From Candidatus Cloacimonadales bacterium (lineage in GTDB: Bacteria > Cloacimonadota > Cloacimonadia > Cloacimonadales > JAFGVF01): 64,000 nt of DNA. The DNA is taken from positions 1,952,001 to 2,016,000 of the forward strand of contig OY762964.1 of assembly GCA_963667035.1 (NCBI GenBank), in the 5' to 3' direction. Under the pieces are notes generated by a model. That model did not search any database, was not told the DNA's origin, and was given only the letters and a program-made list of their open reading frames with translations. Position numbers and translations under genes: made by a program. Shown here in pieces: positions 1-64,000 of this stretch (position 1 is the first letter of the stretch; each line of letters begins with the position of its first letter).

Positions 1-453
1 AGCTCTGAATATCTGGGCTATCGGAGGAAGCAATCTGAATACACTCGAGGTTTTCTTCTCTCTAATTACCTTTCCAGCCCATACAATGTTATCATATTGG
101 GCAGCTATACTTCCAAGTAGATTATCAGCATTAATATTACTACTTTCGGTAAACTCGATATCAAAAATAATCTGTTTAACACCCGCCTTTTCAAGATTCT
201 CAATCATTCTTGCATAGTACCCCCTTGGGAAAGGCCATTGAGTATCAAGCATACTGAAAGATTCATCATCCACACTTACAATAACAATGTCATTAGAAAC
301 AGGATGTTCCTCTCGCAATCTAAACAGATAATCCCAAGTCCAGAGATTGGCTTTGTGAAAAGGAGGAGTAAAGCTAAATATAAGAGTGACTGCCAATAGA
401 ATCACTACGGCAGTCACTTGAGTCCAGAAAGACTTAAAACTAATTGGTTTCAT
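1..453 (-). CDS. CHASE2-domain sensor protein, N-terminal part (continues beyond the window; probably an adenylate/guanylate cyclase or similar)
   Basis: Manual translation from ATG 453: MKPISFKSFWTQ, a TM helix, then DIVIVSVDDESF..QWPFPRGYYARMIENLEKAGVKQIIFDIEF, the CHASE2 signature. The output domain is not visible. Confidence 0.85.
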   Translation of the reverse strand, partial: MKPISFKSFWTQVTAVVILLAVTLIFSFTPPFHKANLWTWDYLFRLREEHPVSNDIVIVSVDDESFSMLDTQWPFPRGYYARMIENLEKAGVKQIIFDIEFTESSNINADNLLGSIAAQYDNIVWAGKVIREKKTSSVFRLLPPIAQIFRA

Positions 454-460
454 TTATGAG

Positions 461-2848
461 TTAGAACCTTTGTGAGATATAAAGATTCCAGTTTAATTCA
501 CTGTAATCCATATCATCGAAAGTATCATTTGTATAGTTCTTTAATCTAATGTTTGTGGAAATTCTGGTTTTAGCCCAAGGCTTATATCTTGCTCCGAAAT
601 TAAGATAAGTGAATGCCTGCTCTTCATCACCTGAGAGCATTACATACTTCATATCAGTGTAAGGTATAAGTTTGTTATCAAAGAGACCGTACTCACCCCT
701 AACACCGACAGAGTTACTTCCTGTATCGGAACTATTATCAAGAATAACACTCTCAGAGTTTGACCAACTGTAATAAAACTTGGTTGTTAGTGGCATAGTA
801 GAGAACTTATTTAACATTGTAAAGTTGATATTGTTAAGAGTAATCCCATAATCATCATTTAACTCATCAGTATTCTTACTGTTAGAATAAGTCACATTAA
901 AATGAGTTGGGGCATAAGTAAAATTCTTTAAGTAATAGTTTACACCTGCACTCATGTTTGTAGTCTTCTGATTGAACTGTTCAACCTTAGTCTCATCAAC
1001 TTCTCCAATATTAGTTGAAGAATCAAAGCTTAGATTAACTGACGTGACATCATAGTATTGGTATAATAACTGACCAAAGTATCTTTCATAAGTAGTTGTA
1101 GTTGACTTTTGCTCTGATAGGTTATCCTGATTCTGATTGTAACCACCAAAAAGATGTACAACATCAAGGATATTGATTTTATCGCTTACCGTAAGCTTAG
1201 AAACATCATTCTGTAGTCCACTTGTGGAAAGTGAGTTAAAACCTGAGCCAATCTCTTCATATTCCAAATTAATATCATTTAAGAGAAGATAAGGACGTAG
1301 AAAAGCCTTCCAAGCTACACTTGACATTCCTGGCTTATATGGTTGCATATTCTCATTAATTATGAAAATATCGTCATAAGTCTCGGGATTGATATCGAAC
1401 TCAAATCCCATAACATCTATAGAATCGAAATCAAATCTTTCTTCCATATCTTCCAGAGTAAAGGCACCATCTGTTATATTACTGTTGTAGAAACTCATTG
1501 CAACTTCCGCACCAAGACTAGACTTCTGCTCCGGTAGTGTAATCACTAAATCCGTACCTAAGACAAGATTATCTTCAGGAAAGACTGTCTGAGTAGTATC
1601 CGTTATAGTGTAAAAATTGAAGTGCTCATCTTTGAGAGAATTAACATCATCTCGAGTTTGTGACATGTGAATACCCCAAACAAAATTAGTGTGTTCACTT
1701 CTACTTGCACCCATCTCCATTCTTAAAGCGGTAATATCTCTGGCAAATGTACTGCTTTTATTCATTTCATCTTTAATAGCTCTTCTGTTTTCTCCTGTAG
1801 AATACATGATCTTGACAAAGTGGTAATCTAACTCGGTGTGAAAACCATAAACATTACTGTTATTCATGTTATAACTTGAGAAATTGGGAGTATAATCACC
1901 AAATATTACTCTTAAGAATGGGATTTCCATATCAAATCTGATTCTGTTATAGCGTTGAGTATATTCATTCTGCTTAGAGTCACGATACATGTTACCTCTA
2001 AAATCGTACCAGAAGCCTTTTCTATGAGCATTCTTAGAACGTGAATACAGGTTTAAGTTGAAAGTGGCATCGTTATCTTTGTTCGCAAGGTTAGAGTTAT
2101 CATCACTTGTAACGGAGAATACATTGGATTTGAAAGTGGCATCACCTGTTATTGATAAAGGTAGCTCAAAACTCTTTTTATCCGATATAACTTTAGTAGT
2201 ATGCTTACCTGACAGCAATAGAGTACCGTTATTATTTCTAACCTGCATCTCTGCTGTATGCATCCCGGGCTTTACATTTGGAAGTACAAGAACCATCATG
2301 TTATCTGTAGCAGTAGCTTTGGAAGTAAAATCCTTACCGTCAAAAATAACCTTAATAGTCTCTAAATTAAGCTCATCCTGTACTGAGAAGTATGAAACTG
2401 AAAATACATAATCCTCTTCTGCATCGATCTCAGTTTCAGGACTAAGAATCAAAAGCTCTTTTGACGCATTGTAACTCATTTTACCTACTGGATAGGGATG
2501 ATCGGAAGGCATAAACTTTGGCAAAGACACCATCATCTTGTTTTTAGTTTCTACCTCAAAGTAGAACTCTAGTCCTGTATCCTGAAAAGCATTTAGAGGT
2601 AACTCTGCTGTATAATCAGTATCAGCTCCTTCATCTCTATCTGCTGCAATCATCGTGTAGCTTGTCTTTCCTATTGCTCTGTAATAGAAGAAAGCATAAT
2701 CTATATCTTCTATATCCTGCATTATGGAAACACTCACTTGAACATTTCCGTTATCTAAATCCGTTATCCTTGGCTCATCAAAGATGATAACATCAGAGAA
2801 CAATTGAAGTGTAAGTACTAAGAGAACAAATATAACTATTCTTTTCAT
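461..2848 (-). CDS. Secreted protein with Ig-like N-terminal region and probable outer-membrane beta-barrel
   Basis: 795 aa, signal peptide, amphipathic beta-strand pattern in the C-terminal ~570 aa, terminal Phe (LYISQRF). Confidence 0.65.
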   Translation of the reverse strand: MKRIVIFVLLVLTLQLFSDVIIFDEPRITDLDNGNVQVSVSIMQDIEDIDYAFFYYRAIGKTSYTMIAADRDEGADTDYTAELPLNAFQDTGLEFYFEVETKNKMMVSLPKFMPSDHPYPVGKMSYNASKELLILSPETEIDAEEDYVFSVSYFSVQDELNLETIKVIFDGKDFTSKATATDNMMVLVLPNVKPGMHTAEMQVRNNNGTLLLSGKHTTKVISDKKSFELPLSITGDATFKSNVFSVTSDDNSNLANKDNDATFNLNLYSRSKNAHRKGFWYDFRGNMYRDSKQNEYTQRYNRIRFDMEIPFLRVIFGDYTPNFSSYNMNNSNVYGFHTELDYHFVKIMYSTGENRRAIKDEMNKSSTFARDITALRMEMGASRSEHTNFVWGIHMSQTRDDVNSLKDEHFNFYTITDTTQTVFPEDNLVLGTDLVITLPEQKSSLGAEVAMSFYNSNITDGAFTLEDMEERFDFDSIDVMGFEFDINPETYDDIFIINENMQPYKPGMSSVAWKAFLRPYLLLNDINLEYEEIGSGFNSLSTSGLQNDVSKLTVSDKINILDVVHLFGGYNQNQDNLSEQKSTTTTYERYFGQLLYQYYDVTSVNLSFDSSTNIGEVDETKVEQFNQKTTNMSAGVNYYLKNFTYAPTHFNVTYSNSKNTDELNDDYGITLNNINFTMLNKFSTMPLTTKFYYSWSNSESVILDNSSDTGSNSVGVRGEYGLFDNKLIPYTDMKYVMLSGDEEQAFTYLNFGARYKPWAKTRISTNIRLKNYTNDTFDDMDYSELNWNLYISQRF

Positions 2849-2851
2849 ATC

Positions 2852-3532
2852 TTACTCCTCAATCTCAAGTTCAATATACCTAATATTGCCTTCTGCATCA
2901 CGAAGCGGAACTTTAATCTTCTGAGTTCCCTCAATATCACCTTTAATGTAATCCATAATCTCAGCATTTAACTTAGGAGTAGGACCAATGTTAACCTCGC
3001 CATCCGAACGTGACTCTGCTGTATTACCGGGTTCCAGATTAAACTTCTTACCGGTAATTGTATTTTGGATTTCAAGCAATCCCTTAAACATGTGAATCCA
3101 AGTTGTTCCTTCCGGATCAATAATAGTCAGAAATGAAGTTCCTTTAACAGAAGCTACCGTATTGCTAGTTTCCAGCCTGTATTGATCCTTCATGTGACTA
3201 TTTATTTTTGAGAATACCTGACCGGCTTCAAGTTTAACTTTCTTTGAAAGTAATTCTCCGTTTCTTGTTCCATTGATTGTTACAATACTCCAAGGGAATA
3301 CTTTAACCAATGAGCCATTATCAGTGTACTTTACTGCTGCATAAGATTTACCACCTGTAGATAACTTATCATTATTAACAAGTAGCCCACCTTTTTTAAC
3401 CGTTGTCTCCTCCTGTTGCTCTCTTTGCAATGTAACGTCACCTTTAGCTTGAAACAATAATGCAACAGGATTCTCTGCAAACAGGAAAGTCATAGTTATC
3501 AGTATAAATGTTATAATATATATCTTTTTCAT
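2852..3532 (-). CDS. FecR-domain periplasmic protein
   Basis: Signal peptide; motifs DKLSTGGKSYAAV and LETSNTVASVKGTSF typical of the FecR domain. Confidence 0.8.
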   Translation of the reverse strand: MKKIYIITFILITMTFLFAENPVALLFQAKGDVTLQREQQEETTVKKGGLLVNNDKLSTGGKSYAAVKYTDNGSLVKVFPWSIVTINGTRNGELLSKKVKLEAGQVFSKINSHMKDQYRLETSNTVASVKGTSFLTIIDPEGTTWIHMFKGLLEIQNTITGKKFNLEPGNTAESRSDGEVNIGPTPKLNAEIMDYIKGDIEGTQKIKVPLRDAEGNIRYIELEIEE

Positions 3533-3540
3533 GCTTCCCC

Positions 3541-4635
3541 CTATTCCTCAATACTTACTGTAACAGGTTTTCTGATAAATTCTCTTAGTTTTTCAACTGC
3601 AGCCTTTCCAGAAAGCCAGTTCTCGTCTGTTACTACCTGTTGGGTAGGTATCATTCCATCTTCAAGAAGTGCATTAATCTCAGCATTATTGAGTAATTTA
3701 AGTAATTCGACAATCTTAACACTTATCTGATTTGCCTCAGAGGAAGTATCTTCAACATACCTGAAAACATTATAGTCACTTTCAAGTGCTAGTTCATGAT
3801 TGTTTGAAGAGCTTTCTGTTACTAGTCCGGTAGAGACTTTCCAAGCATAATAATAACCATCGGTAAAAGGTAAGAACATTGCAAATGAGTTTGATGTTAA
3901 TCCTTCCGCTTCATAGAACATTCTTCCTGCACTATCCAAATTTCTTGATGTTAACTCATCCTTTGCTTCAAACTCTTTTATTACAATAGAGAAATCATTT
4001 AATCCTACCAGATTAGTTTGCCAACTATAGAGAACTGTATTATTGCTTACATCAGGAATCATCCTTCCCTGCGGATTACCGGGCTGATTGAGAAATATAG
4101 CATTTGAATTGGTGACATTGAAAGTAAAGGTTGCAGGAGAACCCAATGAGATATTGTTATTACTATAATCTATAGCCTCTAAGGTAATAATAAAGGTACC
4201 ATCCGGTAATAAACCTGTATTCAATATAACGTCTTCAAATGTAGGAGCAATATCAAATATGTGGTCCAAAGAAAGAGATTCTTTTGCCTCTTTAAACCAA
4301 ATAGAACCATCACTATCAAGTATATCTCTGTTTGTTATTGAAATGGAATTCATCTCAAAAGTCTGATCTTTAGCATCCATGACAGAACTATACAATTCAA
4401 GCCCGTCCCAAGTAAAAGATAAACTTAGAGCAAATTCTCCCAAACTCTCTCCCGGTATATCATTACTGATTGTACCACTAAACAGTATGGGTTGCCCTTC
4501 AGGAACTTCCGGATCTAACTGCCCTATATTGAAGCGATTATAATCCATACTATTTGGAGATATATTAATATTGATCGAAGCAATCAAACCCATTGCTACT
4601 GCTAAACCTATAAAAATAAGCAATATTCTTTTCAT
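3541..4635 (-). CDS. Secreted hypothetical protein, beta-sandwich-like
   Basis: 364 aa ORF with signal peptide; tightly spaced between ddl and the FecR gene. Confidence 0.6.
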   Translation of the reverse strand: MKRILLIFIGLAVAMGLIASININISPNSMDYNRFNIGQLDPEVPEGQPILFSGTISNDIPGESLGEFALSLSFTWDGLELYSSVMDAKDQTFEMNSISITNRDILDSDGSIWFKEAKESLSLDHIFDIAPTFEDVILNTGLLPDGTFIITLEAIDYSNNNISLGSPATFTFNVTNSNAIFLNQPGNPQGRMIPDVSNNTVLYSWQTNLVGLNDFSIVIKEFEAKDELTSRNLDSAGRMFYEAEGLTSNSFAMFLPFTDGYYYAWKVSTGLVTESSSNNHELALESDYNVFRYVEDTSSEANQISVKIVELLKLLNNAEINALLEDGMIPTQQVVTDENWLSGKAAVEKLREFIRKPVTVSIEE

Positions 4636-5555
4636 TATTCCCCCTTTAGTCCGAAGTCAATAATTGTCTTCAGAAGGTCTTTAAAATCTATCCCGTCAGC
4701 CTTTACAGACATCGGAGTCAAGCTTAATTCCGTCATTCCAGGAAGTGTATTTACTTCCAGTAGATAGAATTTATTTCCGTCATATCTGAAATCTATTCTC
4801 GCATATCCCTTACAATAGCATCGCTTGAATAGTTTTTCAGCATAAGATTGTATAACTTCAACTTCCTGCTCTTCCAGTTCAGCCGGAGCAATATACTCTG
4901 TATTACCGGAAGTATACTTATTCTTGTAATCATACCAACCCTGCTTAGGCTTAATCTCCACAACAGGTTTGGCTTCGCCTCCTATTATTGTAACAGTTAA
5001 TTCTCTTCCCGGAATAAACTGTTCTATCAAAACATTATCATCATACTTGAATGCTTCGGTTATTGCTTGAGAAATGTCATTCTTAGAGTTAACCAGAGAT
5101 ATACCTACTGACGAACCTGCTGAGTTCGGCTTAACAATCAATGGACAGCCTATCTCCTCAATCTCTACATCTTCTATAGTATCCCCTTTCTGCAAGAGAA
5201 TATCTTTTGCAATAGGTAAACCGCAGTCTTTTGCAATCAACTTGGTAAGATGCTTATCCATAGTAATCATGCAAGCATTGGATGGACTACCGGTAAACTT
5301 AAATCCGGTCATTTCAAGAATGGCTTGAATCTTTCCATTCTCTCCAACTCCTCCGTGCAACCCGTTAAATATGATATCTGGATTTAAATCTTTAAGAATA
5401 GCTATAAAATCTTCTATGTGCTGATATTCAGAGGTATCAATTGACTCTACATCATACCCGTCTTTGGTTAGCCGGCTAGCTATATTCCTTGCTGAAATCA
5501 GCGATATTTCTCGTTCAGGAGAGTCTCCTCCTGACAAAACAACAATTTTATTCAT
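4635..5555 (-). CDS. ddl: D-alanine--D-alanine ligase
   Basis: Motifs GGDSPEREISL, LHGGVGENG, GSSVG, YDYKNKY, LEVNTLPGMT. Confidence 0.95.
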   Translation of the reverse strand: MNKIVVLSGGDSPEREISLISARNIASRLTKDGYDVESIDTSEYQHIEDFIAILKDLNPDIIFNGLHGGVGENGKIQAILEMTGFKFTGSPSNACMITMDKHLTKLIAKDCGLPIAKDILLQKGDTIEDVEIEEIGCPLIVKPNSAGSSVGISLVNSKNDISQAITEAFKYDDNVLIEQFIPGRELTVTIIGGEAKPVVEIKPKQGWYDYKNKYTSGNTEYIAPAELEEQEVEVIQSYAEKLFKRCYCKGYARIDFRYDGNKFYLLEVNTLPGMTELSLTPMSVKADGIDFKDLLKTIIDFGLKGE

Positions 5556-5650
5556 ATAACACCTCTATATAAGTTTATAATCGGTAGAGAGATGTCAAGC
5601 AAAATGTATTTGCTTTGTTTATCGGTTTATAATGGGTTGATATAAATGCC

Positions 5651-5672
5651 AAAAGGGCACGGTAACGTGCCC
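5651..5672 (-). terminator. Intrinsic terminator after the Fe-S oxidoreductase operon
   Basis: GGGCACG-N4-CGTGCCC followed by TTTT on the minus strand. Confidence 0.65.
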
Positions 5673-5696
5673 CTACTATGTATATGACCAAATATT

Positions 5697-8600
5697 TTAA
5701 GGTTTCAACTTCTTGATTGCTTTCTTATTTAGTACTGTAATCGGTTTTGCCGATTCATCTTCCCATTTGTATGACAGTATCAATTCATTAAGCTGATTCT
5801 TGTCAAATCCATGAGTACATCCGGTACAAATACCTTTTCCCATACGAGCTAGTTCAACCCAATAATCAACACTATTCTCTTCATCTTTTAACCATCCGGC
5901 TTGATGGAAGATATTGAGCATATCAGTCATCTTATTAGATTTCTTCACATTATGGAATACTGTCTTTCTGAATCCGTCTGCATAAGCAGAACCTTCCATT
6001 TCGAGATAGGTAGGTCTTGGTATAGCAACGTCAACATTATCGGGCTGGAATTGATTAATCGCAAGAGTAAACCCATTATCAACCTGAGGTGTTTCACCGT
6101 AGTATATAGCAAAATCTACTTTACTCTCGGAAACCGGTTTAACATCATTATACCTCATTCCTAGAGTATTTGAGAAGTTAGATGTTACCATTACACCTGA
6201 ACCTTTCGAGAAATCACAAATGGTTTTTGCTAATTTCCAGGTTAGTTTTGCAACTTTCTCAGAGACGTTGTCTCGATTGTATATAACAACCATCTTCTGA
6301 TTAAAGTCTATACAATTAGGTTCACACTTAGGTTTGTTCTCATAACAATCAAGTGTATGTTCAAGAGCGGTTTTAGGATTATACTTGGCATAGAAATCAA
6401 CCAATTTTGTGAATCCGATCTCTTCCTCATTAATCCAATATAGTTTCTTGCCTTTTAACTGTAAGTTTCTGAGTACACTTCTAAGCGAAAGGTTTATATC
6501 ACCGACAACATAAAAAGCATCAGTCTCCAGTAAGTCACTATATTGCTTAATAAAGCCTGCAGGGATCTCATCGGATATATCATTACATAATGAGAGTGAA
6601 CCTATTTCAGCTCCTATCCTGCTTGCGATAGTCTGAGTTAACGCTAACTCTTCCAGAGTAGCATCCGGAGAGACATAGAGCATTTTACTCTTTGCCGAAG
6701 AGCTTTTCTCTTGAAGCATTTGAGCAGTGAACGCAGGAATAGTCTCTTTGTTTTTATAAAGAGCAGTCTTCAAGCTATCATCAGCATCATAAGCCTGCCA
6801 ACCGAATCTACCGGCAAAGCAAATGTTTCTCAGATTATCTCCCTGTTCTTCAGGAGTCTCAATAAACTTTATCTTACCATCATAAGACTTAACGTTTATC
6901 TTACAGCCATTACCGCAAGAGCCACAGTTTTGAATAGTTTCCTCTGCTCCCTTAGGATTCATCTTATAATTTATATTCTTAGGAAGTAATGCTCCGACAG
7001 GACAGACTTCAATACATTTTCCGCATGTCTCACAGCTTGTCTCGGATAAGTCACCGCCGAATTCAGGAGCAACATAGGTTGGGAATCCTCTATAGATAAA
7101 TCCAAGCACTCCGGCTCCCTGAATCTCGGCACATACTCTTACGCAACGTCCGCATTTAACACATTTATTTGCATCATGTAGAATAAACGGATGTGTTGAC
7201 TCTACCGGATGCTTATTGCGACTTCCTGCGTATGCATAAGCATCAACACCATATTCAGTAGCATAGCGTCTTAAATCACATGTTTCATTAACCTGACATC
7301 CGCATTCAAGACAACGTTCAGCTTCTTTTATTCCGGATTCTCGTTCATAATCGAACTCAACCTCATTAAAAGTTGATACTCTTTCGTTTACAGGAAGTTC
7401 AGGCATTTTAACTTTATCTTTTTTCTCGAACTGCTCGAAATATTCAGGTTCAATGTCTTTTAATTTCTTCTCTTTCTTCGAATCAAATTGAACTACAGGA
7501 GCCATCATCTGACCTTGAAGGAAATTATCTATAGCATTGGCAGCTTTCTTACCATCAGCAATAGCTTCAACCGCAGTTGCAGGTCCTCGCTGGAAATCAC
7601 CGCCTGCAAAGATATTCTCAACACCCCAATACATTGTAACTTCATCTACAACAGCCGTTGACCACTTGGATACAGGCAACTGTTTGCCATTAATATAATT
7701 ATCTTCTTCACCGAGGAATGTAATCTCAGGGGCTTGAGAAACTGCCGCTATGATAGAATCAAACTGCACATCGAAAAATTCACCGGACGCTTGAGGTCTT
7801 CTTCTTCCACTGGCATCAGGTTCTCCAAGAACCATTTTCTCAAGCTTCACAGTCTCTAATCTACCATCTTTATTAGGAAGCAGTTTGGCAGGATTAGTTA
7901 AGAAAAGGAATTTTACTCCCTCTTCCTCTGCCGCATCAATTTCATATGATTCAGCAGGCATCTCATTACGAGTTCGTCTGTATATCAGAGTAGTATCGCA
8001 ACCAAGCCTTACGGCTGTTCTAGCACAATCTATCGCTGTATTTCCTCCACCGACTATAGCACATTTTTTACCTAAATCAGTCTTTTTACCTTTTACAGTA
8101 GCTTTAAGGAAATCAACTCCAAGATGTACTCCCTCAATATTCGAACCTTCAGTTCTGAGAGGGACAGCATTCAAAGCACCAAGTGCCATATAGACAGCAT
8201 CATATTCCTTTGCCAGTTCTGGTAATTTTATATCTCTACCGACAAATGTATTATACTGAATCTCCATTCCATTGGCACACATTAAATCTATTTCTTTCTG
8301 AAGAATCTCTTTAGGTAACCGATACTCGGGAATACCATATCTAAGCCAACCTCCGGCTTTATCTTCAGCTTCAAAGACTTTTACATCATAACCACGATTT
8401 GAGAGATAATATCCGGCAGATAAACCGGATGGTCCGCTACCAATGATAGCAACTTTCTTACCTTTAGACGGTGCTTTCTCAGGAACAAACGGATTCTCCA
8501 AATCAATATCTGCAGCATGACGCTTAAGCTGTCTGATAGCTATCGATTCATCGACAACCGACCTACGACACTCTTGCTCACAGAAAGCAGGACATACACG

Positions 8601-9029
8601 ACCTATTGACAATGGCATCGGTAAGTTTTCTTTTATTACTTTCACAGCTTCCGTATACTGCCCGTTTGCAATTAAAGAGACATAAGTCTGAACATCAACT
8701 CCGGCAGGACAAGCCACTTTACATGGGGCTTCACAATCTGCATAGTGATCGGAGAGAAGAAGCTCAAGAGCTGTTTTCCTCGCATCCATTACATCAGAAG
8801 AATTAGTTTCAATCTCCATACCTTCATAGATGTTAGTTCCGCAAGCAGTAACAAATCCGGGACGTCCTACCAGTTTTACTGCACACACCCAGCAAGAGCC
8901 AAAAGGTTTCAGTTCTTCATCATGACAAAGAGTAGGAACTTCAATTCCATGCTCATTACATACTGCAAGTATTGTCTTAGTACAATCTACCTGTATCTTT
9001 TTACCGTTTAATGTAATATTTATCATCAT
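5697..9029 (-). CDS. StnC-like large subunit: NuoG-type 2Fe-2S + GltD-like FAD/NADP domain + 4Fe-4S clusters + degenerate molybdopterin-like tail
   Basis: PTLCH..CWVC..TAC; CEAPCKVACPAG; GSGPSG; GGGNTAIDCAR; YRRT (NADP-type); CVKCGRCVRVC; CETCGKCIEVCPVG; CGSCGNGC. Confidence 0.85.
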   Translation of the reverse strand: MMINITLNGKKIQVDCTKTILAVCNEHGIEVPTLCHDEELKPFGSCWVCAVKLVGRPGFVTACGTNIYEGMEIETNSSDVMDARKTALELLLSDHYADCEAPCKVACPAGVDVQTYVSLIANGQYTEAVKVIKENLPMPLSIGRVCPAFCEQECRRSVVDESIAIRQLKRHAADIDLENPFVPEKAPSKGKKVAIIGSGPSGLSAGYYLSNRGYDVKVFEAEDKAGGWLRYGIPEYRLPKEILQKEIDLMCANGMEIQYNTFVGRDIKLPELAKEYDAVYMALGALNAVPLRTEGSNIEGVHLGVDFLKATVKGKKTDLGKKCAIVGGGNTAIDCARTAVRLGCDTTLIYRRTRNEMPAESYEIDAAEEEGVKFLFLTNPAKLLPNKDGRLETVKLEKMVLGEPDASGRRRPQASGEFFDVQFDSIIAAVSQAPEITFLGEEDNYINGKQLPVSKWSTAVVDEVTMYWGVENIFAGGDFQRGPATAVEAIADGKKAANAIDNFLQGQMMAPVVQFDSKKEKKLKDIEPEYFEQFEKKDKVKMPELPVNERVSTFNEVEFDYERESGIKEAERCLECGCQVNETCDLRRYATEYGVDAYAYAGSRNKHPVESTHPFILHDANKCVKCGRCVRVCAEIQGAGVLGFIYRGFPTYVAPEFGGDLSETSCETCGKCIEVCPVGALLPKNINYKMNPKGAEETIQNCGSCGNGCKINVKSYDGKIKFIETPEEQGDNLRNICFAGRFGWQAYDADDSLKTALYKNKETIPAFTAQMLQEKSSSAKSKMLYVSPDATLEELALTQTIASRIGAEIGSLSLCNDISDEIPAGFIKQYSDLLETDAFYVVGDINLSLRSVLRNLQLKGKKLYWINEEEIGFTKLVDFYAKYNPKTALEHTLDCYENKPKCEPNCIDFNQKMVVIYNRDNVSEKVAKLTWKLAKTICDFSKGSGVMVTSNFSNTLGMRYNDVKPVSESKVDFAIYYGETPQVDNGFTLAINQFQPDNVDVAIPRPTYLEMEGSAYADGFRKTVFHNVKKSNKMTDMLNIFHQAGWLKDEENSVDYWVELARMGKGICTGCTHGFDKNQLNELILSYKWEDESAKPITVLNKKAIKKLKP

Positions 9030-9038
9030 GCAACCCCT

Positions 9039-10808
9039 TTACACCTTTGATATTGCTTGGAAACGACAAGCATCGTAACAAGCTCCACATTTAATACATT
9101 TATCCTGGTCAATAACGTGTGGCTGTTTCACGGAACCACTTATTGCATCTGTAGGACATTTTCTGGCACAGGCGGTACAGCCTACGCATTTATCCGTAAT
9201 AACTTCATATTTGAGTAGAGCCGTGCAAACGCCTGCCGGACATCTCTTTTCTTTAATATGAGCTTCATATTCGTGTCTAAAATATTTAATTGTTGTAAGT
9301 ACAGGATTAGGAGCACTTTTACCCAATCCGCAAAGAGATGTGTTGATAATCTTATGTGAAAGCTCAAGAAGCTTATCAATATCTTCCATCTCACCTTTAC
9401 CTTCCGTAATACGGGTTAGAATCTCAAGCATTCGCTTGGTTCCAACTCTACAGAAAGTACATTTACCACATGATTCGTTCTGTGTGAAGTTTAGGAAAAA
9501 TCTTGCAATATCAACCATACAGGTTGAAGTATCCATCACAACCATACCACCCGAGCCCATGATTGCTCCGGTCTTGGTAATAGATTCGTAGTCAATGTGA
9601 GTATCAATCAATTCGGCAGGAATACATCCGCCTGAAGGTCCGCCAAGCTGAACTGCTTTGAATGGTTTCTCTTCCTTCATTCCACCACCGACTTTATAAA
9701 TAACGTCTCTAATTGTTAATCCCATCGGTACTTCTATGAGTCCGCTATTTCTGATTTTCCCCGCAAGAGCAAAGACTTTGGTTCCTTTACTTTTCTCAGT
9801 ACCGAATTTAGCATACTCCTCTGCTCCGTTGTATATAATCCAAGGTATGTTGGCATAGGTCTCAACGTTATTATTGTTGGTTGGTTTCTTCCATAGTCCC
9901 GATTGAGCCGGGAATGGCGGTCTTAAGCGAGGCATCCCTCGTTCACCTTCAATAGAAGCAATAAGAGCAGTTTCTTCACCGCAAACAAAGGCACCTGCAC
10001 CTTCCTTAACATGAAGGTCAAAGGAGAAGTCGGTTCCTAGAATATTATTACCTAAATACCCTTTTTCTTCCGCATCTTTTATAGCTTTCTTTAAGTGTTT
10101 AACTGCTAGCGGATATTCAGCACGACAGTATATATAGCCTTCATCCGCACCTATAGTATAAGCACAAATTGCCATGCCTTCAAGAATACTGTGTGGATCA
10201 CCTTCAAGCACAGAGCGATCCATGAAAGCTCCCGGATCACCTTCATCGGCATTACAGATCACATACTTCTTCTTATTCTTTGCATCATAGGCAAACTGCC
10301 ATTTCATACCGGTACTGAATCCGGCACCACCTCTACCTCGAAGACCTGATTTCTTAATCTCATCAATAACCTCGGTAGCTTTCATCTCTTTGATTACTTT
10401 TTCGAGAGCTTTATAACCGCTATTAGCAAGATAATAATTAAGATTCTCAGGGTCAATCACACCGCAGTTTCTAAGGACGATGCGTTCTTGTGCCTGATAA
10501 GTAGCGTTTTCCGCACATTCGTAGTCCTGAGATATGATTGCTTTTTGCAGAAGAGGTTTTCCTTCCAGAATACCTTCTATTATTTCGGGCATATCTTTAG
10601 GTTCAAGATAACCGTAAGTTATGCTCTGATTGTTTCCATATTTAAATTCGACTACCGGTTCGGCAAAACACATTCCGATACATCCGGTTTTCTCCAACAC
10701 GGCATCATAATTGTTCTTTTTAATCAGGGTCTCGACTTCCTGATATATATCCCCGGCACCGGCTGCAAGTCCGCAACTGGCAACTCCCACTTTAATTGTA
10801 ATAGCCAT
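9039..10808 (-). CDS. NuoF/HydB-like FMN/NADH-binding Fe-S subunit (StnB/BfuB type)
   Basis: GLRGRGGAGF, CNADEGDPGAFMDR, FVCGEETAL, ESCGKCTFCRVG, N-terminal thioredoxin-like 2Fe-2S domain, C-terminal 2x4Fe-4S. Confidence 0.92.
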   Translation of the reverse strand: MAITIKVGVASCGLAAGAGDIYQEVETLIKKNNYDAVLEKTGCIGMCFAEPVVEFKYGNNQSITYGYLEPKDMPEIIEGILEGKPLLQKAIISQDYECAENATYQAQERIVLRNCGVIDPENLNYYLANSGYKALEKVIKEMKATEVIDEIKKSGLRGRGGAGFSTGMKWQFAYDAKNKKKYVICNADEGDPGAFMDRSVLEGDPHSILEGMAICAYTIGADEGYIYCRAEYPLAVKHLKKAIKDAEEKGYLGNNILGTDFSFDLHVKEGAGAFVCGEETALIASIEGERGMPRLRPPFPAQSGLWKKPTNNNNVETYANIPWIIYNGAEEYAKFGTEKSKGTKVFALAGKIRNSGLIEVPMGLTIRDVIYKVGGGMKEEKPFKAVQLGGPSGGCIPAELIDTHIDYESITKTGAIMGSGGMVVMDTSTCMVDIARFFLNFTQNESCGKCTFCRVGTKRMLEILTRITEGKGEMEDIDKLLELSHKIINTSLCGLGKSAPNPVLTTIKYFRHEYEAHIKEKRCPAGVCTALLKYEVITDKCVGCTACARKCPTDAISGSVKQPHVIDQDKCIKCGACYDACRFQAISKV

Positions 10809-10816
10809 GCATCCCC

Positions 10817-11278
10817 CTATTCGTATTTATTTAGAATGCCGGCAATACTATCTGCTGTTAGCTTACCATGAGTGTTGTCATCAACCATGACTACCGGTGC
10901 AAGACTGCAACAACCTAGACAGGCAACTTCCATTAATGTAAAGCGACCGTCCTCAGTTGTATCTTCCATATCCGAAAGCTTAAGTTGATTCCTGATTGCT
11001 TTATATAGAGCTGTTGCACCCGACACATGACATGCAGTACCTTTACATACTCTGATTATGTGTCTGCCTTGTGGTCTGAGTCTGAACATTGAATAGAATG
11101 TTGCCACACCATACATCTCTGCGATTCTAATTCCGGATTTGTCCGAAACATACCTCATTGTTTCCTTACTTAAGTAACCTTCCAGTTCCTGTACTTCTTG
11201 TAACAGCGGGATGGTTACGCCCTTTCTACCTTCAAACTTCTTCAAAATTGCATCGATTTTTTCAGTGTTATTGAGCAT
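10817..11278 (-). CDS. NuoE/HydC-like 2Fe-2S subunit (StnA type)
   Basis: GVATFYSMF, VCKGTACHV, ACLGCCSLAP. Confidence 0.92.
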   Translation of the reverse strand: MLNNTEKIDAILKKFEGRKGVTIPLLQEVQELEGYLSKETMRYVSDKSGIRIAEMYGVATFYSMFRLRPQGRHIIRVCKGTACHVSGATALYKAIRNQLKLSDMEDTTEDGRFTLMEVACLGCCSLAPVVMVDDNTHGKLTADSIAGILNKYE

Positions 11279-11346
11279 TTGGCCATACCTTAATCATATT
11301 TTTGTATAGTTTAAGAATTGGGTTGTATTATGAATTTGATGTCAAT

Positions 11347-11379
11347 AAAAAAAAGGCAGGCAAACAATGTTTACCTGCC
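11347..11379 (-). terminator. Intrinsic terminator of gdhA
   Basis: GGCAGG-TAAACA/TGTTTG-CCTGCC hairpin followed by T8 on the minus strand. Confidence 0.75.
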
Positions 11380-11390
11380 AAATCATCAAT

Positions 11391-12794
<1,404 letters not shown>

Positions 12795-13023
12795 TTATGC
12801 ATCTTCGACAAACTTTTATTCACCTGTAAACTAATGGGATATAACAGGTTATATTTTATAAAAAACTTTTCTCTTGCCATGTTATGCTGACTTATTTTTT
12901 TAGCAGATTTATTTATTGAGCTTATCACACTCTAGTGTTGGGATTTTTCTATGTTTTTACTACTATTTTTCCGATGAATCCGGTGGTTTTGCGGAACAAT
13001 TCTTGGGTTAATATTAATAATAT

Positions 13024-13631
13024 TGTTCCGAATTTAACTCAGATTATTCAACCACGTTGTGGTTGTTTTGTTTATGGTGTTCATATACCCCGAATTACAT
13101 TCGGGGCTACTCAGATGTAACCACTTCGTGGTTGCAATACATATGGATTAGGAGAGTTGCAATATATGTAGTGCAAGTCCCCCCACTTGCACATAGCTCA
13201 AAGAGCTATTCATAGATAGCGTCTTTTTTAGTTACCAATACTACGCGACTTAGTTTACCATTTATCTTAAAAATCTATTCATCCACTTCTAATCCCAACG
13301 GGATTAAATATGAGTAGCCATGCATGAAATGCATGGTTACTAGCCTAAAAGTGTCGACCCCAAAGTGGGTCGAATATCTACAGTATTATCAAAGCTAGCG
13401 TCTATAAAAGTTTACTAGTACAACGTAAAGCGATTAGACCATGTTCCGATTAAAACTAAGATTATTCAACCACGTTGTGGTTGTTTTATTTATGGTGTCC
13501 CTAAACCCGAATTGCATTCGGGGCTATTCAGAGGTAATCCCATTCGGGATTGCAATACATGTGGTACAGGAGAGTTACAATGTATGTAGTGCAAGTGCCT
13601 CACTTGCACATAGCGATTAGACCATGTTCCG
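13024..13631. repeat. Cluster of three-hairpin REP/REPIN-like elements (forward, inverted, forward)
   Basis: ~170-bp similar copies at ~13024-13197 and ~13442-13614; inverted structural homolog at 13291-13377; 20-bp direct repeats at 13429-13448 and 13612-13631. Confidence 0.8.
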
Positions 13632-13839
13632 CTTGGAGTCGAACTCCCACCGGTCGTTTGGACTCGAGCTAAAGACTGTAAACATCCTTTTATATATACT
13701 AGTTCCCCCCTTTTTTACATTTTGCATCTTTCATTTTGCTTTTTCTCCTAACTCATATTCCTCTCTCTACTCTCAGCAGTAACAATTGCTTTAAAATCAA
13801 TTTTAACTTATTAATAAATTAGCCACTTCTTGGTAATTA

Positions 13840-13894
13840 ACCCAAGGATTACCCAAGTGTTTCACAAGGGTTTCACAAGTGTCTCACAGGAATT
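13840..13894. repeat. Five tandem imperfect 11-bp units
   Basis: acccaaggatt acccaagtgtt tcacaagggtt tcacaagtgtc tcacaggaatt. Confidence 0.75.
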
Positions 13895-14026
13895 ACTGCC
13901 GGGAGATGAGAGAGAAATGAGGTTGATTAGCTTGATTTAATAGCTTTTAGGACAAAAGTTAAAAAGTTGCTTGACCTAAATACAATTTACTTATACTCAA
14001 ACATTAAAAATGAAGAGGAGCATTTT

Positions 14027-17000
14027 ATGATAGAGAAAATGAATAGAGAAACCAAAGTTCGTTTCGGGTTATTCCTCAATTATGCAGAGCATAACATTGT
14101 TATTGTACTGCAATTCATACATGATATATTACTCAAACAGTGGAAGAAGTGTATTGATGTAGATAGTTCAAAACCGTTTGAATCTGACTTGCTACAACGC
14201 TTAGAGTACACTGACTTCCAGCAAATGGAACAAACGCTAAGTCTCATTAACAAACACTTTCCTTTTCTGGGAAAAATGATAGATTCTAACAAATTAGACA
14301 ATCTGAGCTTAGAAGGAAAAGCTAAGCGAGCTTCAGAAAATCTTATCTTATTGCTTAAAGCAGTACATGAGTTGAGAAATCAATGTAGTCATGAGTCGTA
14401 TGATTTAACAGGAGAAGAAACCCTCTTATCAAAAGATGATATAGAAACTATCCGTTACAGACTAAACAGGGTATTTGATGCATCGGTGGATGAGGCAAAG
14501 AGACGATTCTTTGCTCCGGATAAAACTGATGATGAGATAGAAAAAGACCTTAACCATCTAAGAAGATATATTTCCGTAAACAAGAAACGAGAAGATAATC
14601 CTGCTTTCAAATACAGGATTGTTGAAAACGAAGAGCTAACAATTAATGGAATTGCTTATATAACTTCCCTATTTTTAGAAAAAAGAGAAGCATATCTATT
14701 GCTTAACAGTCTTTCCGGGTTTAAAGAAAACAGAACTGATTGGTCCAGGTTAACAAAAGAGTGTTACACAGTTTATAGGATGCAACTTCCTCGTTCACAA
14801 GTAACCTCAAACTATGGGAAAGAGGGTTTGTTACTTGAAATGGTCAGTGAATTAATAAAATGCCCCCATGAGATATTCAAGCATCTTTCTGAGGAAGAGA
14901 GGAATAGGTTTGAGCCAAATCTCCAAAATGATGCTAGTGATTCAGAAGATGAGAATGAAAATGTTCTTAAAAGATACAATGACCGCTTTACTTATCTTGC
15001 CCTTAGATATATTGATGATAATAATCTGTTTGAGAACATTAGGTTCCAGATAGATTTGGGACGGTACTATAAAGAAAGCTACGATAAAACAACAATCAGT
15101 GGTGAGAGAGTGAATCGCAACTTGACCAAAAGGCTCACAACCTTCGGTAGATTGAAAGAAGTAAAGGATATAGTAGTTAAAGATTGGAATGATATAACCA
15201 AATCCACTACCGATAATCCTGTTCCACCATATAGAACAGATACTGTTCCTCACTATCATATAGTTAACAATCAGATTGCATTAAAGATAAATGAAACCGG
15301 TTTACCAAATCTTAGTGAATCAATAAAGCTATCTACACCTGATGCTTGGATTAGTGCTTATGACTTACCCGGGCTTATCTATATTGGTATTATCTCTAAT
15401 GATTTTAAAAGTCTCGAGAATAAAATCATTGGATATATAAAACAAACCTGGAAGAAGTTTGCTTCTGTGGCAGATGGAGAGAAGGACTTAGATGATATAT
15501 CATTACCACTGAAACATACACTCAAAGCTTTAAATAATAACAATGAGATTCTTTTTAGAAAGAAGAAACATGCTCAGATATTTGAAGAAACTGAGAATCT
15601 GCTAAAGAGCTATGACAATAGGGTAGAGAAATTACAAGATAGAAAAACAAAGCCTAAAGATAAAAAGAAGTATCAGATAAGGGCAGGTATTCTTGCGGAT
15701 TATTTGGCTAAGGATATGGTTAAGATGCAACCCTATTCACCTGAAAAGCAAGGAAAAGACAAGATTACTTCGATTAACTTCCGTTCCTTACAATCTAATC
15801 TTGCTTTCTTTGGGAGTAGCAAAGATAGCCTTAAGGAAGTCTTCCAAAGAGCAGGTCTCATCGCAAGAGTAAATCAGCACCCTTTCCTCTCAAAGATAAA
15901 CCCTTCCGACTACTCGGCAATCGGTCCATTTTATAAGAAATATCTGCTTTCAAAAATTGAGTTCTTGGAGAAATGTCAGAGGAATGATGACTATTCTCAT
16001 GTTACTTTTAAACCGACAAGAAACAAGTATTCCGACTCCAGAGGTTCTATAAAAGAAGTAGCTGAAAGACTGAGTCATTCTCCAGTAAATATCAACTCTG
16101 AGTTCTTTCTTAATCTTCTGAAGCAAGAGCTTCCTTCAATTACTAACGAAAGAATGAATCTGTCTTGGCTGATTAAAAAACATTATAACAAACAAGGATT
16201 CGAGCTTCAAGATATATATTCTAAGCCCAAGAGTTATGAACTTCATAAGAAAGTGGGGAACTATATTTCAAAGAATAAAGGGATAAGAAGACAACTAGAA
16301 GAAATATCTAATTGTAATAACTGTTTTGAAGCTCGCAAACTTGTTAAAGCATTGCCTGAACTTGAGTATAATCCTCCAACTTTAAAGCAAACACTCCTTA
16401 AACTTTGTCAGGACTTCAACAAGAATGAGAAATTAATCCGTTTTAGAGAGTTACAGGATATTGTGATGATTACAATGGTGAATGAGCTGATAAAAGAGAT
16501 TATGACTAATCCGGAAGATGAATTTAAACCTATTCGACTTGAAAGCTTAACTCCGGAGAATACGGATCCTCTTAACAACCCTATTGACACAACTCTTAGC
16601 ATTTGTCTTGAAGAAGTTAAGAAAAAAAAGAAAGATAAGGCTAATTATGTTATCAAACAGTTTGAGATAAAGAATGTTAAGATTAAGAACCTTGGTAAGT
16701 ATAAGCGTTATCAACATGATAAAAGATTAATCGGATTAACCTCTTGGATGGGACAGGAACCCTATAACTTCGATACTGTTATTAAAGAGCTAGAGGACTT
16801 TGATAGATACAAAATAGAGATTGCACTTAAGCTAAACGAGTTTGAAAAGGAGATGTTGAAAAAATACGATGGTTTTAAGGCTACAAAAGGGAATGGGTGC
16901 AGATTCGTAGGATTTAAGGAGTATACTGATAAATATAAGAAAGAGTTTGATAAAGAGAATGCGGAGCTGTTAAAAGATATCCGAAATAGAATTTATCATA

Positions 17001-17128
17001 ATGCTTTTCCTAATAAAACAATTCTTAATAATCTGACTATACATAATGAAATAGCTATGGAAATTAAGGATTTTGTGATAGATTTAGTGGATAAAATGCT
17101 CAAAAAACTCAAGGAAAAGGAGGAATAA
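14027..17128 (+). CDS. cas13b: Type VI-B CRISPR RNA-guided ribonuclease, Cas13b-like (~1033 aa)
   Basis: Two terminal HEPN RxxxxH motifs (RNQCSH nt 14375-14392; RNRIYH nt 16982-16999). Cas13b-like blocks LEMVSELIKCP, DRFTYLALRYIDD..FENIRFQIDLG, GILADYLAKDMVKMQP, KITSINFRSLQ, HPFL. Adjacent 36-nt repeat array. ATG 14027 is preceded by GAGGAG (the ORF track starts at TTG 13967). Confidence 0.9.
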   Translation: MIEKMNRETKVRFGLFLNYAEHNIVIVLQFIHDILLKQWKKCIDVDSSKPFESDLLQRLEYTDFQQMEQTLSLINKHFPFLGKMIDSNKLDNLSLEGKAKRASENLILLLKAVHELRNQCSHESYDLTGEETLLSKDDIETIRYRLNRVFDASVDEAKRRFFAPDKTDDEIEKDLNHLRRYISVNKKREDNPAFKYRIVENEELTINGIAYITSLFLEKREAYLLLNSLSGFKENRTDWSRLTKECYTVYRMQLPRSQVTSNYGKEGLLLEMVSELIKCPHEIFKHLSEEERNRFEPNLQNDASDSEDENENVLKRYNDRFTYLALRYIDDNNLFENIRFQIDLGRYYKESYDKTTISGERVNRNLTKRLTTFGRLKEVKDIVVKDWNDITKSTTDNPVPPYRTDTVPHYHIVNNQIALKINETGLPNLSESIKLSTPDAWISAYDLPGLIYIGIISNDFKSLENKIIGYIKQTWKKFASVADGEKDLDDISLPLKHTLKALNNNNEILFRKKKHAQIFEETENLLKSYDNRVEKLQDRKTKPKDKKKYQIRAGILADYLAKDMVKMQPYSPEKQGKDKITSINFRSLQSNLAFFGSSKDSLKEVFQRAGLIARVNQHPFLSKINPSDYSAIGPFYKKYLLSKIEFLEKCQRNDDYSHVTFKPTRNKYSDSRGSIKEVAERLSHSPVNINSEFFLNLLKQELPSITNERMNLSWLIKKHYNKQGFELQDIYSKPKSYELHKKVGNYISKNKGIRRQLEEISNCNNCFEARKLVKALPELEYNPPTLKQTLLKLCQDFNKNEKLIRFRELQDIVMITMVNELIKEIMTNPEDEFKPIRLESLTPENTDPLNNPIDTTLSICLEEVKKKKKDKANYVIKQFEIKNVKIKNLGKYKRYQHDKRLIGLTSWMGQEPYNFDTVIKELEDFDRYKIEIALKLNEFEKEMLKKYDGFKATKGNGCRFVGFKEYTDKYKKEFDKENAELLKDIRNRIYHNAFPNKTILNNLTIHNEIAMEIKDFVIDLVDKMLKKLKEKEE

Positions 17129-17202
17129 TATGCAAAATGAAGTGAAGTATTCATGGTTTTGCATCTCTAATCCCATGTGTTTTATAGCTTTACAAAAAGC
17201 CT

Positions 17203-17571
17203 GTTACAGTACCCTCTGTTTTGGAGTCGGAGTGTAACTACTACCTGCATCAAACCACCCAATAAGTGTGTTACAGTACCCTCTGTTTTGGAGTCGGAGT
17301 GTAACACCGTTACTGATGAAGAGGATACAATCGTTGTTACAGTACCCTCTGTTTTGGAGTCGGAGTGTAACGGAACTGATCCCTTTATAAGATACAAAGT
17401 TGGTTACAGTGCCCTCTGTTTTGGAGTCGGAGTGTAACGGCAATATTCAACGAAGCTAGCAACTTCTAAGTTACAGTGCCCTCTGTTTTGGAGTCGGAAT
17501 GTAACTACTTGGACCGCAAGCATCCTTGCTTGCATATTACATTGCTCTCTACTATTGAATCGGATTATAGC
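17203..17571 (+). CRISPR. CRISPR array: 5 intact repeats, 1 degenerate repeat, 5 spacers
   Basis: Repeat GTTACAGTACCCTCTGTTTTGGAGTCGGAGTGTAAC (36 nt) at 17203, 17270, 17336, 17403 (1 mismatch), 17470 (2 mismatches); degenerate copy at 17536-17571; unique spacers of 31, 30, 31, 31, 30 nt. Strand is inferred. Confidence 0.97.
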
Positions 17572-17773
17572 ATTATCAATATGACACAGACTATTAGCAT
17601 ACTCCGAAGTGGGAGTTTAGGAGGATGCAATTATTGACAGGGATTATCGGACATAGTCACTCTTGATAGGCAGAAATTAATACTATTTTTACTTGACATC
17701 TGACAGAACAAGATTGCATTTATTCGTGCAGGCTCAATTTGAGTGAAAAAGAAAAAAGTAGGTAATTTATTCG

Positions 17774-18916
17774 ATGAGAATCCCATTTAATATTCCATTT
17801 TTAACCGGAAAAGAGAGTGAATACATTCAAGAAGCATTGAATAGTAAAAGGCATTGCGGAAATCACGCTTTTGCTAGAAGAGTAATCTCTCACATGCAAG
17901 CACAACACGGACTTGGAGAGGTCTTCCTCACACCATCCGGAACTGCCGCTTTAGAGATGGGAGCATTGCTAGCCGATATTAAAGAAGGAGACGAGGTGAT
18001 TGTCCCCTCTTATACATTCAGCTCCACAGCTAATGCAATAGTGCTTAGAAATGCTACTCCGGTATTTTGCGAAATAAATCCCAAAACAATGAATATAGAT
18101 GTTGATAGAATTGAGGAGTTGATAACTCCCAGAACTAAGCTGATAGTTCCGATAGATTATGCAGGTATACCTTGCGAGATAGATAGAGTTATGGAAATTG
18201 CCAAGAAACATAATCTTTTGGTGATGCATGACACCGCTCAATCATACGGTTCTTTCTATAAAGGCAAAGCCACCGGTAGTTGGGCTGACTTTGCGACGTT
18301 CAGTTTTCATGAAACAAAGAACATTACTTGCGGTGAAGGCGGAGCTTTAGTTATCAATAATCCTAAATTCGTGCAAAGAGCTCATTTCTTACAAGAGAAA
18401 GGAACAGACAGATCACTGGTATTAAGCGGTGTAAAAAGTAAATATCATTGGGTTGATTTAGGCTCAAGTTTCTTATTGGCAGACATCTTATCCGCTCAGC
18501 TCTATGCTCAAATGGAAGCGGAAAACGCTATCTTTGCAAAAAGAAAGACTGTGTTTGATGCTTACAGTAAACTATATGAACCTTACGAATTGAAAGGCTA
18601 CATCTCTATTCCTCATCTTAACGATGATATGGCTATTAACTACCATGCCTTCTGGGTTATATTTGATAAACCGCAATCCAGAGATAAGTTCATAGAGTTA
18701 CTAAAACAAGATGAAGTTTATGCTTATATTGGCTACATGCCGTTACACTCAGCCCCAATGGGTCAAAGATACGGTTATACCAAAGAGAGTTTGCCTATCA
18801 CGGAAGATATTGCTACCAGATTAGTGAGACTACCACTATATGCGGATATGGCTGATGAAGAATTGGATTACTGTCTGAGTGCTATGCAAAAGGTGATTGA
18901 GAAGCTTTATGATTAA
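17774..18916 (+). CDS. wecE: dTDP-4-amino-4,6-dideoxygalactose transaminase-like (DegT/DnrJ/EryC1/StrS family)
   Basis: TPSGTAALEM, PSYTFSSTANA, FSFHETKNITCGEGGAL, EKGTDRS, WVDLGSS. Confidence 0.88.
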   Translation: MRIPFNIPFLTGKESEYIQEALNSKRHCGNHAFARRVISHMQAQHGLGEVFLTPSGTAALEMGALLADIKEGDEVIVPSYTFSSTANAIVLRNATPVFCEINPKTMNIDVDRIEELITPRTKLIVPIDYAGIPCEIDRVMEIAKKHNLLVMHDTAQSYGSFYKGKATGSWADFATFSFHETKNITCGEGGALVINNPKFVQRAHFLQEKGTDRSLVLSGVKSKYHWVDLGSSFLLADILSAQLYAQMEAENAIFAKRKTVFDAYSKLYEPYELKGYISIPHLNDDMAINYHAFWVIFDKPQSRDKFIELLKQDEVYAYIGYMPLHSAPMGQRYGYTKESLPITEDIATRLVRLPLYADMADEELDYCLSAMQKVIEKLYD

Positions 18917-20402
18917 TATTGATAACCTTAGAAAAGAGCTGAAATCCATTCTCTTTTATGAGGATAACGATATAAATCTTGATTTACTGATTTCCGCCCA
19001 GATTGAGAACTCACCCGTTTCATCGGTATCAGAGTTGAAAACATGGCTCAGGAATCTTAATAGTAAGCAACTGTTTGACGTAAAGCAGGTTCCGCTTACC
19101 GAGATGAAACAATGGATTTGGGATAAAGAAATCGGAGAGATTAAACATAAATCCGGCGGGTTCTTCAGAATTAGAGGTTTACACCTTGATTCGCAATACA
19201 AAGAAGAAAGAAGCTGGGATCAACCGATTATATTCCAACCCGAGATTGGTATACTCGGATTTATCGTTAAGAAAATCAATGGTATTCTTCACTTCCTGAT
19301 TCAAGCAAAGGCGGAACCGGGGAATATCAACACCTTTCAACTTTCCCCTACCGTACAGGCAACAAGAAGTAATTTTCTCAGATTGCACGGAGGAAAGAAA
19401 ACAACTTTTCTGGAATACTTTAACGGGGATAAAAAAGCTCGAGTTATCCTGGACAGATTTCAAAGTGAACAAGGTACCAGATTCTATAATAAAAGAAATC
19501 GTAATATAGTTGTTCTGGTTGATGAAAACGAGCAAATTGATCCGGGAGATAACTTCAGATGGATGAGCCTCGGACAAATCATCCATTTTAACCAATTCGA
19601 TAATCATGTTAATATGGATACAAGAAGTATTATCTCATGCTTGAATCTGCTACCTGAGAAACCGGTATCTCTGAACCGAGTTGACCGTGAGAATCTTAGA
19701 GATTGCTTGAATAGCAACGGTTTTGAAGATGAGATTTCGGAATATGCTTTAAACAATATTGTTTCAGCACATCCCAACACAACAACACTTAAATCAATTA
19801 ATCAACATATAAGTAATTTTACTAACGAACGTTATAAATGTATTATAAACAAATCCTTTATACCTTTGCAGGATATGAAGGAATGGAAGACATCCGATTA
19901 CTCGATTAAGCGTCCCGATAATAGATTCTATGAGATTATGGGAGTGGAAGTTGAAGCAAGTCATAGAGAGGTTGTCCGGTGGGATCAACCGATAGTTAAG
20001 CAAAGTAATCATGGTGTTATTGCCTTACTTTCAACTATGATTAATGGTACTTGCTATTATCTTGTACAGTTTAAGATGGAGTGTGGACTCATCGATAATA
20101 TGGAGATGGCTCCTACTATTCAGTGTATTCCTACTAACTACCGGAATCCTGAGTCTATTCCTTTTATGAACTATGTGAATAGCGATAATTCAATCCTTAG
20201 CGATGCTATGCAGAGTGAAGAAGGTGGACGATTCTTCAGAGAAGAGAATAGAAACATGATTATTAATGTAAACAATTTACCTGAATTCGATGAGTCGGTG
20301 TTCGCTTTGATGTCTTTGGCACAGCTCAAACATTTCTCGCTGTTTGCTTCGACTTTGAATATAGAACTGAGAAGTGTGATTTCAACAATTAAATGGAGGT
20401 AA
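18909..20402 (+). CDS. NDP-hexose 2,3-dehydratase (EvaA/OleV/EryBVI family)
   Basis: Duplicated domain; WDQPII twice, QPEIGILG, QAKAEPGN, QLSPTVQATRSN, QSEQG..F, QSEEGGRF; ATG 18909 overlaps the upstream gene end. Confidence 0.9.
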   Translation: MINIDNLRKELKSILFYEDNDINLDLLISAQIENSPVSSVSELKTWLRNLNSKQLFDVKQVPLTEMKQWIWDKEIGEIKHKSGGFFRIRGLHLDSQYKEERSWDQPIIFQPEIGILGFIVKKINGILHFLIQAKAEPGNINTFQLSPTVQATRSNFLRLHGGKKTTFLEYFNGDKKARVILDRFQSEQGTRFYNKRNRNIVVLVDENEQIDPGDNFRWMSLGQIIHFNQFDNHVNMDTRSIISCLNLLPEKPVSLNRVDRENLRDCLNSNGFEDEISEYALNNIVSAHPNTTTLKSINQHISNFTNERYKCIINKSFIPLQDMKEWKTSDYSIKRPDNRFYEIMGVEVEASHREVVRWDQPIVKQSNHGVIALLSTMINGTCYYLVQFKMECGLIDNMEMAPTIQCIPTNYRNPESIPFMNYVNSDNSILSDAMQSEEGGRFFREENRNMIINVNNLPEFDESVFALMSLAQLKHFSLFASTLNIELRSVISTIKWR

Positions 20403-20408
20403 CCCTTT

Positions 20409-21380
20409 ATGCCTAAAGTGAGAATGGGAGTAATAGGACTTGGATATGTGGCTCTAAGAAGTGTTATTCCTGCCATGTCTGCCCATAGTGATATTGATAT
20501 TATTGTTTTTTATGATATAGATGGTGATAAATGCCGTAAATATGCAGAGGAATTCAATTGCCGTAGTAGTAAAACTATCGATGATTTCTTTGAGAATGAG
20601 ATTGATGTTGTATACATCTCTACTCCGACAGGGACACATTTTGATTTGGCTATGAAAGCTGCAGAGAAAGGGATTCATATTCTTTGTGAGAAATCAATGA
20701 CAGGCTCCTATGATGAAACACAAAAGCTTGTGGAATTCTGCAAAGCTAAGAAAGTGGCGATTCTGGAAGGCTTCATGTATCAACACCACACCCAGCACGC
20801 TTATGTTAGAGATATAATCTCAGAAGGTGTAATAGGAGATGTAATACATCTCTATGCTTCATTTGGCTTCCCGCCTCTACCAGAAGATAATTTCCGATTT
20901 AATAAAGCACTCGGAGGAGGAGCTCTCCTTGATGCAGGTGCTTATACGGTGCACTTCTGTAGAAACTTCTTTGAGCAGGAACCTGTATCCATCAAATCTG
21001 TTATTCACTATAATGATAAAGGACTCGATATTCACGGAAATGTAATCATGGATTTTGAGAATAATCGTTCTGCAAGCATGGTTTACGGTTTCAATAACTT
21101 CTATCAGAACAGTTATATTGTTTGGGGAACTAAAGGTAAACTCACTCTGGTAAGAGCTTTCTCACTTCCTAAAGATTTTGCGTCAACTTTGACAATTGAG
21201 ACTCATGGAGAGAAAACCGAGCTTGCGATGGCTCCATGTGACCATTTTGCCAAAGAAATTGATTATCTTATAAATAACTTATATAATGAATCAGAGGTCA
21301 ATCGTTGGTATGACGATGCTCTGGCACAAGCTTTAACCCTCAGTAAAATCATTAATAACGGAGAATGTAATGAAGACTAA
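20409..21380 (+). CDS. Gfo/Idh/MocA oxidoreductase, probable NDP-hexose 3-ketoreductase
   Basis: GVIGLG, HILCEKS, FGFPP, LGGGALLDAGAY; directly downstream of the 2,3-dehydratase. Confidence 0.8.
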   Translation: MPKVRMGVIGLGYVALRSVIPAMSAHSDIDIIVFYDIDGDKCRKYAEEFNCRSSKTIDDFFENEIDVVYISTPTGTHFDLAMKAAEKGIHILCEKSMTGSYDETQKLVEFCKAKKVAILEGFMYQHHTQHAYVRDIISEGVIGDVIHLYASFGFPPLPEDNFRFNKALGGGALLDAGAYTVHFCRNFFEQEPVSIKSVIHYNDKGLDIHGNVIMDFENNRSASMVYGFNNFYQNSYIVWGTKGKLTLVRAFSLPKDFASTLTIETHGEKTELAMAPCDHFAKEIDYLINNLYNESEVNRWYDDALAQALTLSKIINNGECNED

Positions 21381-22242
21381 AGGTATAATTTTAGCCGGTG
21401 GTTCCGGATCCCGTCTCTACCCTATCACAAAAATCTATTCAAAACAATTGGTGGCAATCTACGACAAACCGATGATTTACTATCCTCTTTCTACATTGAT
21501 TATGGCTGGAATAAGAGAAATCCTCATTATCTCTAATGAAGAAACGTTACCTTGGTATAAAGAACTATTCGGTGACGGTTCACACATTGGACTATCTATA
21601 GAGTATGCCTTGCAATCCCAACCGAAGGGTATTGCCGAAGCATTTATCATTGGTGAAGAGTTCATTGGTGATGATAATGTAGTACTCATTCTTGGTGACA
21701 ATATATTCTATGGCTACCTGAATTTCTTGCGTAAAGGTATTGAAGATAACGTAGATGCTACAGTGTTCGGCTACTATGTCTCTGACCCTGAAAGATACGG
21801 TGTTGTAGAGTTTGATGAGAATATGAAAGCTGTATCACTTGAAGAAAAGCCTGCTGAGCCTAAATCAAATTACGCTGTTCCGGGATTGTATATCTATAAT
21901 TCAAAGGTAGTTGAGATTGCTAAAAATATAAAGCCGTCTCCTAGAGGTGAACTTGAGATTACTGATGTTAATAAAGTATACTTACAGAATAATCAGCTTA
22001 GAGTCCGTCTTTTAGGACGTGGTATAGCGTGGCTAGATTCAGGAACTCCAGACTCTCTACTAGAAGCTTCCAGCTTTATCGCTGCTGTCGAAAAAAGACA
22101 GGGTTTGAAGATTGGCTGTATTGAAGAAGCAGCTTACAATAAAGGCTTTATTGATTTAGAGCAAATTAGGAAAGTCATCAATGACCTTCCGAATTGTTAC
22201 TATAGAGATTACTTAAAGAAAGTTATCTTAGAAAAGAAATAG
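21370..22242 (+). CDS. rfbA: Glucose-1-phosphate thymidylyltransferase
   Basis: GIILAGGSGSRLYP, YDKPMIYYPL, LILGDNIF, EEKP, RGELEITD. Confidence 0.95.
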   Translation: MKTKGIILAGGSGSRLYPITKIYSKQLVAIYDKPMIYYPLSTLIMAGIREILIISNEETLPWYKELFGDGSHIGLSIEYALQSQPKGIAEAFIIGEEFIGDDNVVLILGDNIFYGYLNFLRKGIEDNVDATVFGYYVSDPERYGVVEFDENMKAVSLEEKPAEPKSNYAVPGLYIYNSKVVEIAKNIKPSPRGELEITDVNKVYLQNNQLRVRLLGRGIAWLDSGTPDSLLEASSFIAAVEKRQGLKIGCIEEAAYNKGFIDLEQIRKVINDLPNCYYRDYLKKVILEKK

Positions 22243-22257
22243 TATTTCACAAATAAC

Positions 22258-22287
22258 AAAAGGGAACCGAATCGGTTCCCTTTTTTT
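22258..22287 (+). terminator. Intrinsic terminator after rfbA
   Basis: AAAAGGGAACCG-AAT-CGGTTCCC-T7. Confidence 0.8.
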
Positions 22288-22431
22288 GCTATATATTATT
22301 ATAAAAATAATAGTTGACCTACTCAAGTATACATCATATTAATTGTCTATAATATATCAAGAATCTGTATACATCTGTCAAAAGCATTGCACATTGGTGC
22401 GAACAATTAACACTTAAGCGACTATGGAGTT

Positions 22432-24738
22432 TTGATGCAACTATTATCTAAAAAAGTGTTTATCCTTGCAATTATAATAATTGCAACTACTTTATTGTTC
22501 TCAGCTATGGAGATAAAAGAGTCATACGATGAAGAATTAGGATTGTATGGTTCTAGTATCGTTTTACCTAAAGCATCTAGAACAGTAAGAACAATTACAA
22601 GAACCACAGAGCTTGACTCATTAGTAAGTCCTATTAACGAATATGTAATTATTGATTTTGGAGAGGTATCAGTGGGCACAATCTCAAACCTGACTTTTAC
22701 GGATACGTTAGTTATCATGGATAAGAGTCGAATTGTTATTGATGGCTCTGTAACAGTTGAAGGACAAGTAATTGTATATGGCGGTTTAACTGTTCCTGAA
22801 AATTCAACTCTTAATGTATATAACTATGTGAATGTAAATAGTTTTGGTCCCGTTTCTGATTATGATCAATTCTTTAAACTACAAGGGACACTAAGAGGTC
22901 ATGGTACATCAACTAATAAGGGTGGTGTCTGGGTCTGGCCTAATGGAGAAGTTATAGTTGATGGAGGAAGAATTGTCAACGCATACTTCGGACTTTATAA
23001 CTGTGGTGGTATAATTAAAATGGAACATGGTATTATTGATTCTTGCTCTCATGGGATAAGATGGTGGCGAGGAGAATTTGAAAACATGACTGGTGATCCA
23101 GCAAAGCATATTAATATTACTAATATCACAAGCTATGGTTTGAGATTACCTTATGACATCAATCTTGGTGAGCGTTCAATAAATAATATTAACTTTGATA
23201 ATGTCAACTTTGCAATTTACGGGCATGCTTCACAAGATTCTACCGTGACTATTAGTAATAAATTTAATTTCTACGGTGTTAATGCAACAAACACTTCACT
23301 ATTTCTTAGAAATGATAATAGATATAGTAAGCTATATCTGAAGGATTGCTCTGCCATAAATAGGAATACTCCATCAAATCTTGAAGCAGTGTTAATGAAC
23401 TCAGGTAATATATATGTAGAAGACTGTCATATTGTTGGGTACAATATAGGTTTCGATTTAAATGGTAGTTTACTTGTTGATCCTGAGTGCATAATAGAAT
23501 ATTCAAACATTGATAGTTGTACTACCGGTGTGTATTGTACTAGTTCAATTATAAGACTGAATGAGAACTCATTTAGAGAAAATCAGACAAACATATACTC
23601 TGTTAACTCTGTAATAAATGCAACAGGTAAAGATGGTAACAACATTTTTGAAGCAACTATTGTTAATATTAACACAAATACTGAGCAACTCAATATAAAC
23701 AATGGATATAACGATTTTTATAACGGAAATGCTAATCCATATTTTATTTATGTTGATACTTCTCTAACTTTCGGTAATTGTCATAATAATTATTGGGAGA
23801 ACAGTACCTATTCAAGCAGTACTGATACTGGAATAGATCCATATCCAAACTATGTCAACAATATCAATGATGTTTTCGAGCCTTATTGTTACTCCCCATA
23901 TAATGTATATAGACAGGAGAATAATTGCAGATTTGATATTGCTCAGAAAGAAATTAATGATGGTAATATTGAAGAAGGGTGTAGAATCCTACGAGCTATT
24001 TTGAATGATCATTTAGAGTCTGAAGCAGGTAATAGAATGTTATCGCTAGATATCTTGTTCTCATCAATGTATAAGTTAGGAGCCAGTTCAAATGACTTGC
24101 TATCATTCCTTGATTCTGTCATATCTGATTCTACTAGTGAAAGCCTCACTAACAACGCACTACGTTATAAAATGGATTTATATGCTGAGCATAGAAACTA
24201 CCAGCAAGCACTTACTATAGCAGATGATTTAATTGATAAGTCTCATAATGAAGAATCGGAATTGATAGCTATAATAGATTTACAATCACTTCTTTTGAAT
24301 ATGCTGCATGATGGATATACAGCTCCGAATACAAATTATACTTCTTACATCCGTCAAACGACACAAGAATATCTTAATGATATTTATAATAATAGACAAA
24401 AGCTTAAAGGTGCAGATAGTATTATAGATGATTCTCCAGGAGATGATTTTGTAGAATCTGCAAAAGTTATATTACTTGGGAACTACCCAAATCCTTTCAA
24501 TCCAACAACAACTATAGCCTTCAATCTTTCAAATGAAGATGATGTAATGATAAGTATATTTAACATTAAAGGTCAAATGGTTAAAGAGTTTTATTCACGT
24601 TCATATCCTAAAGGTTATAATACTGTGATCTGGGATGGATTAGGCAGTAATGGTCTAGTAGTCTCAAGTGGAGTATATTTTTATTCACTTAAATCCTCAA
24701 GTGGAACATATAATAAGAAAATGATTCTTATGAAATAG
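22432..24738 (+). CDS. Secreted beta-helix-like protein with FlgD-Ig/T9SS-type C-terminal domain
   Basis: Signal peptide, Asn-rich beta-helix-like region, helical region, C-terminus GNYPNPFNPTTTI..WDG..SSGVYFY..KMILMK. Confidence 0.75.
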   Translation: MMQLLSKKVFILAIIIIATTLLFSAMEIKESYDEELGLYGSSIVLPKASRTVRTITRTTELDSLVSPINEYVIIDFGEVSVGTISNLTFTDTLVIMDKSRIVIDGSVTVEGQVIVYGGLTVPENSTLNVYNYVNVNSFGPVSDYDQFFKLQGTLRGHGTSTNKGGVWVWPNGEVIVDGGRIVNAYFGLYNCGGIIKMEHGIIDSCSHGIRWWRGEFENMTGDPAKHINITNITSYGLRLPYDINLGERSINNINFDNVNFAIYGHASQDSTVTISNKFNFYGVNATNTSLFLRNDNRYSKLYLKDCSAINRNTPSNLEAVLMNSGNIYVEDCHIVGYNIGFDLNGSLLVDPECIIEYSNIDSCTTGVYCTSSIIRLNENSFRENQTNIYSVNSVINATGKDGNNIFEATIVNINTNTEQLNINNGYNDFYNGNANPYFIYVDTSLTFGNCHNNYWENSTYSSSTDTGIDPYPNYVNNINDVFEPYCYSPYNVYRQENNCRFDIAQKEINDGNIEEGCRILRAILNDHLESEAGNRMLSLDILFSSMYKLGASSNDLLSFLDSVISDSTSESLTNNALRYKMDLYAEHRNYQQALTIADDLIDKSHNEESELIAIIDLQSLLLNMLHDGYTAPNTNYTSYIRQTTQEYLNDIYNNRQKLKGADSIIDDSPGDDFVESAKVILLGNYPNPFNPTTTIAFNLSNEDDVMISIFNIKGQMVKEFYSRSYPKGYNTVIWDGLGSNGLVVSSGVYFYSLKSSSGTYNKKMILMK

Positions 24739-24779
24739 AGCTGATCATTATCTATGATTAAAGATTCTTGATAAAAAAC

Positions 24780-24809
24780 AAAAAGGGAACCTTTTCGGTT
24801 CCCTTTTTT
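24780..24809. terminator. Bidirectional terminator between the secreted-protein gene and the rRNA operon
   Basis: A5-GGGAACC-N5-GGTTCCC-T7. Confidence 0.75.
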
Positions 24810-24863
24810 GTTATAAAAAAATAAATGTCATTGACTTTGTCTTTAAAAGTCAACAGCGGCTGA

Positions 24864-24981
24864 AGATGGCGGCGATCTACTCTCCCACATCGTTGCCAAT
24901 GCAGTACCATCGACGCTGGTGAGCTTAACTGCTGTGTTCGGAATGGGTACAGGTGTATCATCACCGCAATTGCCACCATCT
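24864..24981 (-). rRNA. rrf: 5S rRNA
   Basis: Conserved ACACCTGTACCCATTCCGAACACAGCAGTTAAGC..GATGGTACT..GGGAGAGTAG on the minus strand; ends approximate. Confidence 0.95.
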
Positions 24982-25031
24982 TCAGCCGCTGCTTTGCGAC
25001 TATATTTGCTGGGATAGAGTATATAAAGTTT

Positions 25032-27906
<2,875 letters not shown>

Positions 27907-27961
27907 GAATATCCTCTATACACTCTATCCCACGTATTTCACTTTGTTAGATCTAAAAATA

Positions 27962-28037
27962 TGGTGGAGGTTAACGGGATCGAACCGTTGACCGCCTGCT
28001 TGCAAAGCAGGTGCTCTCCCAGCTGAGCTAAACCCCC
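27962..28037 (-). tRNA. tRNA-Ala(TGC)
   Basis: GGGGGTTTAGCTCAG..TTTGCAA..GGTTCGATCC..CCACCA, 76 nt, G3:U70 pair. Confidence 0.97.
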
Positions 28038-28043
28038 AAATGC

Positions 28044-28120
<77 letters not shown>

Positions 28121-28222
28121 ACTATATTTTGCTTAAAATTTATAAAAGTGAGTGAACAACTTACCGAACATTAATTATTGCAATGGAATCTGATTAAAAG
28201 ATTCATCGCTTTATACACCTTT

Positions 28223-29769
<1,547 letters not shown>

Positions 29770-29812
29770 CATAATTGACTTGTTGGCTTATTATTCACTC
29801 ACTATTTCTGAC

Positions 29813-29901
29813 TTCTTAAAGATCAACCTGTCTAACTTCCGCGTTTCCGCATCCGTTTCACAAGTGTTTCGACAACCTAATGAGACCCCTTTTAGAGTCA
29901 A
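29813..29901 (-). promoter_or_regulatory. Putative rrn promoter and boxA antiterminator
   Basis: TTGACT(29901-29896)-N16-TAGGTT; boxA-like TGATCTTTAAGAA at 29825-29813. Confidence 0.55.
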
Positions 29902-30340
29902 TAAAAAAAGCATCTTTTTTATTCGTATGTGGACACACATTTATATTTACTTTCTTTTTAGCATTGAGTTATGTAACTGATTTTATTTTTATCTTTAACA
30001 CTTTTATAGCTCTTTCTTAACCCCATTTTAGCTTTCATTTTCTGTTTTTCTCATTTTTTCTTCATTTTCTCTCATGCCCTCAGGTTTAGCTCTTTAACAA
30101 AGAATTTTGTGCCTCGAGAAAAGTGCTTTTATATATAGTATTTACTTAATATCTAATACATGATATAACGCTTTAATAATAGGATTAAATTCCATTCTCA
30201 ATCTTAATCAATTCCTATTCGTAATTTGTCATAATTATCAATCTGCTTTGTTCTTTTTTCACTCCTTTAGTAATCCGTCCAACTACGGATTTCTTTCAAG
30301 ATTCTCTCTCATTTCTATCTCGTTTCTCTCCCGTTGCTCG

Positions 30341-30384
30341 CAACGGGAGACCAACGGGAGAGCAACGGGAGACTAACCCGAGAG
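30341..30384. repeat. Four tandem 11-bp units preceded by an inverted copy
   Basis: caacgggagac caacgggagag caacgggagac taacccgagag; inverted tctcccgttg just upstream. Confidence 0.8.
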
Positions 30385-30447
30385 AATACAACGTCCTAAA
30401 TAAAGTAGACACATATATAACTGAGAGAAATTAAAGGTTTACAGAAA

Positions 30448-30915
30448 ATGAAACAGAAAACAGCATTATGTTATAGTGAAGTATTTAAACGTAAAGTAGT
30501 TAAAGAGATTGAGGATGGAGTTCTAACTATCTCCCAAGCAAGAACTATTTACAACATAGGTGGCTCCTCTACTTTGAAACGTTGGATTAATGAATACGGA
30601 ATAAATGATCGGATAGGAAGGACGGTACATGTTATGTCAAAAACAGAAGAGACAGAAAATATATTACTTAAAAGAGAAGTAAAAATGTTAAAGCAAGCCT
30701 TAGATGATGCCCAAGTAAAGGCAGTAGTTTATGAAGCTTTGATAGATATAGCCAAGGACAAATATGGTATTGACTTAAAAAAAAAGAGCGCATTAGGGCA
30801 GTCGATACTTCAAAGAATCAGAGAACAAGAGAGCGAACTCGAATCGGAGTCCAAGCGTCCTGCAAAGCACTCGGATGTAGCCGAAAAAGCTATTACAAAG
30901 AGAAGAAAGTCTTAG
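30448..30915 (+). CDS. IS3 OrfA (HTH)
   Basis: YSEVFKRKVV..STLKRWI HTH; coiled coil; A9-G slippery run at 30777-30786. Confidence 0.88.
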   Translation: MKQKTALCYSEVFKRKVVKEIEDGVLTISQARTIYNIGGSSTLKRWINEYGINDRIGRTVHVMSKTEETENILLKREVKMLKQALDDAQVKAVVYEALIDIAKDKYGIDLKKKSALGQSILQRIREQESELESESKRPAKHSDVAEKAITKRRKS

Positions 30916-31673
30916 AGCAAAAGATAGATTTTGAAGAAAAGGTAATCTCTAAAGTAATGGTTATACGTTCAGAAATACCGGAGACCGGAGGTCGTAAATT
31001 ACAGGAGCATCTTCTTGACCCTGAATATGGAGTTCCAATCACAGTTGGACGCGATAAGCTTTTTGATATACTCAGAGCTCATGGTTTGATGTTTAAACAT
31101 AAGCCTCGTAAGGTATATACATCTGTCTCTGACCCGGATCATCAAGTATATCCAAATTTATTAGAGAATCTGACAGTAACTCGACCTAATCAGGTTTGGG
31201 TAACAGATATAACCTATTTGCAGTTAGTAAATAGCAAGCATTGCTATCTATCAATAATGACAGACTATTACAGTCGTAAGATTGTTGGTTTTACAGTACA
31301 GAAAGACATGACGGCAGAAAGTACACTTGCAACCTTCAATAAAGCTTATAAGAGTATCAAGCCTGCACCCGGCTTGATACACCACTCTGATAAAGGTTCT
31401 CAATACACTTCAGGAATCTATACTAATCGATTGCAAGAGTGTGGAGTAGATATAAGCATGACCGGTCCTAACAAATGCTACGACAATGCGATAGCCGAGA
31501 GAATCAATAGGACTCTAAAGTATGAGTTTTATTTGAGAGATAAATTCAGAGATATAGAACAAGCTAGGAAAGTAGTCGCCGATGCAGTTTATCTTTACAA
31601 CAATAAACGCTTGCATTGTGCACTAAAGCTTAAAACACCTAATGAATTTTATAATAAGGCACTTGCATCTTAG
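30783..31673 (+). CDS. IS3 OrfB DDE transposase, expressed through a -1 frameshift
   Basis: The -1 frame is open from the slippery site (..CKALGCSRKSYY..); PNQVWVTDITY, HHSDKGSQY, YDNAIAERINRTLK. Confidence 0.88.
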   Translation, partial: KERIRAVDTSKNQRTRERTRIGVQASCKALGCSRKSYYKEKKVLEQKIDFEEKVISKVMVIRSEIPETGGRKLQEHLLDPEYGVPITVGRDKLFDILRAHGLMFKHKPRKVYTSVSDPDHQVYPNLLENLTVTRPNQVWVTDITYLQLVNSKHCYLSIMTDYYSRKIVGFTVQKDMTAESTLATFNKAYKSIKPAPGLIHHSDKGSQYTSGIYTNRLQECGVDISMTGPNKCYDNAIAERINRTLKYEFYLRDKFRDIEQARKVVADAVYLYNNKRLHCALKLKTPNEFYNKALAS

Positions 31674-31721
31674 TCATGCAAGTAAAACCATATTGTGGAC
31701 AACTTTCGTTCTTTAGAGAAC

Positions 31722-32840
31722 TTATCCATGATAAAAAGTGTCTACCTGCATCAGGACTTTACAAAAAATGGTGGGAGGTAACCCTTTAAAGTATCCAGTT
31801 TTGTAATTAGCAAGAAAATTCTTTCTAAAAGAGTCGCAGAATATGGGGATAAAGCATAAATCAGCAGTTTTAGCCTTAAGTCCATATTCTGCGACTAACT
31901 CAACGGGGGCCTTGTTACCTCTAGTCCTGATTTTACGAATATGGTTGTAGTAAGTCTGATATATGAAGACTTTACTAATGAAAGATATAATGTCTCTAAA
32001 CTCTTCATAATCATATAATTCTTGTTCTATGGTGTTGTGAAAGCTTTCTACATCACTGTTGAATGTTGGAGATTTTGGAGGTATACGAACATGAGTTACT
32101 CCATGCTTGTTTAAGATCTCTTCAAAGATTGTGACTCTACTATGAAGAGGTTCAATAAATTCAGTACCGTTATCTGTTTGGAAAGTAATATCATTAGGAG
32201 AGCAATGTAACCCTTTTAGGTATTCAATTACGTAATCCGCAAAAATGGCAGTTGAGAGATCATCTTTATAGTTTGTAAAGCCTAGAAATACCATTCCTGT
32301 CTTGTAATCTCTGGCAGTAATCTGAAACATAGGTATTGCACCGGACTCATATGCTCTACTCTGTTTAGCAATATCATTTAGATATTTAACATCGAGCTGA
32401 AGTTTCTGCATAGGCTTATAGTGTGCTCTTACAGCTGACATATCTTTCTTTTTCTTGTATCTTGTTTTTCTTTTCAGAACAAGCTTATGTCTCTTTAATA
32501 CCTTATGAACGGTCTTTGCTGAGTAATGCAGTTTCAGATTATTTACTATAGTGCGAGCTCCGGGATTGCCACGATCTTTACGTTCTTTGATGATAGCATC
32601 TTCAATATCTTTTGGCATCTTCAGAGGATGTTCCTGACCAACCCTGGACTTATTCTCGAGACCTGCCTCTCCAAGCTCAAGATACCTATTTCTCCAGAGA
32701 CGAACAGTCTTTCTGGTTGTGCCTAACATCCTAGCTGTTTCAGATATGCCATGCTGCATTGAAAGAGTATACATCTGATACCGTAAAAGAGTTCTTGACT
32801 TAAATTCTTTACTGAGTAATCTCATCTCTAAGTATGACAT
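31722..32840 (-). CDS. DDE transposase (HTH + rve), IS481-like
   Basis: N-terminal HTH, LQLDVKY, FQTDNGTEF, NSDVESFHNTIEQE, YNHIR. Confidence 0.85.
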   Translation of the reverse strand: MSYLEMRLLSKEFKSRTLLRYQMYTLSMQHGISETARMLGTTRKTVRLWRNRYLELGEAGLENKSRVGQEHPLKMPKDIEDAIIKERKDRGNPGARTIVNNLKLHYSAKTVHKVLKRHKLVLKRKTRYKKKKDMSAVRAHYKPMQKLQLDVKYLNDIAKQSRAYESGAIPMFQITARDYKTGMVFLGFTNYKDDLSTAIFADYVIEYLKGLHCSPNDITFQTDNGTEFIEPLHSRVTIFEEILNKHGVTHVRIPPKSPTFNSDVESFHNTIEQELYDYEEFRDIISFISKVFIYQTYYNHIRKIRTRGNKAPVELVAEYGLKAKTADLCFIPIFCDSFRKNFLANYKTGYFKGLPPTIFCKVLMQVDTFYHG

Positions 32841-33160
32841 AAGTGTCAGTATATCTGATTCTTAGATTGCTGGCACTCTTTTTTTGTAGGATATATATAA
32901 TCCAAGTATTCAAGGCGAATGTTTCATCCCCTCCATTCGCTACGCTCATTGCGTGGATGAAACATTTACTCTGCATTTCTCTAGAAATAATCCAATTCAT
33001 TAAAATATTCTTTTAACTGATTAACTGCATTTTTATCAAGTATATAACCCATAAAGACACCGGTCTCTATTGATGATATTATATCATGTAGTTTACGTAG
33101 TATTTTTCTTGGTAAAACTTTGACCTCCCTAGGGTGGATACTTTTAAGGGTCACTCGCCA
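31772..33160 (-). mobile_element. IS481-like insertion sequence (~1389 bp)
   Basis: Terminal inverted repeats TGGGAGGTAACCCTTTAAAGTATCCA (from 31772) and TGGCGAGTGACCCTTAAAAGTATCCA (minus strand from 33160); single transposase ORF. Confidence 0.8.
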
Positions 33161-33337
33161 AAAGCAAAAAAATGGGAGTGAATTAGGAGTGATTTGAGAG
33201 ATAGATAATAAGGCATTGAAAATTGAGAATGGGTAAAAATGTTATACCACTCCAGATAGATTAACATCCTTATGAAAGTGGATAGATATTGAAATGAACC
33301 GTTTTGACAATAATACTATATATTAAGAGCCATGTAG

Positions 33338-33367
33338 AAAAAAGGCTACTGAACAATCAGTAGCCTT
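33338..33367 (-). terminator. Intrinsic terminator after the C25 gene
   Basis: AAGGCTACTGA-N4-TCAGTAGCCTT followed by a T-run on the minus strand. Confidence 0.7.
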
Positions 33368-33386
33368 CATATTTAGCAAATACGTC

Positions 33387-36300
33387 TTATTTAAGCATAA
33401 TAGCTTTTTTAGTTTTAGTAAAATCTTTAGACTGAATACGGTAGAAATAAACTCCCGAAGCCAATCTCTTATTATTGTCATCAGTACCATTCCATGTATA
33501 GGTATGAATACCGTGAGTTAACATTCCATCACATAGAGTCTTAATTCTACGTCCTTTTACATCATAGATGCATATCTTGACATGTCCGTTGTTTTTCAAT
33601 GCAAACTTAATATCTGTAGTTGGATTAAATGGATTAGGAATATTCTGGAAAAGCTCATTATTTGCAACTTCAACAATTTCATGTGTACCTGTTCCGTCAG
33701 TGTAAACAATCCAATCTTTAAAAACAAAATTTAATTCATCAGATGCTAAACATTGAACAATATATAAATCGTTTGATCCGGTAGTATAGCTGAGCTGAGT
33801 TTCGCCTATACCAACAAGCTGTATTGCATTGTTTACTTTCCAAGTATACTCAAGATTACTATCAGGGTCGTAGCACTCGAAAGTGAAATAGATATCATCA
33901 TGATGTGCAACATGTAACTCATTTTCTTCAGGTATTACATTCATTGGGATCGGGGTATCATTAACAGGAGTTACTGTTACTAAAACAGTATCTGATGCAA
34001 CTGATCTATTCTTTAATACATCCGTACCGTCATCAGCATAGAATACTATCTCTTCAGTTCCAAACCAATTGGCTTGAGGCATGAGTCCCACTTCTCCGTC
34101 AGCTAAAATCATATTAATATGTTCATTTCCTGAGAAGGAGAAAATGAGTTCATCAAGATTAGGGTCATAGAAATGACGTCTTAAATTGATTGAGCCATAA
34201 AAAGTATCTTCTTCAAATGTAATATCAGCTATTGGTAACTGAACTTCAGGTGGTAATGGAGGTAGATTATTTTCTATTTCAAGAGCTACAGGAATAATAA
34301 CAACAGGTTGAGTAGGATCATTACTATATACTTCAATGTTACAATGATAATTACCAAAGATGATTCCACTAGTATCAATTGTTAAGCCAATACTCTCGCT
34401 CATACCTTGACTAACACTTCCACTAATCGGATCACATTCTATCCAATTAAAACTTGGAATGAATGAAATAGTCATGTTATCATGAACAAAAGCTTCATTA
34501 TTGACAATTTGTATACCTTCTGTACCATCTATGTTCTCAATGCCTACAGTGGCACCAGTTGAGCCATTCTGCACACTCTGATATTGAAAATCGATTCTTC
34601 CTGTTTCATAAAGAATAACTTGGAATGTAGCTGTAGAAGTAGTTCCAAAGAAGGGAATATTTTCATAGGTTATTATAAATCTATCATTTGAGCTATCCGG
34701 ATAATAGTATACATTTCCCAATAACTGAGGACTAAAGTCATCCCATAAAGGAGCAATAATATTGTTAGGTTCACTATCACTAGGTATTTCAATGTTTTCG
34801 AAACTGGTATTACCGGAAGTAAAAGTTAAGAAGCCATTTGAACAAACCCTGATACTATTGTATACTTCATCCCAATATGGGAAATCAAAACCTAAGGCTA
34901 GAGGAACTGAAAGCTGATCATCAACAGTAAAATCGATATCGAAACCGGTTAATGAGATATCAACCCAGTTATATATAGGTCCCCCGGTATTTTCACTTGA
35001 TGCCCAACTATAGTAATCCTCAGGATTCCTAGTGAGATAAGTTTTGTTAATTGTATATCTTAAATCAGCTTCTCCAGTATTGGAAATGCTGAATTGGTCT
35101 GTAATTATCTGTCCGACACTAGCTTGATAACTTAATTCAGTAACACTTACTCCAACAATAGGAGGGTCTTGTAAGACCGGGTGCTCAGTGCTAATGAATA
35201 AAGCGGTCTGATCATACAATGGTAATGCTTGAGTAGGATATATATTATTGTATGTATACTCAAGCCCCACTAATCCGGTATGGTCCATTATCCCTATTGA
35301 GCAGTAGTTACCATGAGCGGAGCCACCATGATTGTTAACATTATTGAATTCTTTATACTGGAGTTTTATCGCTCCGTCACCTGTTTGAGTATGATATGTA
35401 GCCGGATTATACAAAATAATCTGGAATGTTTCTTCACTTCTATCATACTCGTTTGTGCAACCATCCCATTCAATAATAAAAGTATCATCTTCACTATTAT
35501 GATAGGAATATATTGTGCCACCTCTAAGATCATCCCAGAAAGCAGCTATCATAGATTGAGGACCATTAGGACCGGGAATTCTCCAGTTACGGAATGTTAC
35601 CTGCTCCGATACTCCCATTGAAATCCATCCGTTTGAGCATACAGATATTACATCGAAGCTCTCTCCGTAGAATGTGAAATTGAAAGGTAAGTTTACTGTT
35701 GTTACACAATCCTGATTTTGTCCATTATCAGATAATGGTAAAGCTGAACCTAAAGCATTGATTTCCTGCCATTCATATACAGGAGATATGTTATACAAGA
35801 AATCCTCTTCATCATAGATATAATAGCCGTAGCTATCAGGTCCCAAAGGATCCTCTGCAGTTGCATGTCCTACCGTAACAGTAAAAGGAATTTGAGTGTT
35901 ATAGCCACTAGCAGTACTTATCTCCATCAGCATTGATATATTACTGCCTGCCACAATGTTCATTCCTACAGTTACATTTATGGTAACAATAGAAGTACTT
36001 CCGGATGCAATACTGTTTATACTTTGAGTGCCTGTATTAATAACAATTCTTCCATCTTCGCAACTAACAATAACATCTGAATTCTGAAGGTCAACCGCTC
36101 CTTGGTTTGTCATGCTAATATTAATATCTTCGGTAACACCGTGGAACAGATAGTCTAACCCACTTGAAGGCACAGTCATGCTATTAATAACAGGTAATGG
36201 TGAGTCTACATTTATCATTCTACTAAAAGACCAGGATCCCTGGTCAGAGTTAACTGAGCATACTACTTCTGTTGTTTCCTCAGGGAAAGAGATATTAGCA

Positions 36301-38417
36301 ACATCGAGTGCAAAAACAGGACTGATTTGATTACCAACACTCCAAATACCATTAAGTGGTAGTCCTCCTGTTGTGTTAACTAAGTTCTCTCCCTCAACAT
36401 TTACAACAGCATTAGTTAAGTTTGCGTTACCTATATTCGTAAGATTGAACTCTACATTGCTTGAGTTACCATATAATAATGAAGTATCTCCCTCATTAAT
36501 TACTACTGAATCCAGGGACAAGCCATTAGATCCGGCTCCATAATTTACACTGTGCTGTTCAGGAATGTAGTCAGGATGAGTTGCAGTAACAGTAATAGGT
36601 CCGGTAGTTACATCGGCTATCTGTAAGTATGCAATGCCATTGCTATTAGTGTGAGTTGAGTATTGATAGTCACCTGCAGTAACTGTAACCCAAGCATCCT
36701 CAATAGGAGCATTGCTTAAATCGTGGAGCTCGATTGATATTTCATTAGTAAGAACAGGAATAGTAGTTGGTGCAGATAACTGCATATTCTCAGGTTGCTT
36801 CTTCCATACTTGAAGAGATGGGTCTCCCATTAGAGCAATAATTTCAGAGAAAAACTCAACATTGTCAGGATTAGAAACACTATAGTTATAAACTAGATTT
36901 GCTCTACCTCTCCAGAGTCCTTCACCTAAAGTTCTAAAACCTTCGACATACAGACCTTCAAAAATACCACCGTCAACACAGTTGTTAAAAGCTGTATGAG
37001 TTCCTATAGTCGCAGCACCAATGGCTGCTACACCACCTTTAGGACTTTGAATTGTTCCAACTCTTATAATTGCTTCCGACCTACTGGTTCCTGATACAAA
37101 TGTACCCGTATCACAAGTAATGATTACGAATATAGGTAGTTTAGGTCCATTCAGAAGATTCTCTGCATTACTATTTGTCCAGCCACTCATTCCGGCATAA
37201 CCCCTATAATTGAAGAAGCCTACGCCCATGTTAATAGCTTGATCCATATTATTATCGCTAGGTGAATCACTATACAACTCAGTGTACTGGTAACTTGGGT
37301 TGTAATCAGAAGTAATATCTTTGATATATTTATTTGTAGCAATCGTTGAAACACCTGAAGGATCTGTATCTCCTACTAATAAGGCACTATTCAACCAAGG
37401 AGTTCCTATGAACGGTGTCTTTTCATATAGGAGCTGTTTGTTTACTATAACCTGCAACTCTGCTACATTTGCATAAGAAAATCTACCGATAAAAATATCT
37501 TCTATCTGATCATTGCCTTCCAACAAGGCATATTCATGATCTCCCTGACCAAAAGCACCTATATCATCTGCATCTCCAACCAGACATACAAAATCTACAG
37601 GATTCTCCCAGTTATCATAAGCATTCTGTAACCAAGATTTTACATCTGAGTTTATAGTACCGGTCTCATTAGTTGAAGCAACAACAACTTCATAGCCAAC
37701 TTCTCTCTTCCATTGAACTAAAGGTTGTAACTCGGAGATAACTGATTCCCCTGCTATATAAACTAAAACCGGAGGATCATCAACATCTCTTTGTTGAACA
37801 TCTTGAGGATTTACAGCAACCTTATCCAATAACTGCCCAAAGATGCTATTCATTCTGTTTCTAGAAGAAGTAACTTCATTTACACCTTCTACTTGCCTAT
37901 TAAAAGCTACACTAAACTCAACTTCTTCTATAACTCTTATCTCTCTTGTAACAGGATTATACACAAAAGGACAGAATGAAACACTTATCAGTCTTTGTCC
38001 TCTCAGAATTTGAGGATTACTTTGTAAAAGAAGAGTTTCCGGATATGGCTTGTTTACGGAATACATATTGCTTTCTCTTCGTTGAGTAGAAGGATCAGCT
38101 CTAAAAGGTAATATGTTGTAGCCCCTAATAGAGCTTTCTTTCAATATTTGATAATTAACTTGAGCAGTACCGGTAGCTGGTATTGCAATAACAGAACTAA
38201 AAATAGGAAGCTGTGGATTACCTTCCTCAACTGTCCATTCACACCCCCTAACAGTTATTAAATCGTAACCATTTTCTTGTTGTTCAATCTGATAAGCGGG
38301 TAGTTCAAAAGAAATCTCGAGACCTTCAGAGCTACTCCTTACTAGGTTGAAAGGTTTTGCAGTTAAACTAACAAAGATTGTAAGTAATAGAATCAAAAAC
38401 CCAATATGTTTGTTCAT
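33387..38417 (-). CDS. Gingipain-like peptidase C25 homolog with propeptide, Ig-like domains and FlgD-Ig C-terminal tail
   Basis: Signal peptide; propeptide (EGNPQLP..IAIP..PFVYNP); LVGDAD, DIFIGRFS, ITCDTG, LMGDPSL; GPDSYGY domain; QNIPNPFNP..ASGVYFY tail. Confidence 0.85.
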   Translation of the reverse strand: MNKHIGFLILLLTIFVSLTAKPFNLVRSSSEGLEISFELPAYQIEQQENGYDLITVRGCEWTVEEGNPQLPIFSSVIAIPATGTAQVNYQILKESSIRGYNILPFRADPSTQRRESNMYSVNKPYPETLLLQSNPQILRGQRLISVSFCPFVYNPVTREIRVIEEVEFSVAFNRQVEGVNEVTSSRNRMNSIFGQLLDKVAVNPQDVQQRDVDDPPVLVYIAGESVISELQPLVQWKREVGYEVVVASTNETGTINSDVKSWLQNAYDNWENPVDFVCLVGDADDIGAFGQGDHEYALLEGNDQIEDIFIGRFSYANVAELQVIVNKQLLYEKTPFIGTPWLNSALLVGDTDPSGVSTIATNKYIKDITSDYNPSYQYTELYSDSPSDNNMDQAINMGVGFFNYRGYAGMSGWTNSNAENLLNGPKLPIFVIITCDTGTFVSGTSRSEAIIRVGTIQSPKGGVAAIGAATIGTHTAFNNCVDGGIFEGLYVEGFRTLGEGLWRGRANLVYNYSVSNPDNVEFFSEIIALMGDPSLQVWKKQPENMQLSAPTTIPVLTNEISIELHDLSNAPIEDAWVTVTAGDYQYSTHTNSNGIAYLQIADVTTGPITVTATHPDYIPEQHSVNYGAGSNGLSLDSVVINEGDTSLLYGNSSNVEFNLTNIGNANLTNAVVNVEGENLVNTTGGLPLNGIWSVGNQISPVFALDVANISFPEETTEVVCSVNSDQGSWSFSRMINVDSPLPVINSMTVPSSGLDYLFHGVTEDINISMTNQGAVDLQNSDVIVSCEDGRIVINTGTQSINSIASGSTSIVTINVTVGMNIVAGSNISMLMEISTASGYNTQIPFTVTVGHATAEDPLGPDSYGYYIYDEEDFLYNISPVYEWQEINALGSALPLSDNGQNQDCVTTVNLPFNFTFYGESFDVISVCSNGWISMGVSEQVTFRNWRIPGPNGPQSMIAAFWDDLRGGTIYSYHNSEDDTFIIEWDGCTNEYDRSEETFQIILYNPATYHTQTGDGAIKLQYKEFNNVNNHGGSAHGNYCSIGIMDHTGLVGLEYTYNNIYPTQALPLYDQTALFISTEHPVLQDPPIVGVSVTELSYQASVGQIITDQFSISNTGEADLRYTINKTYLTRNPEDYYSWASSENTGGPIYNWVDISLTGFDIDFTVDDQLSVPLALGFDFPYWDEVYNSIRVCSNGFLTFTSGNTSFENIEIPSDSEPNNIIAPLWDDFSPQLLGNVYYYPDSSNDRFIITYENIPFFGTTSTATFQVILYETGRIDFQYQSVQNGSTGATVGIENIDGTEGIQIVNNEAFVHDNMTISFIPSFNWIECDPISGSVSQGMSESIGLTIDTSGIIFGNYHCNIEVYSNDPTQPVVIIPVALEIENNLPPLPPEVQLPIADITFEEDTFYGSINLRRHFYDPNLDELIFSFSGNEHINMILADGEVGLMPQANWFGTEEIVFYADDGTDVLKNRSVASDTVLVTVTPVNDTPIPMNVIPEENELHVAHHDDIYFTFECYDPDSNLEYTWKVNNAIQLVGIGETQLSYTTGSNDLYIVQCLASDELNFVFKDWIVYTDGTGTHEIVEVANNELFQNIPNPFNPTTDIKFALKNNGHVKICIYDVKGRRIKTLCDGMLTHGIHTYTWNGTDDNNKRLASGVYFYRIQSKDFTKTKKAIMLK

Positions 38418-38602
38418 GCATTTCTCCTTATTTAGTAATGTCCTGTAAATTATATAGGCAAATTGCGTTCCAAATAATAGTTAGAAATACTTTTACATGA
38501 AAATAGTGAGCCTAAGGCATTAAATATAGTTGTTTTTAATAAAGGAAATGCCCTGATAAACAGGGCATTCATAATTGTTAATTATTGTTTTAACAAAAGC
38601 CT

Positions 38603-40441
38603 TTATTCAACAGTAACTGATTTGGCCAGATTACGTGGTTGGTCAACATCAAGTCCACGTAAATCAGCTACATGATACGCTAAGAGCTGTAAAGGTATTA
38701 CAGACAGTAATGGTTGCAATTCATGTATAGTATGAGGAATATATATAACTTCCTCCGAAATACTCTTCAATTGGTCATCTTCTTCAGATGCAATCGTAAA
38801 CAATCTTCCTTTTCTTGCTTTCACTTCCTGAAGATTAGAATATACTTTATCGTAAAGGACATCCTTCATTGCAATAGCTATAACCGGCATTTCTTCATCA
38901 ATGAGAGCTATAGGACCATGTTTCATCTCGGCAGCCGGATACCCTTCAGCATGTATGTAAGAAATCTCTTTCAACTTCAATGCACCTTCCAGAGCAACAG
39001 GGAAGTGAACATCTCTACCCAAGAATAGGGCATTGCTTGAGTTAACTATCTTCTTTGCTATCTCTCTTATTTTATCGGATTGTTTTGTTATCATCTCCAC
39101 TTTCTCAGGAATCTTCTGAAGTTCTTCAATGTAATATAGCCCATCTACATGTGAGAGGTTTCTCATTCTACCAAAAAGAATACCTAATAAATAGAGAATT
39201 GTTACTTGTGAAGTAAATGCCTTAGTAGATGCAACTCCAATCTCGGTTCCGGCATGGATGTATGTACCTCCATCAGTTTCTCTTGATATTGTAGAGCCAA
39301 TACCATTAGTGATGCCAAGCACTCTAGCACCTTTTGCCTTAGCTTCTCTAAGAGCAGCAATTGTGTCTGCAGTTTCACCTGATTGACTTATCACAAACAC
39401 CAGAGTATCTTCCTGAATAATAGGATTTCTGTATCTGAATTCGCTAGCATAATCAATTTGCACGGGGATACGTGCCATTTTCTCTATAAGATATTGTCCA
39501 AGAATACAAGTATGATATGAAGTCCCGCAAGCAATAAGAATAATTCGCTTCACTTTCTGTAATTCTTGCATTGTCATGTTCATTCCGCCAAGTCTAGCTG
39601 TCGCTAAAGAGTCAATTAATCGTCCTCTATAAGCATGTCTGATTGTTATTGATTGTTCAAAGATCTCTTTTAGCATAAAATGCTTGAAGTTTCCCTTCTC
39701 TGCATCCGTTGCATCCCATTCAACTTCTGATATTTTTGGTTGCAATTGCTCATTATGTATAGTTGACAACTCAAAACCATCATCTGTTATTACAGCAACT
39801 TCCTCATCTTGTAGATAAATAACTTTCTTAGTATGGATAATGATTGCATTTACATCAGAAGCAATGAAATATTCATTCTTCCCAATCCCTAGAATTAAAG
39901 GAGAACCTTTACGAGCAGCCACTATTTTGTTTGGTTCTAAATGTGAAACAACTGCAATCCCATATGTACCATCGACTAATTTTAAAGCCGATTGAACTGC
40001 CTCTATAAGCTCTACACCTTCTTTGTAAAAATGTCCTACCAAATGTGCTAAGACCTCGGTATCTGTCATTGACTTGAAAACACTTCCTTCTGCTTCTAAC
40101 TTTACTTTCAGAGCTTTATAATTCTCTATTATTCCATTATGAACTAGAGCAATTTTTCCCTTTTGATCCATGTGAGGATGGGCATTATTAGTATTTGGTT
40201 CACCATGTGTTGCCCATCGTGTATGGGCAATAGCAACATGACTCATAGATAAGTCTATTTTTGTAAGCTCTTTTTCAAGTTCTTTGATTTTACCCTTTTG
40301 CTTAGCAATCAGTAAATGATAGTTCCCATCCAAAGTAGCAACTCCGGAACTGTCATAACCTCTATATTCTAATCTTTTCAAAGCATCGACAGAAACTTTG
40401 ACGGCATTCTTTTTACCTATATATCCTACTATTCCACACAT
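38603..40441 (-). CDS. glmS: Glutamine--fructose-6-phosphate aminotransferase
   Basis: MCGIVG, LEYRGYDS, HTRWATHG, SQSGETADT, EGALKLKEISY, PRNLAKSVTVE. Confidence 0.97.
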   Translation of the reverse strand: MCGIVGYIGKKNAVKVSVDALKRLEYRGYDSSGVATLDGNYHLLIAKQKGKIKELEKELTKIDLSMSHVAIAHTRWATHGEPNTNNAHPHMDQKGKIALVHNGIIENYKALKVKLEAEGSVFKSMTDTEVLAHLVGHFYKEGVELIEAVQSALKLVDGTYGIAVVSHLEPNKIVAARKGSPLILGIGKNEYFIASDVNAIIIHTKKVIYLQDEEVAVITDDGFELSTIHNEQLQPKISEVEWDATDAEKGNFKHFMLKEIFEQSITIRHAYRGRLIDSLATARLGGMNMTMQELQKVKRIILIACGTSYHTCILGQYLIEKMARIPVQIDYASEFRYRNPIIQEDTLVFVISQSGETADTIAALREAKAKGARVLGITNGIGSTISRETDGGTYIHAGTEIGVASTKAFTSQVTILYLLGILFGRMRNLSHVDGLYYIEELQKIPEKVEMITKQSDKIREIAKKIVNSSNALFLGRDVHFPVALEGALKLKEISYIHAEGYPAAEMKHGPIALIDEEMPVIAIAMKDVLYDKVYSNLQEVKARKGRLFTIASEEDDQLKSISEEVIYIPHTIHELQPLLSVIPLQLLAYHVADLRGLDVDQPRNLAKSVTVE

Positions 40442-40511
40442 TCTTTCTACCTCTTTGTGCTTAATTCATTTTAATGGTATGATTATCTGATATTAGTACT
40501 TTTTGTCCAAT

Positions 40512-40615
40512 AAAAAAACACAACGATTACCGGGAGGCAACCGTTGTGTTCGGAGGGCATTCTATGTAGGGTCTGTAGGCCAATTAATTCATCACTCATT
40601 TATCACTTGGTACAG
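40512..40615 (-). ncRNA. Candidate small RNA or attenuator upstream of glmS
   Basis: TTGACA(40648-40643)-N16-TAATTT, then ~100 nt ending in a GU-stabilised 15-bp hairpin (loop UCCC) plus U-run. Confidence 0.35.
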
Positions 40616-40788
40616 TATACAAATTAATCAAAAGCCAACACTTGTCAATTCTTTTTTTATAAATTTCTTTCTAACAAGGAGTTACAATCCATGCTTGGAA
40701 TATTTTAAAGAACATTACCATTGGCTATAAGTATATTATACAGTAGATTACACACTGTTTTGGAGTTTACTCCAAAGAATAAAAAAAA

Positions 40789-41562
40789 TTACTTTGGACT
40801 TTTTTCCAAAAGTGCCATATTCTTAGGACAACGGGCAATACACTCACCACAATGTATGCAATTCACATTTTCTACAATTTCTACCTCAGAGATATTGATG
40901 TTCATTGGGCATGTCTTATTACATAGATTACAGTCAATGCAGACTTCCATATTTCTATGAATTCTCAAGCGAGGAATTCGGAGAATATTTCCTAAATATT
41001 GAAAGACATTCATCAATGCACCAAACGGGCACAAAAATCTACACCAAAATCGACTGGAAAAGAATGCTACGACAGTGAATATTAATATAATTATGATATC
41101 TTGCCAACTAATATGATTAAGAGATGTTGCTACAATAACAGGGCAAAAGTTCTGATAATAGTGGATTCCAAAGAATAGTGCACTTACCAAAGTGAATAGA
41201 AGTACTAAATACTTTATGACACCAAGCTTTCTTTCATATAAATGGGAAATCTTAGGCTTAAGCTTGCCCTTTTTTCTGAAAATCTGGTAACTTTTCTCTT
41301 GAAGAGTGCCAAAGAAGCATACATAGCTACAAAAGTAGCGTCCGAAAAACATGCTGGTAATAAGTATCACCAAACCTGCGATTAGAGCAGGAACAAATGC
41401 ATAGAAATTGTTTAAAACTCCCGGTGCTCCGAAACAAACAACCGAGTTCGGGCATACAGAGTGTGCTACAGCTATAATTCCCGTATAAATAGAATAGATA
41501 AAATATAGAGTAAGAAGAAAGAAAACAGCTTGTATAGTATGTCTCAAAACCTGTCTTTTCAT
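40789..41562 (-). CDS. Membrane-bound 4Fe-4S protein (NapH/MauN/NosR C-terminal-like)
   Basis: TM helices; GRYFCSYVCFFG, RFWCRFLCPFG, CIDCNLCNKTCP, CIHCGECIARCP. Confidence 0.85.
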   Translation of the reverse strand: MKRQVLRHTIQAVFFLLTLYFIYSIYTGIIAVAHSVCPNSVVCFGAPGVLNNFYAFVPALIAGLVILITSMFFGRYFCSYVCFFGTLQEKSYQIFRKKGKLKPKISHLYERKLGVIKYLVLLFTLVSALFFGIHYYQNFCPVIVATSLNHISWQDIIIILIFTVVAFFSSRFWCRFLCPFGALMNVFQYLGNILRIPRLRIHRNMEVCIDCNLCNKTCPMNINISEVEIVENVNCIHCGECIARCPKNMALLEKSPK

Positions 41563-41577
41563 ATAATTCCTTTATAA

Positions 41578-42252
41578 TTACTGTATTTTTCTATAAAGAT
41601 AAACTAAAATCCCTATAAGCATTATATCGCTATGCTCATCCGGTCGGATAATAATCACCTCAAAATCCTTATTAAGAGGAATCAGTCTTATGCTTCTATC
41701 CTTCCTATTAAAAGCAAGTTTCTTTAAAGTAATCTCACCGTCAAGTCTCACGGCACAAACTTTTCCTTCTGCTACATCCCAATTATTACTTTTTTTAATC
41801 AGAACCTTATCACCATGCATGATTTCAGGTTGCATACTTTCACCATTTACTCTAAAACAAAGAAAATCATCAGGATTACCACTTAGTTCTGTCGGGCTTA
41901 TCTTTACTGACTCACCGGCATCTTCATAACAAGGTAAAGGCTGACCGGCAGAGATTTCTCCTACTACTGGCAAGATTAACATCTCCACATCTGAATTAAA
42001 ACTAATCGGTGAATCAACAAAATGTATTTCATCACTTGTGCTATCTATATACTTCTGTCCTTCATTTTTTAATAACCAATGAAGATTAACCTTAAATATA
42101 TCAGCGATATTCAACAATGTTTCAATTGCAGGTTTTGTCTTACCTTTTTCGAACTGAGAAACTGCAGCAGGCTTAACTCCAAGTAATTCGGCAAGCTTAG
42201 CTTGAGACATGTCAAACTCATTTCTCAACTCAACTATTCGTTCTCCAAGCAT
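41578..42252 (-). CDS. XRE-HTH + S24 peptidase autocleaving repressor (LexA/CI-like)
   Basis: HTH_3 N-terminus; Ala-Gly site GEISAGQP; Ser in VNGESM; Lys in TLKK. Confidence 0.88.
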   Translation of the reverse strand: MLGERIVELRNEFDMSQAKLAELLGVKPAAVSQFEKGKTKPAIETLLNIADIFKVNLHWLLKNEGQKYIDSTSDEIHFVDSPISFNSDVEMLILPVVGEISAGQPLPCYEDAGESVKISPTELSGNPDDFLCFRVNGESMQPEIMHGDKVLIKKSNNWDVAEGKVCAVRLDGEITLKKLAFNRKDRSIRLIPLNKDFEVIIIRPDEHSDIMLIGILVYLYRKIQ

Positions 42253-42283
42253 ATTCTCTCCTTTATTGCAAAGAAATGTTTTC

Positions 42284-42316
42284 TTAAGTATTACTTAAAT
42301 AATAAGAGTTACTTAA
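42284..42316. promoter_or_regulatory. Two tandem palindromic operator candidates TAAG-N5-CTTA
   Basis: TTAAGTATTACTTAA (42284-42298) and ATAAGAGTTACTTAA (42302-42316), next to TTGACT (42325-42320, minus strand). Confidence 0.5.
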
Positions 42317-42439
42317 TTTAGTCAATAAAAATTCTCACAAATTATAATGTTACAGATTACAAAGTAAATTGTATAGTGATAGTATTTGACTGTTAATCGA
42401 TGTGTAGCAAAATATGGTTGTCAAAGGAGATTATTCACT

Positions 42440-43006
42440 ATGGAATCAAATCAAGAGTATTCGTTTCATAATTTTAATAATGAGCTACCCGAAAGCATTA
42501 TTGGATACGACTTTTATAAATGCAATTTTATTAACTGTGATTTTACGGATCTCAGCTTTAATGGAATACTGGATCGATGTACTTTTAATAATTGTAACTT
42601 AACTCTTACATCATTTAAACACGCAAAGCTTCAGGATGTGTTATTTGATAATTGTAAACTACTTGGGATCAATTTCAATGATAGCGACAAGTTAGGCTTA
42701 AAAGTTAGATTCAAAGCATGCTTAATTAGAAGTTGCAATCTCAATTATCTTGAGTTAAAGAATACTGATTACATCGACTGTATCATCATAGAAACAGATT
42801 TTGTTGGAGCTAATCTAAGCAATTGCAATTTTATGAATACTGAATTTAAGGGTGTAATGTTCCATAATACTAATTTGTCCAAAGCTGATTTTACTGGGGC
42901 AAAAGACTACATCATCAATCCTCTTACGAACAGTATAACCGATGCAAAGTTCTCTTTGCCGGATGCAGTATCTCTTCTTACTAGCATGGGAATAAAACTG
43001 GTATAA
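42440..43006 (+). CDS. Pentapeptide repeat protein (Qnr/MfpA-like fold)
   Basis: Continuous 5-residue repeats (CNFIN CDFTD .. ANLSN CNFMN .. TNLSK ADFTG); ATG 42440 preceded by AAGGAG. Confidence 0.88.
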   Translation: MESNQEYSFHNFNNELPESIIGYDFYKCNFINCDFTDLSFNGILDRCTFNNCNLTLTSFKHAKLQDVLFDNCKLLGINFNDSDKLGLKVRFKACLIRSCNLNYLELKNTDYIDCIIIETDFVGANLSNCNFMNTEFKGVMFHNTNLSKADFTGAKDYIINPLTNSITDAKFSLPDAVSLLTSMGIKLV

Positions 43007-43056
43007 GTTTATAGACTAACTAAAGAAAGCCTATACTCGTACGAGTATAGGCTTTT

Positions 43057-44719
43057 CAGACTGTTGACAAAAACATTCTAATTTACATGGATATATTGTT
43101 GAAAGTCATTTTTCTTCATTTTAACTGAGCCCAAACCTAAACATGCGAGATTTAGCTCTATTTTCGTGTAAATTGGAGTTGAAAATCATGTAATTGATGA
43201 TAAATTTTGCTATTAATTTCCCTAATTTACCTTTGAAAAGGTATTTTACGAGTTTCTTGATATTTTGCACGATAGCTGTTAGATAAGCTTGTTCTCGAAC
43301 TCGCTCTATTCCTCGATATTTTGCATATCGGTAGCCATGAAGTTGCTTTGCATTGGCAAAGCTTCTCTCAATGGTTTCTTTTCTCCTCTTGTATATCTCT
43401 TTCCCACATAATGTTAACCTATTCTTGTGGATTATCTCTTTGCTCTCTTCCCAGACATGACGAGTGATTACTTTTTGAGAAGACTTACTTTCTGTACATT
43501 TACTTAGCATTGGACAATTCTTGCATTCACTAGGATTCGACTTGTATTCTTTATAGCCATCACGGCTCGTTGTTCTATAATTTAACTCTTTATTACATGG
43601 ACAAATGTAAACATCCTTCCGGGAATTATATGTAAATTTGTTCTTTTTAAATAGACCTTTCTTACCTCCCTGTCTTTTGTAGCCAAGGACTCCCATAATA
43701 TTCATATCTACCAGTTGCTTACAAATGTTAATTGTATCATATCCTGAATCAAGCCCTACTGCCTGAACATTAAAACCATAAACCTTTTGTTGGAACTGTA
43801 ACCTGTCAATATAGCAGGTGCTATCATTTACATTGCCGGGAGTAATGTGAACATCGGTTATATAGTTCGTTTTATGGTCGACTGTCCTATGATCTAAGTA
43901 GAAGAAGCCTTGAGGCTTTCTATCACGGGTCATAAAACCACTATCGGGATCTGTTGTGCTAGACTTGATATTTTTTACTTTAGGTGATGCTCCTCCTTTA
44001 AGATTGTTATCCTTAGGAGGTAAAGGTTTCTTACCATGAGCCTTCCGATCTTCATCAACGCTTGTGTTAAGATCTTCCAAGTAACTCTTGGAGGATACCT
44101 CAACTTCAATATCCTCGAATTTACCTTTATTAGCATTTGCCTTTAGATGGGTTGAGTCGCTATAAAGTATCTTCCCATCAACTAATCCATGTTTAATGCC
44201 TAACTTCACTATATCTATAAAAATCTCTTCGAATACGCTGCTATCATTAAATCGCCTTCTACGATTTTGACTGAAGACTGAGTGATGAGGTACTTTATCA
44301 GTTAGTCCAAAGCCTAAGAACCAACGATAAGCCACATTGACCTCAATCTCTTTGACCAATTGTCTTTCCGAGCGAATACCGAATAGATAGCCAATAAAAA
44401 GCATTTTGAAAAGAGTAATAGGATGAATTGGAGGACGACCGGTAGTAGAACAATACAAATGCGCTGTTCTATCTAAAATGAATGAAAAATCTATTACGCT
44501 ATCGATTTTCCTTAGTATGTGATCTACCGGTACTAAATCATCTATTATTACAAACTCCATTTGGGACTGTGTGTCAGAAACTTTTTTAAGCATAACCACC
44601 TCTAATTATGATGGTTTAAGTATAATCTAAGGGGGTTTTTGTCAATGATTGATATTCTTATTTTAAGCTAAAAAAAGACAAAGCTATGAAATCTTACTCA
44701 TAGCTTTGTCAACAGTCTG
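43057..44719 (-). mobile_element. IS1182-family insertion sequence (1663 bp) with 32-bp target-site duplication
   Basis: Perfect 15-bp inverted repeats CAGACTGTTGACAAA; GAAAGCCTATACTCGTACGAGTATAGGCTTTT duplicated at 43025-43056 and 44720-44751. Confidence 0.93.
43121..44599 (-). CDS. IS1182-family transposase
   Basis: LVPVDHILRKID, GRPPIHP, GIRSER, DSTHLKANA, STTDPDSG, YICPC, YKRRKETIERSFANAK. Confidence 0.92.
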   Translation of the reverse strand: MVMLKKVSDTQSQMEFVIIDDLVPVDHILRKIDSVIDFSFILDRTAHLYCSTTGRPPIHPITLFKMLFIGYLFGIRSERQLVKEIEVNVAYRWFLGFGLTDKVPHHSVFSQNRRRRFNDSSVFEEIFIDIVKLGIKHGLVDGKILYSDSTHLKANANKGKFEDIEVEVSSKSYLEDLNTSVDEDRKAHGKKPLPPKDNNLKGGASPKVKNIKSSTTDPDSGFMTRDRKPQGFFYLDHRTVDHKTNYITDVHITPGNVNDSTCYIDRLQFQQKVYGFNVQAVGLDSGYDTINICKQLVDMNIMGVLGYKRQGGKKGLFKKNKFTYNSRKDVYICPCNKELNYRTTSRDGYKEYKSNPSECKNCPMLSKCTESKSSQKVITRHVWEESKEIIHKNRLTLCGKEIYKRRKETIERSFANAKQLHGYRYAKYRGIERVREQAYLTAIVQNIKKLVKYLFKGKLGKLIAKFIINYMIFNSNLHENRAKSRMFRFGLS

Positions 44720-44773
44720 GAAAGCCTATACTCGTACGAGTATAGGCTTTTCTAGAATGAATTACATATTAAA

Positions 44774-45901
44774 CTAATGAGCCAAAATACCTAACATAAC
44801 ACCTGCGGCAACTGCTGAACCGATTACTCCGGCAACATTAGGAGCCATAGCATGCATTAACAAGTAGTTTGATTTATTATACTCTTGTCCGATTATCTGG
44901 GAAACACGAGCAGAATCAGGCACTGCTGATACACCCGCGTTACCGATAAGCGGATTAATCTTTTCTTTAAGGAACAAGTTCATGAATTTAGCAAAGAGGA
45001 CACCAAATGCTGTTGCAACACAGAAAGAGAAAGCACCTAATAAGAAGATCTTAATAGATGTTATATTCAGGAAATACTGAGCATTTGTTGAAGCACCAAC
45101 GGTAAATCCAAGAAGAATTACGACCATATCGTTCATTGATGTTCTTGCTGTATTGGCTAGACGTTCCGTAACGCCACACTCCTTAAGGAGATTACCAAAG
45201 AACAACATAGAAAGAAGAGCAATACCACCGGGAGCAATGAAAGTAGTGATAATCATACCCACGATTGGGAATATTATCTTCTCACGTTTAGAAACGATTC
45301 GAGGAGTTTTCATTTTGATAACTCTTTCTTTCTTAGTAGTAAGAAGTTTCATGATCGGCGGTTGGATTACTGGCACAAGAGCCATATATGAATACGCTGC
45401 AACAGCAATTGCACCAAGAAGATGCGGTGCTAGTTTTGAGGCTATATATATAGATGTAGGTCCATCAGCTCCACCTATAATACCTATTGAAGCAGCTTCC
45501 ATGAGATTGAATCCTAATAAAAGCGAACCTATAAAGGTTATGAATATACCGGCTTGAGCCGCTGCACCTAACAATATAAGCTTAGGATTAGCAATCAGAG
45601 TAGAGAAATCAGTCATCGCACCTATACCAAGGAATATTAGTGGTGGATAGTAGCCTCTACTAACACCCTGATAGAGGTAATACATAACTGATCCATGATC
45701 ATAAACACTCTGTCCTTGCAATGATATACCAGGAATGTTCCCTACTACTATACCAAAACCTATGGGAACAAGCAATAATGGCTCATAATGCTTAGCAATA
45801 CCAAGATAGATAAATACTAAACCTATGACAATCATTGAGAAATAGCCAAGATTAAGATTAGCAAAACCGGTAGTGTGAAAGAAATTCACCATTTCTTGCA
45901 T
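44774..45901 (-). CDS. oadB: Na+-translocating decarboxylase beta subunit (OadB/MmdB)
   Basis: EPLLLVPIGFG, LGAAAQ, IGIIGGADGPT, AAYSYMALVP, GVSAVP, NVAGVIGSA. Confidence 0.93.
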   Translation of the reverse strand: MQEMVNFFHTTGFANLNLGYFSMIVIGLVFIYLGIAKHYEPLLLVPIGFGIVVGNIPGISLQGQSVYDHGSVMYYLYQGVSRGYYPPLIFLGIGAMTDFSTLIANPKLILLGAAAQAGIFITFIGSLLLGFNLMEAASIGIIGGADGPTSIYIASKLAPHLLGAIAVAAYSYMALVPVIQPPIMKLLTTKKERVIKMKTPRIVSKREKIIFPIVGMIITTFIAPGGIALLSMLFFGNLLKECGVTERLANTARTSMNDMVVILLGFTVGASTNAQYFLNITSIKIFLLGAFSFCVATAFGVLFAKFMNLFLKEKINPLIGNAGVSAVPDSARVSQIIGQEYNKSNYLLMHAMAPNVAGVIGSAVAAGVMLGILAH

Positions 45902-45903
45902 GA

Positions 45904-46647
45904 TTAATCTCCTATTTCTATCATAACATCACCTTCTTGTACAGCATCACCTGTATTGAACCTGATGTTAGTAACAGTTCCGGCATACTCGGAAGAAATC
46001 TCAGATTCCATCTTCATTGCCTCTAAAATAATCACAGGATCTCCTGCGTTCACTCTATCACCGACTTTAACTTTTATACCAAGAATCGTACCGGGGATAG
46101 GAGCTGTAATACCTTTACCACCTGAACCGGCTTGAGGAGCAGGTGTTGGAGCAGCTACAGGTTGAGCAGGAGCAGAAGTTTGTTTCATTGGTTGAGGTTT
46201 AGGTTTCTGAACAGGGGTAGGATTATTTGCCGGAGTTATTGAAACCATTAACTGACCTTCTGTTACAGGAGATTTATCTTTTACTAAAACTTTAGCTACT
46301 TTACCTGAACAAGGTGCAGGGATCTCCGATTCCATTTTCATTGCTTCTAGGATAACAATCGGTTGCCCTTTCTTTACTTCATCTCCTTCCTTCACATTTA
46401 CCGATACAATAACACCAGGAATAGGAGAATGAACATTGCCGTCACTACTATTATTGTTTTCAAACTCAGGAGTTGAAGGAAGCTCTCTTGCTGATCTTTC
46501 AATTTTTGGAATTGAAGCTGAACCATCATTGAGGAATTCGACTGAAAACTTGTTTCCATTAACTTCGACTACAGCACCTGATTCGTGATAACTAACGATA
46601 TAGGCACTATATGTCTCCCCATTTATTTTTAGATTATATTTTTTCAT
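45904..46647 (-). CDS. Biotin carboxyl carrier protein with two biotinyl domains
   Basis: Two ILEAMKMESEI motifs separated by a Pro/Ala/Gln-rich linker. Confidence 0.92.
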   Translation of the reverse strand: MKKYNLKINGETYSAYIVSYHESGAVVEVNGNKFSVEFLNDGSASIPKIERSARELPSTPEFENNNSSDGNVHSPIPGVIVSVNVKEGDEVKKGQPIVILEAMKMESEIPAPCSGKVAKVLVKDKSPVTEGQLMVSITPANNPTPVQKPKPQPMKQTSAPAQPVAAPTPAPQAGSGGKGITAPIPGTILGIKVKVGDRVNAGDPVIILEAMKMESEISSEYAGTVTNIRFNTGDAVQEGDVMIEIGD

Positions 46648-47324
46648 TATTTGCGACCTCGTGTAGGTTGATTGTAATTGTAGTTGGGCATATCAGTTTT
46701 ATTATGTGCTCCCCAGAGAGTAATCGGAGTTCTTTGAAAAGTTAAGAGAATTTTACGTCTTTCATCAATTTCACTACGATATTTATGCAATGCTATTATA
46801 ACCGCAACTATTGAGTTTGAACTTATTGCCTCTGCTGAAGCAGTAACATTACCCACAGGCGTAGATACTGTTGCAGTTTTCGGCTTTCTCTCTTTTCCTA
46901 AGTGTTTAAAGAAACCAATAAGGATACTAATTACTAGCAAGCTTACAAACACAACAGATATACCAACAATGGTTATATTACCACCGAATTGGTAACGCTC
47001 ATTAAGAAACTGCTGGTATACTTCTTTAAATCTTTCAGGAGTAACTTTCAAATCTTGAAGCGATTTGTCATCCCACTCTCTTTTATAGTTCGCTATATTC
47101 TGATTATGAGCCGTATTGTAAGCTTCAAGTTCAGGTTCTAGCAATGATTTAATCTTTTTAACAGGAACATTAAGCTGGTCACAAAGCTCAACTAAAGTCT
47201 GATTTTCAGAAACTGTAAACTCTTGCTTTTCTCCGCAAAATTCTCCTATAACCTTCACAGGTTCTGCAATCAAAAATGAACTTATAACAAGCAACAAAAC
47301 TATGATAAGACTTTTGCTTTTCAT
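46647..47324 (-). CDS. OadG/MmdD-like membrane subunit with N-terminal extension
   Basis: TM helix ITIVGISVVFVSLLVISIL and IVAVIIAL motif; position between carboxyltransferase and biotin carrier. Confidence 0.7.
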   Translation of the reverse strand: MKSKSLIIVLLLVISSFLIAEPVKVIGEFCGEKQEFTVSENQTLVELCDQLNVPVKKIKSLLEPELEAYNTAHNQNIANYKREWDDKSLQDLKVTPERFKEVYQQFLNERYQFGGNITIVGISVVFVSLLVISILIGFFKHLGKERKPKTATVSTPVGNVTASAEAISSNSIVAVIIALHKYRSEIDERRKILLTFQRTPITLWGAHNKTDMPNYNYNQPTRGRK

Positions 47325-47332
47325 ATTGTCAC

Positions 47333-48883
47333 CTATAACGGGATATTTCCGTGTTTTCTAGCAGGGATTACATCTTTCTTGGTTGCTAGCATTTCTAATG
47401 CTCTAATCAATCTGAATCTGGTCCTAGATGGTTCAATAACATCATCAACATATCCACGCTCTGCAGCATTGTATGGATTTGCAAATTTATCACGATACTC
47501 GTTTTCTTTATCAAGAAGAACCTGCTTAGGATTTGGTGCATCCATTGCTTCTTTTCTGAAAATAACTTCAACAGCTCCTGCCGGTCCCATAACAGCAATC
47601 TCAGCAGAAGGCCATGCATAAACCATATCGGCTCTCATGTGACGACTATTCATAACACAGTAAGCTCCACCATAAGCCTTTCTAAGAATAACTGTAATTT
47701 TGGGTACTGTAGCTTCAGCAAAAGCATAAAGCAATTTAGCCCCATTACTTATAATTCCATTATGTTCCTGATTCTGACCGGGTAGGAATCCGGGAACATC
47801 TTCAAGTACAACTAACGGTACATTGAAAGAATCACAGAATCTAATGAATCTAGCAGCTTTGTTAGAAGCATTAATATCCAAAACACCGGCAAGGAACTTA
47901 GGTTGATTGGCAACAAATCCCACTGTATAGCCATTAAGTCTACCAAAGCCAACGACAATGTTCTGTGCATAATTTCTATGAATCTCAAGGAATTCATTAT
48001 CATCAACAATTGTATGAATTACATCTAATATATCGTAGGGTTTATTAGGATTATCCGGAATAATTGTATTTAACTCATCACAAGGTCTGCTTACCGGGTC
48101 AGATGTAGTAACAACAGGAGGAGATTCAAGATTATTAGATGGTATGTAACTAAGAAGTTTCTTTATTAAGAGAATTGTTTCTTCTTCATTATCGGTCACA
48201 AAGTGAGTAACACCACTCTTTGTAGCATGAACCATAGCTCCACCTAACGCATCAGGAGTAGTATCCTGGTTAAGCACAGTCTTAACAACTTTAGGTCCGG
48301 TTACAAACATATAGCTGTTCTTTTTGTTCATGATAATGAAATCTGTTATAGCAGGTGAGTAAACTGCCCCACCGGCACATGGTCCTAATATTGCAGAAAT
48401 CTGCGGAATAACACCGGAAGCCATAACATTACGATAGAATATTTCTGCATAACCGGCAAGAGCTTCAACACCTTCCTGTATTCTAGCTCCACCTGAATCA
48501 TTTAGCCCTATTACAGGAGCTCCGGCTTTCATAGCCATATCTTGAATTTTGCATATTTTCTCTGCATAAGTTTTGGATAAAGAGCCACCGAATACAGTGA
48601 AATCTTGAGCAAATAGAAAAACAAGTCTACCGTTGACCGTGCCACAACCTGTGACAACACCATCACCGGCTATACGATTTTTCTCCATACCGAAGTTATG
48701 ACAGTTATGTTTCACAAAAAGGTCAAATTCTTCGAAACTATCCTCATCAACTAAAAGGTCAATACGCTCACGAGCTGTAAGCTTTCCCTTTGCATGTTGA
48801 GCATCAATACGTTTCTGACCACCTCCGAGCATTGCTTTGTCTCTAAGACTTCGCAGTTCGGTAATCTTTTTCGGAACGTCCAT
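47333..48883 (-). CDS. mmdA: Acyl-CoA carboxyltransferase (methylmalonyl-CoA decarboxylase alpha / PccB family)
   Basis: [64 protein letters not shown]; operon with oadB. Confidence 0.88.
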
Positions 48884-49095
48884 AAATCCTCCCGATACTA
48901 TTTTATTTATTCTTATATATAAACTTAAGTAGTGTTAATCCACAAAATTCTCATATAGCATTTAGTAAAGTTTTTTTCAAAAAATCGTAAACCCTTTAAA
49001 AACAGAGAGAAAAGGTAGGTTTACTCTTAACAGATTATTAGCTAAACTATTATTTTCATTTGCCGTCACACGCAGTAACGGTGATTAAATTGTGT

Positions 49096-49761
49096 TTATT
49101 TAGTGGCAATCCCCATCATATCCCTTAGTCTTTGTAAATCTATCCATGCACCTTTTTTCAAATGTACATTTCTTAAAAGAGCAGAAGGATGGTAGGTTGT
49201 TATTGTCTGGGCATTTTCAAAGGTGAAGGTTTTACCTCGAAGCCTACTTAAAGCTTCACCTGTATTCAGAATATTGTGTGCAGCAACTCTTCCGAGTAAA
49301 AGTATATATTCAGGTTGAATAATATGGATTTGTTCAAGCAGATAATATCGGCAAGCCTCAGCTTCATCAGGCTCCGGATTACGATTAGCGGGAGGTCGGC
49401 ACTTGACTATGTTGCAAATATAAACATCTTCTCTAGAAAGGCTTATTGCTTCGAGCATTTTGGTTAACAATTGACCAGCCGGGCCTACAAAAACTTTCCC
49501 GGTTCTATCTTCGACTTCTCCAGGTCCTTCTCCGATTAGAAGAAGTCTAGCATCGGGATTACCATCTCCGTAAACAAAGTTGGTTCTGCCTTTGTGAAGT
49601 TTGCATTTAGTACAATTGGCGTATTGTTTGCTTAATGTGTCCAGTCTCTCTTTCTTTTGTTCAGCTGAAAGACTAGGAGGTTTTATCTCTTCAGGCTTTC
49701 TCAGGTAGTCAATACCTGAGAGCCCGAGCATTTCCAAATATTGTTTAACTGCTTTCTTCAT
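49096..49761 (-). CDS. Uracil-DNA glycosylase family 4
   Basis: CTKCKL, IGEGPG, FVGPAG, NIVKCRPPANR, TYHPSALLR. Confidence 0.92.
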   Translation of the reverse strand: MKKAVKQYLEMLGLSGIDYLRKPEEIKPPSLSAEQKKERLDTLSKQYANCTKCKLHKGRTNFVYGDGNPDARLLLIGEGPGEVEDRTGKVFVGPAGQLLTKMLEAISLSREDVYICNIVKCRPPANRNPEPDEAEACRYYLLEQIHIIQPEYILLLGRVAAHNILNTGEALSRLRGKTFTFENAQTITTYHPSALLRNVHLKKGAWIDLQRLRDMMGIATK

Positions 49762-49784
49762 TAGATTACAGTCATAAAAATTTA

Positions 49785-50090
49785 TTACATATCTTCCATT
49801 ACAAATGGAAGTTCTTCAATATCATCATCCTCGTCAAGATCTTCATCCTGCATTGCAGCAAGACGTTTCTCTTCTTCGATTGCCATGTGCTGTTCAATCT
49901 CTTCCAGATAATCAGGAATCTCATTAACAGCAACATGCTCCATTGCCACTTCAGTAAGCTTGTTATCGAACTTACCTCTAACAAACTCAGGAAGATCGTT
50001 TAATCTCTGCACTTCTTTATTTGAAAGCAAGCAGAACAGATAATTCATATTATGATTTTCAAGAAACTTCTCGATTTTAGGGTTAATCAT
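49785..50090 (-). CDS. Small acidic protein; candidate divergent RNA polymerase omega subunit
   Basis: Overlaps the gmk stop; pattern MINPKIEKFL..NYLFCLLSNKEVQRL..KLTEVAMEHVAVNEI resembles RpoZ helices. Confidence 0.55.
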   Translation of the reverse strand: MINPKIEKFLENHNMNYLFCLLSNKEVQRLNDLPEFVRGKFDNKLTEVAMEHVAVNEIPDYLEEIEQHMAIEEEKRLAAMQDEDLDEDDDIEELPFVMEDM

Positions 50091-50718
50091 TTTCACCTCT
50101 GTAGAATTTTGTATCTATTTCAGAATATCTTTCTCTTTGTAACTCTTCCGCTGAAATAATGGTTTTAACATCTTCAACAGCTCGAGACAATTCATCATTT
50201 ATTATTACGTATTTATAGTCTTTGATATAACTCAATTCAACGTCCGCATTTGTCAACCTTTTCCTGATAACATCCTCTGAGTCTGTACCCCTTTGACGTA
50301 ATCTCCGTTCCAAAACAGACTTATCCGGAGGCAATATAAATATCTTAACAATATCGAGCTCACTATTTGTTATCTGGTCAGCACCTTGCACGTCAATATC
50401 CATGATAACATGTCTACCTTCATCTAATCTGCTTTGTATGTAACTCTTCGATGTTCCGTAGTAATTACCATGTACCAAAGCATATTCAAGGAAGTCCCCG
50501 GCTTCTATCATTTCCTTAAATCTATCTTCCGAAACAAAGAAATAATGAACACCATTCTTCTCTTCTCCCCTTGGGGCTCGAGTAGTGTAAGATATAGAAT
50601 AATCAATATTCCTACTATCTTTGAGAATCTCCCCAAGTATAGTAGACTTTCCACCACCTGAAGGTGCTGAAAGAATTATCAAAAATGGTTTAGTCGGACA
50701 GTAATCTTTTCTATTCAT
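50083..50718 (-). CDS. gmk: Guanylate kinase
   Basis: SAPSGGGKST, SISYTTRAPRGEE, YYGTS, DIDVQGA, RGTDS. Confidence 0.96.
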   Translation of the reverse strand: MNRKDYCPTKPFLIILSAPSGGGKSTILGEILKDSRNIDYSISYTTRAPRGEEKNGVHYFFVSEDRFKEMIEAGDFLEYALVHGNYYGTSKSYIQSRLDEGRHVIMDIDVQGADQITNSELDIVKIFILPPDKSVLERRLRQRGTDSEDVIRKRLTNADVELSYIKDYKYVIINDELSRAVEDVKTIISAEELQRERYSEIDTKFYRGEND

Positions 50719-50771
50719 AGTTATAAAATGAAGCCGTTACTAATGTAACGGCTTCTTTAAAATTAATTATT

Positions 50772-51152
50772 TTAGCCTTCAATTATTTTCTTATATGCAG
50801 AAGCACTTAAAAGCTGTTCTATTTCCTCTTTGTCACTAAGCTCGACTTTAATCATCCAGCCTTCTTCGTAAGGACTGCTATTTACTAATTCAGCATTGTC
50901 TTCAAGGTCTGAATTAACTTCGATAACTTCACCACTAACTGGTGAGTTTACATCTTCAACAGCTTTGGATGTTTCAACTGAGCCAAAAGGTTCATCAGCT
51001 GATACGCTGTCACCAACTTCAGGAAGTTCAACGTATACAATCTCACCCAGTTCCTGCTGAGCAAAATCTGTGATGCCTATATAAGCTACATCACCTTCAA
51101 CCTTGACCCATTCATGAGATTCTGTGTAATATAAATCATCTTTTACTGTCAT
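50772..51152 (-). CDS. gcvH: Glycine cleavage system H protein
   Basis: HEWV, GITDFAQQELG, VETSKA (lipoyl Lys), NSSPYEEGW; ATG 51152 with GGAGG upstream. Confidence 0.93.
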   Translation of the reverse strand: MTVKDDLYYTESHEWVKVEGDVAYIGITDFAQQELGEIVYVELPEVGDSVSADEPFGSVETSKAVEDVNSPVSGEVIEVNSDLEDNAELVNSSPYEEGWMIKVELSDKEEIEQLLSASAYKKIIEG

Positions 51153-51283
51153 ATTAACCTCCAAAGGAAATACTTATATCGCAAGTCTGAGGACCTGGTT
51201 TAGTTGTCAAGATAAATTAGTTTGAAAACACTCAGAATTCTAAACATTTCTTATCATTTTTTTTGAAATCGGTATTCTTAGAT

Positions 51284-52018
51284 TTATTGATAGTCAGGAT
51301 TAGTTTTTAAGTATTCGGCTATTAGCTGTGCGACTGATGTAATCGCCGCAGTTTCAGCTCTTAGCACCCTATTGCATAAACTGTAAGTTATTGTATTATT
51401 TTCTTTGAAGTATTGAAATTCTGAAGGACTAAATCCACCTTCCGGACCTATTATGATACAAACGGGTTCTTTAAAATTTTTAACAACCCCACTAATGTTT
51501 GGTTCTCCTTCCAATTCCGAAGCTATCATAGGTATAAACCCCACCTTTTTAGCTCTCTTAATTGTAGAGTTCAAGCTATCAACTTCATAGATGTTTGGCA
51601 AGAAGGGATTATCACATTGCTTGACAGCACTAATTGATGTTTCTATGAATTTGTTAATGGTATTCTTGGAAGGTTTTCTTACACTATTCTCTGAGACAAA
51701 GGGAAAAAGATGTTTCACTCCCAATTCGGTCAACTTCTCAACTAAAACATGGTCATTCTTGTTTCTCAGTAATGAAAAGGCTACTGCTATCTCAGGCTCG
51801 CTCTTTACCGACTCGTTTGATTCCAAAACTTCCAGCTTTACTTCGCCCTTTCTAATTTCAATAAGTTTAGCTTTGGCAATAACACCGTTCCCGGAGTTGA
51901 GTTTTACCTCGTCTCCGGGACGTTTTCTGAAAACGTTTATAATATGATTATATTCACTTCCCGTGACTACAATCGCTTCTGTTTCTAAGGTAAGTTCTGG
52001 TGTATAAAAGGAAGGCAT
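51284..52018 (-). CDS. rsmE: 16S rRNA m3U1498 methyltransferase
   Basis: EKLTELGV, IGPEGGFS, RVLRAETA. Confidence 0.93.
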   Translation of the reverse strand: MPSFYTPELTLETEAIVVTGSEYNHIINVFRKRPGDEVKLNSGNGVIAKAKLIEIRKGEVKLEVLESNESVKSEPEIAVAFSLLRNKNDHVLVEKLTELGVKHLFPFVSENSVRKPSKNTINKFIETSISAVKQCDNPFLPNIYEVDSLNSTIKRAKKVGFIPMIASELEGEPNISGVVKNFKEPVCIIIGPEGGFSPSEFQYFKENNTITYSLCNRVLRAETAAITSVAQLIAEYLKTNPDYQ

Positions 52019-53172
52019 CAGAAGAAATAGTTTTTCAGCTTTTCAACAAAGCTTTTTTTAGGTGAATACACTTTATCTTTATCGAGTTCCGCTAACTCTC
52101 TTATAAGTTCTTCTTCCTTTTTACTAAGCTTAGTAGGAGTGACGATATAAACAGTTACATACAAATCGCCAATATAGCTGGAATTGACTACAGGCATCCC
52201 CTGTCCTCGTAATCGGAACTGTTTTCCGGTCTGTGTTCCGGCAGGAACTTTCATTTTAATCTTTCCATTAATGATAGGGATATCAAGCTCGGTACCCAAA
52301 ACAGCTTGCGAGAAGCTAATAGGGAACTTCATATATAAATCCTTTCCATCTCTATCGAATGTATCATCTTCCTTTTCCCTAATCATCACAAGGATATCAC
52401 CTGCTGGAGCACCTTTAGTACCGGAATTACCTTGTCCTCTTAGTCTGATGTATTGTCCTTCTTCAACTCCTGCCGGTATCTTAATATTGATTTCTTTCAG
52501 ATGCGCAGCACGTCCGTCTCCATGACATTTCTTACACTTATTCTCAATTATCCGTCCTTCACCCCTACAAGCAGGGCATTCGGCAACTGTTTGTATGTTC
52601 CCGAATAATGAACGACGCATCTGACGAACTTGACCGCTTCCTCCGCATTGCGAGCATGTTGTCACCTTTCCGTCTGCAGAACCTGATCCGTTACATGTAG
52701 GACAAGTGTCCTTGATATTTATCTTAATCTTTTTCTCTACGCCTTTGGAAATTTCTTTAAGGTTCAGAGAAATCTCTATTTGAAGGTCTTCACCTCTATT
52801 ATTTCTTCCTTGAGACCTGGTTCTACCACCAAATCCACCGCCTCCGAAGAGAGAATCAAAAATGCTTCCCATATCTCCGAAAAGGTCACTAAAATCACCT
52901 GCGTGCGTAAAGTCACTCCAACTAAAGCCACCTTGACCGAATGCTCCTTCCAATCCTGCATGACCATACTGGTCATAGCGTTGTTTCTTTTCCGGATCAC
53001 TCAACACTTCATAGGCTTCAGAAGCCTCTTTGAATTTCTCTTCAGCCTCTTTATCGTCTTGATTCTTATCAGGATGATACTTCATCGCAAGTTTTCGATA
53101 AGCTTTTTTTATAGTACCGGCATCAGCATTTTTATCAATACCTAAAACTTCGTAGTAATCTCTTTTTGCCAT
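52018..53172 (-). CDS. dnaJ: Chaperone DnaJ
   Basis: J domain with HPD, G/F-rich region, four CxxCxGxG. Confidence 0.97.
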
Positions 53173-53293
53173 TTTGTCCTCTTATGCTTTTGGGTCTTAT
53201 TTTGAATAGGATAAATCACAATCCTATTTAAGATAAGACCATTTTTCAAAAGGATGGGAAACGGCACAAGCCGCTTCCCGTTTTTGTATAGTA

Positions 53294-55225
53294 TTAATCG
53301 TCTACAACTTCGAAGTCAGCATCAATAGGTCCATCTTTACCGTCATCCTGTTTAGGGGTATCTTCCTGTTGTGGTTGAGGCCCGTTGGGTTCAGTTTGAG
53401 GATTCTCCTGTTGATATTGCTGATAAAGGATTTCGCCAAGTTTCTGAGCTTTTTCTGCAAGAGTATTCTTAGCAGTTTCATAATCCTCTTTAGATTGTCC
53501 TTTTTCGAGTTTTTCTTTAGCTTCTTTTATAGCTGTTTCGATATTAGTTTTATCGTCACCAGAGAGTTTATCTCCGTTTTCTTTTAAGCTCTTTTCGGTA
53601 GAGAAGATTATTTGATCAAGCTCATTTTTAGCATCAATCATCTCTTTTCTCTTGCTATCTTCGTCAGCATGCATCTCAGCATCTTTTACCATCTTCTCGA
53701 TATCGGATTCTGATAAGCTTCCGCTTCTGTCAATCTTGATTGACTGCTTTTTGTTAGTAGCTTTATCTACGGCTGATACATGAAGAATACCATTAGCGTC
53801 CATATCGAATGTAACTTCAATCTGCGGTACTCCGCGAGGTGCAGGTGGAATTCCGGTAAGCTGGAAGTTTCCAAGAACTTTGTTATCATTAGCCATAGGA
53901 CGTTCACCCTGAAGAACTCTAATGTCAACGGCAGGTTGGTTATCTGCTGCTGTAGAGAATATCTGACTCTTTTTAGTAGGAATTGTTGTATTCCTTGGAA
54001 TAAGAACAGTCATCACCTGTCCCATAGTTTCGATTCCGAGAGATAGAGGAGTAACATCAAGAAGAAGCACATCCTGCATATTCTCGTCACCTGAAAGGAT
54101 GCCACCCTGAATAGCGGCACCAATAGCAACAACTTCGTCAGGGTTCATTGTTCTGTTTGCTTTCTTACCAAAGAAACTTTCTACAGCTTCAGCAACTGCA
54201 GGAACACGTGTTGAGCCACCGACCAAAAGTACTTCATTTACATCTGAATTTGAAAGACCTGCATCCTGCATAGCTTTCTTAACAGGTTGTAAACTACGAT
54301 CGACCAAGTCAGAGATGAGTCGATTGAACTCGGATCTTGTAAGGTCAAGATTCAAGTGTTTAGGACCTGTTGCATCAGCAGTAATGAAAGGCAGGTTAAT
54401 ATTGGTTGTAGTTGTTCCTGAAAGCTCAATCTTAGCTTTCTCGGCAGCTTCTTTAAGACGTTGCATAGCTGTTGCATCGCTAGATAAATCAACTCCTTCC
54501 TGCTCTTTGAACTTCTTGAGAATCCAATCGATAACTTTCTTATCAAAGTCATCTCCGCCAAGGTGGGTGTCTCCATTCGTTGAAAGCACTTCTACAACTC
54601 CTTCGGAGATATCAAGGATAGAGATATCGAATGTACCTCCACCGAGGTCGTATACAGCAACTTTCTGTTCTTTTTTGTTTTCCATACCGTAAGCAAGAGC
54701 AGCGGCAGTAGGTTCATTTATAATTCTCTTAACATCTAAACCTGCAATTTTACCTGCATCTTTAGTAGCTTGTCTTTGAGCATCATTAAAGTAAGCCGGT
54801 ACAGTAATAACAGCTTCAGTAATCTTTTCTCCGAGATATGTTTCAGCAGTTTCTTTCATCTTAGTAAGCACCATTGCTGAAATCTCTTGTGGAGTGTAAT
54901 CTTTATTATCAACATCTATATGAACAGCTGCTTGACTTCTTACACCTGATATAACTTTGTAAGGCACCTGTTCAATCTCATTTGCAACTTCATTGTAATG
55001 GCGTCCCATAAAACGTTTTATGGAGTATACTGTATTTTTTGCATTTGTTACAGCCTGACGTTTTGCAAGCTGACCCACCAGTCTTTCTCCGGCTTTAACA
55101 AATCCAATTACTGATGGTGTTGTACGTGTTCCTTCAACATTTGCAATTACAACAGGCTTTCCACCTTCTACAACAGCAACACATGAGTTAGTTGTTCCAA
55201 GGTCGATTCCGATGATTTTTCCCAT
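53294..55225 (-). CDS. dnaK: Chaperone DnaK
   Basis: [38 protein letters not shown]. Confidence 0.98.
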
Positions 55226-55243
55226 CTTAATCCTCCTATTCCT

Positions 55244-55858
55244 TTATTTTTTCTTTTCTTTTTTATTTTCTACCGGCTGAGGTTTAGCTCCGTTTGAGAC
55301 TGCTACTCTTGCCGGTCTGATTAGTTTTCCGTTCAAAGTATATCCGTTCTGGATTACTGCTGCTACAATATTTTCTTCCAGTTCTGAAGGTATATGAGCT
55401 AATGCTTCATGATACTCAGGATTAAACTCTTGGTTTTTAGAATCAACTTTCTTGACTCCTTCTTTAGAAAGAATAGAGTTCAGTTGTTGTTCAATCTGCT
55501 TAACTCCTTTGATGAATGGTTTTTCCAATTCATCTTCTTCAACCTGCTCCCAAGCTCTTTCGAAATTATCCATTACATCGCAGAGAGAGATAACTATCCC
55601 TTCGGTAGCTGTTTTAATCCAATCGCTCTTCTCTTTTTGAGATCTGCGTCTGAAGTTCTCGAATTCAGCCATGTTTCTCATGTAACGATCTTTCCAGACT
55701 GCAACATCCTTCTCAAGGTTTTCCAGCTTCTCTTCCAAAGTCGGTTCCTTCTTATCTTCGACTTCAACTTTTACGTCAGTTCCAACTGTCTCTTCAGCTT
55801 TCTTCTCTATTTCCGGAGCTGTCTTATGCTGTTTTTTGTCAGTTTTCTTCTTAGACAT
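55244..55858 (-). CDS. grpE: Nucleotide exchange factor GrpE
   Basis: AEFENFRRR, DNFERA, FNPEYHEA, GYTLNGKLIRPARVAVS. Confidence 0.96.
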   Translation of the reverse strand: MSKKKTDKKQHKTAPEIEKKAEETVGTDVKVEVEDKKEPTLEEKLENLEKDVAVWKDRYMRNMAEFENFRRRSQKEKSDWIKTATEGIVISLCDVMDNFERAWEQVEEDELEKPFIKGVKQIEQQLNSILSKEGVKKVDSKNQEFNPEYHEALAHIPSELEENIVAAVIQNGYTLNGKLIRPARVAVSNGAKPQPVENKKEKKK

Positions 55859-55876
55859 TAATTTATCTCCAAATTC

Positions 55877-56929
55877 TTATTTATTTATTGAAACTATTCC
55901 CTGTTTAGTAGTCTGAGTAATGGTTTTAGCAAAATCTCTAATCATTGAGATGTTCTTTCTGAAATCATTTCTCACGGGACATACTATTCCTAAGTAACCG
56001 GGGATATCAAAAACCTCATATTTTGCGTAGATCACTGCAAAGTCGTACCATGATCCGTCTCCGAAATCCTCACCCATAAGGATATTGTAATCTCCTCCGG
56101 TTTCATGGTTTCTCATCATCTTGATTAAGATATCCTGTCTCTGTACCAGAGTCATGAAGTTCATTACATTCATCTTTTTATCGAATTCAGGTTGCTCAAG
56201 AAATGATATTTTCCCGTCAAACTGAATGTAATAATCAGTGATTGAAGTAAACGCCTTATGAAGCTCCTGTAAAAACTGCTCTAGCAAGAAGTTTGATTTC
56301 TTCACCATCTCGCTCATTTCACTCAGATAACGATGAGATATATCGAAAATTCGCTCTCCGAGTAAATCTTCTCTAACGAAGTTAACCATCTTTCTTAACT
56401 GGGCTTCATTCACATCATAATCACAGTTTAATATAACAGTCTTATCCAATCCCGAATCTAAGCTAAGTACAAATATCAGCTTTCTGGGGCTCAACTGAAA
56501 GACCTGTAAATCACTCAAATAGTCATTAGAGACTTCAGGTTCAGCCACAAAACTTAACTGATCGGATTCATTAGCAAGAATCTGCTTGATATAATGCAAT
56601 GCTAATTGAGTATCCTTATAATTACGAATAATCAATTGCCTGAGTATGTCCTTCTTCTCATATTCAAGCTCCGCGACCTCACTGCTAATCAAGTCGACGT
56701 ATTTACGGTAACCGTTTATCGTTGGCACTCTTCCTGCAGAAGTATGCGGCTGATGGATAAAGTTATTCTGCTCCAGTTTATTGAGGTCTATACGTAAAGT
56801 AGCAGGACTGACATGCCCCATATACTTCTCGTATAAAACTCTTGAAGACACCGGTTCACGGAATAAAACATATTCATCAATCAGGCTTTTTAAGGTTTCA
56901 TCTAATCTTCTAATATTCTTCTTCATCAT
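55877..56929 (-). CDS. hrcA: Heat-inducible transcription repressor HrcA
   Basis: EPVSSR, VSPATLR, QPHTSAGRVPT..GYRKYVD; first gene of the dnaK operon; start approximate. Confidence 0.93.
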   Translation of the reverse strand: MMKKNIRRLDETLKSLIDEYVLFREPVSSRVLYEKYMGHVSPATLRIDLNKLEQNNFIHQPHTSAGRVPTINGYRKYVDLISSEVAELEYEKKDILRQLIIRNYKDTQLALHYIKQILANESDQLSFVAEPEVSNDYLSDLQVFQLSPRKLIFVLSLDSGLDKTVILNCDYDVNEAQLRKMVNFVREDLLGERIFDISHRYLSEMSEMVKKSNFLLEQFLQELHKAFTSITDYYIQFDGKISFLEQPEFDKKMNVMNFMTLVQRQDILIKMMRNHETGGDYNILMGEDFGDGSWYDFAVIYAKYEVFDIPGYLGIVCPVRNDFRKNISMIRDFAKTITQTTKQGIVSINK

Positions 56930-56937
56930 TACTCCAA

Positions 56938-57021
56938 TCAGCAATCATTATATTCGGTTGCTAATATAGTGACAAAATATGCGACTAACATTTTTTGTCA
57001 AACAAAAAGTGAGACTGCTAA
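56938..57021 (-). promoter_or_regulatory. Two CIRCE-like operators upstream of hrcA
   Basis: TCAGCAATC-N9-GGTTGCTAA (56938-56964; 7/9 in each arm vs TTAGCACTC-N9-GAGTGCTAA) and TTGTCAAAC-N9-GACTGCTAA (56995-57021, overlapping a minus-strand TTGACA). Confidence 0.75.
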
Positions 57022-57177
57022 TTTTTTTATTTCCCTCCCCTATCCAAACTATTAGCTCTACCTGAGACTGCATATTAATGTAATTTCTTATAGGTATTTC
57101 TATTTCTGCAAACTATCTATCAAGACCTTAAATTCCCACTGCTCTCCCACTTTGCAGGCACTGCTAACCCAGTGTTT

Positions 57178-57232
57178 CAGTGCGTGGACAGTGCGTTCAC
57201 AATGGAATCATAGTGCGAACGCAGTGCGTTGG
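57178..57232. repeat. Five tandem imperfect 11-bp units
   Basis: cagtgcgtgga cagtgcgttca caatggaatca tagtgcgaacg cagtgcgttgg. Confidence 0.65.
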
Positions 57233-57512
57233 TAAAATGTGGTAGGTGACTGAGCAGAAACGAACAAGTTATGCATCTAAGTAATTGATAATCACACTGA
57301 GTATGAAATCTTAAACTATATTAAGACTATTATTCCAAACAAGAAAATCTTATAATTCATTTTAGCCAATAAAGACATCAATTATTTTGAGTTCTAAAAA
57401 GAGAAAAGTGCAAAAATCTATCAGCCAAGTAATCCCGGCGTATTAATACAGAGTTGCATTTTTATCTTAGCAATCTTCGTAACTAATTTATTACGAGAAA
57501 ATAATAATATGT

Positions 57513-57541
57513 TTGACATGATTATTTTGTATAAGTATTCT
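57513..57541 (+). promoter_or_regulatory. Sigma70-type promoter
   Basis: TTGACA-N17-TATTCT upstream of GGGAGG and ATG 57585. Confidence 0.6.
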
Positions 57542-57584
57542 TGGCATGCAGTTAACAGTTTAGTCTTAACTAAAGGGAGGAACT

Positions 57585-59108
57585 ATGAAAAGGATAGCTC
57601 TAATTGTTTTACTACTAGCTCTTACTCTCGTTTCTATATTAAATGCCGAGATTGTATACAATATCTCGGAGGTAATTACACTACCTATTCCATATCCTTA
57701 TGACAAAATTATCAGTCAATGCGATGAAGACACTTTACTACACTTCTATTCTTCAATTCAGGAATCGGACAATTACAATTTATACCACTTTACCCTGAAT
57801 AGCAATATGCAGTTTTCAGAAAGAGACCTGATTGTATCTATCGATGCTGTTCAAAACGAAATAGATTCATTTAAGATTATTGACCTGTTTGAAGATACAA
57901 CATTTCACATCCATTATAAGAATAACTATTTAACTAAACTAGTTGTAATAATTAGTAACTATGATGAGCTTTCCAACACTGTTGATATCTCTCAATATGA
58001 GCAGGACTTGGCTGATTGCTATTCCATAACAGCCGGAACTCTGGTTTTGAAGAAAAGTTATCGGGATGAATTTAATTATCGGCATTCTGATTTTTATAAA
58101 CTGGATTTAGCTACATCCGAGCTTAGCTTGTTTCAAACCTATTCTCGTTATGCCGACTTATATCAGTTGGGTAATGAAATTTTAATTGATGACGGAACGG
58201 GCTATATGAAGCACTTTGACACAAATCTTGAGTATATTGATTCTTTAACAATTAGCGACGAAGGCAATTATGATTGGTATACTTGGTTTCATAGTTTTGA
58301 AACATATAGCTATAGAGACGGATACCTGCTATCTCATGACGATGGACTTGTGAAAAGAGATAGAATCTGGACATATCAGACTTACATCGAGTTCGATTGG
58401 GGCGTAATGGAAGCTCAACCTCTATCCAATTATATGGCTAACTTCTTTCATGTAGTTTCTGAAGATAAATTGATCGGAGCAACAGAATTAGGACCATGGG
58501 GACCTGCTTCTCAGCTTTCATATCTGGAATACAACGGTAATACATGGACTCAATCCGAATCAATTGACATTAACTGCTCTTACATGGGTGATTTCTTCCT
58601 TGATAACTATTGTATCATCCCTTGCCGGATTGATAATAGCACGGTATTCAATGTGTTTGACCTTAATTTAAACAATGTTTATACAACGTCTATTCAATCT
58701 AATACCCCGAACTATCTGGGGACAATAACTTTTGATAACAAGCTTATATTCAAATACAGGGACTCCAATACAATCGACTATCATGTGTTTTCTTCCACTG
58801 TTCCTAATGCAAATGATTCAAACCCTCCGATTAAATCGATAACGACCCAATGCTACCCTAATCCCTTTAATCCGGAGACCACTATTGAATTCTTTGTTCC
58901 CGACAAAGGCTTGGTAACGGTAGAGATATTCAATATATTAGGACAAAAAGTGAAATCAATTATTGATACCGAGCTTGAAAAGGGGAAGTATAGTATTAAA
59001 TGGAACGGACAAGACGATAAAGATTTGGCTTTATCCAGTGGAGTATACTTTTACAGAGTCTCCCAAAAGAATGTAAGTGCTACTAACAAGATTGTGATGT
59101 TGAAATAG
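57585..59108 (+). CDS. Secreted protein with FlgD-Ig/T9SS-type C-terminal domain (paralog 1)
   Basis: Signal peptide; CYPNPFNPETTI..SSGVYFY..KIVMLK. Confidence 0.8.
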   Translation: MKRIALIVLLLALTLVSILNAEIVYNISEVITLPIPYPYDKIISQCDEDTLLHFYSSIQESDNYNLYHFTLNSNMQFSERDLIVSIDAVQNEIDSFKIIDLFEDTTFHIHYKNNYLTKLVVIISNYDELSNTVDISQYEQDLADCYSITAGTLVLKKSYRDEFNYRHSDFYKLDLATSELSLFQTYSRYADLYQLGNEILIDDGTGYMKHFDTNLEYIDSLTISDEGNYDWYTWFHSFETYSYRDGYLLSHDDGLVKRDRIWTYQTYIEFDWGVMEAQPLSNYMANFFHVVSEDKLIGATELGPWGPASQLSYLEYNGNTWTQSESIDINCSYMGDFFLDNYCIIPCRIDNSTVFNVFDLNLNNVYTTSIQSNTPNYLGTITFDNKLIFKYRDSNTIDYHVFSSTVPNANDSNPPIKSITTQCYPNPFNPETTIEFFVPDKGLVTVEIFNILGQKVKSIIDTELEKGKYSIKWNGQDDKDLALSSGVYFYRVSQKNVSATNKIVMLK

Positions 59109-59277
59109 GTTTTTCGGAAAGATATAGATTTTTCACTGCCGAGAGTTATGTTTGTTGAAAGCAACCATGAATATTAAATTAACTCATACTTTACAAACTC
59201 TCGGCAGTTTGTAATTGACATAATCAGCAGGTTTTAGGAAATGAATCAGAATTAATAAACATGCTGAGGAGTGAAAG

Positions 59278-60489
59278 ATGAAAATCCTTGTATTGAACTG
59301 TGGAAGTTCTTCAATTAAATACCAGTTTATCAATATGGAAACTGAGGAAGTACTTGTAGAAGGTTCAGCTGAAAGAATAGCAGAACCTATTGCAAGATTT
59401 ACCTATAAAAGTGAAAAATATACAGTAAAGAAACAGGAAATGGTTCTTAAGAATCATGAAGACGGTCTCAAGCACATCATTGATGCTTTGATGGACAAAG
59501 AAAACGGCGTTATTAGTGATGCCTCTGAAATCAGTGCAGTTGGACACAGATTGGTTCATGGTGGAGAGCATTACTCTGATACTGTTGTAGTAGACGATCA
59601 TGTTATTGAAGTGATGACAGATTGTATTCCTCTTGCTCCTCTACACAATCCTGCTAACATTAAAGGTGTTGAATCGGTTACTAAAGAATTACCCGGTGTT
59701 CCTCAAGCAGGTGTTTTTGATACAGCTTTCCATCAGACAATGGCTAAGAGAGCATATTTATATCCACTTCCTTTGGAGTATTATAAAGAGAATAAGATTA
59801 GACGTTACGGGTTCCACGGAACTTCTCATAAGTATGTAAGCCAAATTGCTGCCGAGTATGTTGGCAAAGATATAAAAGATCTTAAGATTATCACTGCTCA
59901 CATAGGTAACGGTGCTTCAATAACTGCTATTGACGGTGGACATTCAGTAGATACTTCTATGGGATTTACTCCTCTTGAAGGTCTCATGATGGGAACTCGT
60001 TGTGGCGACATTGATCCTTCAATCCCGATATTTATGCAAAAGACTCTCGGACTCTCTGTTGATGAGACAAATAATGTTCTCAATAAAAAGAGCGGTATGT
60101 TAGGTTTATCAGCTATATCTAATGATATGCTTGATATTGAAAACAAGATTCTTAAAGAAAAAAATGAAGACGCTATTACTGCTCATGATGTTTATGCTTA
60201 CAGAATCAAGAAATATATCGGTGCTTATGCTGCAGCTATGAATGGACTTGATATACTTATTTTCACCGGTGGAGTCGGCGAAAATATGCCAATATTGCGT
60301 GAGTTGGTATGTCGTGATATGGATTATCTCGGAATTGAGATTGATAAGAAAGAAAATGACCAATTCAAAGGTGGAATCATTGATCTTACAGGAGAGAATT
60401 CTAAAGTAAAAATCCTTAAAGTACAAACTAATGAAGAATTAGCAATCGCTCTTGAAACAAAGCGAATCCTTTTCGACGAAAAGAAATAG
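59278..60489 (+). CDS. ackA: Acetate kinase
   Basis: VLNCGSSSIKY, GHRLVHGG, LAPLHNP, VFDTAFHQT, RYGFHGTSH, DTSMGFTPLEG, TNEE. Confidence 0.97.
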   Translation: MKILVLNCGSSSIKYQFINMETEEVLVEGSAERIAEPIARFTYKSEKYTVKKQEMVLKNHEDGLKHIIDALMDKENGVISDASEISAVGHRLVHGGEHYSDTVVVDDHVIEVMTDCIPLAPLHNPANIKGVESVTKELPGVPQAGVFDTAFHQTMAKRAYLYPLPLEYYKENKIRRYGFHGTSHKYVSQIAAEYVGKDIKDLKIITAHIGNGASITAIDGGHSVDTSMGFTPLEGLMMGTRCGDIDPSIPIFMQKTLGLSVDETNNVLNKKSGMLGLSAISNDMLDIENKILKEKNEDAITAHDVYAYRIKKYIGAYAAAMNGLDILIFTGGVGENMPILRELVCRDMDYLGIEIDKKENDQFKGGIIDLTGENSKVKILKVQTNEELAIALETKRILFDEKK

Positions 60490-60679
60490 ATAATATATAT
60501 ATCGTTTGAGGCAGAGTTTTATGACTTTGCCTCTTTTTATTAGTCTTTACACTACTTATATTAATATCTATTACTACGGTCATACGTTATTAAATCTATT
60601 TAATATTGATAAGTTCATTGACATCTATTTATTTTTATCAATTAATTGATTTGGATAGATTGATAGGGAGGATGGATTT

Positions 60680-62215
60680 ATGAAAAAGTTTTTCTTCGTA
60701 GTGTCTTTATTTACAGTTTTAGTGATGTCACAACTACAATCTGAGACTCAATATAGTATTTCGGAGCCGACAAGTCTTAATTTACCATATCCTTATAATT
60801 ATATTGTTTATGATAAAGAGTTAGATACCGAGGTACATTTCTACCAAACTGAAACAACAGCAGATGAATATGTTTTATACCATTTTTCGATGAATGATAG
60901 TTTACAGTTCTCAGAAAGAACAATGATTGCATCATATCCGGTTCCTGTGTATGAGCCCTATGAAGTACCATTAATTAGAATGGATAACACAAACAGTTTC
61001 CACTTTTATGTAGAAGATGCTAATCATGATGTTAAGTATATAACCAAAATCGATAACTATAGACAGGGAACTTCAACATTAGATGTATCAACTCTGCAAA
61101 CGGAGTTTAATCATTATACTTCAGTTTGTGACTCTCTTCTACTTTTGCAAAAGAGATATCCCGCGGAGGAATGGGAAGATCGATATTCAGAGTTTTACAA
61201 ATTCAATCTTGAGACAATGGAATTAACTCTTTTTAAAGCTGATTGCTATTACTATGAATGGTATTTCAGAATTGGGACTGAATGGTTATTCCAAAGCCAC
61301 TACACAGATATGAGTTATCACTATGATAACTCCCTAACCTTTGTCGATTCACTACAAATAGATGAGACATATTTCCCAAACGATTTGTGGGTTGATAATC
61401 TCTACTCTAGCTGGTCAGATAGCTTTGGTAATGGGTTCTTGTACGCTTATGATGATGGAGTCCTTCCTATGCGATACAATCATGTTACTTATTTTGAGTT
61501 CAGACCGGGTCAGTTGTTGATTGAGGATGTTGGCTGGTATCATCCACAGTCAATTAAAAAAGTTTCTAATAATCGAGTTATTGGTGCTAGCGAATCCTAT
61601 GACATGGGACCTCTTGATGTGCTGGGATATACTGAGTTGAATGAAACAGGTTGGCATGGGTTTGGACCAGTATCCTTTGATTACGAATTTAGAGGAAGTT
61701 TTTCTTCTCAAGGTCATTACATAGTGTTTGGCAATAACGGTGCATCTAACATGTTAACTGTCTATGATAAAGATTTAAATGCTGTTTATCAGGTTGAGCC
61801 ATTCAATATAGAAAATGCAAACTATCCAATGGATACTTACTTCAATATGTTGATATTCAGAGGAAACACACCAAATTCCCTTATCTACTCTGATTTTGAA
61901 ATGACAATGCCCAACAGCGATGATGTAAATCCGGCAGTTAAGAGCATTACTACCTCCAACTACCCCAATCCCTTCAATCCAACAACTACAATTGAGTATT
62001 CTGTTCCTGAGAAAGGTAACGTGAGTATTGAAATATATAACATATTAGGGCAAAGAGTTAATGCATTAACAAATTCAGAGCATTCAAAAGGCACACATGC
62101 TATCCAATGGGATGGGAAAGACAAAAACAATAAAACACTCCCAAGTGGGATATACTTCTATAGAGTCTCACAGAAAGGGAAGAGTGTTAATAAGAAGATT
62201 GTAATGATGAAATAG
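60680..62215 (+). CDS. Secreted protein with FlgD-Ig/T9SS-type C-terminal domain (paralog 2)
   Basis: Signal peptide; NYPNPFNPTTTI..PSGIYFY..KIVMMK. Confidence 0.8.
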   Translation: MKKFFFVVSLFTVLVMSQLQSETQYSISEPTSLNLPYPYNYIVYDKELDTEVHFYQTETTADEYVLYHFSMNDSLQFSERTMIASYPVPVYEPYEVPLIRMDNTNSFHFYVEDANHDVKYITKIDNYRQGTSTLDVSTLQTEFNHYTSVCDSLLLLQKRYPAEEWEDRYSEFYKFNLETMELTLFKADCYYYEWYFRIGTEWLFQSHYTDMSYHYDNSLTFVDSLQIDETYFPNDLWVDNLYSSWSDSFGNGFLYAYDDGVLPMRYNHVTYFEFRPGQLLIEDVGWYHPQSIKKVSNNRVIGASESYDMGPLDVLGYTELNETGWHGFGPVSFDYEFRGSFSSQGHYIVFGNNGASNMLTVYDKDLNAVYQVEPFNIENANYPMDTYFNMLIFRGNTPNSLIYSDFEMTMPNSDDVNPAVKSITTSNYPNPFNPTTTIEYSVPEKGNVSIEIYNILGQRVNALTNSEHSKGTHAIQWDGKDKNNKTLPSGIYFYRVSQKGKSVNKKIVMMK

Positions 62216-62224
62216 GGAGATATA

Positions 62225-63760
62225 ATGAAAAAACTAATTTTTATAGCTATTGTTCTGATTACCATGACAGTATGTTTACATGCACAAGATCTTGAGTTTG
62301 AATATACTGATTTTACTAATCTTGATATACCATATCCATTCTCAACTGTAATGTATGAATGCGATAGTGACACGCTATTACATTTCTATAGTGTTGAACT
62401 TAACTACGATAGTAGCTTATATGTAAAGCATTTTACTTTAAATTCTCATTTTGAATTTTCGGAAATTACAACAATTGTTAGTAGTGATATATCTTCAACC
62501 GGAATTACTGTTGTTAGCTTTCATAAGATGATTGATTCAGATACATTTTTCATCAAATGCTATGATGACACTAGAAGTGTAGAGAAACTTATAAGAATTT
62601 CAAATTTTGATACAGAAACTGCATGCGTTGATATAACCAACTGGGATTCATCATTATCACTTATTGATCCAATATCTGATAACACGTTAGCAGTTTTAAA
62701 AAGATACAATGACCTTCCTTGGGAAGATAGATACACCGAATACTATAGTTATAACATATCATCTCAGAACTTTACTCTTGTTAAATCCAATCAGAATAGT
62801 ACTTCATATTTGTTCATTTTAGGCAATGAAGCTCTTATTTTTGAAGAAAATATAAATTCTGAGTATAATGCTCTGCATTATGATAGTGAATTCTGTTTTA
62901 CTGATACACTTCTGAATAACTCAGGATACATTCCTGAGAGAATATATAGTGTCAGTAAACTCTCGAATGGATACCTTGTAAGCTCCTATAGAGGTCTTAA
63001 AGAAAATCCAAATAAAGTTTGTTCACAATGGCTAATAGATTCGGAAAAGATTGACCATAAGACTATTGGCATGTATTATAGGTACTCGGTTATTTCCGAT
63101 TCATCTATAGTTGGTTTTTACAGAACAAACAGCTTGTATGATGATATGGAAGAATACTCTCTACGATACTCTGAATGCATAAACGGAGAATGGAATGCAT
63201 CGGAATTAATTCCTACAACTCTATACTCTGTAACAAGTCTCAATTATAAAAACTACATTGTTATGCCATACTTTACGAATGAAGTTGTTAATATCATGGT
63301 GTTTAACAAACATTTAGAGTTATTGGATCAAAAGGATCTTAACTACTCTGGAAGGTTTGCAGAAAGTCGAGGATATATTCTCTTTGATAAAATATTCTTT
63401 ATAGATAACAAATACAATAATGAACTAATGTATGCTTCATTTGATGTAGTAGTTCCCAACACCGAAAATGTAAGTCCGGAATTGAAAAGTATCGCGACAT
63501 CAAACTACCCAAACCCATTCAACCCAATAACAACTATAGAATATTCTGTTCCTCAGGATGGCAATGTGAGTATTGATATTTACAATATCTTAGGACAAAA
63601 AGTAAATACCTTAGTTAATTCTGTGCATTCAAAGGGTATGTACAGCATCCAATGGGATGGGAAAGATAATAACAATAAAGAACTCCCTAGTGGGATATAC
63701 TTCTATAGGATTTCACAGAATGGGAAGAGTGTTACTAAGAAAATTGTAATGATGAAATAG
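62225..63760 (+). CDS. Secreted protein with FlgD-Ig/T9SS-type C-terminal domain (paralog 3)
   Basis: Signal peptide; NYPNPFNPITTI..PSGIYFY..KIVMMK. Confidence 0.8.
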   Translation: MKKLIFIAIVLITMTVCLHAQDLEFEYTDFTNLDIPYPFSTVMYECDSDTLLHFYSVELNYDSSLYVKHFTLNSHFEFSEITTIVSSDISSTGITVVSFHKMIDSDTFFIKCYDDTRSVEKLIRISNFDTETACVDITNWDSSLSLIDPISDNTLAVLKRYNDLPWEDRYTEYYSYNISSQNFTLVKSNQNSTSYLFILGNEALIFEENINSEYNALHYDSEFCFTDTLLNNSGYIPERIYSVSKLSNGYLVSSYRGLKENPNKVCSQWLIDSEKIDHKTIGMYYRYSVISDSSIVGFYRTNSLYDDMEEYSLRYSECINGEWNASELIPTTLYSVTSLNYKNYIVMPYFTNEVVNIMVFNKHLELLDQKDLNYSGRFAESRGYILFDKIFFIDNKYNNELMYASFDVVVPNTENVSPELKSIATSNYPNPFNPITTIEYSVPQDGNVSIDIYNILGQKVNTLVNSVHSKGMYSIQWDGKDNNNKELPSGIYFYRISQNGKSVTKKIVMMK

Positions 63761-63807
63761 GAATTTATTGCTTTCGCATTGACGCAGTCAATGCACTCCA
63801 AATTTAC

Positions 63808-63835
63808 GAAAGGGCTCAGAAATGAGCCCTTTTTT
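63808..63835. terminator. Terminator between convergent genes
   Basis: AAGGGCTCA-GAAA-TGAGCCCTT followed by a T-run. Confidence 0.75.
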
Positions 63836-63852
63836 ATTTTATTAATTATTCT

Positions 63853-64000
63853 TTAGTGAAGTGGATGGATAAAGAGACCGGAACGAAGTTTAGGTTCAAA
63901 CCAAGTAGATTTAGGAGGCATTATTTTGCCTGCATCTGCAATATCCATAAGTTCTTGCATAGAAGTTGGGAACATAGAGAAAGCGACTTTTTCTCCATTG
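63853..64000 (-). CDS. DUF1015-family protein, C-terminal fragment
   Basis: Manual translation: ..LMDIADAGKIMPPKSTWFEPKLRSGLFIHPLH*. Confidence 0.8.
   Translation of the reverse strand, partial: NGEKVAFSMFPTSMQELMDIADAGKIMPPKSTWFEPKLRSGLFIHPLH

Follow-up and report, generated by a model that had tools for sequence, protein, structure and literature searches.

Type VI-B CRISPR-Cas loci lack cas1 and cas2 as a defining norm, and their array, co-oriented with cas13b, is built of 36-nt repeats that have complementary ends and a U-rich loop and alternate with ~30-nt spacers (10.1101/092577). Some 20% (~20%) of the loci in that work have no accessory gene, and Cas13b is described there as active without accessory proteins. 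PbuCas13b of Prevotella buccae (6DTD, VI-B2) is placed in the csx28-associated branch (10.1101/092577). Robust VI-B2 immunity is reported to require Csx28 (10.1101/2021.11.02.466367), and Cas13b6 alone is reported to give partial protection (PMC13692257). The accessory-free VI-B locus of Flavobacterium columnare comprises just cas13b and its array, lacking csx27, csx28, cas1 and cas2 (PMC8092290); it shares its cell with a II-C system with equal 36-nt repeats, whose Cas1 it was found experimentally to use in trans. The compact VI-B3 proteins (Cas13bt / Cas13X, 7VTI) are only ~775-800 aa long.

We characterized a cas13b locus in a 64,000-nt stretch of a Cloacimonadota genome (hereafter the window, to which coordinates refer unless stated otherwise). 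Its features are the following.

12949 to 17674, no strand assigned: segment without counterpart at the syntenic positions of a sister species; includes the dispersed repeats together with cas13b and its array
13608 to 13943, + strand: dispersed intergenic repeat directly 5' of cas13b, with five other genomic copies at 76-87% identity
14015 to 14020, + strand: Shine-Dalgarno-like GAGGAG, 6 nt 5' of ATG 14027
14027 to 17128, + strand: cas13b, 1033 aa, intact (NCBIfam NF038190, PADLOC, phmmer/PDB, AF2, Foldseek)
14375 to 14392, + strand: HEPN-1 motif RNQCSH, residues 117-122 (R117, H122)
16982 to 16999, + strand: HEPN-2 motif RNRIYH, residues 986-991 (R986, H991)
17129 to 17202, + strand: leader, 74 nt from stop codon to first repeat, ending AAAGCCT at the repeat junction
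17203 to 17505, + strand: CRISPR array of five 36-nt repeats and the four spacers that separate them
17239 to 17269, + strand: spacer 1 (leader-proximal), 31/31 match to G000:C1:1659761-1659791
17506 to 17571, + strand: fifth spacer-like stretch (30 nt, resembling a dispersed palindromic sequence) and degenerate terminal repeat

The cas13b reading frame is open from 13967, and the start at ATG 14027 gives the 1033-aa protein. The NCBIfam equivalog profile VI_Cas13b (NF038190) scored 584.2 bits (curated cut-off 150), matching residues 8-1013 over model positions 3-1056 of 1066; PADLOC Cas13b models scored 549 and 474 bits. Searched against the PDB with phmmer, the protein found PbuCas13b (6dtd, 1.8e-57), PspCas13b (1.1e-42), BzCas13b (2.2e-13) and Cas13bt3 (8e-6). 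Foldseek with an AF2 model (pLDDT 83.4, pTM 0.73) returned only Cas13b chains at ranks 1-7 (E 7e-41 to 2e-23, TM ~0.45-0.52), the best being again PbuCas13b 6dtd (E 7e-41). The NCBIfam Cas12k and Cas13d models gave no match, and neither did any Pfam model, which is uninformative since NCBIfam and PADLOC do match. Exactly two R[NHQ]xxxH motifs are present, one near each terminus; in a 41-sequence Cas13b alignment R117, H122 and R986 are invariant and H991 is kept in at least 90% of the sequences, and the intact frame retains all invariant family residues. A whole-genome profile search found the gene in single copy. The first-pass annotation, made from the letters alone, had proposed a divergent Cas13b-like protein of ~1033 aa with HEPN motifs near both termini, to be checked by profile search, phylogeny and structure prediction against PbuCas13b; profile search and fold comparison support its Cas13b identity. 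Judged by sequence and modelled fold, the protein is a genuine, divergent Cas13b, the predicted type VI-B effector, with at most 37% identity to anything found.

The protein shares with PbuCas13b the terminal HEPN pair, and the two loci have 36-nt repeats and ~30-nt spacers in common, yet the proteins are only ~22% identical in structural alignment (1127 aa in PbuCas13b versus 1033 aa here), and PbuCas13b comes from a Bacteroidota host and a csx28-associated branch whereas this locus is in Cloacimonadota and has no csx28. The annotation had also called the lineage intermediate in size, and here we disagree. Family representatives of 984-1045 aa are common and full-length, the NCBIfam model is 1066 positions long, and 1033 aa is well above the compact VI-B3 range. 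Similarity to Cas13bt, although recognizable as distant homology (phmmer E 8e-6, Foldseek E 2e-13), falls far short of that to full-size Cas13b, and the protein is therefore not intermediate between the two size classes. A lineage lying between Cas13b and Cas13bt was also considered, and was ruled out by the size distribution of the representatives together with the weak Cas13bt3 similarity.

A homologue search with the Cas13b alignment returned 14 proteins. Related loci were found with a 5-sequence alignment, and four from Planctomycetota MAGs were examined: Pirellulales (L031), Anaerohalosphaeraceae (L032), Phycisphaerales (L033) and Sedimentisphaerales (L034). Planctomycetota loci are the nearest relatives; the query is 33-35% identical to these four and 33-37% identical to the members of their clade, which share 57-67% identity among themselves. 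In the tree the query was sister (SH-like support 99) to a 7-row clade whose three organism-named rows are Planctomycetota MAGs. As here, the Planctomycetota loci have cas13b followed by a co-oriented array with 36-nt repeats, 30-nt spacers and a related repeat that shares the terminal stem. However, in 4/4 of them csx28 (E 1e-29 to 3e-38) lies between cas13b and the array, where this locus has only 74 bp, and their GC content is 45-56% as against 34%. In L034 cas13b is broken into three ORFs. As sister to a csx28-bearing clade the effector appears to group with VI-B2, a placement that is indirect with respect to the published branches, the tree having no named VI-B1 or VI-B2 references; csx28 beside cas13b, by which VI-B2 is recognized, is missing here.

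The gene lies between gdhA (11391-12752, - strand), followed by 1.2 kb of dispersed repeats, and a sugar operon (DegT / NDP-hexose dehydratase / oxidoreductase / nucleotidyltransferase), the neighbours that the first reading had named. The dispersed repeat directly 5' of cas13b possibly carries a promoter; 4/5 of its other copies precede an unrelated + oriented ORF. Among the 37 large and 16 small flanking ORFs scanned, the Cas1, Cas2, Csx27 and Csx28 models found no match. Across the closed genome, the PADLOC Csx28 model gave 0 matches at E<=1 and a clade-specific Csx28 profile (A4) reached at best E 0.076, with two stops inside; the Csx28 model works on the Planctomycetota relatives, at the E-values given above. 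For Csx27 the only genomic match to the PADLOC model was an 18-bit partial one 1.66 Mb away, at a threshold where the same model also matches 6/14 control genomes, and no csx27 accompanies cas13b as it does in VI-B1. By these profile searches the genome as a whole lacks csx28. Since Csx28 is reportedly needed for robust VI-B2 immunity, the locus may defend its host weakly or not at all without it. The locus had been presented as minimal and stand-alone, without cas1, cas2, csx27 or csx28. The absences hold, for csx28 also genome-wide, but accessory-free loci have been described already (10.1101/092577 and PMC8092290), and going without cas1 and cas2 is the VI-B norm (10.1101/092577). 'Stand-alone' is itself misleading, because three further systems, a decayed type I-B, a III-D (RT-Cas1) and a II-C, are encoded elsewhere in the genome, all outside the window, and bring with them three cas1-cas2 pairs.

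The suspicion that the host belongs to Cloacimonadota and not to Bacteroidota was borne out by its DnaK, 14/15 of whose relatives with an organism name are Cloacimonadota. Among 232 species-level Cloacimonadota genomes Cas13b was found in one, this genome (1/232), and in 0/3 other genomes of the genus. The 4.7-kb segment 12949..17674 sits at a synteny breakpoint with the sister species G113: the gdhA-side block aligns to one G113 contig (C4) only up to position 12948, the sugar-operon block (~17675-22285) lies on a different contig (C2) at 74% identity, and synteny is thus broken on both sides. The Planctomycetota-type clade, the single occurrence in 232 genomes and the absence of the segment from G113 together argue that cas13b was acquired horizontally by its Cloacimonadota host. 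The GC content of the locus is the same as that of the host, which implies either an older transfer or an AT-rich donor. A full-text literature search returned no paper mentioning Cas13b together with Cloacimonadota or Cloacimonetes.

The array is co-oriented with cas13b, and its repeat follows the VI-B pattern (36 nt, complementary ends, U-rich loop, ~30-nt spacers). The first reading gave its distance from cas13b and its repeat and spacer lengths correctly, but the array is not long: there are five good repeats, starting at 17203, 17270, 17336, 17403 and 17470 and differing from the first at 0, 0, 0, 1 and 2 positions, and a degenerate sixth (17536-17571) with 12/36 mismatches. The array is thus short and its repeats 4-6 are decaying. 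The spacers are 31, 30, 31, 31 and 30 nt long. The repeat has no other occurrence in the 3.1-Mb genome, and its pattern was not found in metagenome_contigs. A sigma-70 promoter scan gave 14 sites versus 14.1 expected, and a terminator scan 1 versus 2.6, which is uninformative. None of the public RNA runs listed contains the locus, and run X5, from another study but with the same species label, showed no match to this stretch, which does not prove its absence there.

Only 1/5 spacers has a known target. Spacer 1 matches the genome itself, inside a MuA-like transposase gene (716 aa, minus strand; phrog_310 transposase, E 2e-88) of a resident Mu-like prophage; flanking this gene are a MuB-like gene, a CI-like repressor, terminase, portal, protease, major head protein and amidase. 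A + strand crRNA-1 would be antisense to the transposase mRNA, the orientation needed for mRNA targeting; such an orientation has a 1-in-2 chance. The target RNA is flanked by 5' A and 3' GGA. Exact searches of viral_contigs with spacers 1-4 and of metagenome_contigs with spacer 2 returned nothing; when the array was compared with a phage collection by distant blastn, only chance-level matches came up (E 0.1 and 4). Outside the arrays, 0/13 II-C spacers and 0/10 III-D spacers match the genome.

Spacer 1 could be an accidental self-acquisition from prophage DNA that has no role and is neutral, its target never being effectively met. We consider this rather unlikely, though it is the strongest of the alternatives. 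The antisense orientation would arise by chance in 50% of cases, but the protospacer belongs to a strain-specific mobile element, not to a housekeeping gene (0/3 same-genus genomes have the transposase), and the flanks fit the rule given for BzCas13b in 10.1101/092577, where the PFS is set out as 5' D and 3' NAN/NNA. We favour a guide directed against the prophage.

An inactive system would also tolerate a self-targeting spacer, and a second alternative is that the whole locus is a decaying, non-functional remnant, which after its transfer lost csx28, stopped acquiring spacers and is neither expressed nor active, the self-spacer being tolerated as the system is dead. Decay has visibly struck the I-B system of the same genome and, within the Cas13b clade, the fragmented L034 gene, and here csx28 is gone although 4/4 of the nearest genomic relatives have it, only five spacers remain, and repeats 4, 5 and 6 carry 1, 2 and 12 mismatches. 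Nevertheless the 1033-aa frame is intact with every invariant family residue in place, the first three repeats are identical, the self-matching spacer is leader-proximal, and accessory-free Cas13b is active elsewhere (10.1101/092577; partial protection by Cas13b6 alone, PMC13692257). Further, of 24 listed differences between cas13b and variant X4 (from a run of another study, 93-96% identical), 18 affect the third position of a codon (binomial p 3.6e-5) and 13 are synonymous, which suggests that the gene is being kept up. Folded, the repeat forms a terminal stem of 6 bp. Its single-repeat z-score is -1.57, and more weight attaches to the comparative fold, in which three terminal-stem pairs are altered on both sides relative to the relatives' repeats with pairing kept; survival of the stem through these compensatory changes suggests that the repeat is maintained as well. 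Gene and repeat alike thus show signs of being maintained, and we think a dead remnant unlikely, and a retained VI-B locus the better reading.

New spacers are probably inserted by another CRISPR-Cas system of the genome. The nearest cas1 and cas2, those of the I-B locus ~17 kb upstream, are broken, as is cas3 there. The II-C system has Cas9 (1056 aa), Cas1 and Cas2 and an array of 13 repeats of 36 nt with 30-31-nt spacers, so that it offers what cross-talk of the F. columnare type involves: co-resident, intact cas1-cas2 and compatible repeat and spacer size. Read from leader to array, the II-C and VI-B repeats are identical at 21/36 positions, a value reached by 7 of 200,000 shuffles, and AAAGCCT ends both leaders as well as the II-C leader of the sister species G113, whose II-C spacers have no match in this genome. 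The likeness of repeat and leader suggests that VI-B spacers are acquired in trans, probably via the resident II-C Cas1-Cas2, by analogy with F. columnare, where II-C Cas1 is used in trans (PMC8092290). There in-trans acquisition is experimental and the host a member of Bacteroidota, whereas here acquisition is inferred and the host belongs to Cloacimonadota; the account in PMC8092290 reports no similarity between leader-repeat junctions, whereas here both leaders end alike. Part of this leader-end likeness may be ancestral to the VI-B clade, since the leader of the Planctomycetota locus L032 ends GTTACGAAAGGACT as compared with TTTACAAAAAGCCT here. Acquisition by the III-D RT-Cas1/Cas2 instead, possibly directly from RNA, seems quite improbable: the genome does hold an intact 855-aa RT-Cas1 fusion and Cas2, such modules are described as serving VI-B systems (PMC11662929), and the III-D repeat is likewise 36 nt, but III-D spacers are 31-41 nt versus 30-31 nt in VI-B, repeat identity to VI-B is 13/36 (III-D read on the minus strand from its conserved flank, the presumed leader) versus 21/36 for II-C, and the leader ends differ.

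We therefore read this as a VI-B locus made up of cas13b and a short array, horizontally acquired, without Csx28, with its newest spacer directed against a resident prophage and its spacers acquired in trans, and give this reading a probability of about three in four. Going by family membership, the array would be transcribed on the + strand from the leader (17129-17202), and Cas13b would cut the transcript, independently of its HEPN sites, into ~66-nt crRNAs with a 5' spacer and a 3' 36-nt repeat handle. Pairing with complementary RNA would bring R117/H122 and R986/H991 together as a HEPN RNase, predicted to cut the target and, collaterally, other RNA, so that the infected cell is halted. The lysogen would be tolerated while the early operon of the prophage is repressed, and Cas13b would fire on prophage induction or infection by a related phage; new spacers would probably be inserted in trans by II-C Cas1-Cas2. 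A more specific scenario, fairly unlikely as a whole, is that a Planctomycetota-type VI-B2 Cas13b moved into Cloacimonadota, shed its pore partner Csx28, was wired to II-C adaptation through the apparent match in leader end, repeat length and spacer length, and now guards against the prophage transposase mRNA, with induction triggering Cas13b. On this view the cell may be able to afford a self-directed guide because Csx28 has been lost.

The understanding of what Cas13b is remains unchanged by this locus. As a fairly small (1033 aa), divergent ortholog the protein could enter screens for RNA-targeting tools. The leader-proximal guide and the resident Mu-like transposase gene provide a concrete test case for conditional tolerance by a type VI system, and, given the likeness of its II-C and VI-B arrays, the genome is a candidate for a second case of spacer acquisition across types, phylogenetically distant from the first. 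Altogether, the Cloacimonadota locus extends the known host range of VI-B and, with the Planctomycetota loci, suggests that a Cas13b clade with csx28 exists outside Bacteroidota.

An ORF listing gave a single long forward-strand frame at 13967-17128 of the window, in which the ATG at 14027, with GAGGAG six bases 5' of it, begins a 1033-aa protein. This protein contains exactly two R[NHQ]xxxH motifs, RNQCSH (residues 117-122) and RNRIYH (986-991), and its stop codon is followed after 74 bases by an array of five 36-nt repeats and a degenerate sixth copy, with spacers of 31, 30, 31, 31 and 30 nt.

14027-17128, forward strand, cas13b
17203, 17270, 17336, 17403 and 17470 (starts), forward strand, five 36-nt repeats, differing from the first at 0, 0, 0, 1 and 2 positions
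17536-17571, forward strand, degenerate sixth repeat copy, 12 of 36 positions mismatched

The first-pass annotation had thus placed and described the frame, motifs and array correctly. A whole-genome search found the repeat nowhere else. Spacer 5, which resembles dispersed palindromic sequence, may be no genuine spacer.

No Pfam model matched the protein. The NCBIfam equivalog model VI_Cas13b matched over nearly its full length with 584 bits (cut-off 150), and the two PADLOC Cas13b models gave 549 and 474 bits. Ranked by sequence, the PDB matches were PbuCas13b (E = 1.8e-57), PspCas13b (1.1e-42), BzCas13b (2.2e-13) and Cas13bt3 (8e-6). An AlphaFold2 model built from a 41-sequence alignment (mean pLDDT 83.4, pTM 0.73) had 12 Foldseek matches in the PDB at E ≤ 0.001, the top seven of them Cas13b chains, followed by Cas13h1 and Cas13bt3; the structural comparison with PbuCas13b suggested at first pass matched 6dtd at E = 7e-41. 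R117, H122 and R986 are invariant in the 41-sequence alignment, and H991 is kept in at least 90% of rows. Profile, motifs, fold and array features all place the protein in Cas13b, with predicted enzymatic activity and crRNA processing, and the initial type VI-B call holds.

The divergence claimed for it was also confirmed. HMMER, run in full against 1.84 billion cluster representatives (E ≤ 0.001), returned 683 relatives, the best 36% identical, while the best match in a word-indexed search of 5.8 billion proteins was 34% identical. Clustering at 50% would therefore leave the query as a singleton, but the Cas13b family overall is equally diverse. We rejected the proposal of an 'intermediate-size' lineage: 1033 aa is an ordinary size, since full-length relatives among the matches listed have 984, 988, 999, 1025, 1031, 1035, 1038, 1039, 1040 and 1044 aa and the NCBIfam model spans 1066 positions.

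A five-sequence alignment, used as query against prokaryotic genomes with each species represented once, found eight loci. The four closest (33-35% identical) lie in Planctomycetota MAGs (Pirellulales, Anaerohalosphaeraceae, Phycisphaerales and Sedimentisphaerales) and the other four (26-28%) in Bacteroidota. In a FastTree phylogeny of 145 proteins, which omitted rows outside 950-1350 aa, the fragmented Sedimentisphaerales gene and locus L037, the query is sister with support 99 to a seven-row clade of three Planctomycetota proteins and four unnamed metagenome proteins, on a terminal branch of 1.11 (median 0.63). In each of the four Planctomycetota loci, cas13b is followed by an array in the same orientation, with 36-nt repeats and 30-nt spacers, and a gene of 185-190 aa between the two matches PADLOC Csx28 (E 1e-29 to 3e-38), whereas the same interval in our genome is only 74 bp.

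Genome-wide model searches supported the absence of csx27 and csx28 noted at first pass. PADLOC Csx28 had no match at E ≤ 1 in the closed chromosome, the best genome-wide match to a profile made from the four relatives' Csx28 was a 13-bit fragment with two stops, and PADLOC Csx27 gave just an 18-bit partial match at a distant site, under a threshold that 6 of 14 control genomes pass as well. Because csx28 is present in all four relatives and absent from this genome, we regard the query as a predicted VI-B2-type effector without its usual Csx28 partner. Three of the six terminal-stem pairs of its repeat differ from those of the relatives, each time on both sides and with pairing retained, which argues that the predicted crRNA handle has co-evolved with the Cas13b protein, in a comparison of five sequences that is effectively one independent contrast. 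Among these relatives, the Sedimentisphaerales cas13b (L034:5938-9206) is broken into ORFs of 213, 347 and 409 aa beside an intact csx28 and array, reflecting either a pseudogene or assembly errors. The Anaerohalosphaeraceae locus looks like a defence island, as a type IIG restriction-modification enzyme (L032:14-3115, PADLOC E 6e-209) lies directly upstream of cas13b.

A minimal architecture of cas13b and array is already known from published VI-B loci without accessories or cas1/cas2. According to 10.1101/092577, VI-B is defined by the absence of cas1 and cas2 and about 80% of its loci carry an accessory gene; the F. columnare locus is described as cas13b and array only (Hoikkala et al., PMC8092290), and a VI-B branch with neither accessory has been described (PMC11662929). 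The locus had been called 'stand-alone', which is correct in that the window holds no cas1 or cas2; however, three cas1-cas2 pairs are found in other systems of the genome, whose chromosome (G000:C1) is closed.

G000:C1:1941849-1950042 (locus L008, 7849-16042), type I-B operon (cas6, cas8b, cas7, cas5, cas3, cas1, cas2, cas4), its end about 2 kb from the window's left edge
G000:C1:385635-397298 (locus L009), type III-D system, in which an RT-Cas1 fusion of 855 aa is accompanied by Cas2 and a CARF-HEPN protein
Near 384.9-385.2 kb and 398.0-398.4 kb, two III-D arrays of 36-nt repeats, with a conserved flank on one side common to both
Type II-C system, Cas9 (1056 aa), Cas1 and Cas2
G000:C1:1033079-1033907 (locus L010), II-C array, one 30-nt spacer present twice (third and seventh, forward strand)

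The I-B operon appears to be decaying, with cas3 split into ORFs of 641 and 123 aa, a TAA stop in cas1, a TAG stop in cas2 and no array detected beside it. Between it and the window, a 472-aa reverse-strand ORF (L008:16567-17985, G000:C1:1950567-1951985) matches Pycsar cyclase (PycC) models at E 1e-23 and may be a further defence gene in the region.

Thirteen 36-nt repeats make up the II-C array, separated by 30-31-nt spacers. In the orientation that starts at the cas2-proximal flank, its repeat agrees with that of the VI-B array at 21 of 36 positions, a value reached in only 7 of 200,000 shuffles; the III-D repeat, also of 36 nt and with spacers of 31-41 nt, is identical at 13 of 36 when read from its conserved flank. 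Both the II-C and VI-B leaders finish with AAAGCCT at the junction, as found also in the II-C leader of the sister species G113, and some of this similarity may be inherited, since the Planctomycetota relatives' leaders end in related sequence. Cas9 occurs in 39 of 232 genomes of the phylum, including two of three in the genus, and is native to the phylum. These comparisons favour the II-C Cas1-Cas2 as the integrase that would act in trans on the VI-B array, by analogy with F. columnare, where in-trans II-C integration was shown experimentally (PMC8092290). No II-C protospacer was found from which to test a shared acquisition motif.

The proposed Cloacimonadota host is supported by DnaK. The window's copy is 93% identical to its nearest neighbour; among its best 120 matches 15 are organism-named, and 14 of these belong to Cloacimonadota or Cloacimonetes, including Candidatus Zophobacter franzmannii (85% identical, lineage confirmed), the fifteenth being a eukaryote-labelled entry. 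The window also contains an rRNA operon and several proteins with type-IX-secretion C-terminal tails. Lying some 7 kb past the array, the operon (24864-29769, reverse strand) is complete, with 16S, two tRNAs, 23S and 5S; the tailed proteins are a 1676-aa gingipain-like C25 peptidase (33387-38417, reverse strand) and four more Por_Secre_tail/FlgD_ig proteins. Insertion-sequence genes, two rve-type integrases and a DDE_Tnp_1 transposase, lie at 30957-32840 and 43121-44599.

Within this phylum the Cas13b model matches only the query's own genome among 232 species-level genomes (0 of the 231 others, 0 of 3 in the genus, 1 of 151 high-quality genomes). The neighbouring gdhA is 94% identical to that of G113 and synteny on this side stops at 12948; G113 has the downstream sugar operon on another contig, at 74% identity. 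With synteny broken on both sides, the interval 12949-17674 (dispersed repeats, cas13b, array) is specific to this genome and coincides with a rearrangement junction. The 1.2 kb 5' of cas13b is a mosaic of genome-scattered repeats. The intergenic region 12753-14026 holds several short-repeat families with dozens of genome copies, including a 418-bp tandem duplication, and the 200-350-bp unit adjoining cas13b recurs upstream of unrelated genes. Contigs from another study's sequencing run (X4) are 93-96% identical to parts of cas13b, and the gene is therefore present in at least one other population. Of 24 in-gene differences, a subset comprising the best-supported ones, 18 affect the third base of a codon (p = 3.6e-5) and 13 leave the amino acid unchanged, a bias that we read as a sign of purifying selection.

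When the five spacers were compared with the genome by BLAST, one, the leader-adjacent spacer 1, gave a full match, identical at 31 of 31 positions to C1:1659761-1659791; matches elsewhere in the genome were found for 0 of 13 II-C and 0 of 10 III-D spacers. The target lies inside a minus-strand ORF of 716 aa (phrog_310 transposase, E 2e-88), around which are a MuB-like gene (phrog_296) and a divergent CI-like repressor, then terminase small and large subunits, a portal/minor head protein, head protease, major head protein, neck proteins and an amidase. This element is a Mu-like prophage; it lies at about G000:C1 1641000-1663500 (L011-L013), with a CI-like S24 repressor and a MuA/MuB pair. Array and target read alike on the forward strand and the transposase gene is encoded on the minus strand, so a forward-strand crRNA would be antisense to the transposase mRNA. 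The forward-strand reading follows from the degenerate repeat at the cas13b-distal end, from the shared array orientation and repeat polarity in all four relatives, and from reports that take repeats in cas13b orientation, with 5'-spacer/3'-repeat crRNAs (10.1101/092577), and describe VI-B arrays as transcribed leader-to-array (Hoikkala et al., PMC8092290). The flanks on the target RNA (5' A, 3' GGA) agree with the rule given for BzCas13b, 5' D and 3' NAN/NNA (10.1101/092577).

This genome has a single copy of the prophage transposase; a search of the three same-genus genomes at E ≤ 1e-20 gave no match to it, and none of its relatives in the family exceeds 38% identity. In a phage Mu lysogen the early operon is repressed. 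We infer that the lysogen would be tolerated during such repression, and that prophage induction or superinfection would activate Cas13b.

A full-text literature search returned no paper with Cas13b plus Cloacimonadota or Cloacimonetes, and supplementary tables may hold related sequences. Eight papers contain both Cas13b and Planctomycet*; in one of these, the updated CRISPR-Cas classification, the two terms are unrelated (PMC12669027). That classification describes wide Cas13b diversity in size and accessory genes; a 2026 preprint names more deep Cas13b lineages (PMC13692257). Three features set this locus apart: its host phylum, the loss of csx28 by a member of a clade that carries it, and a natural guide directed at a resident prophage.
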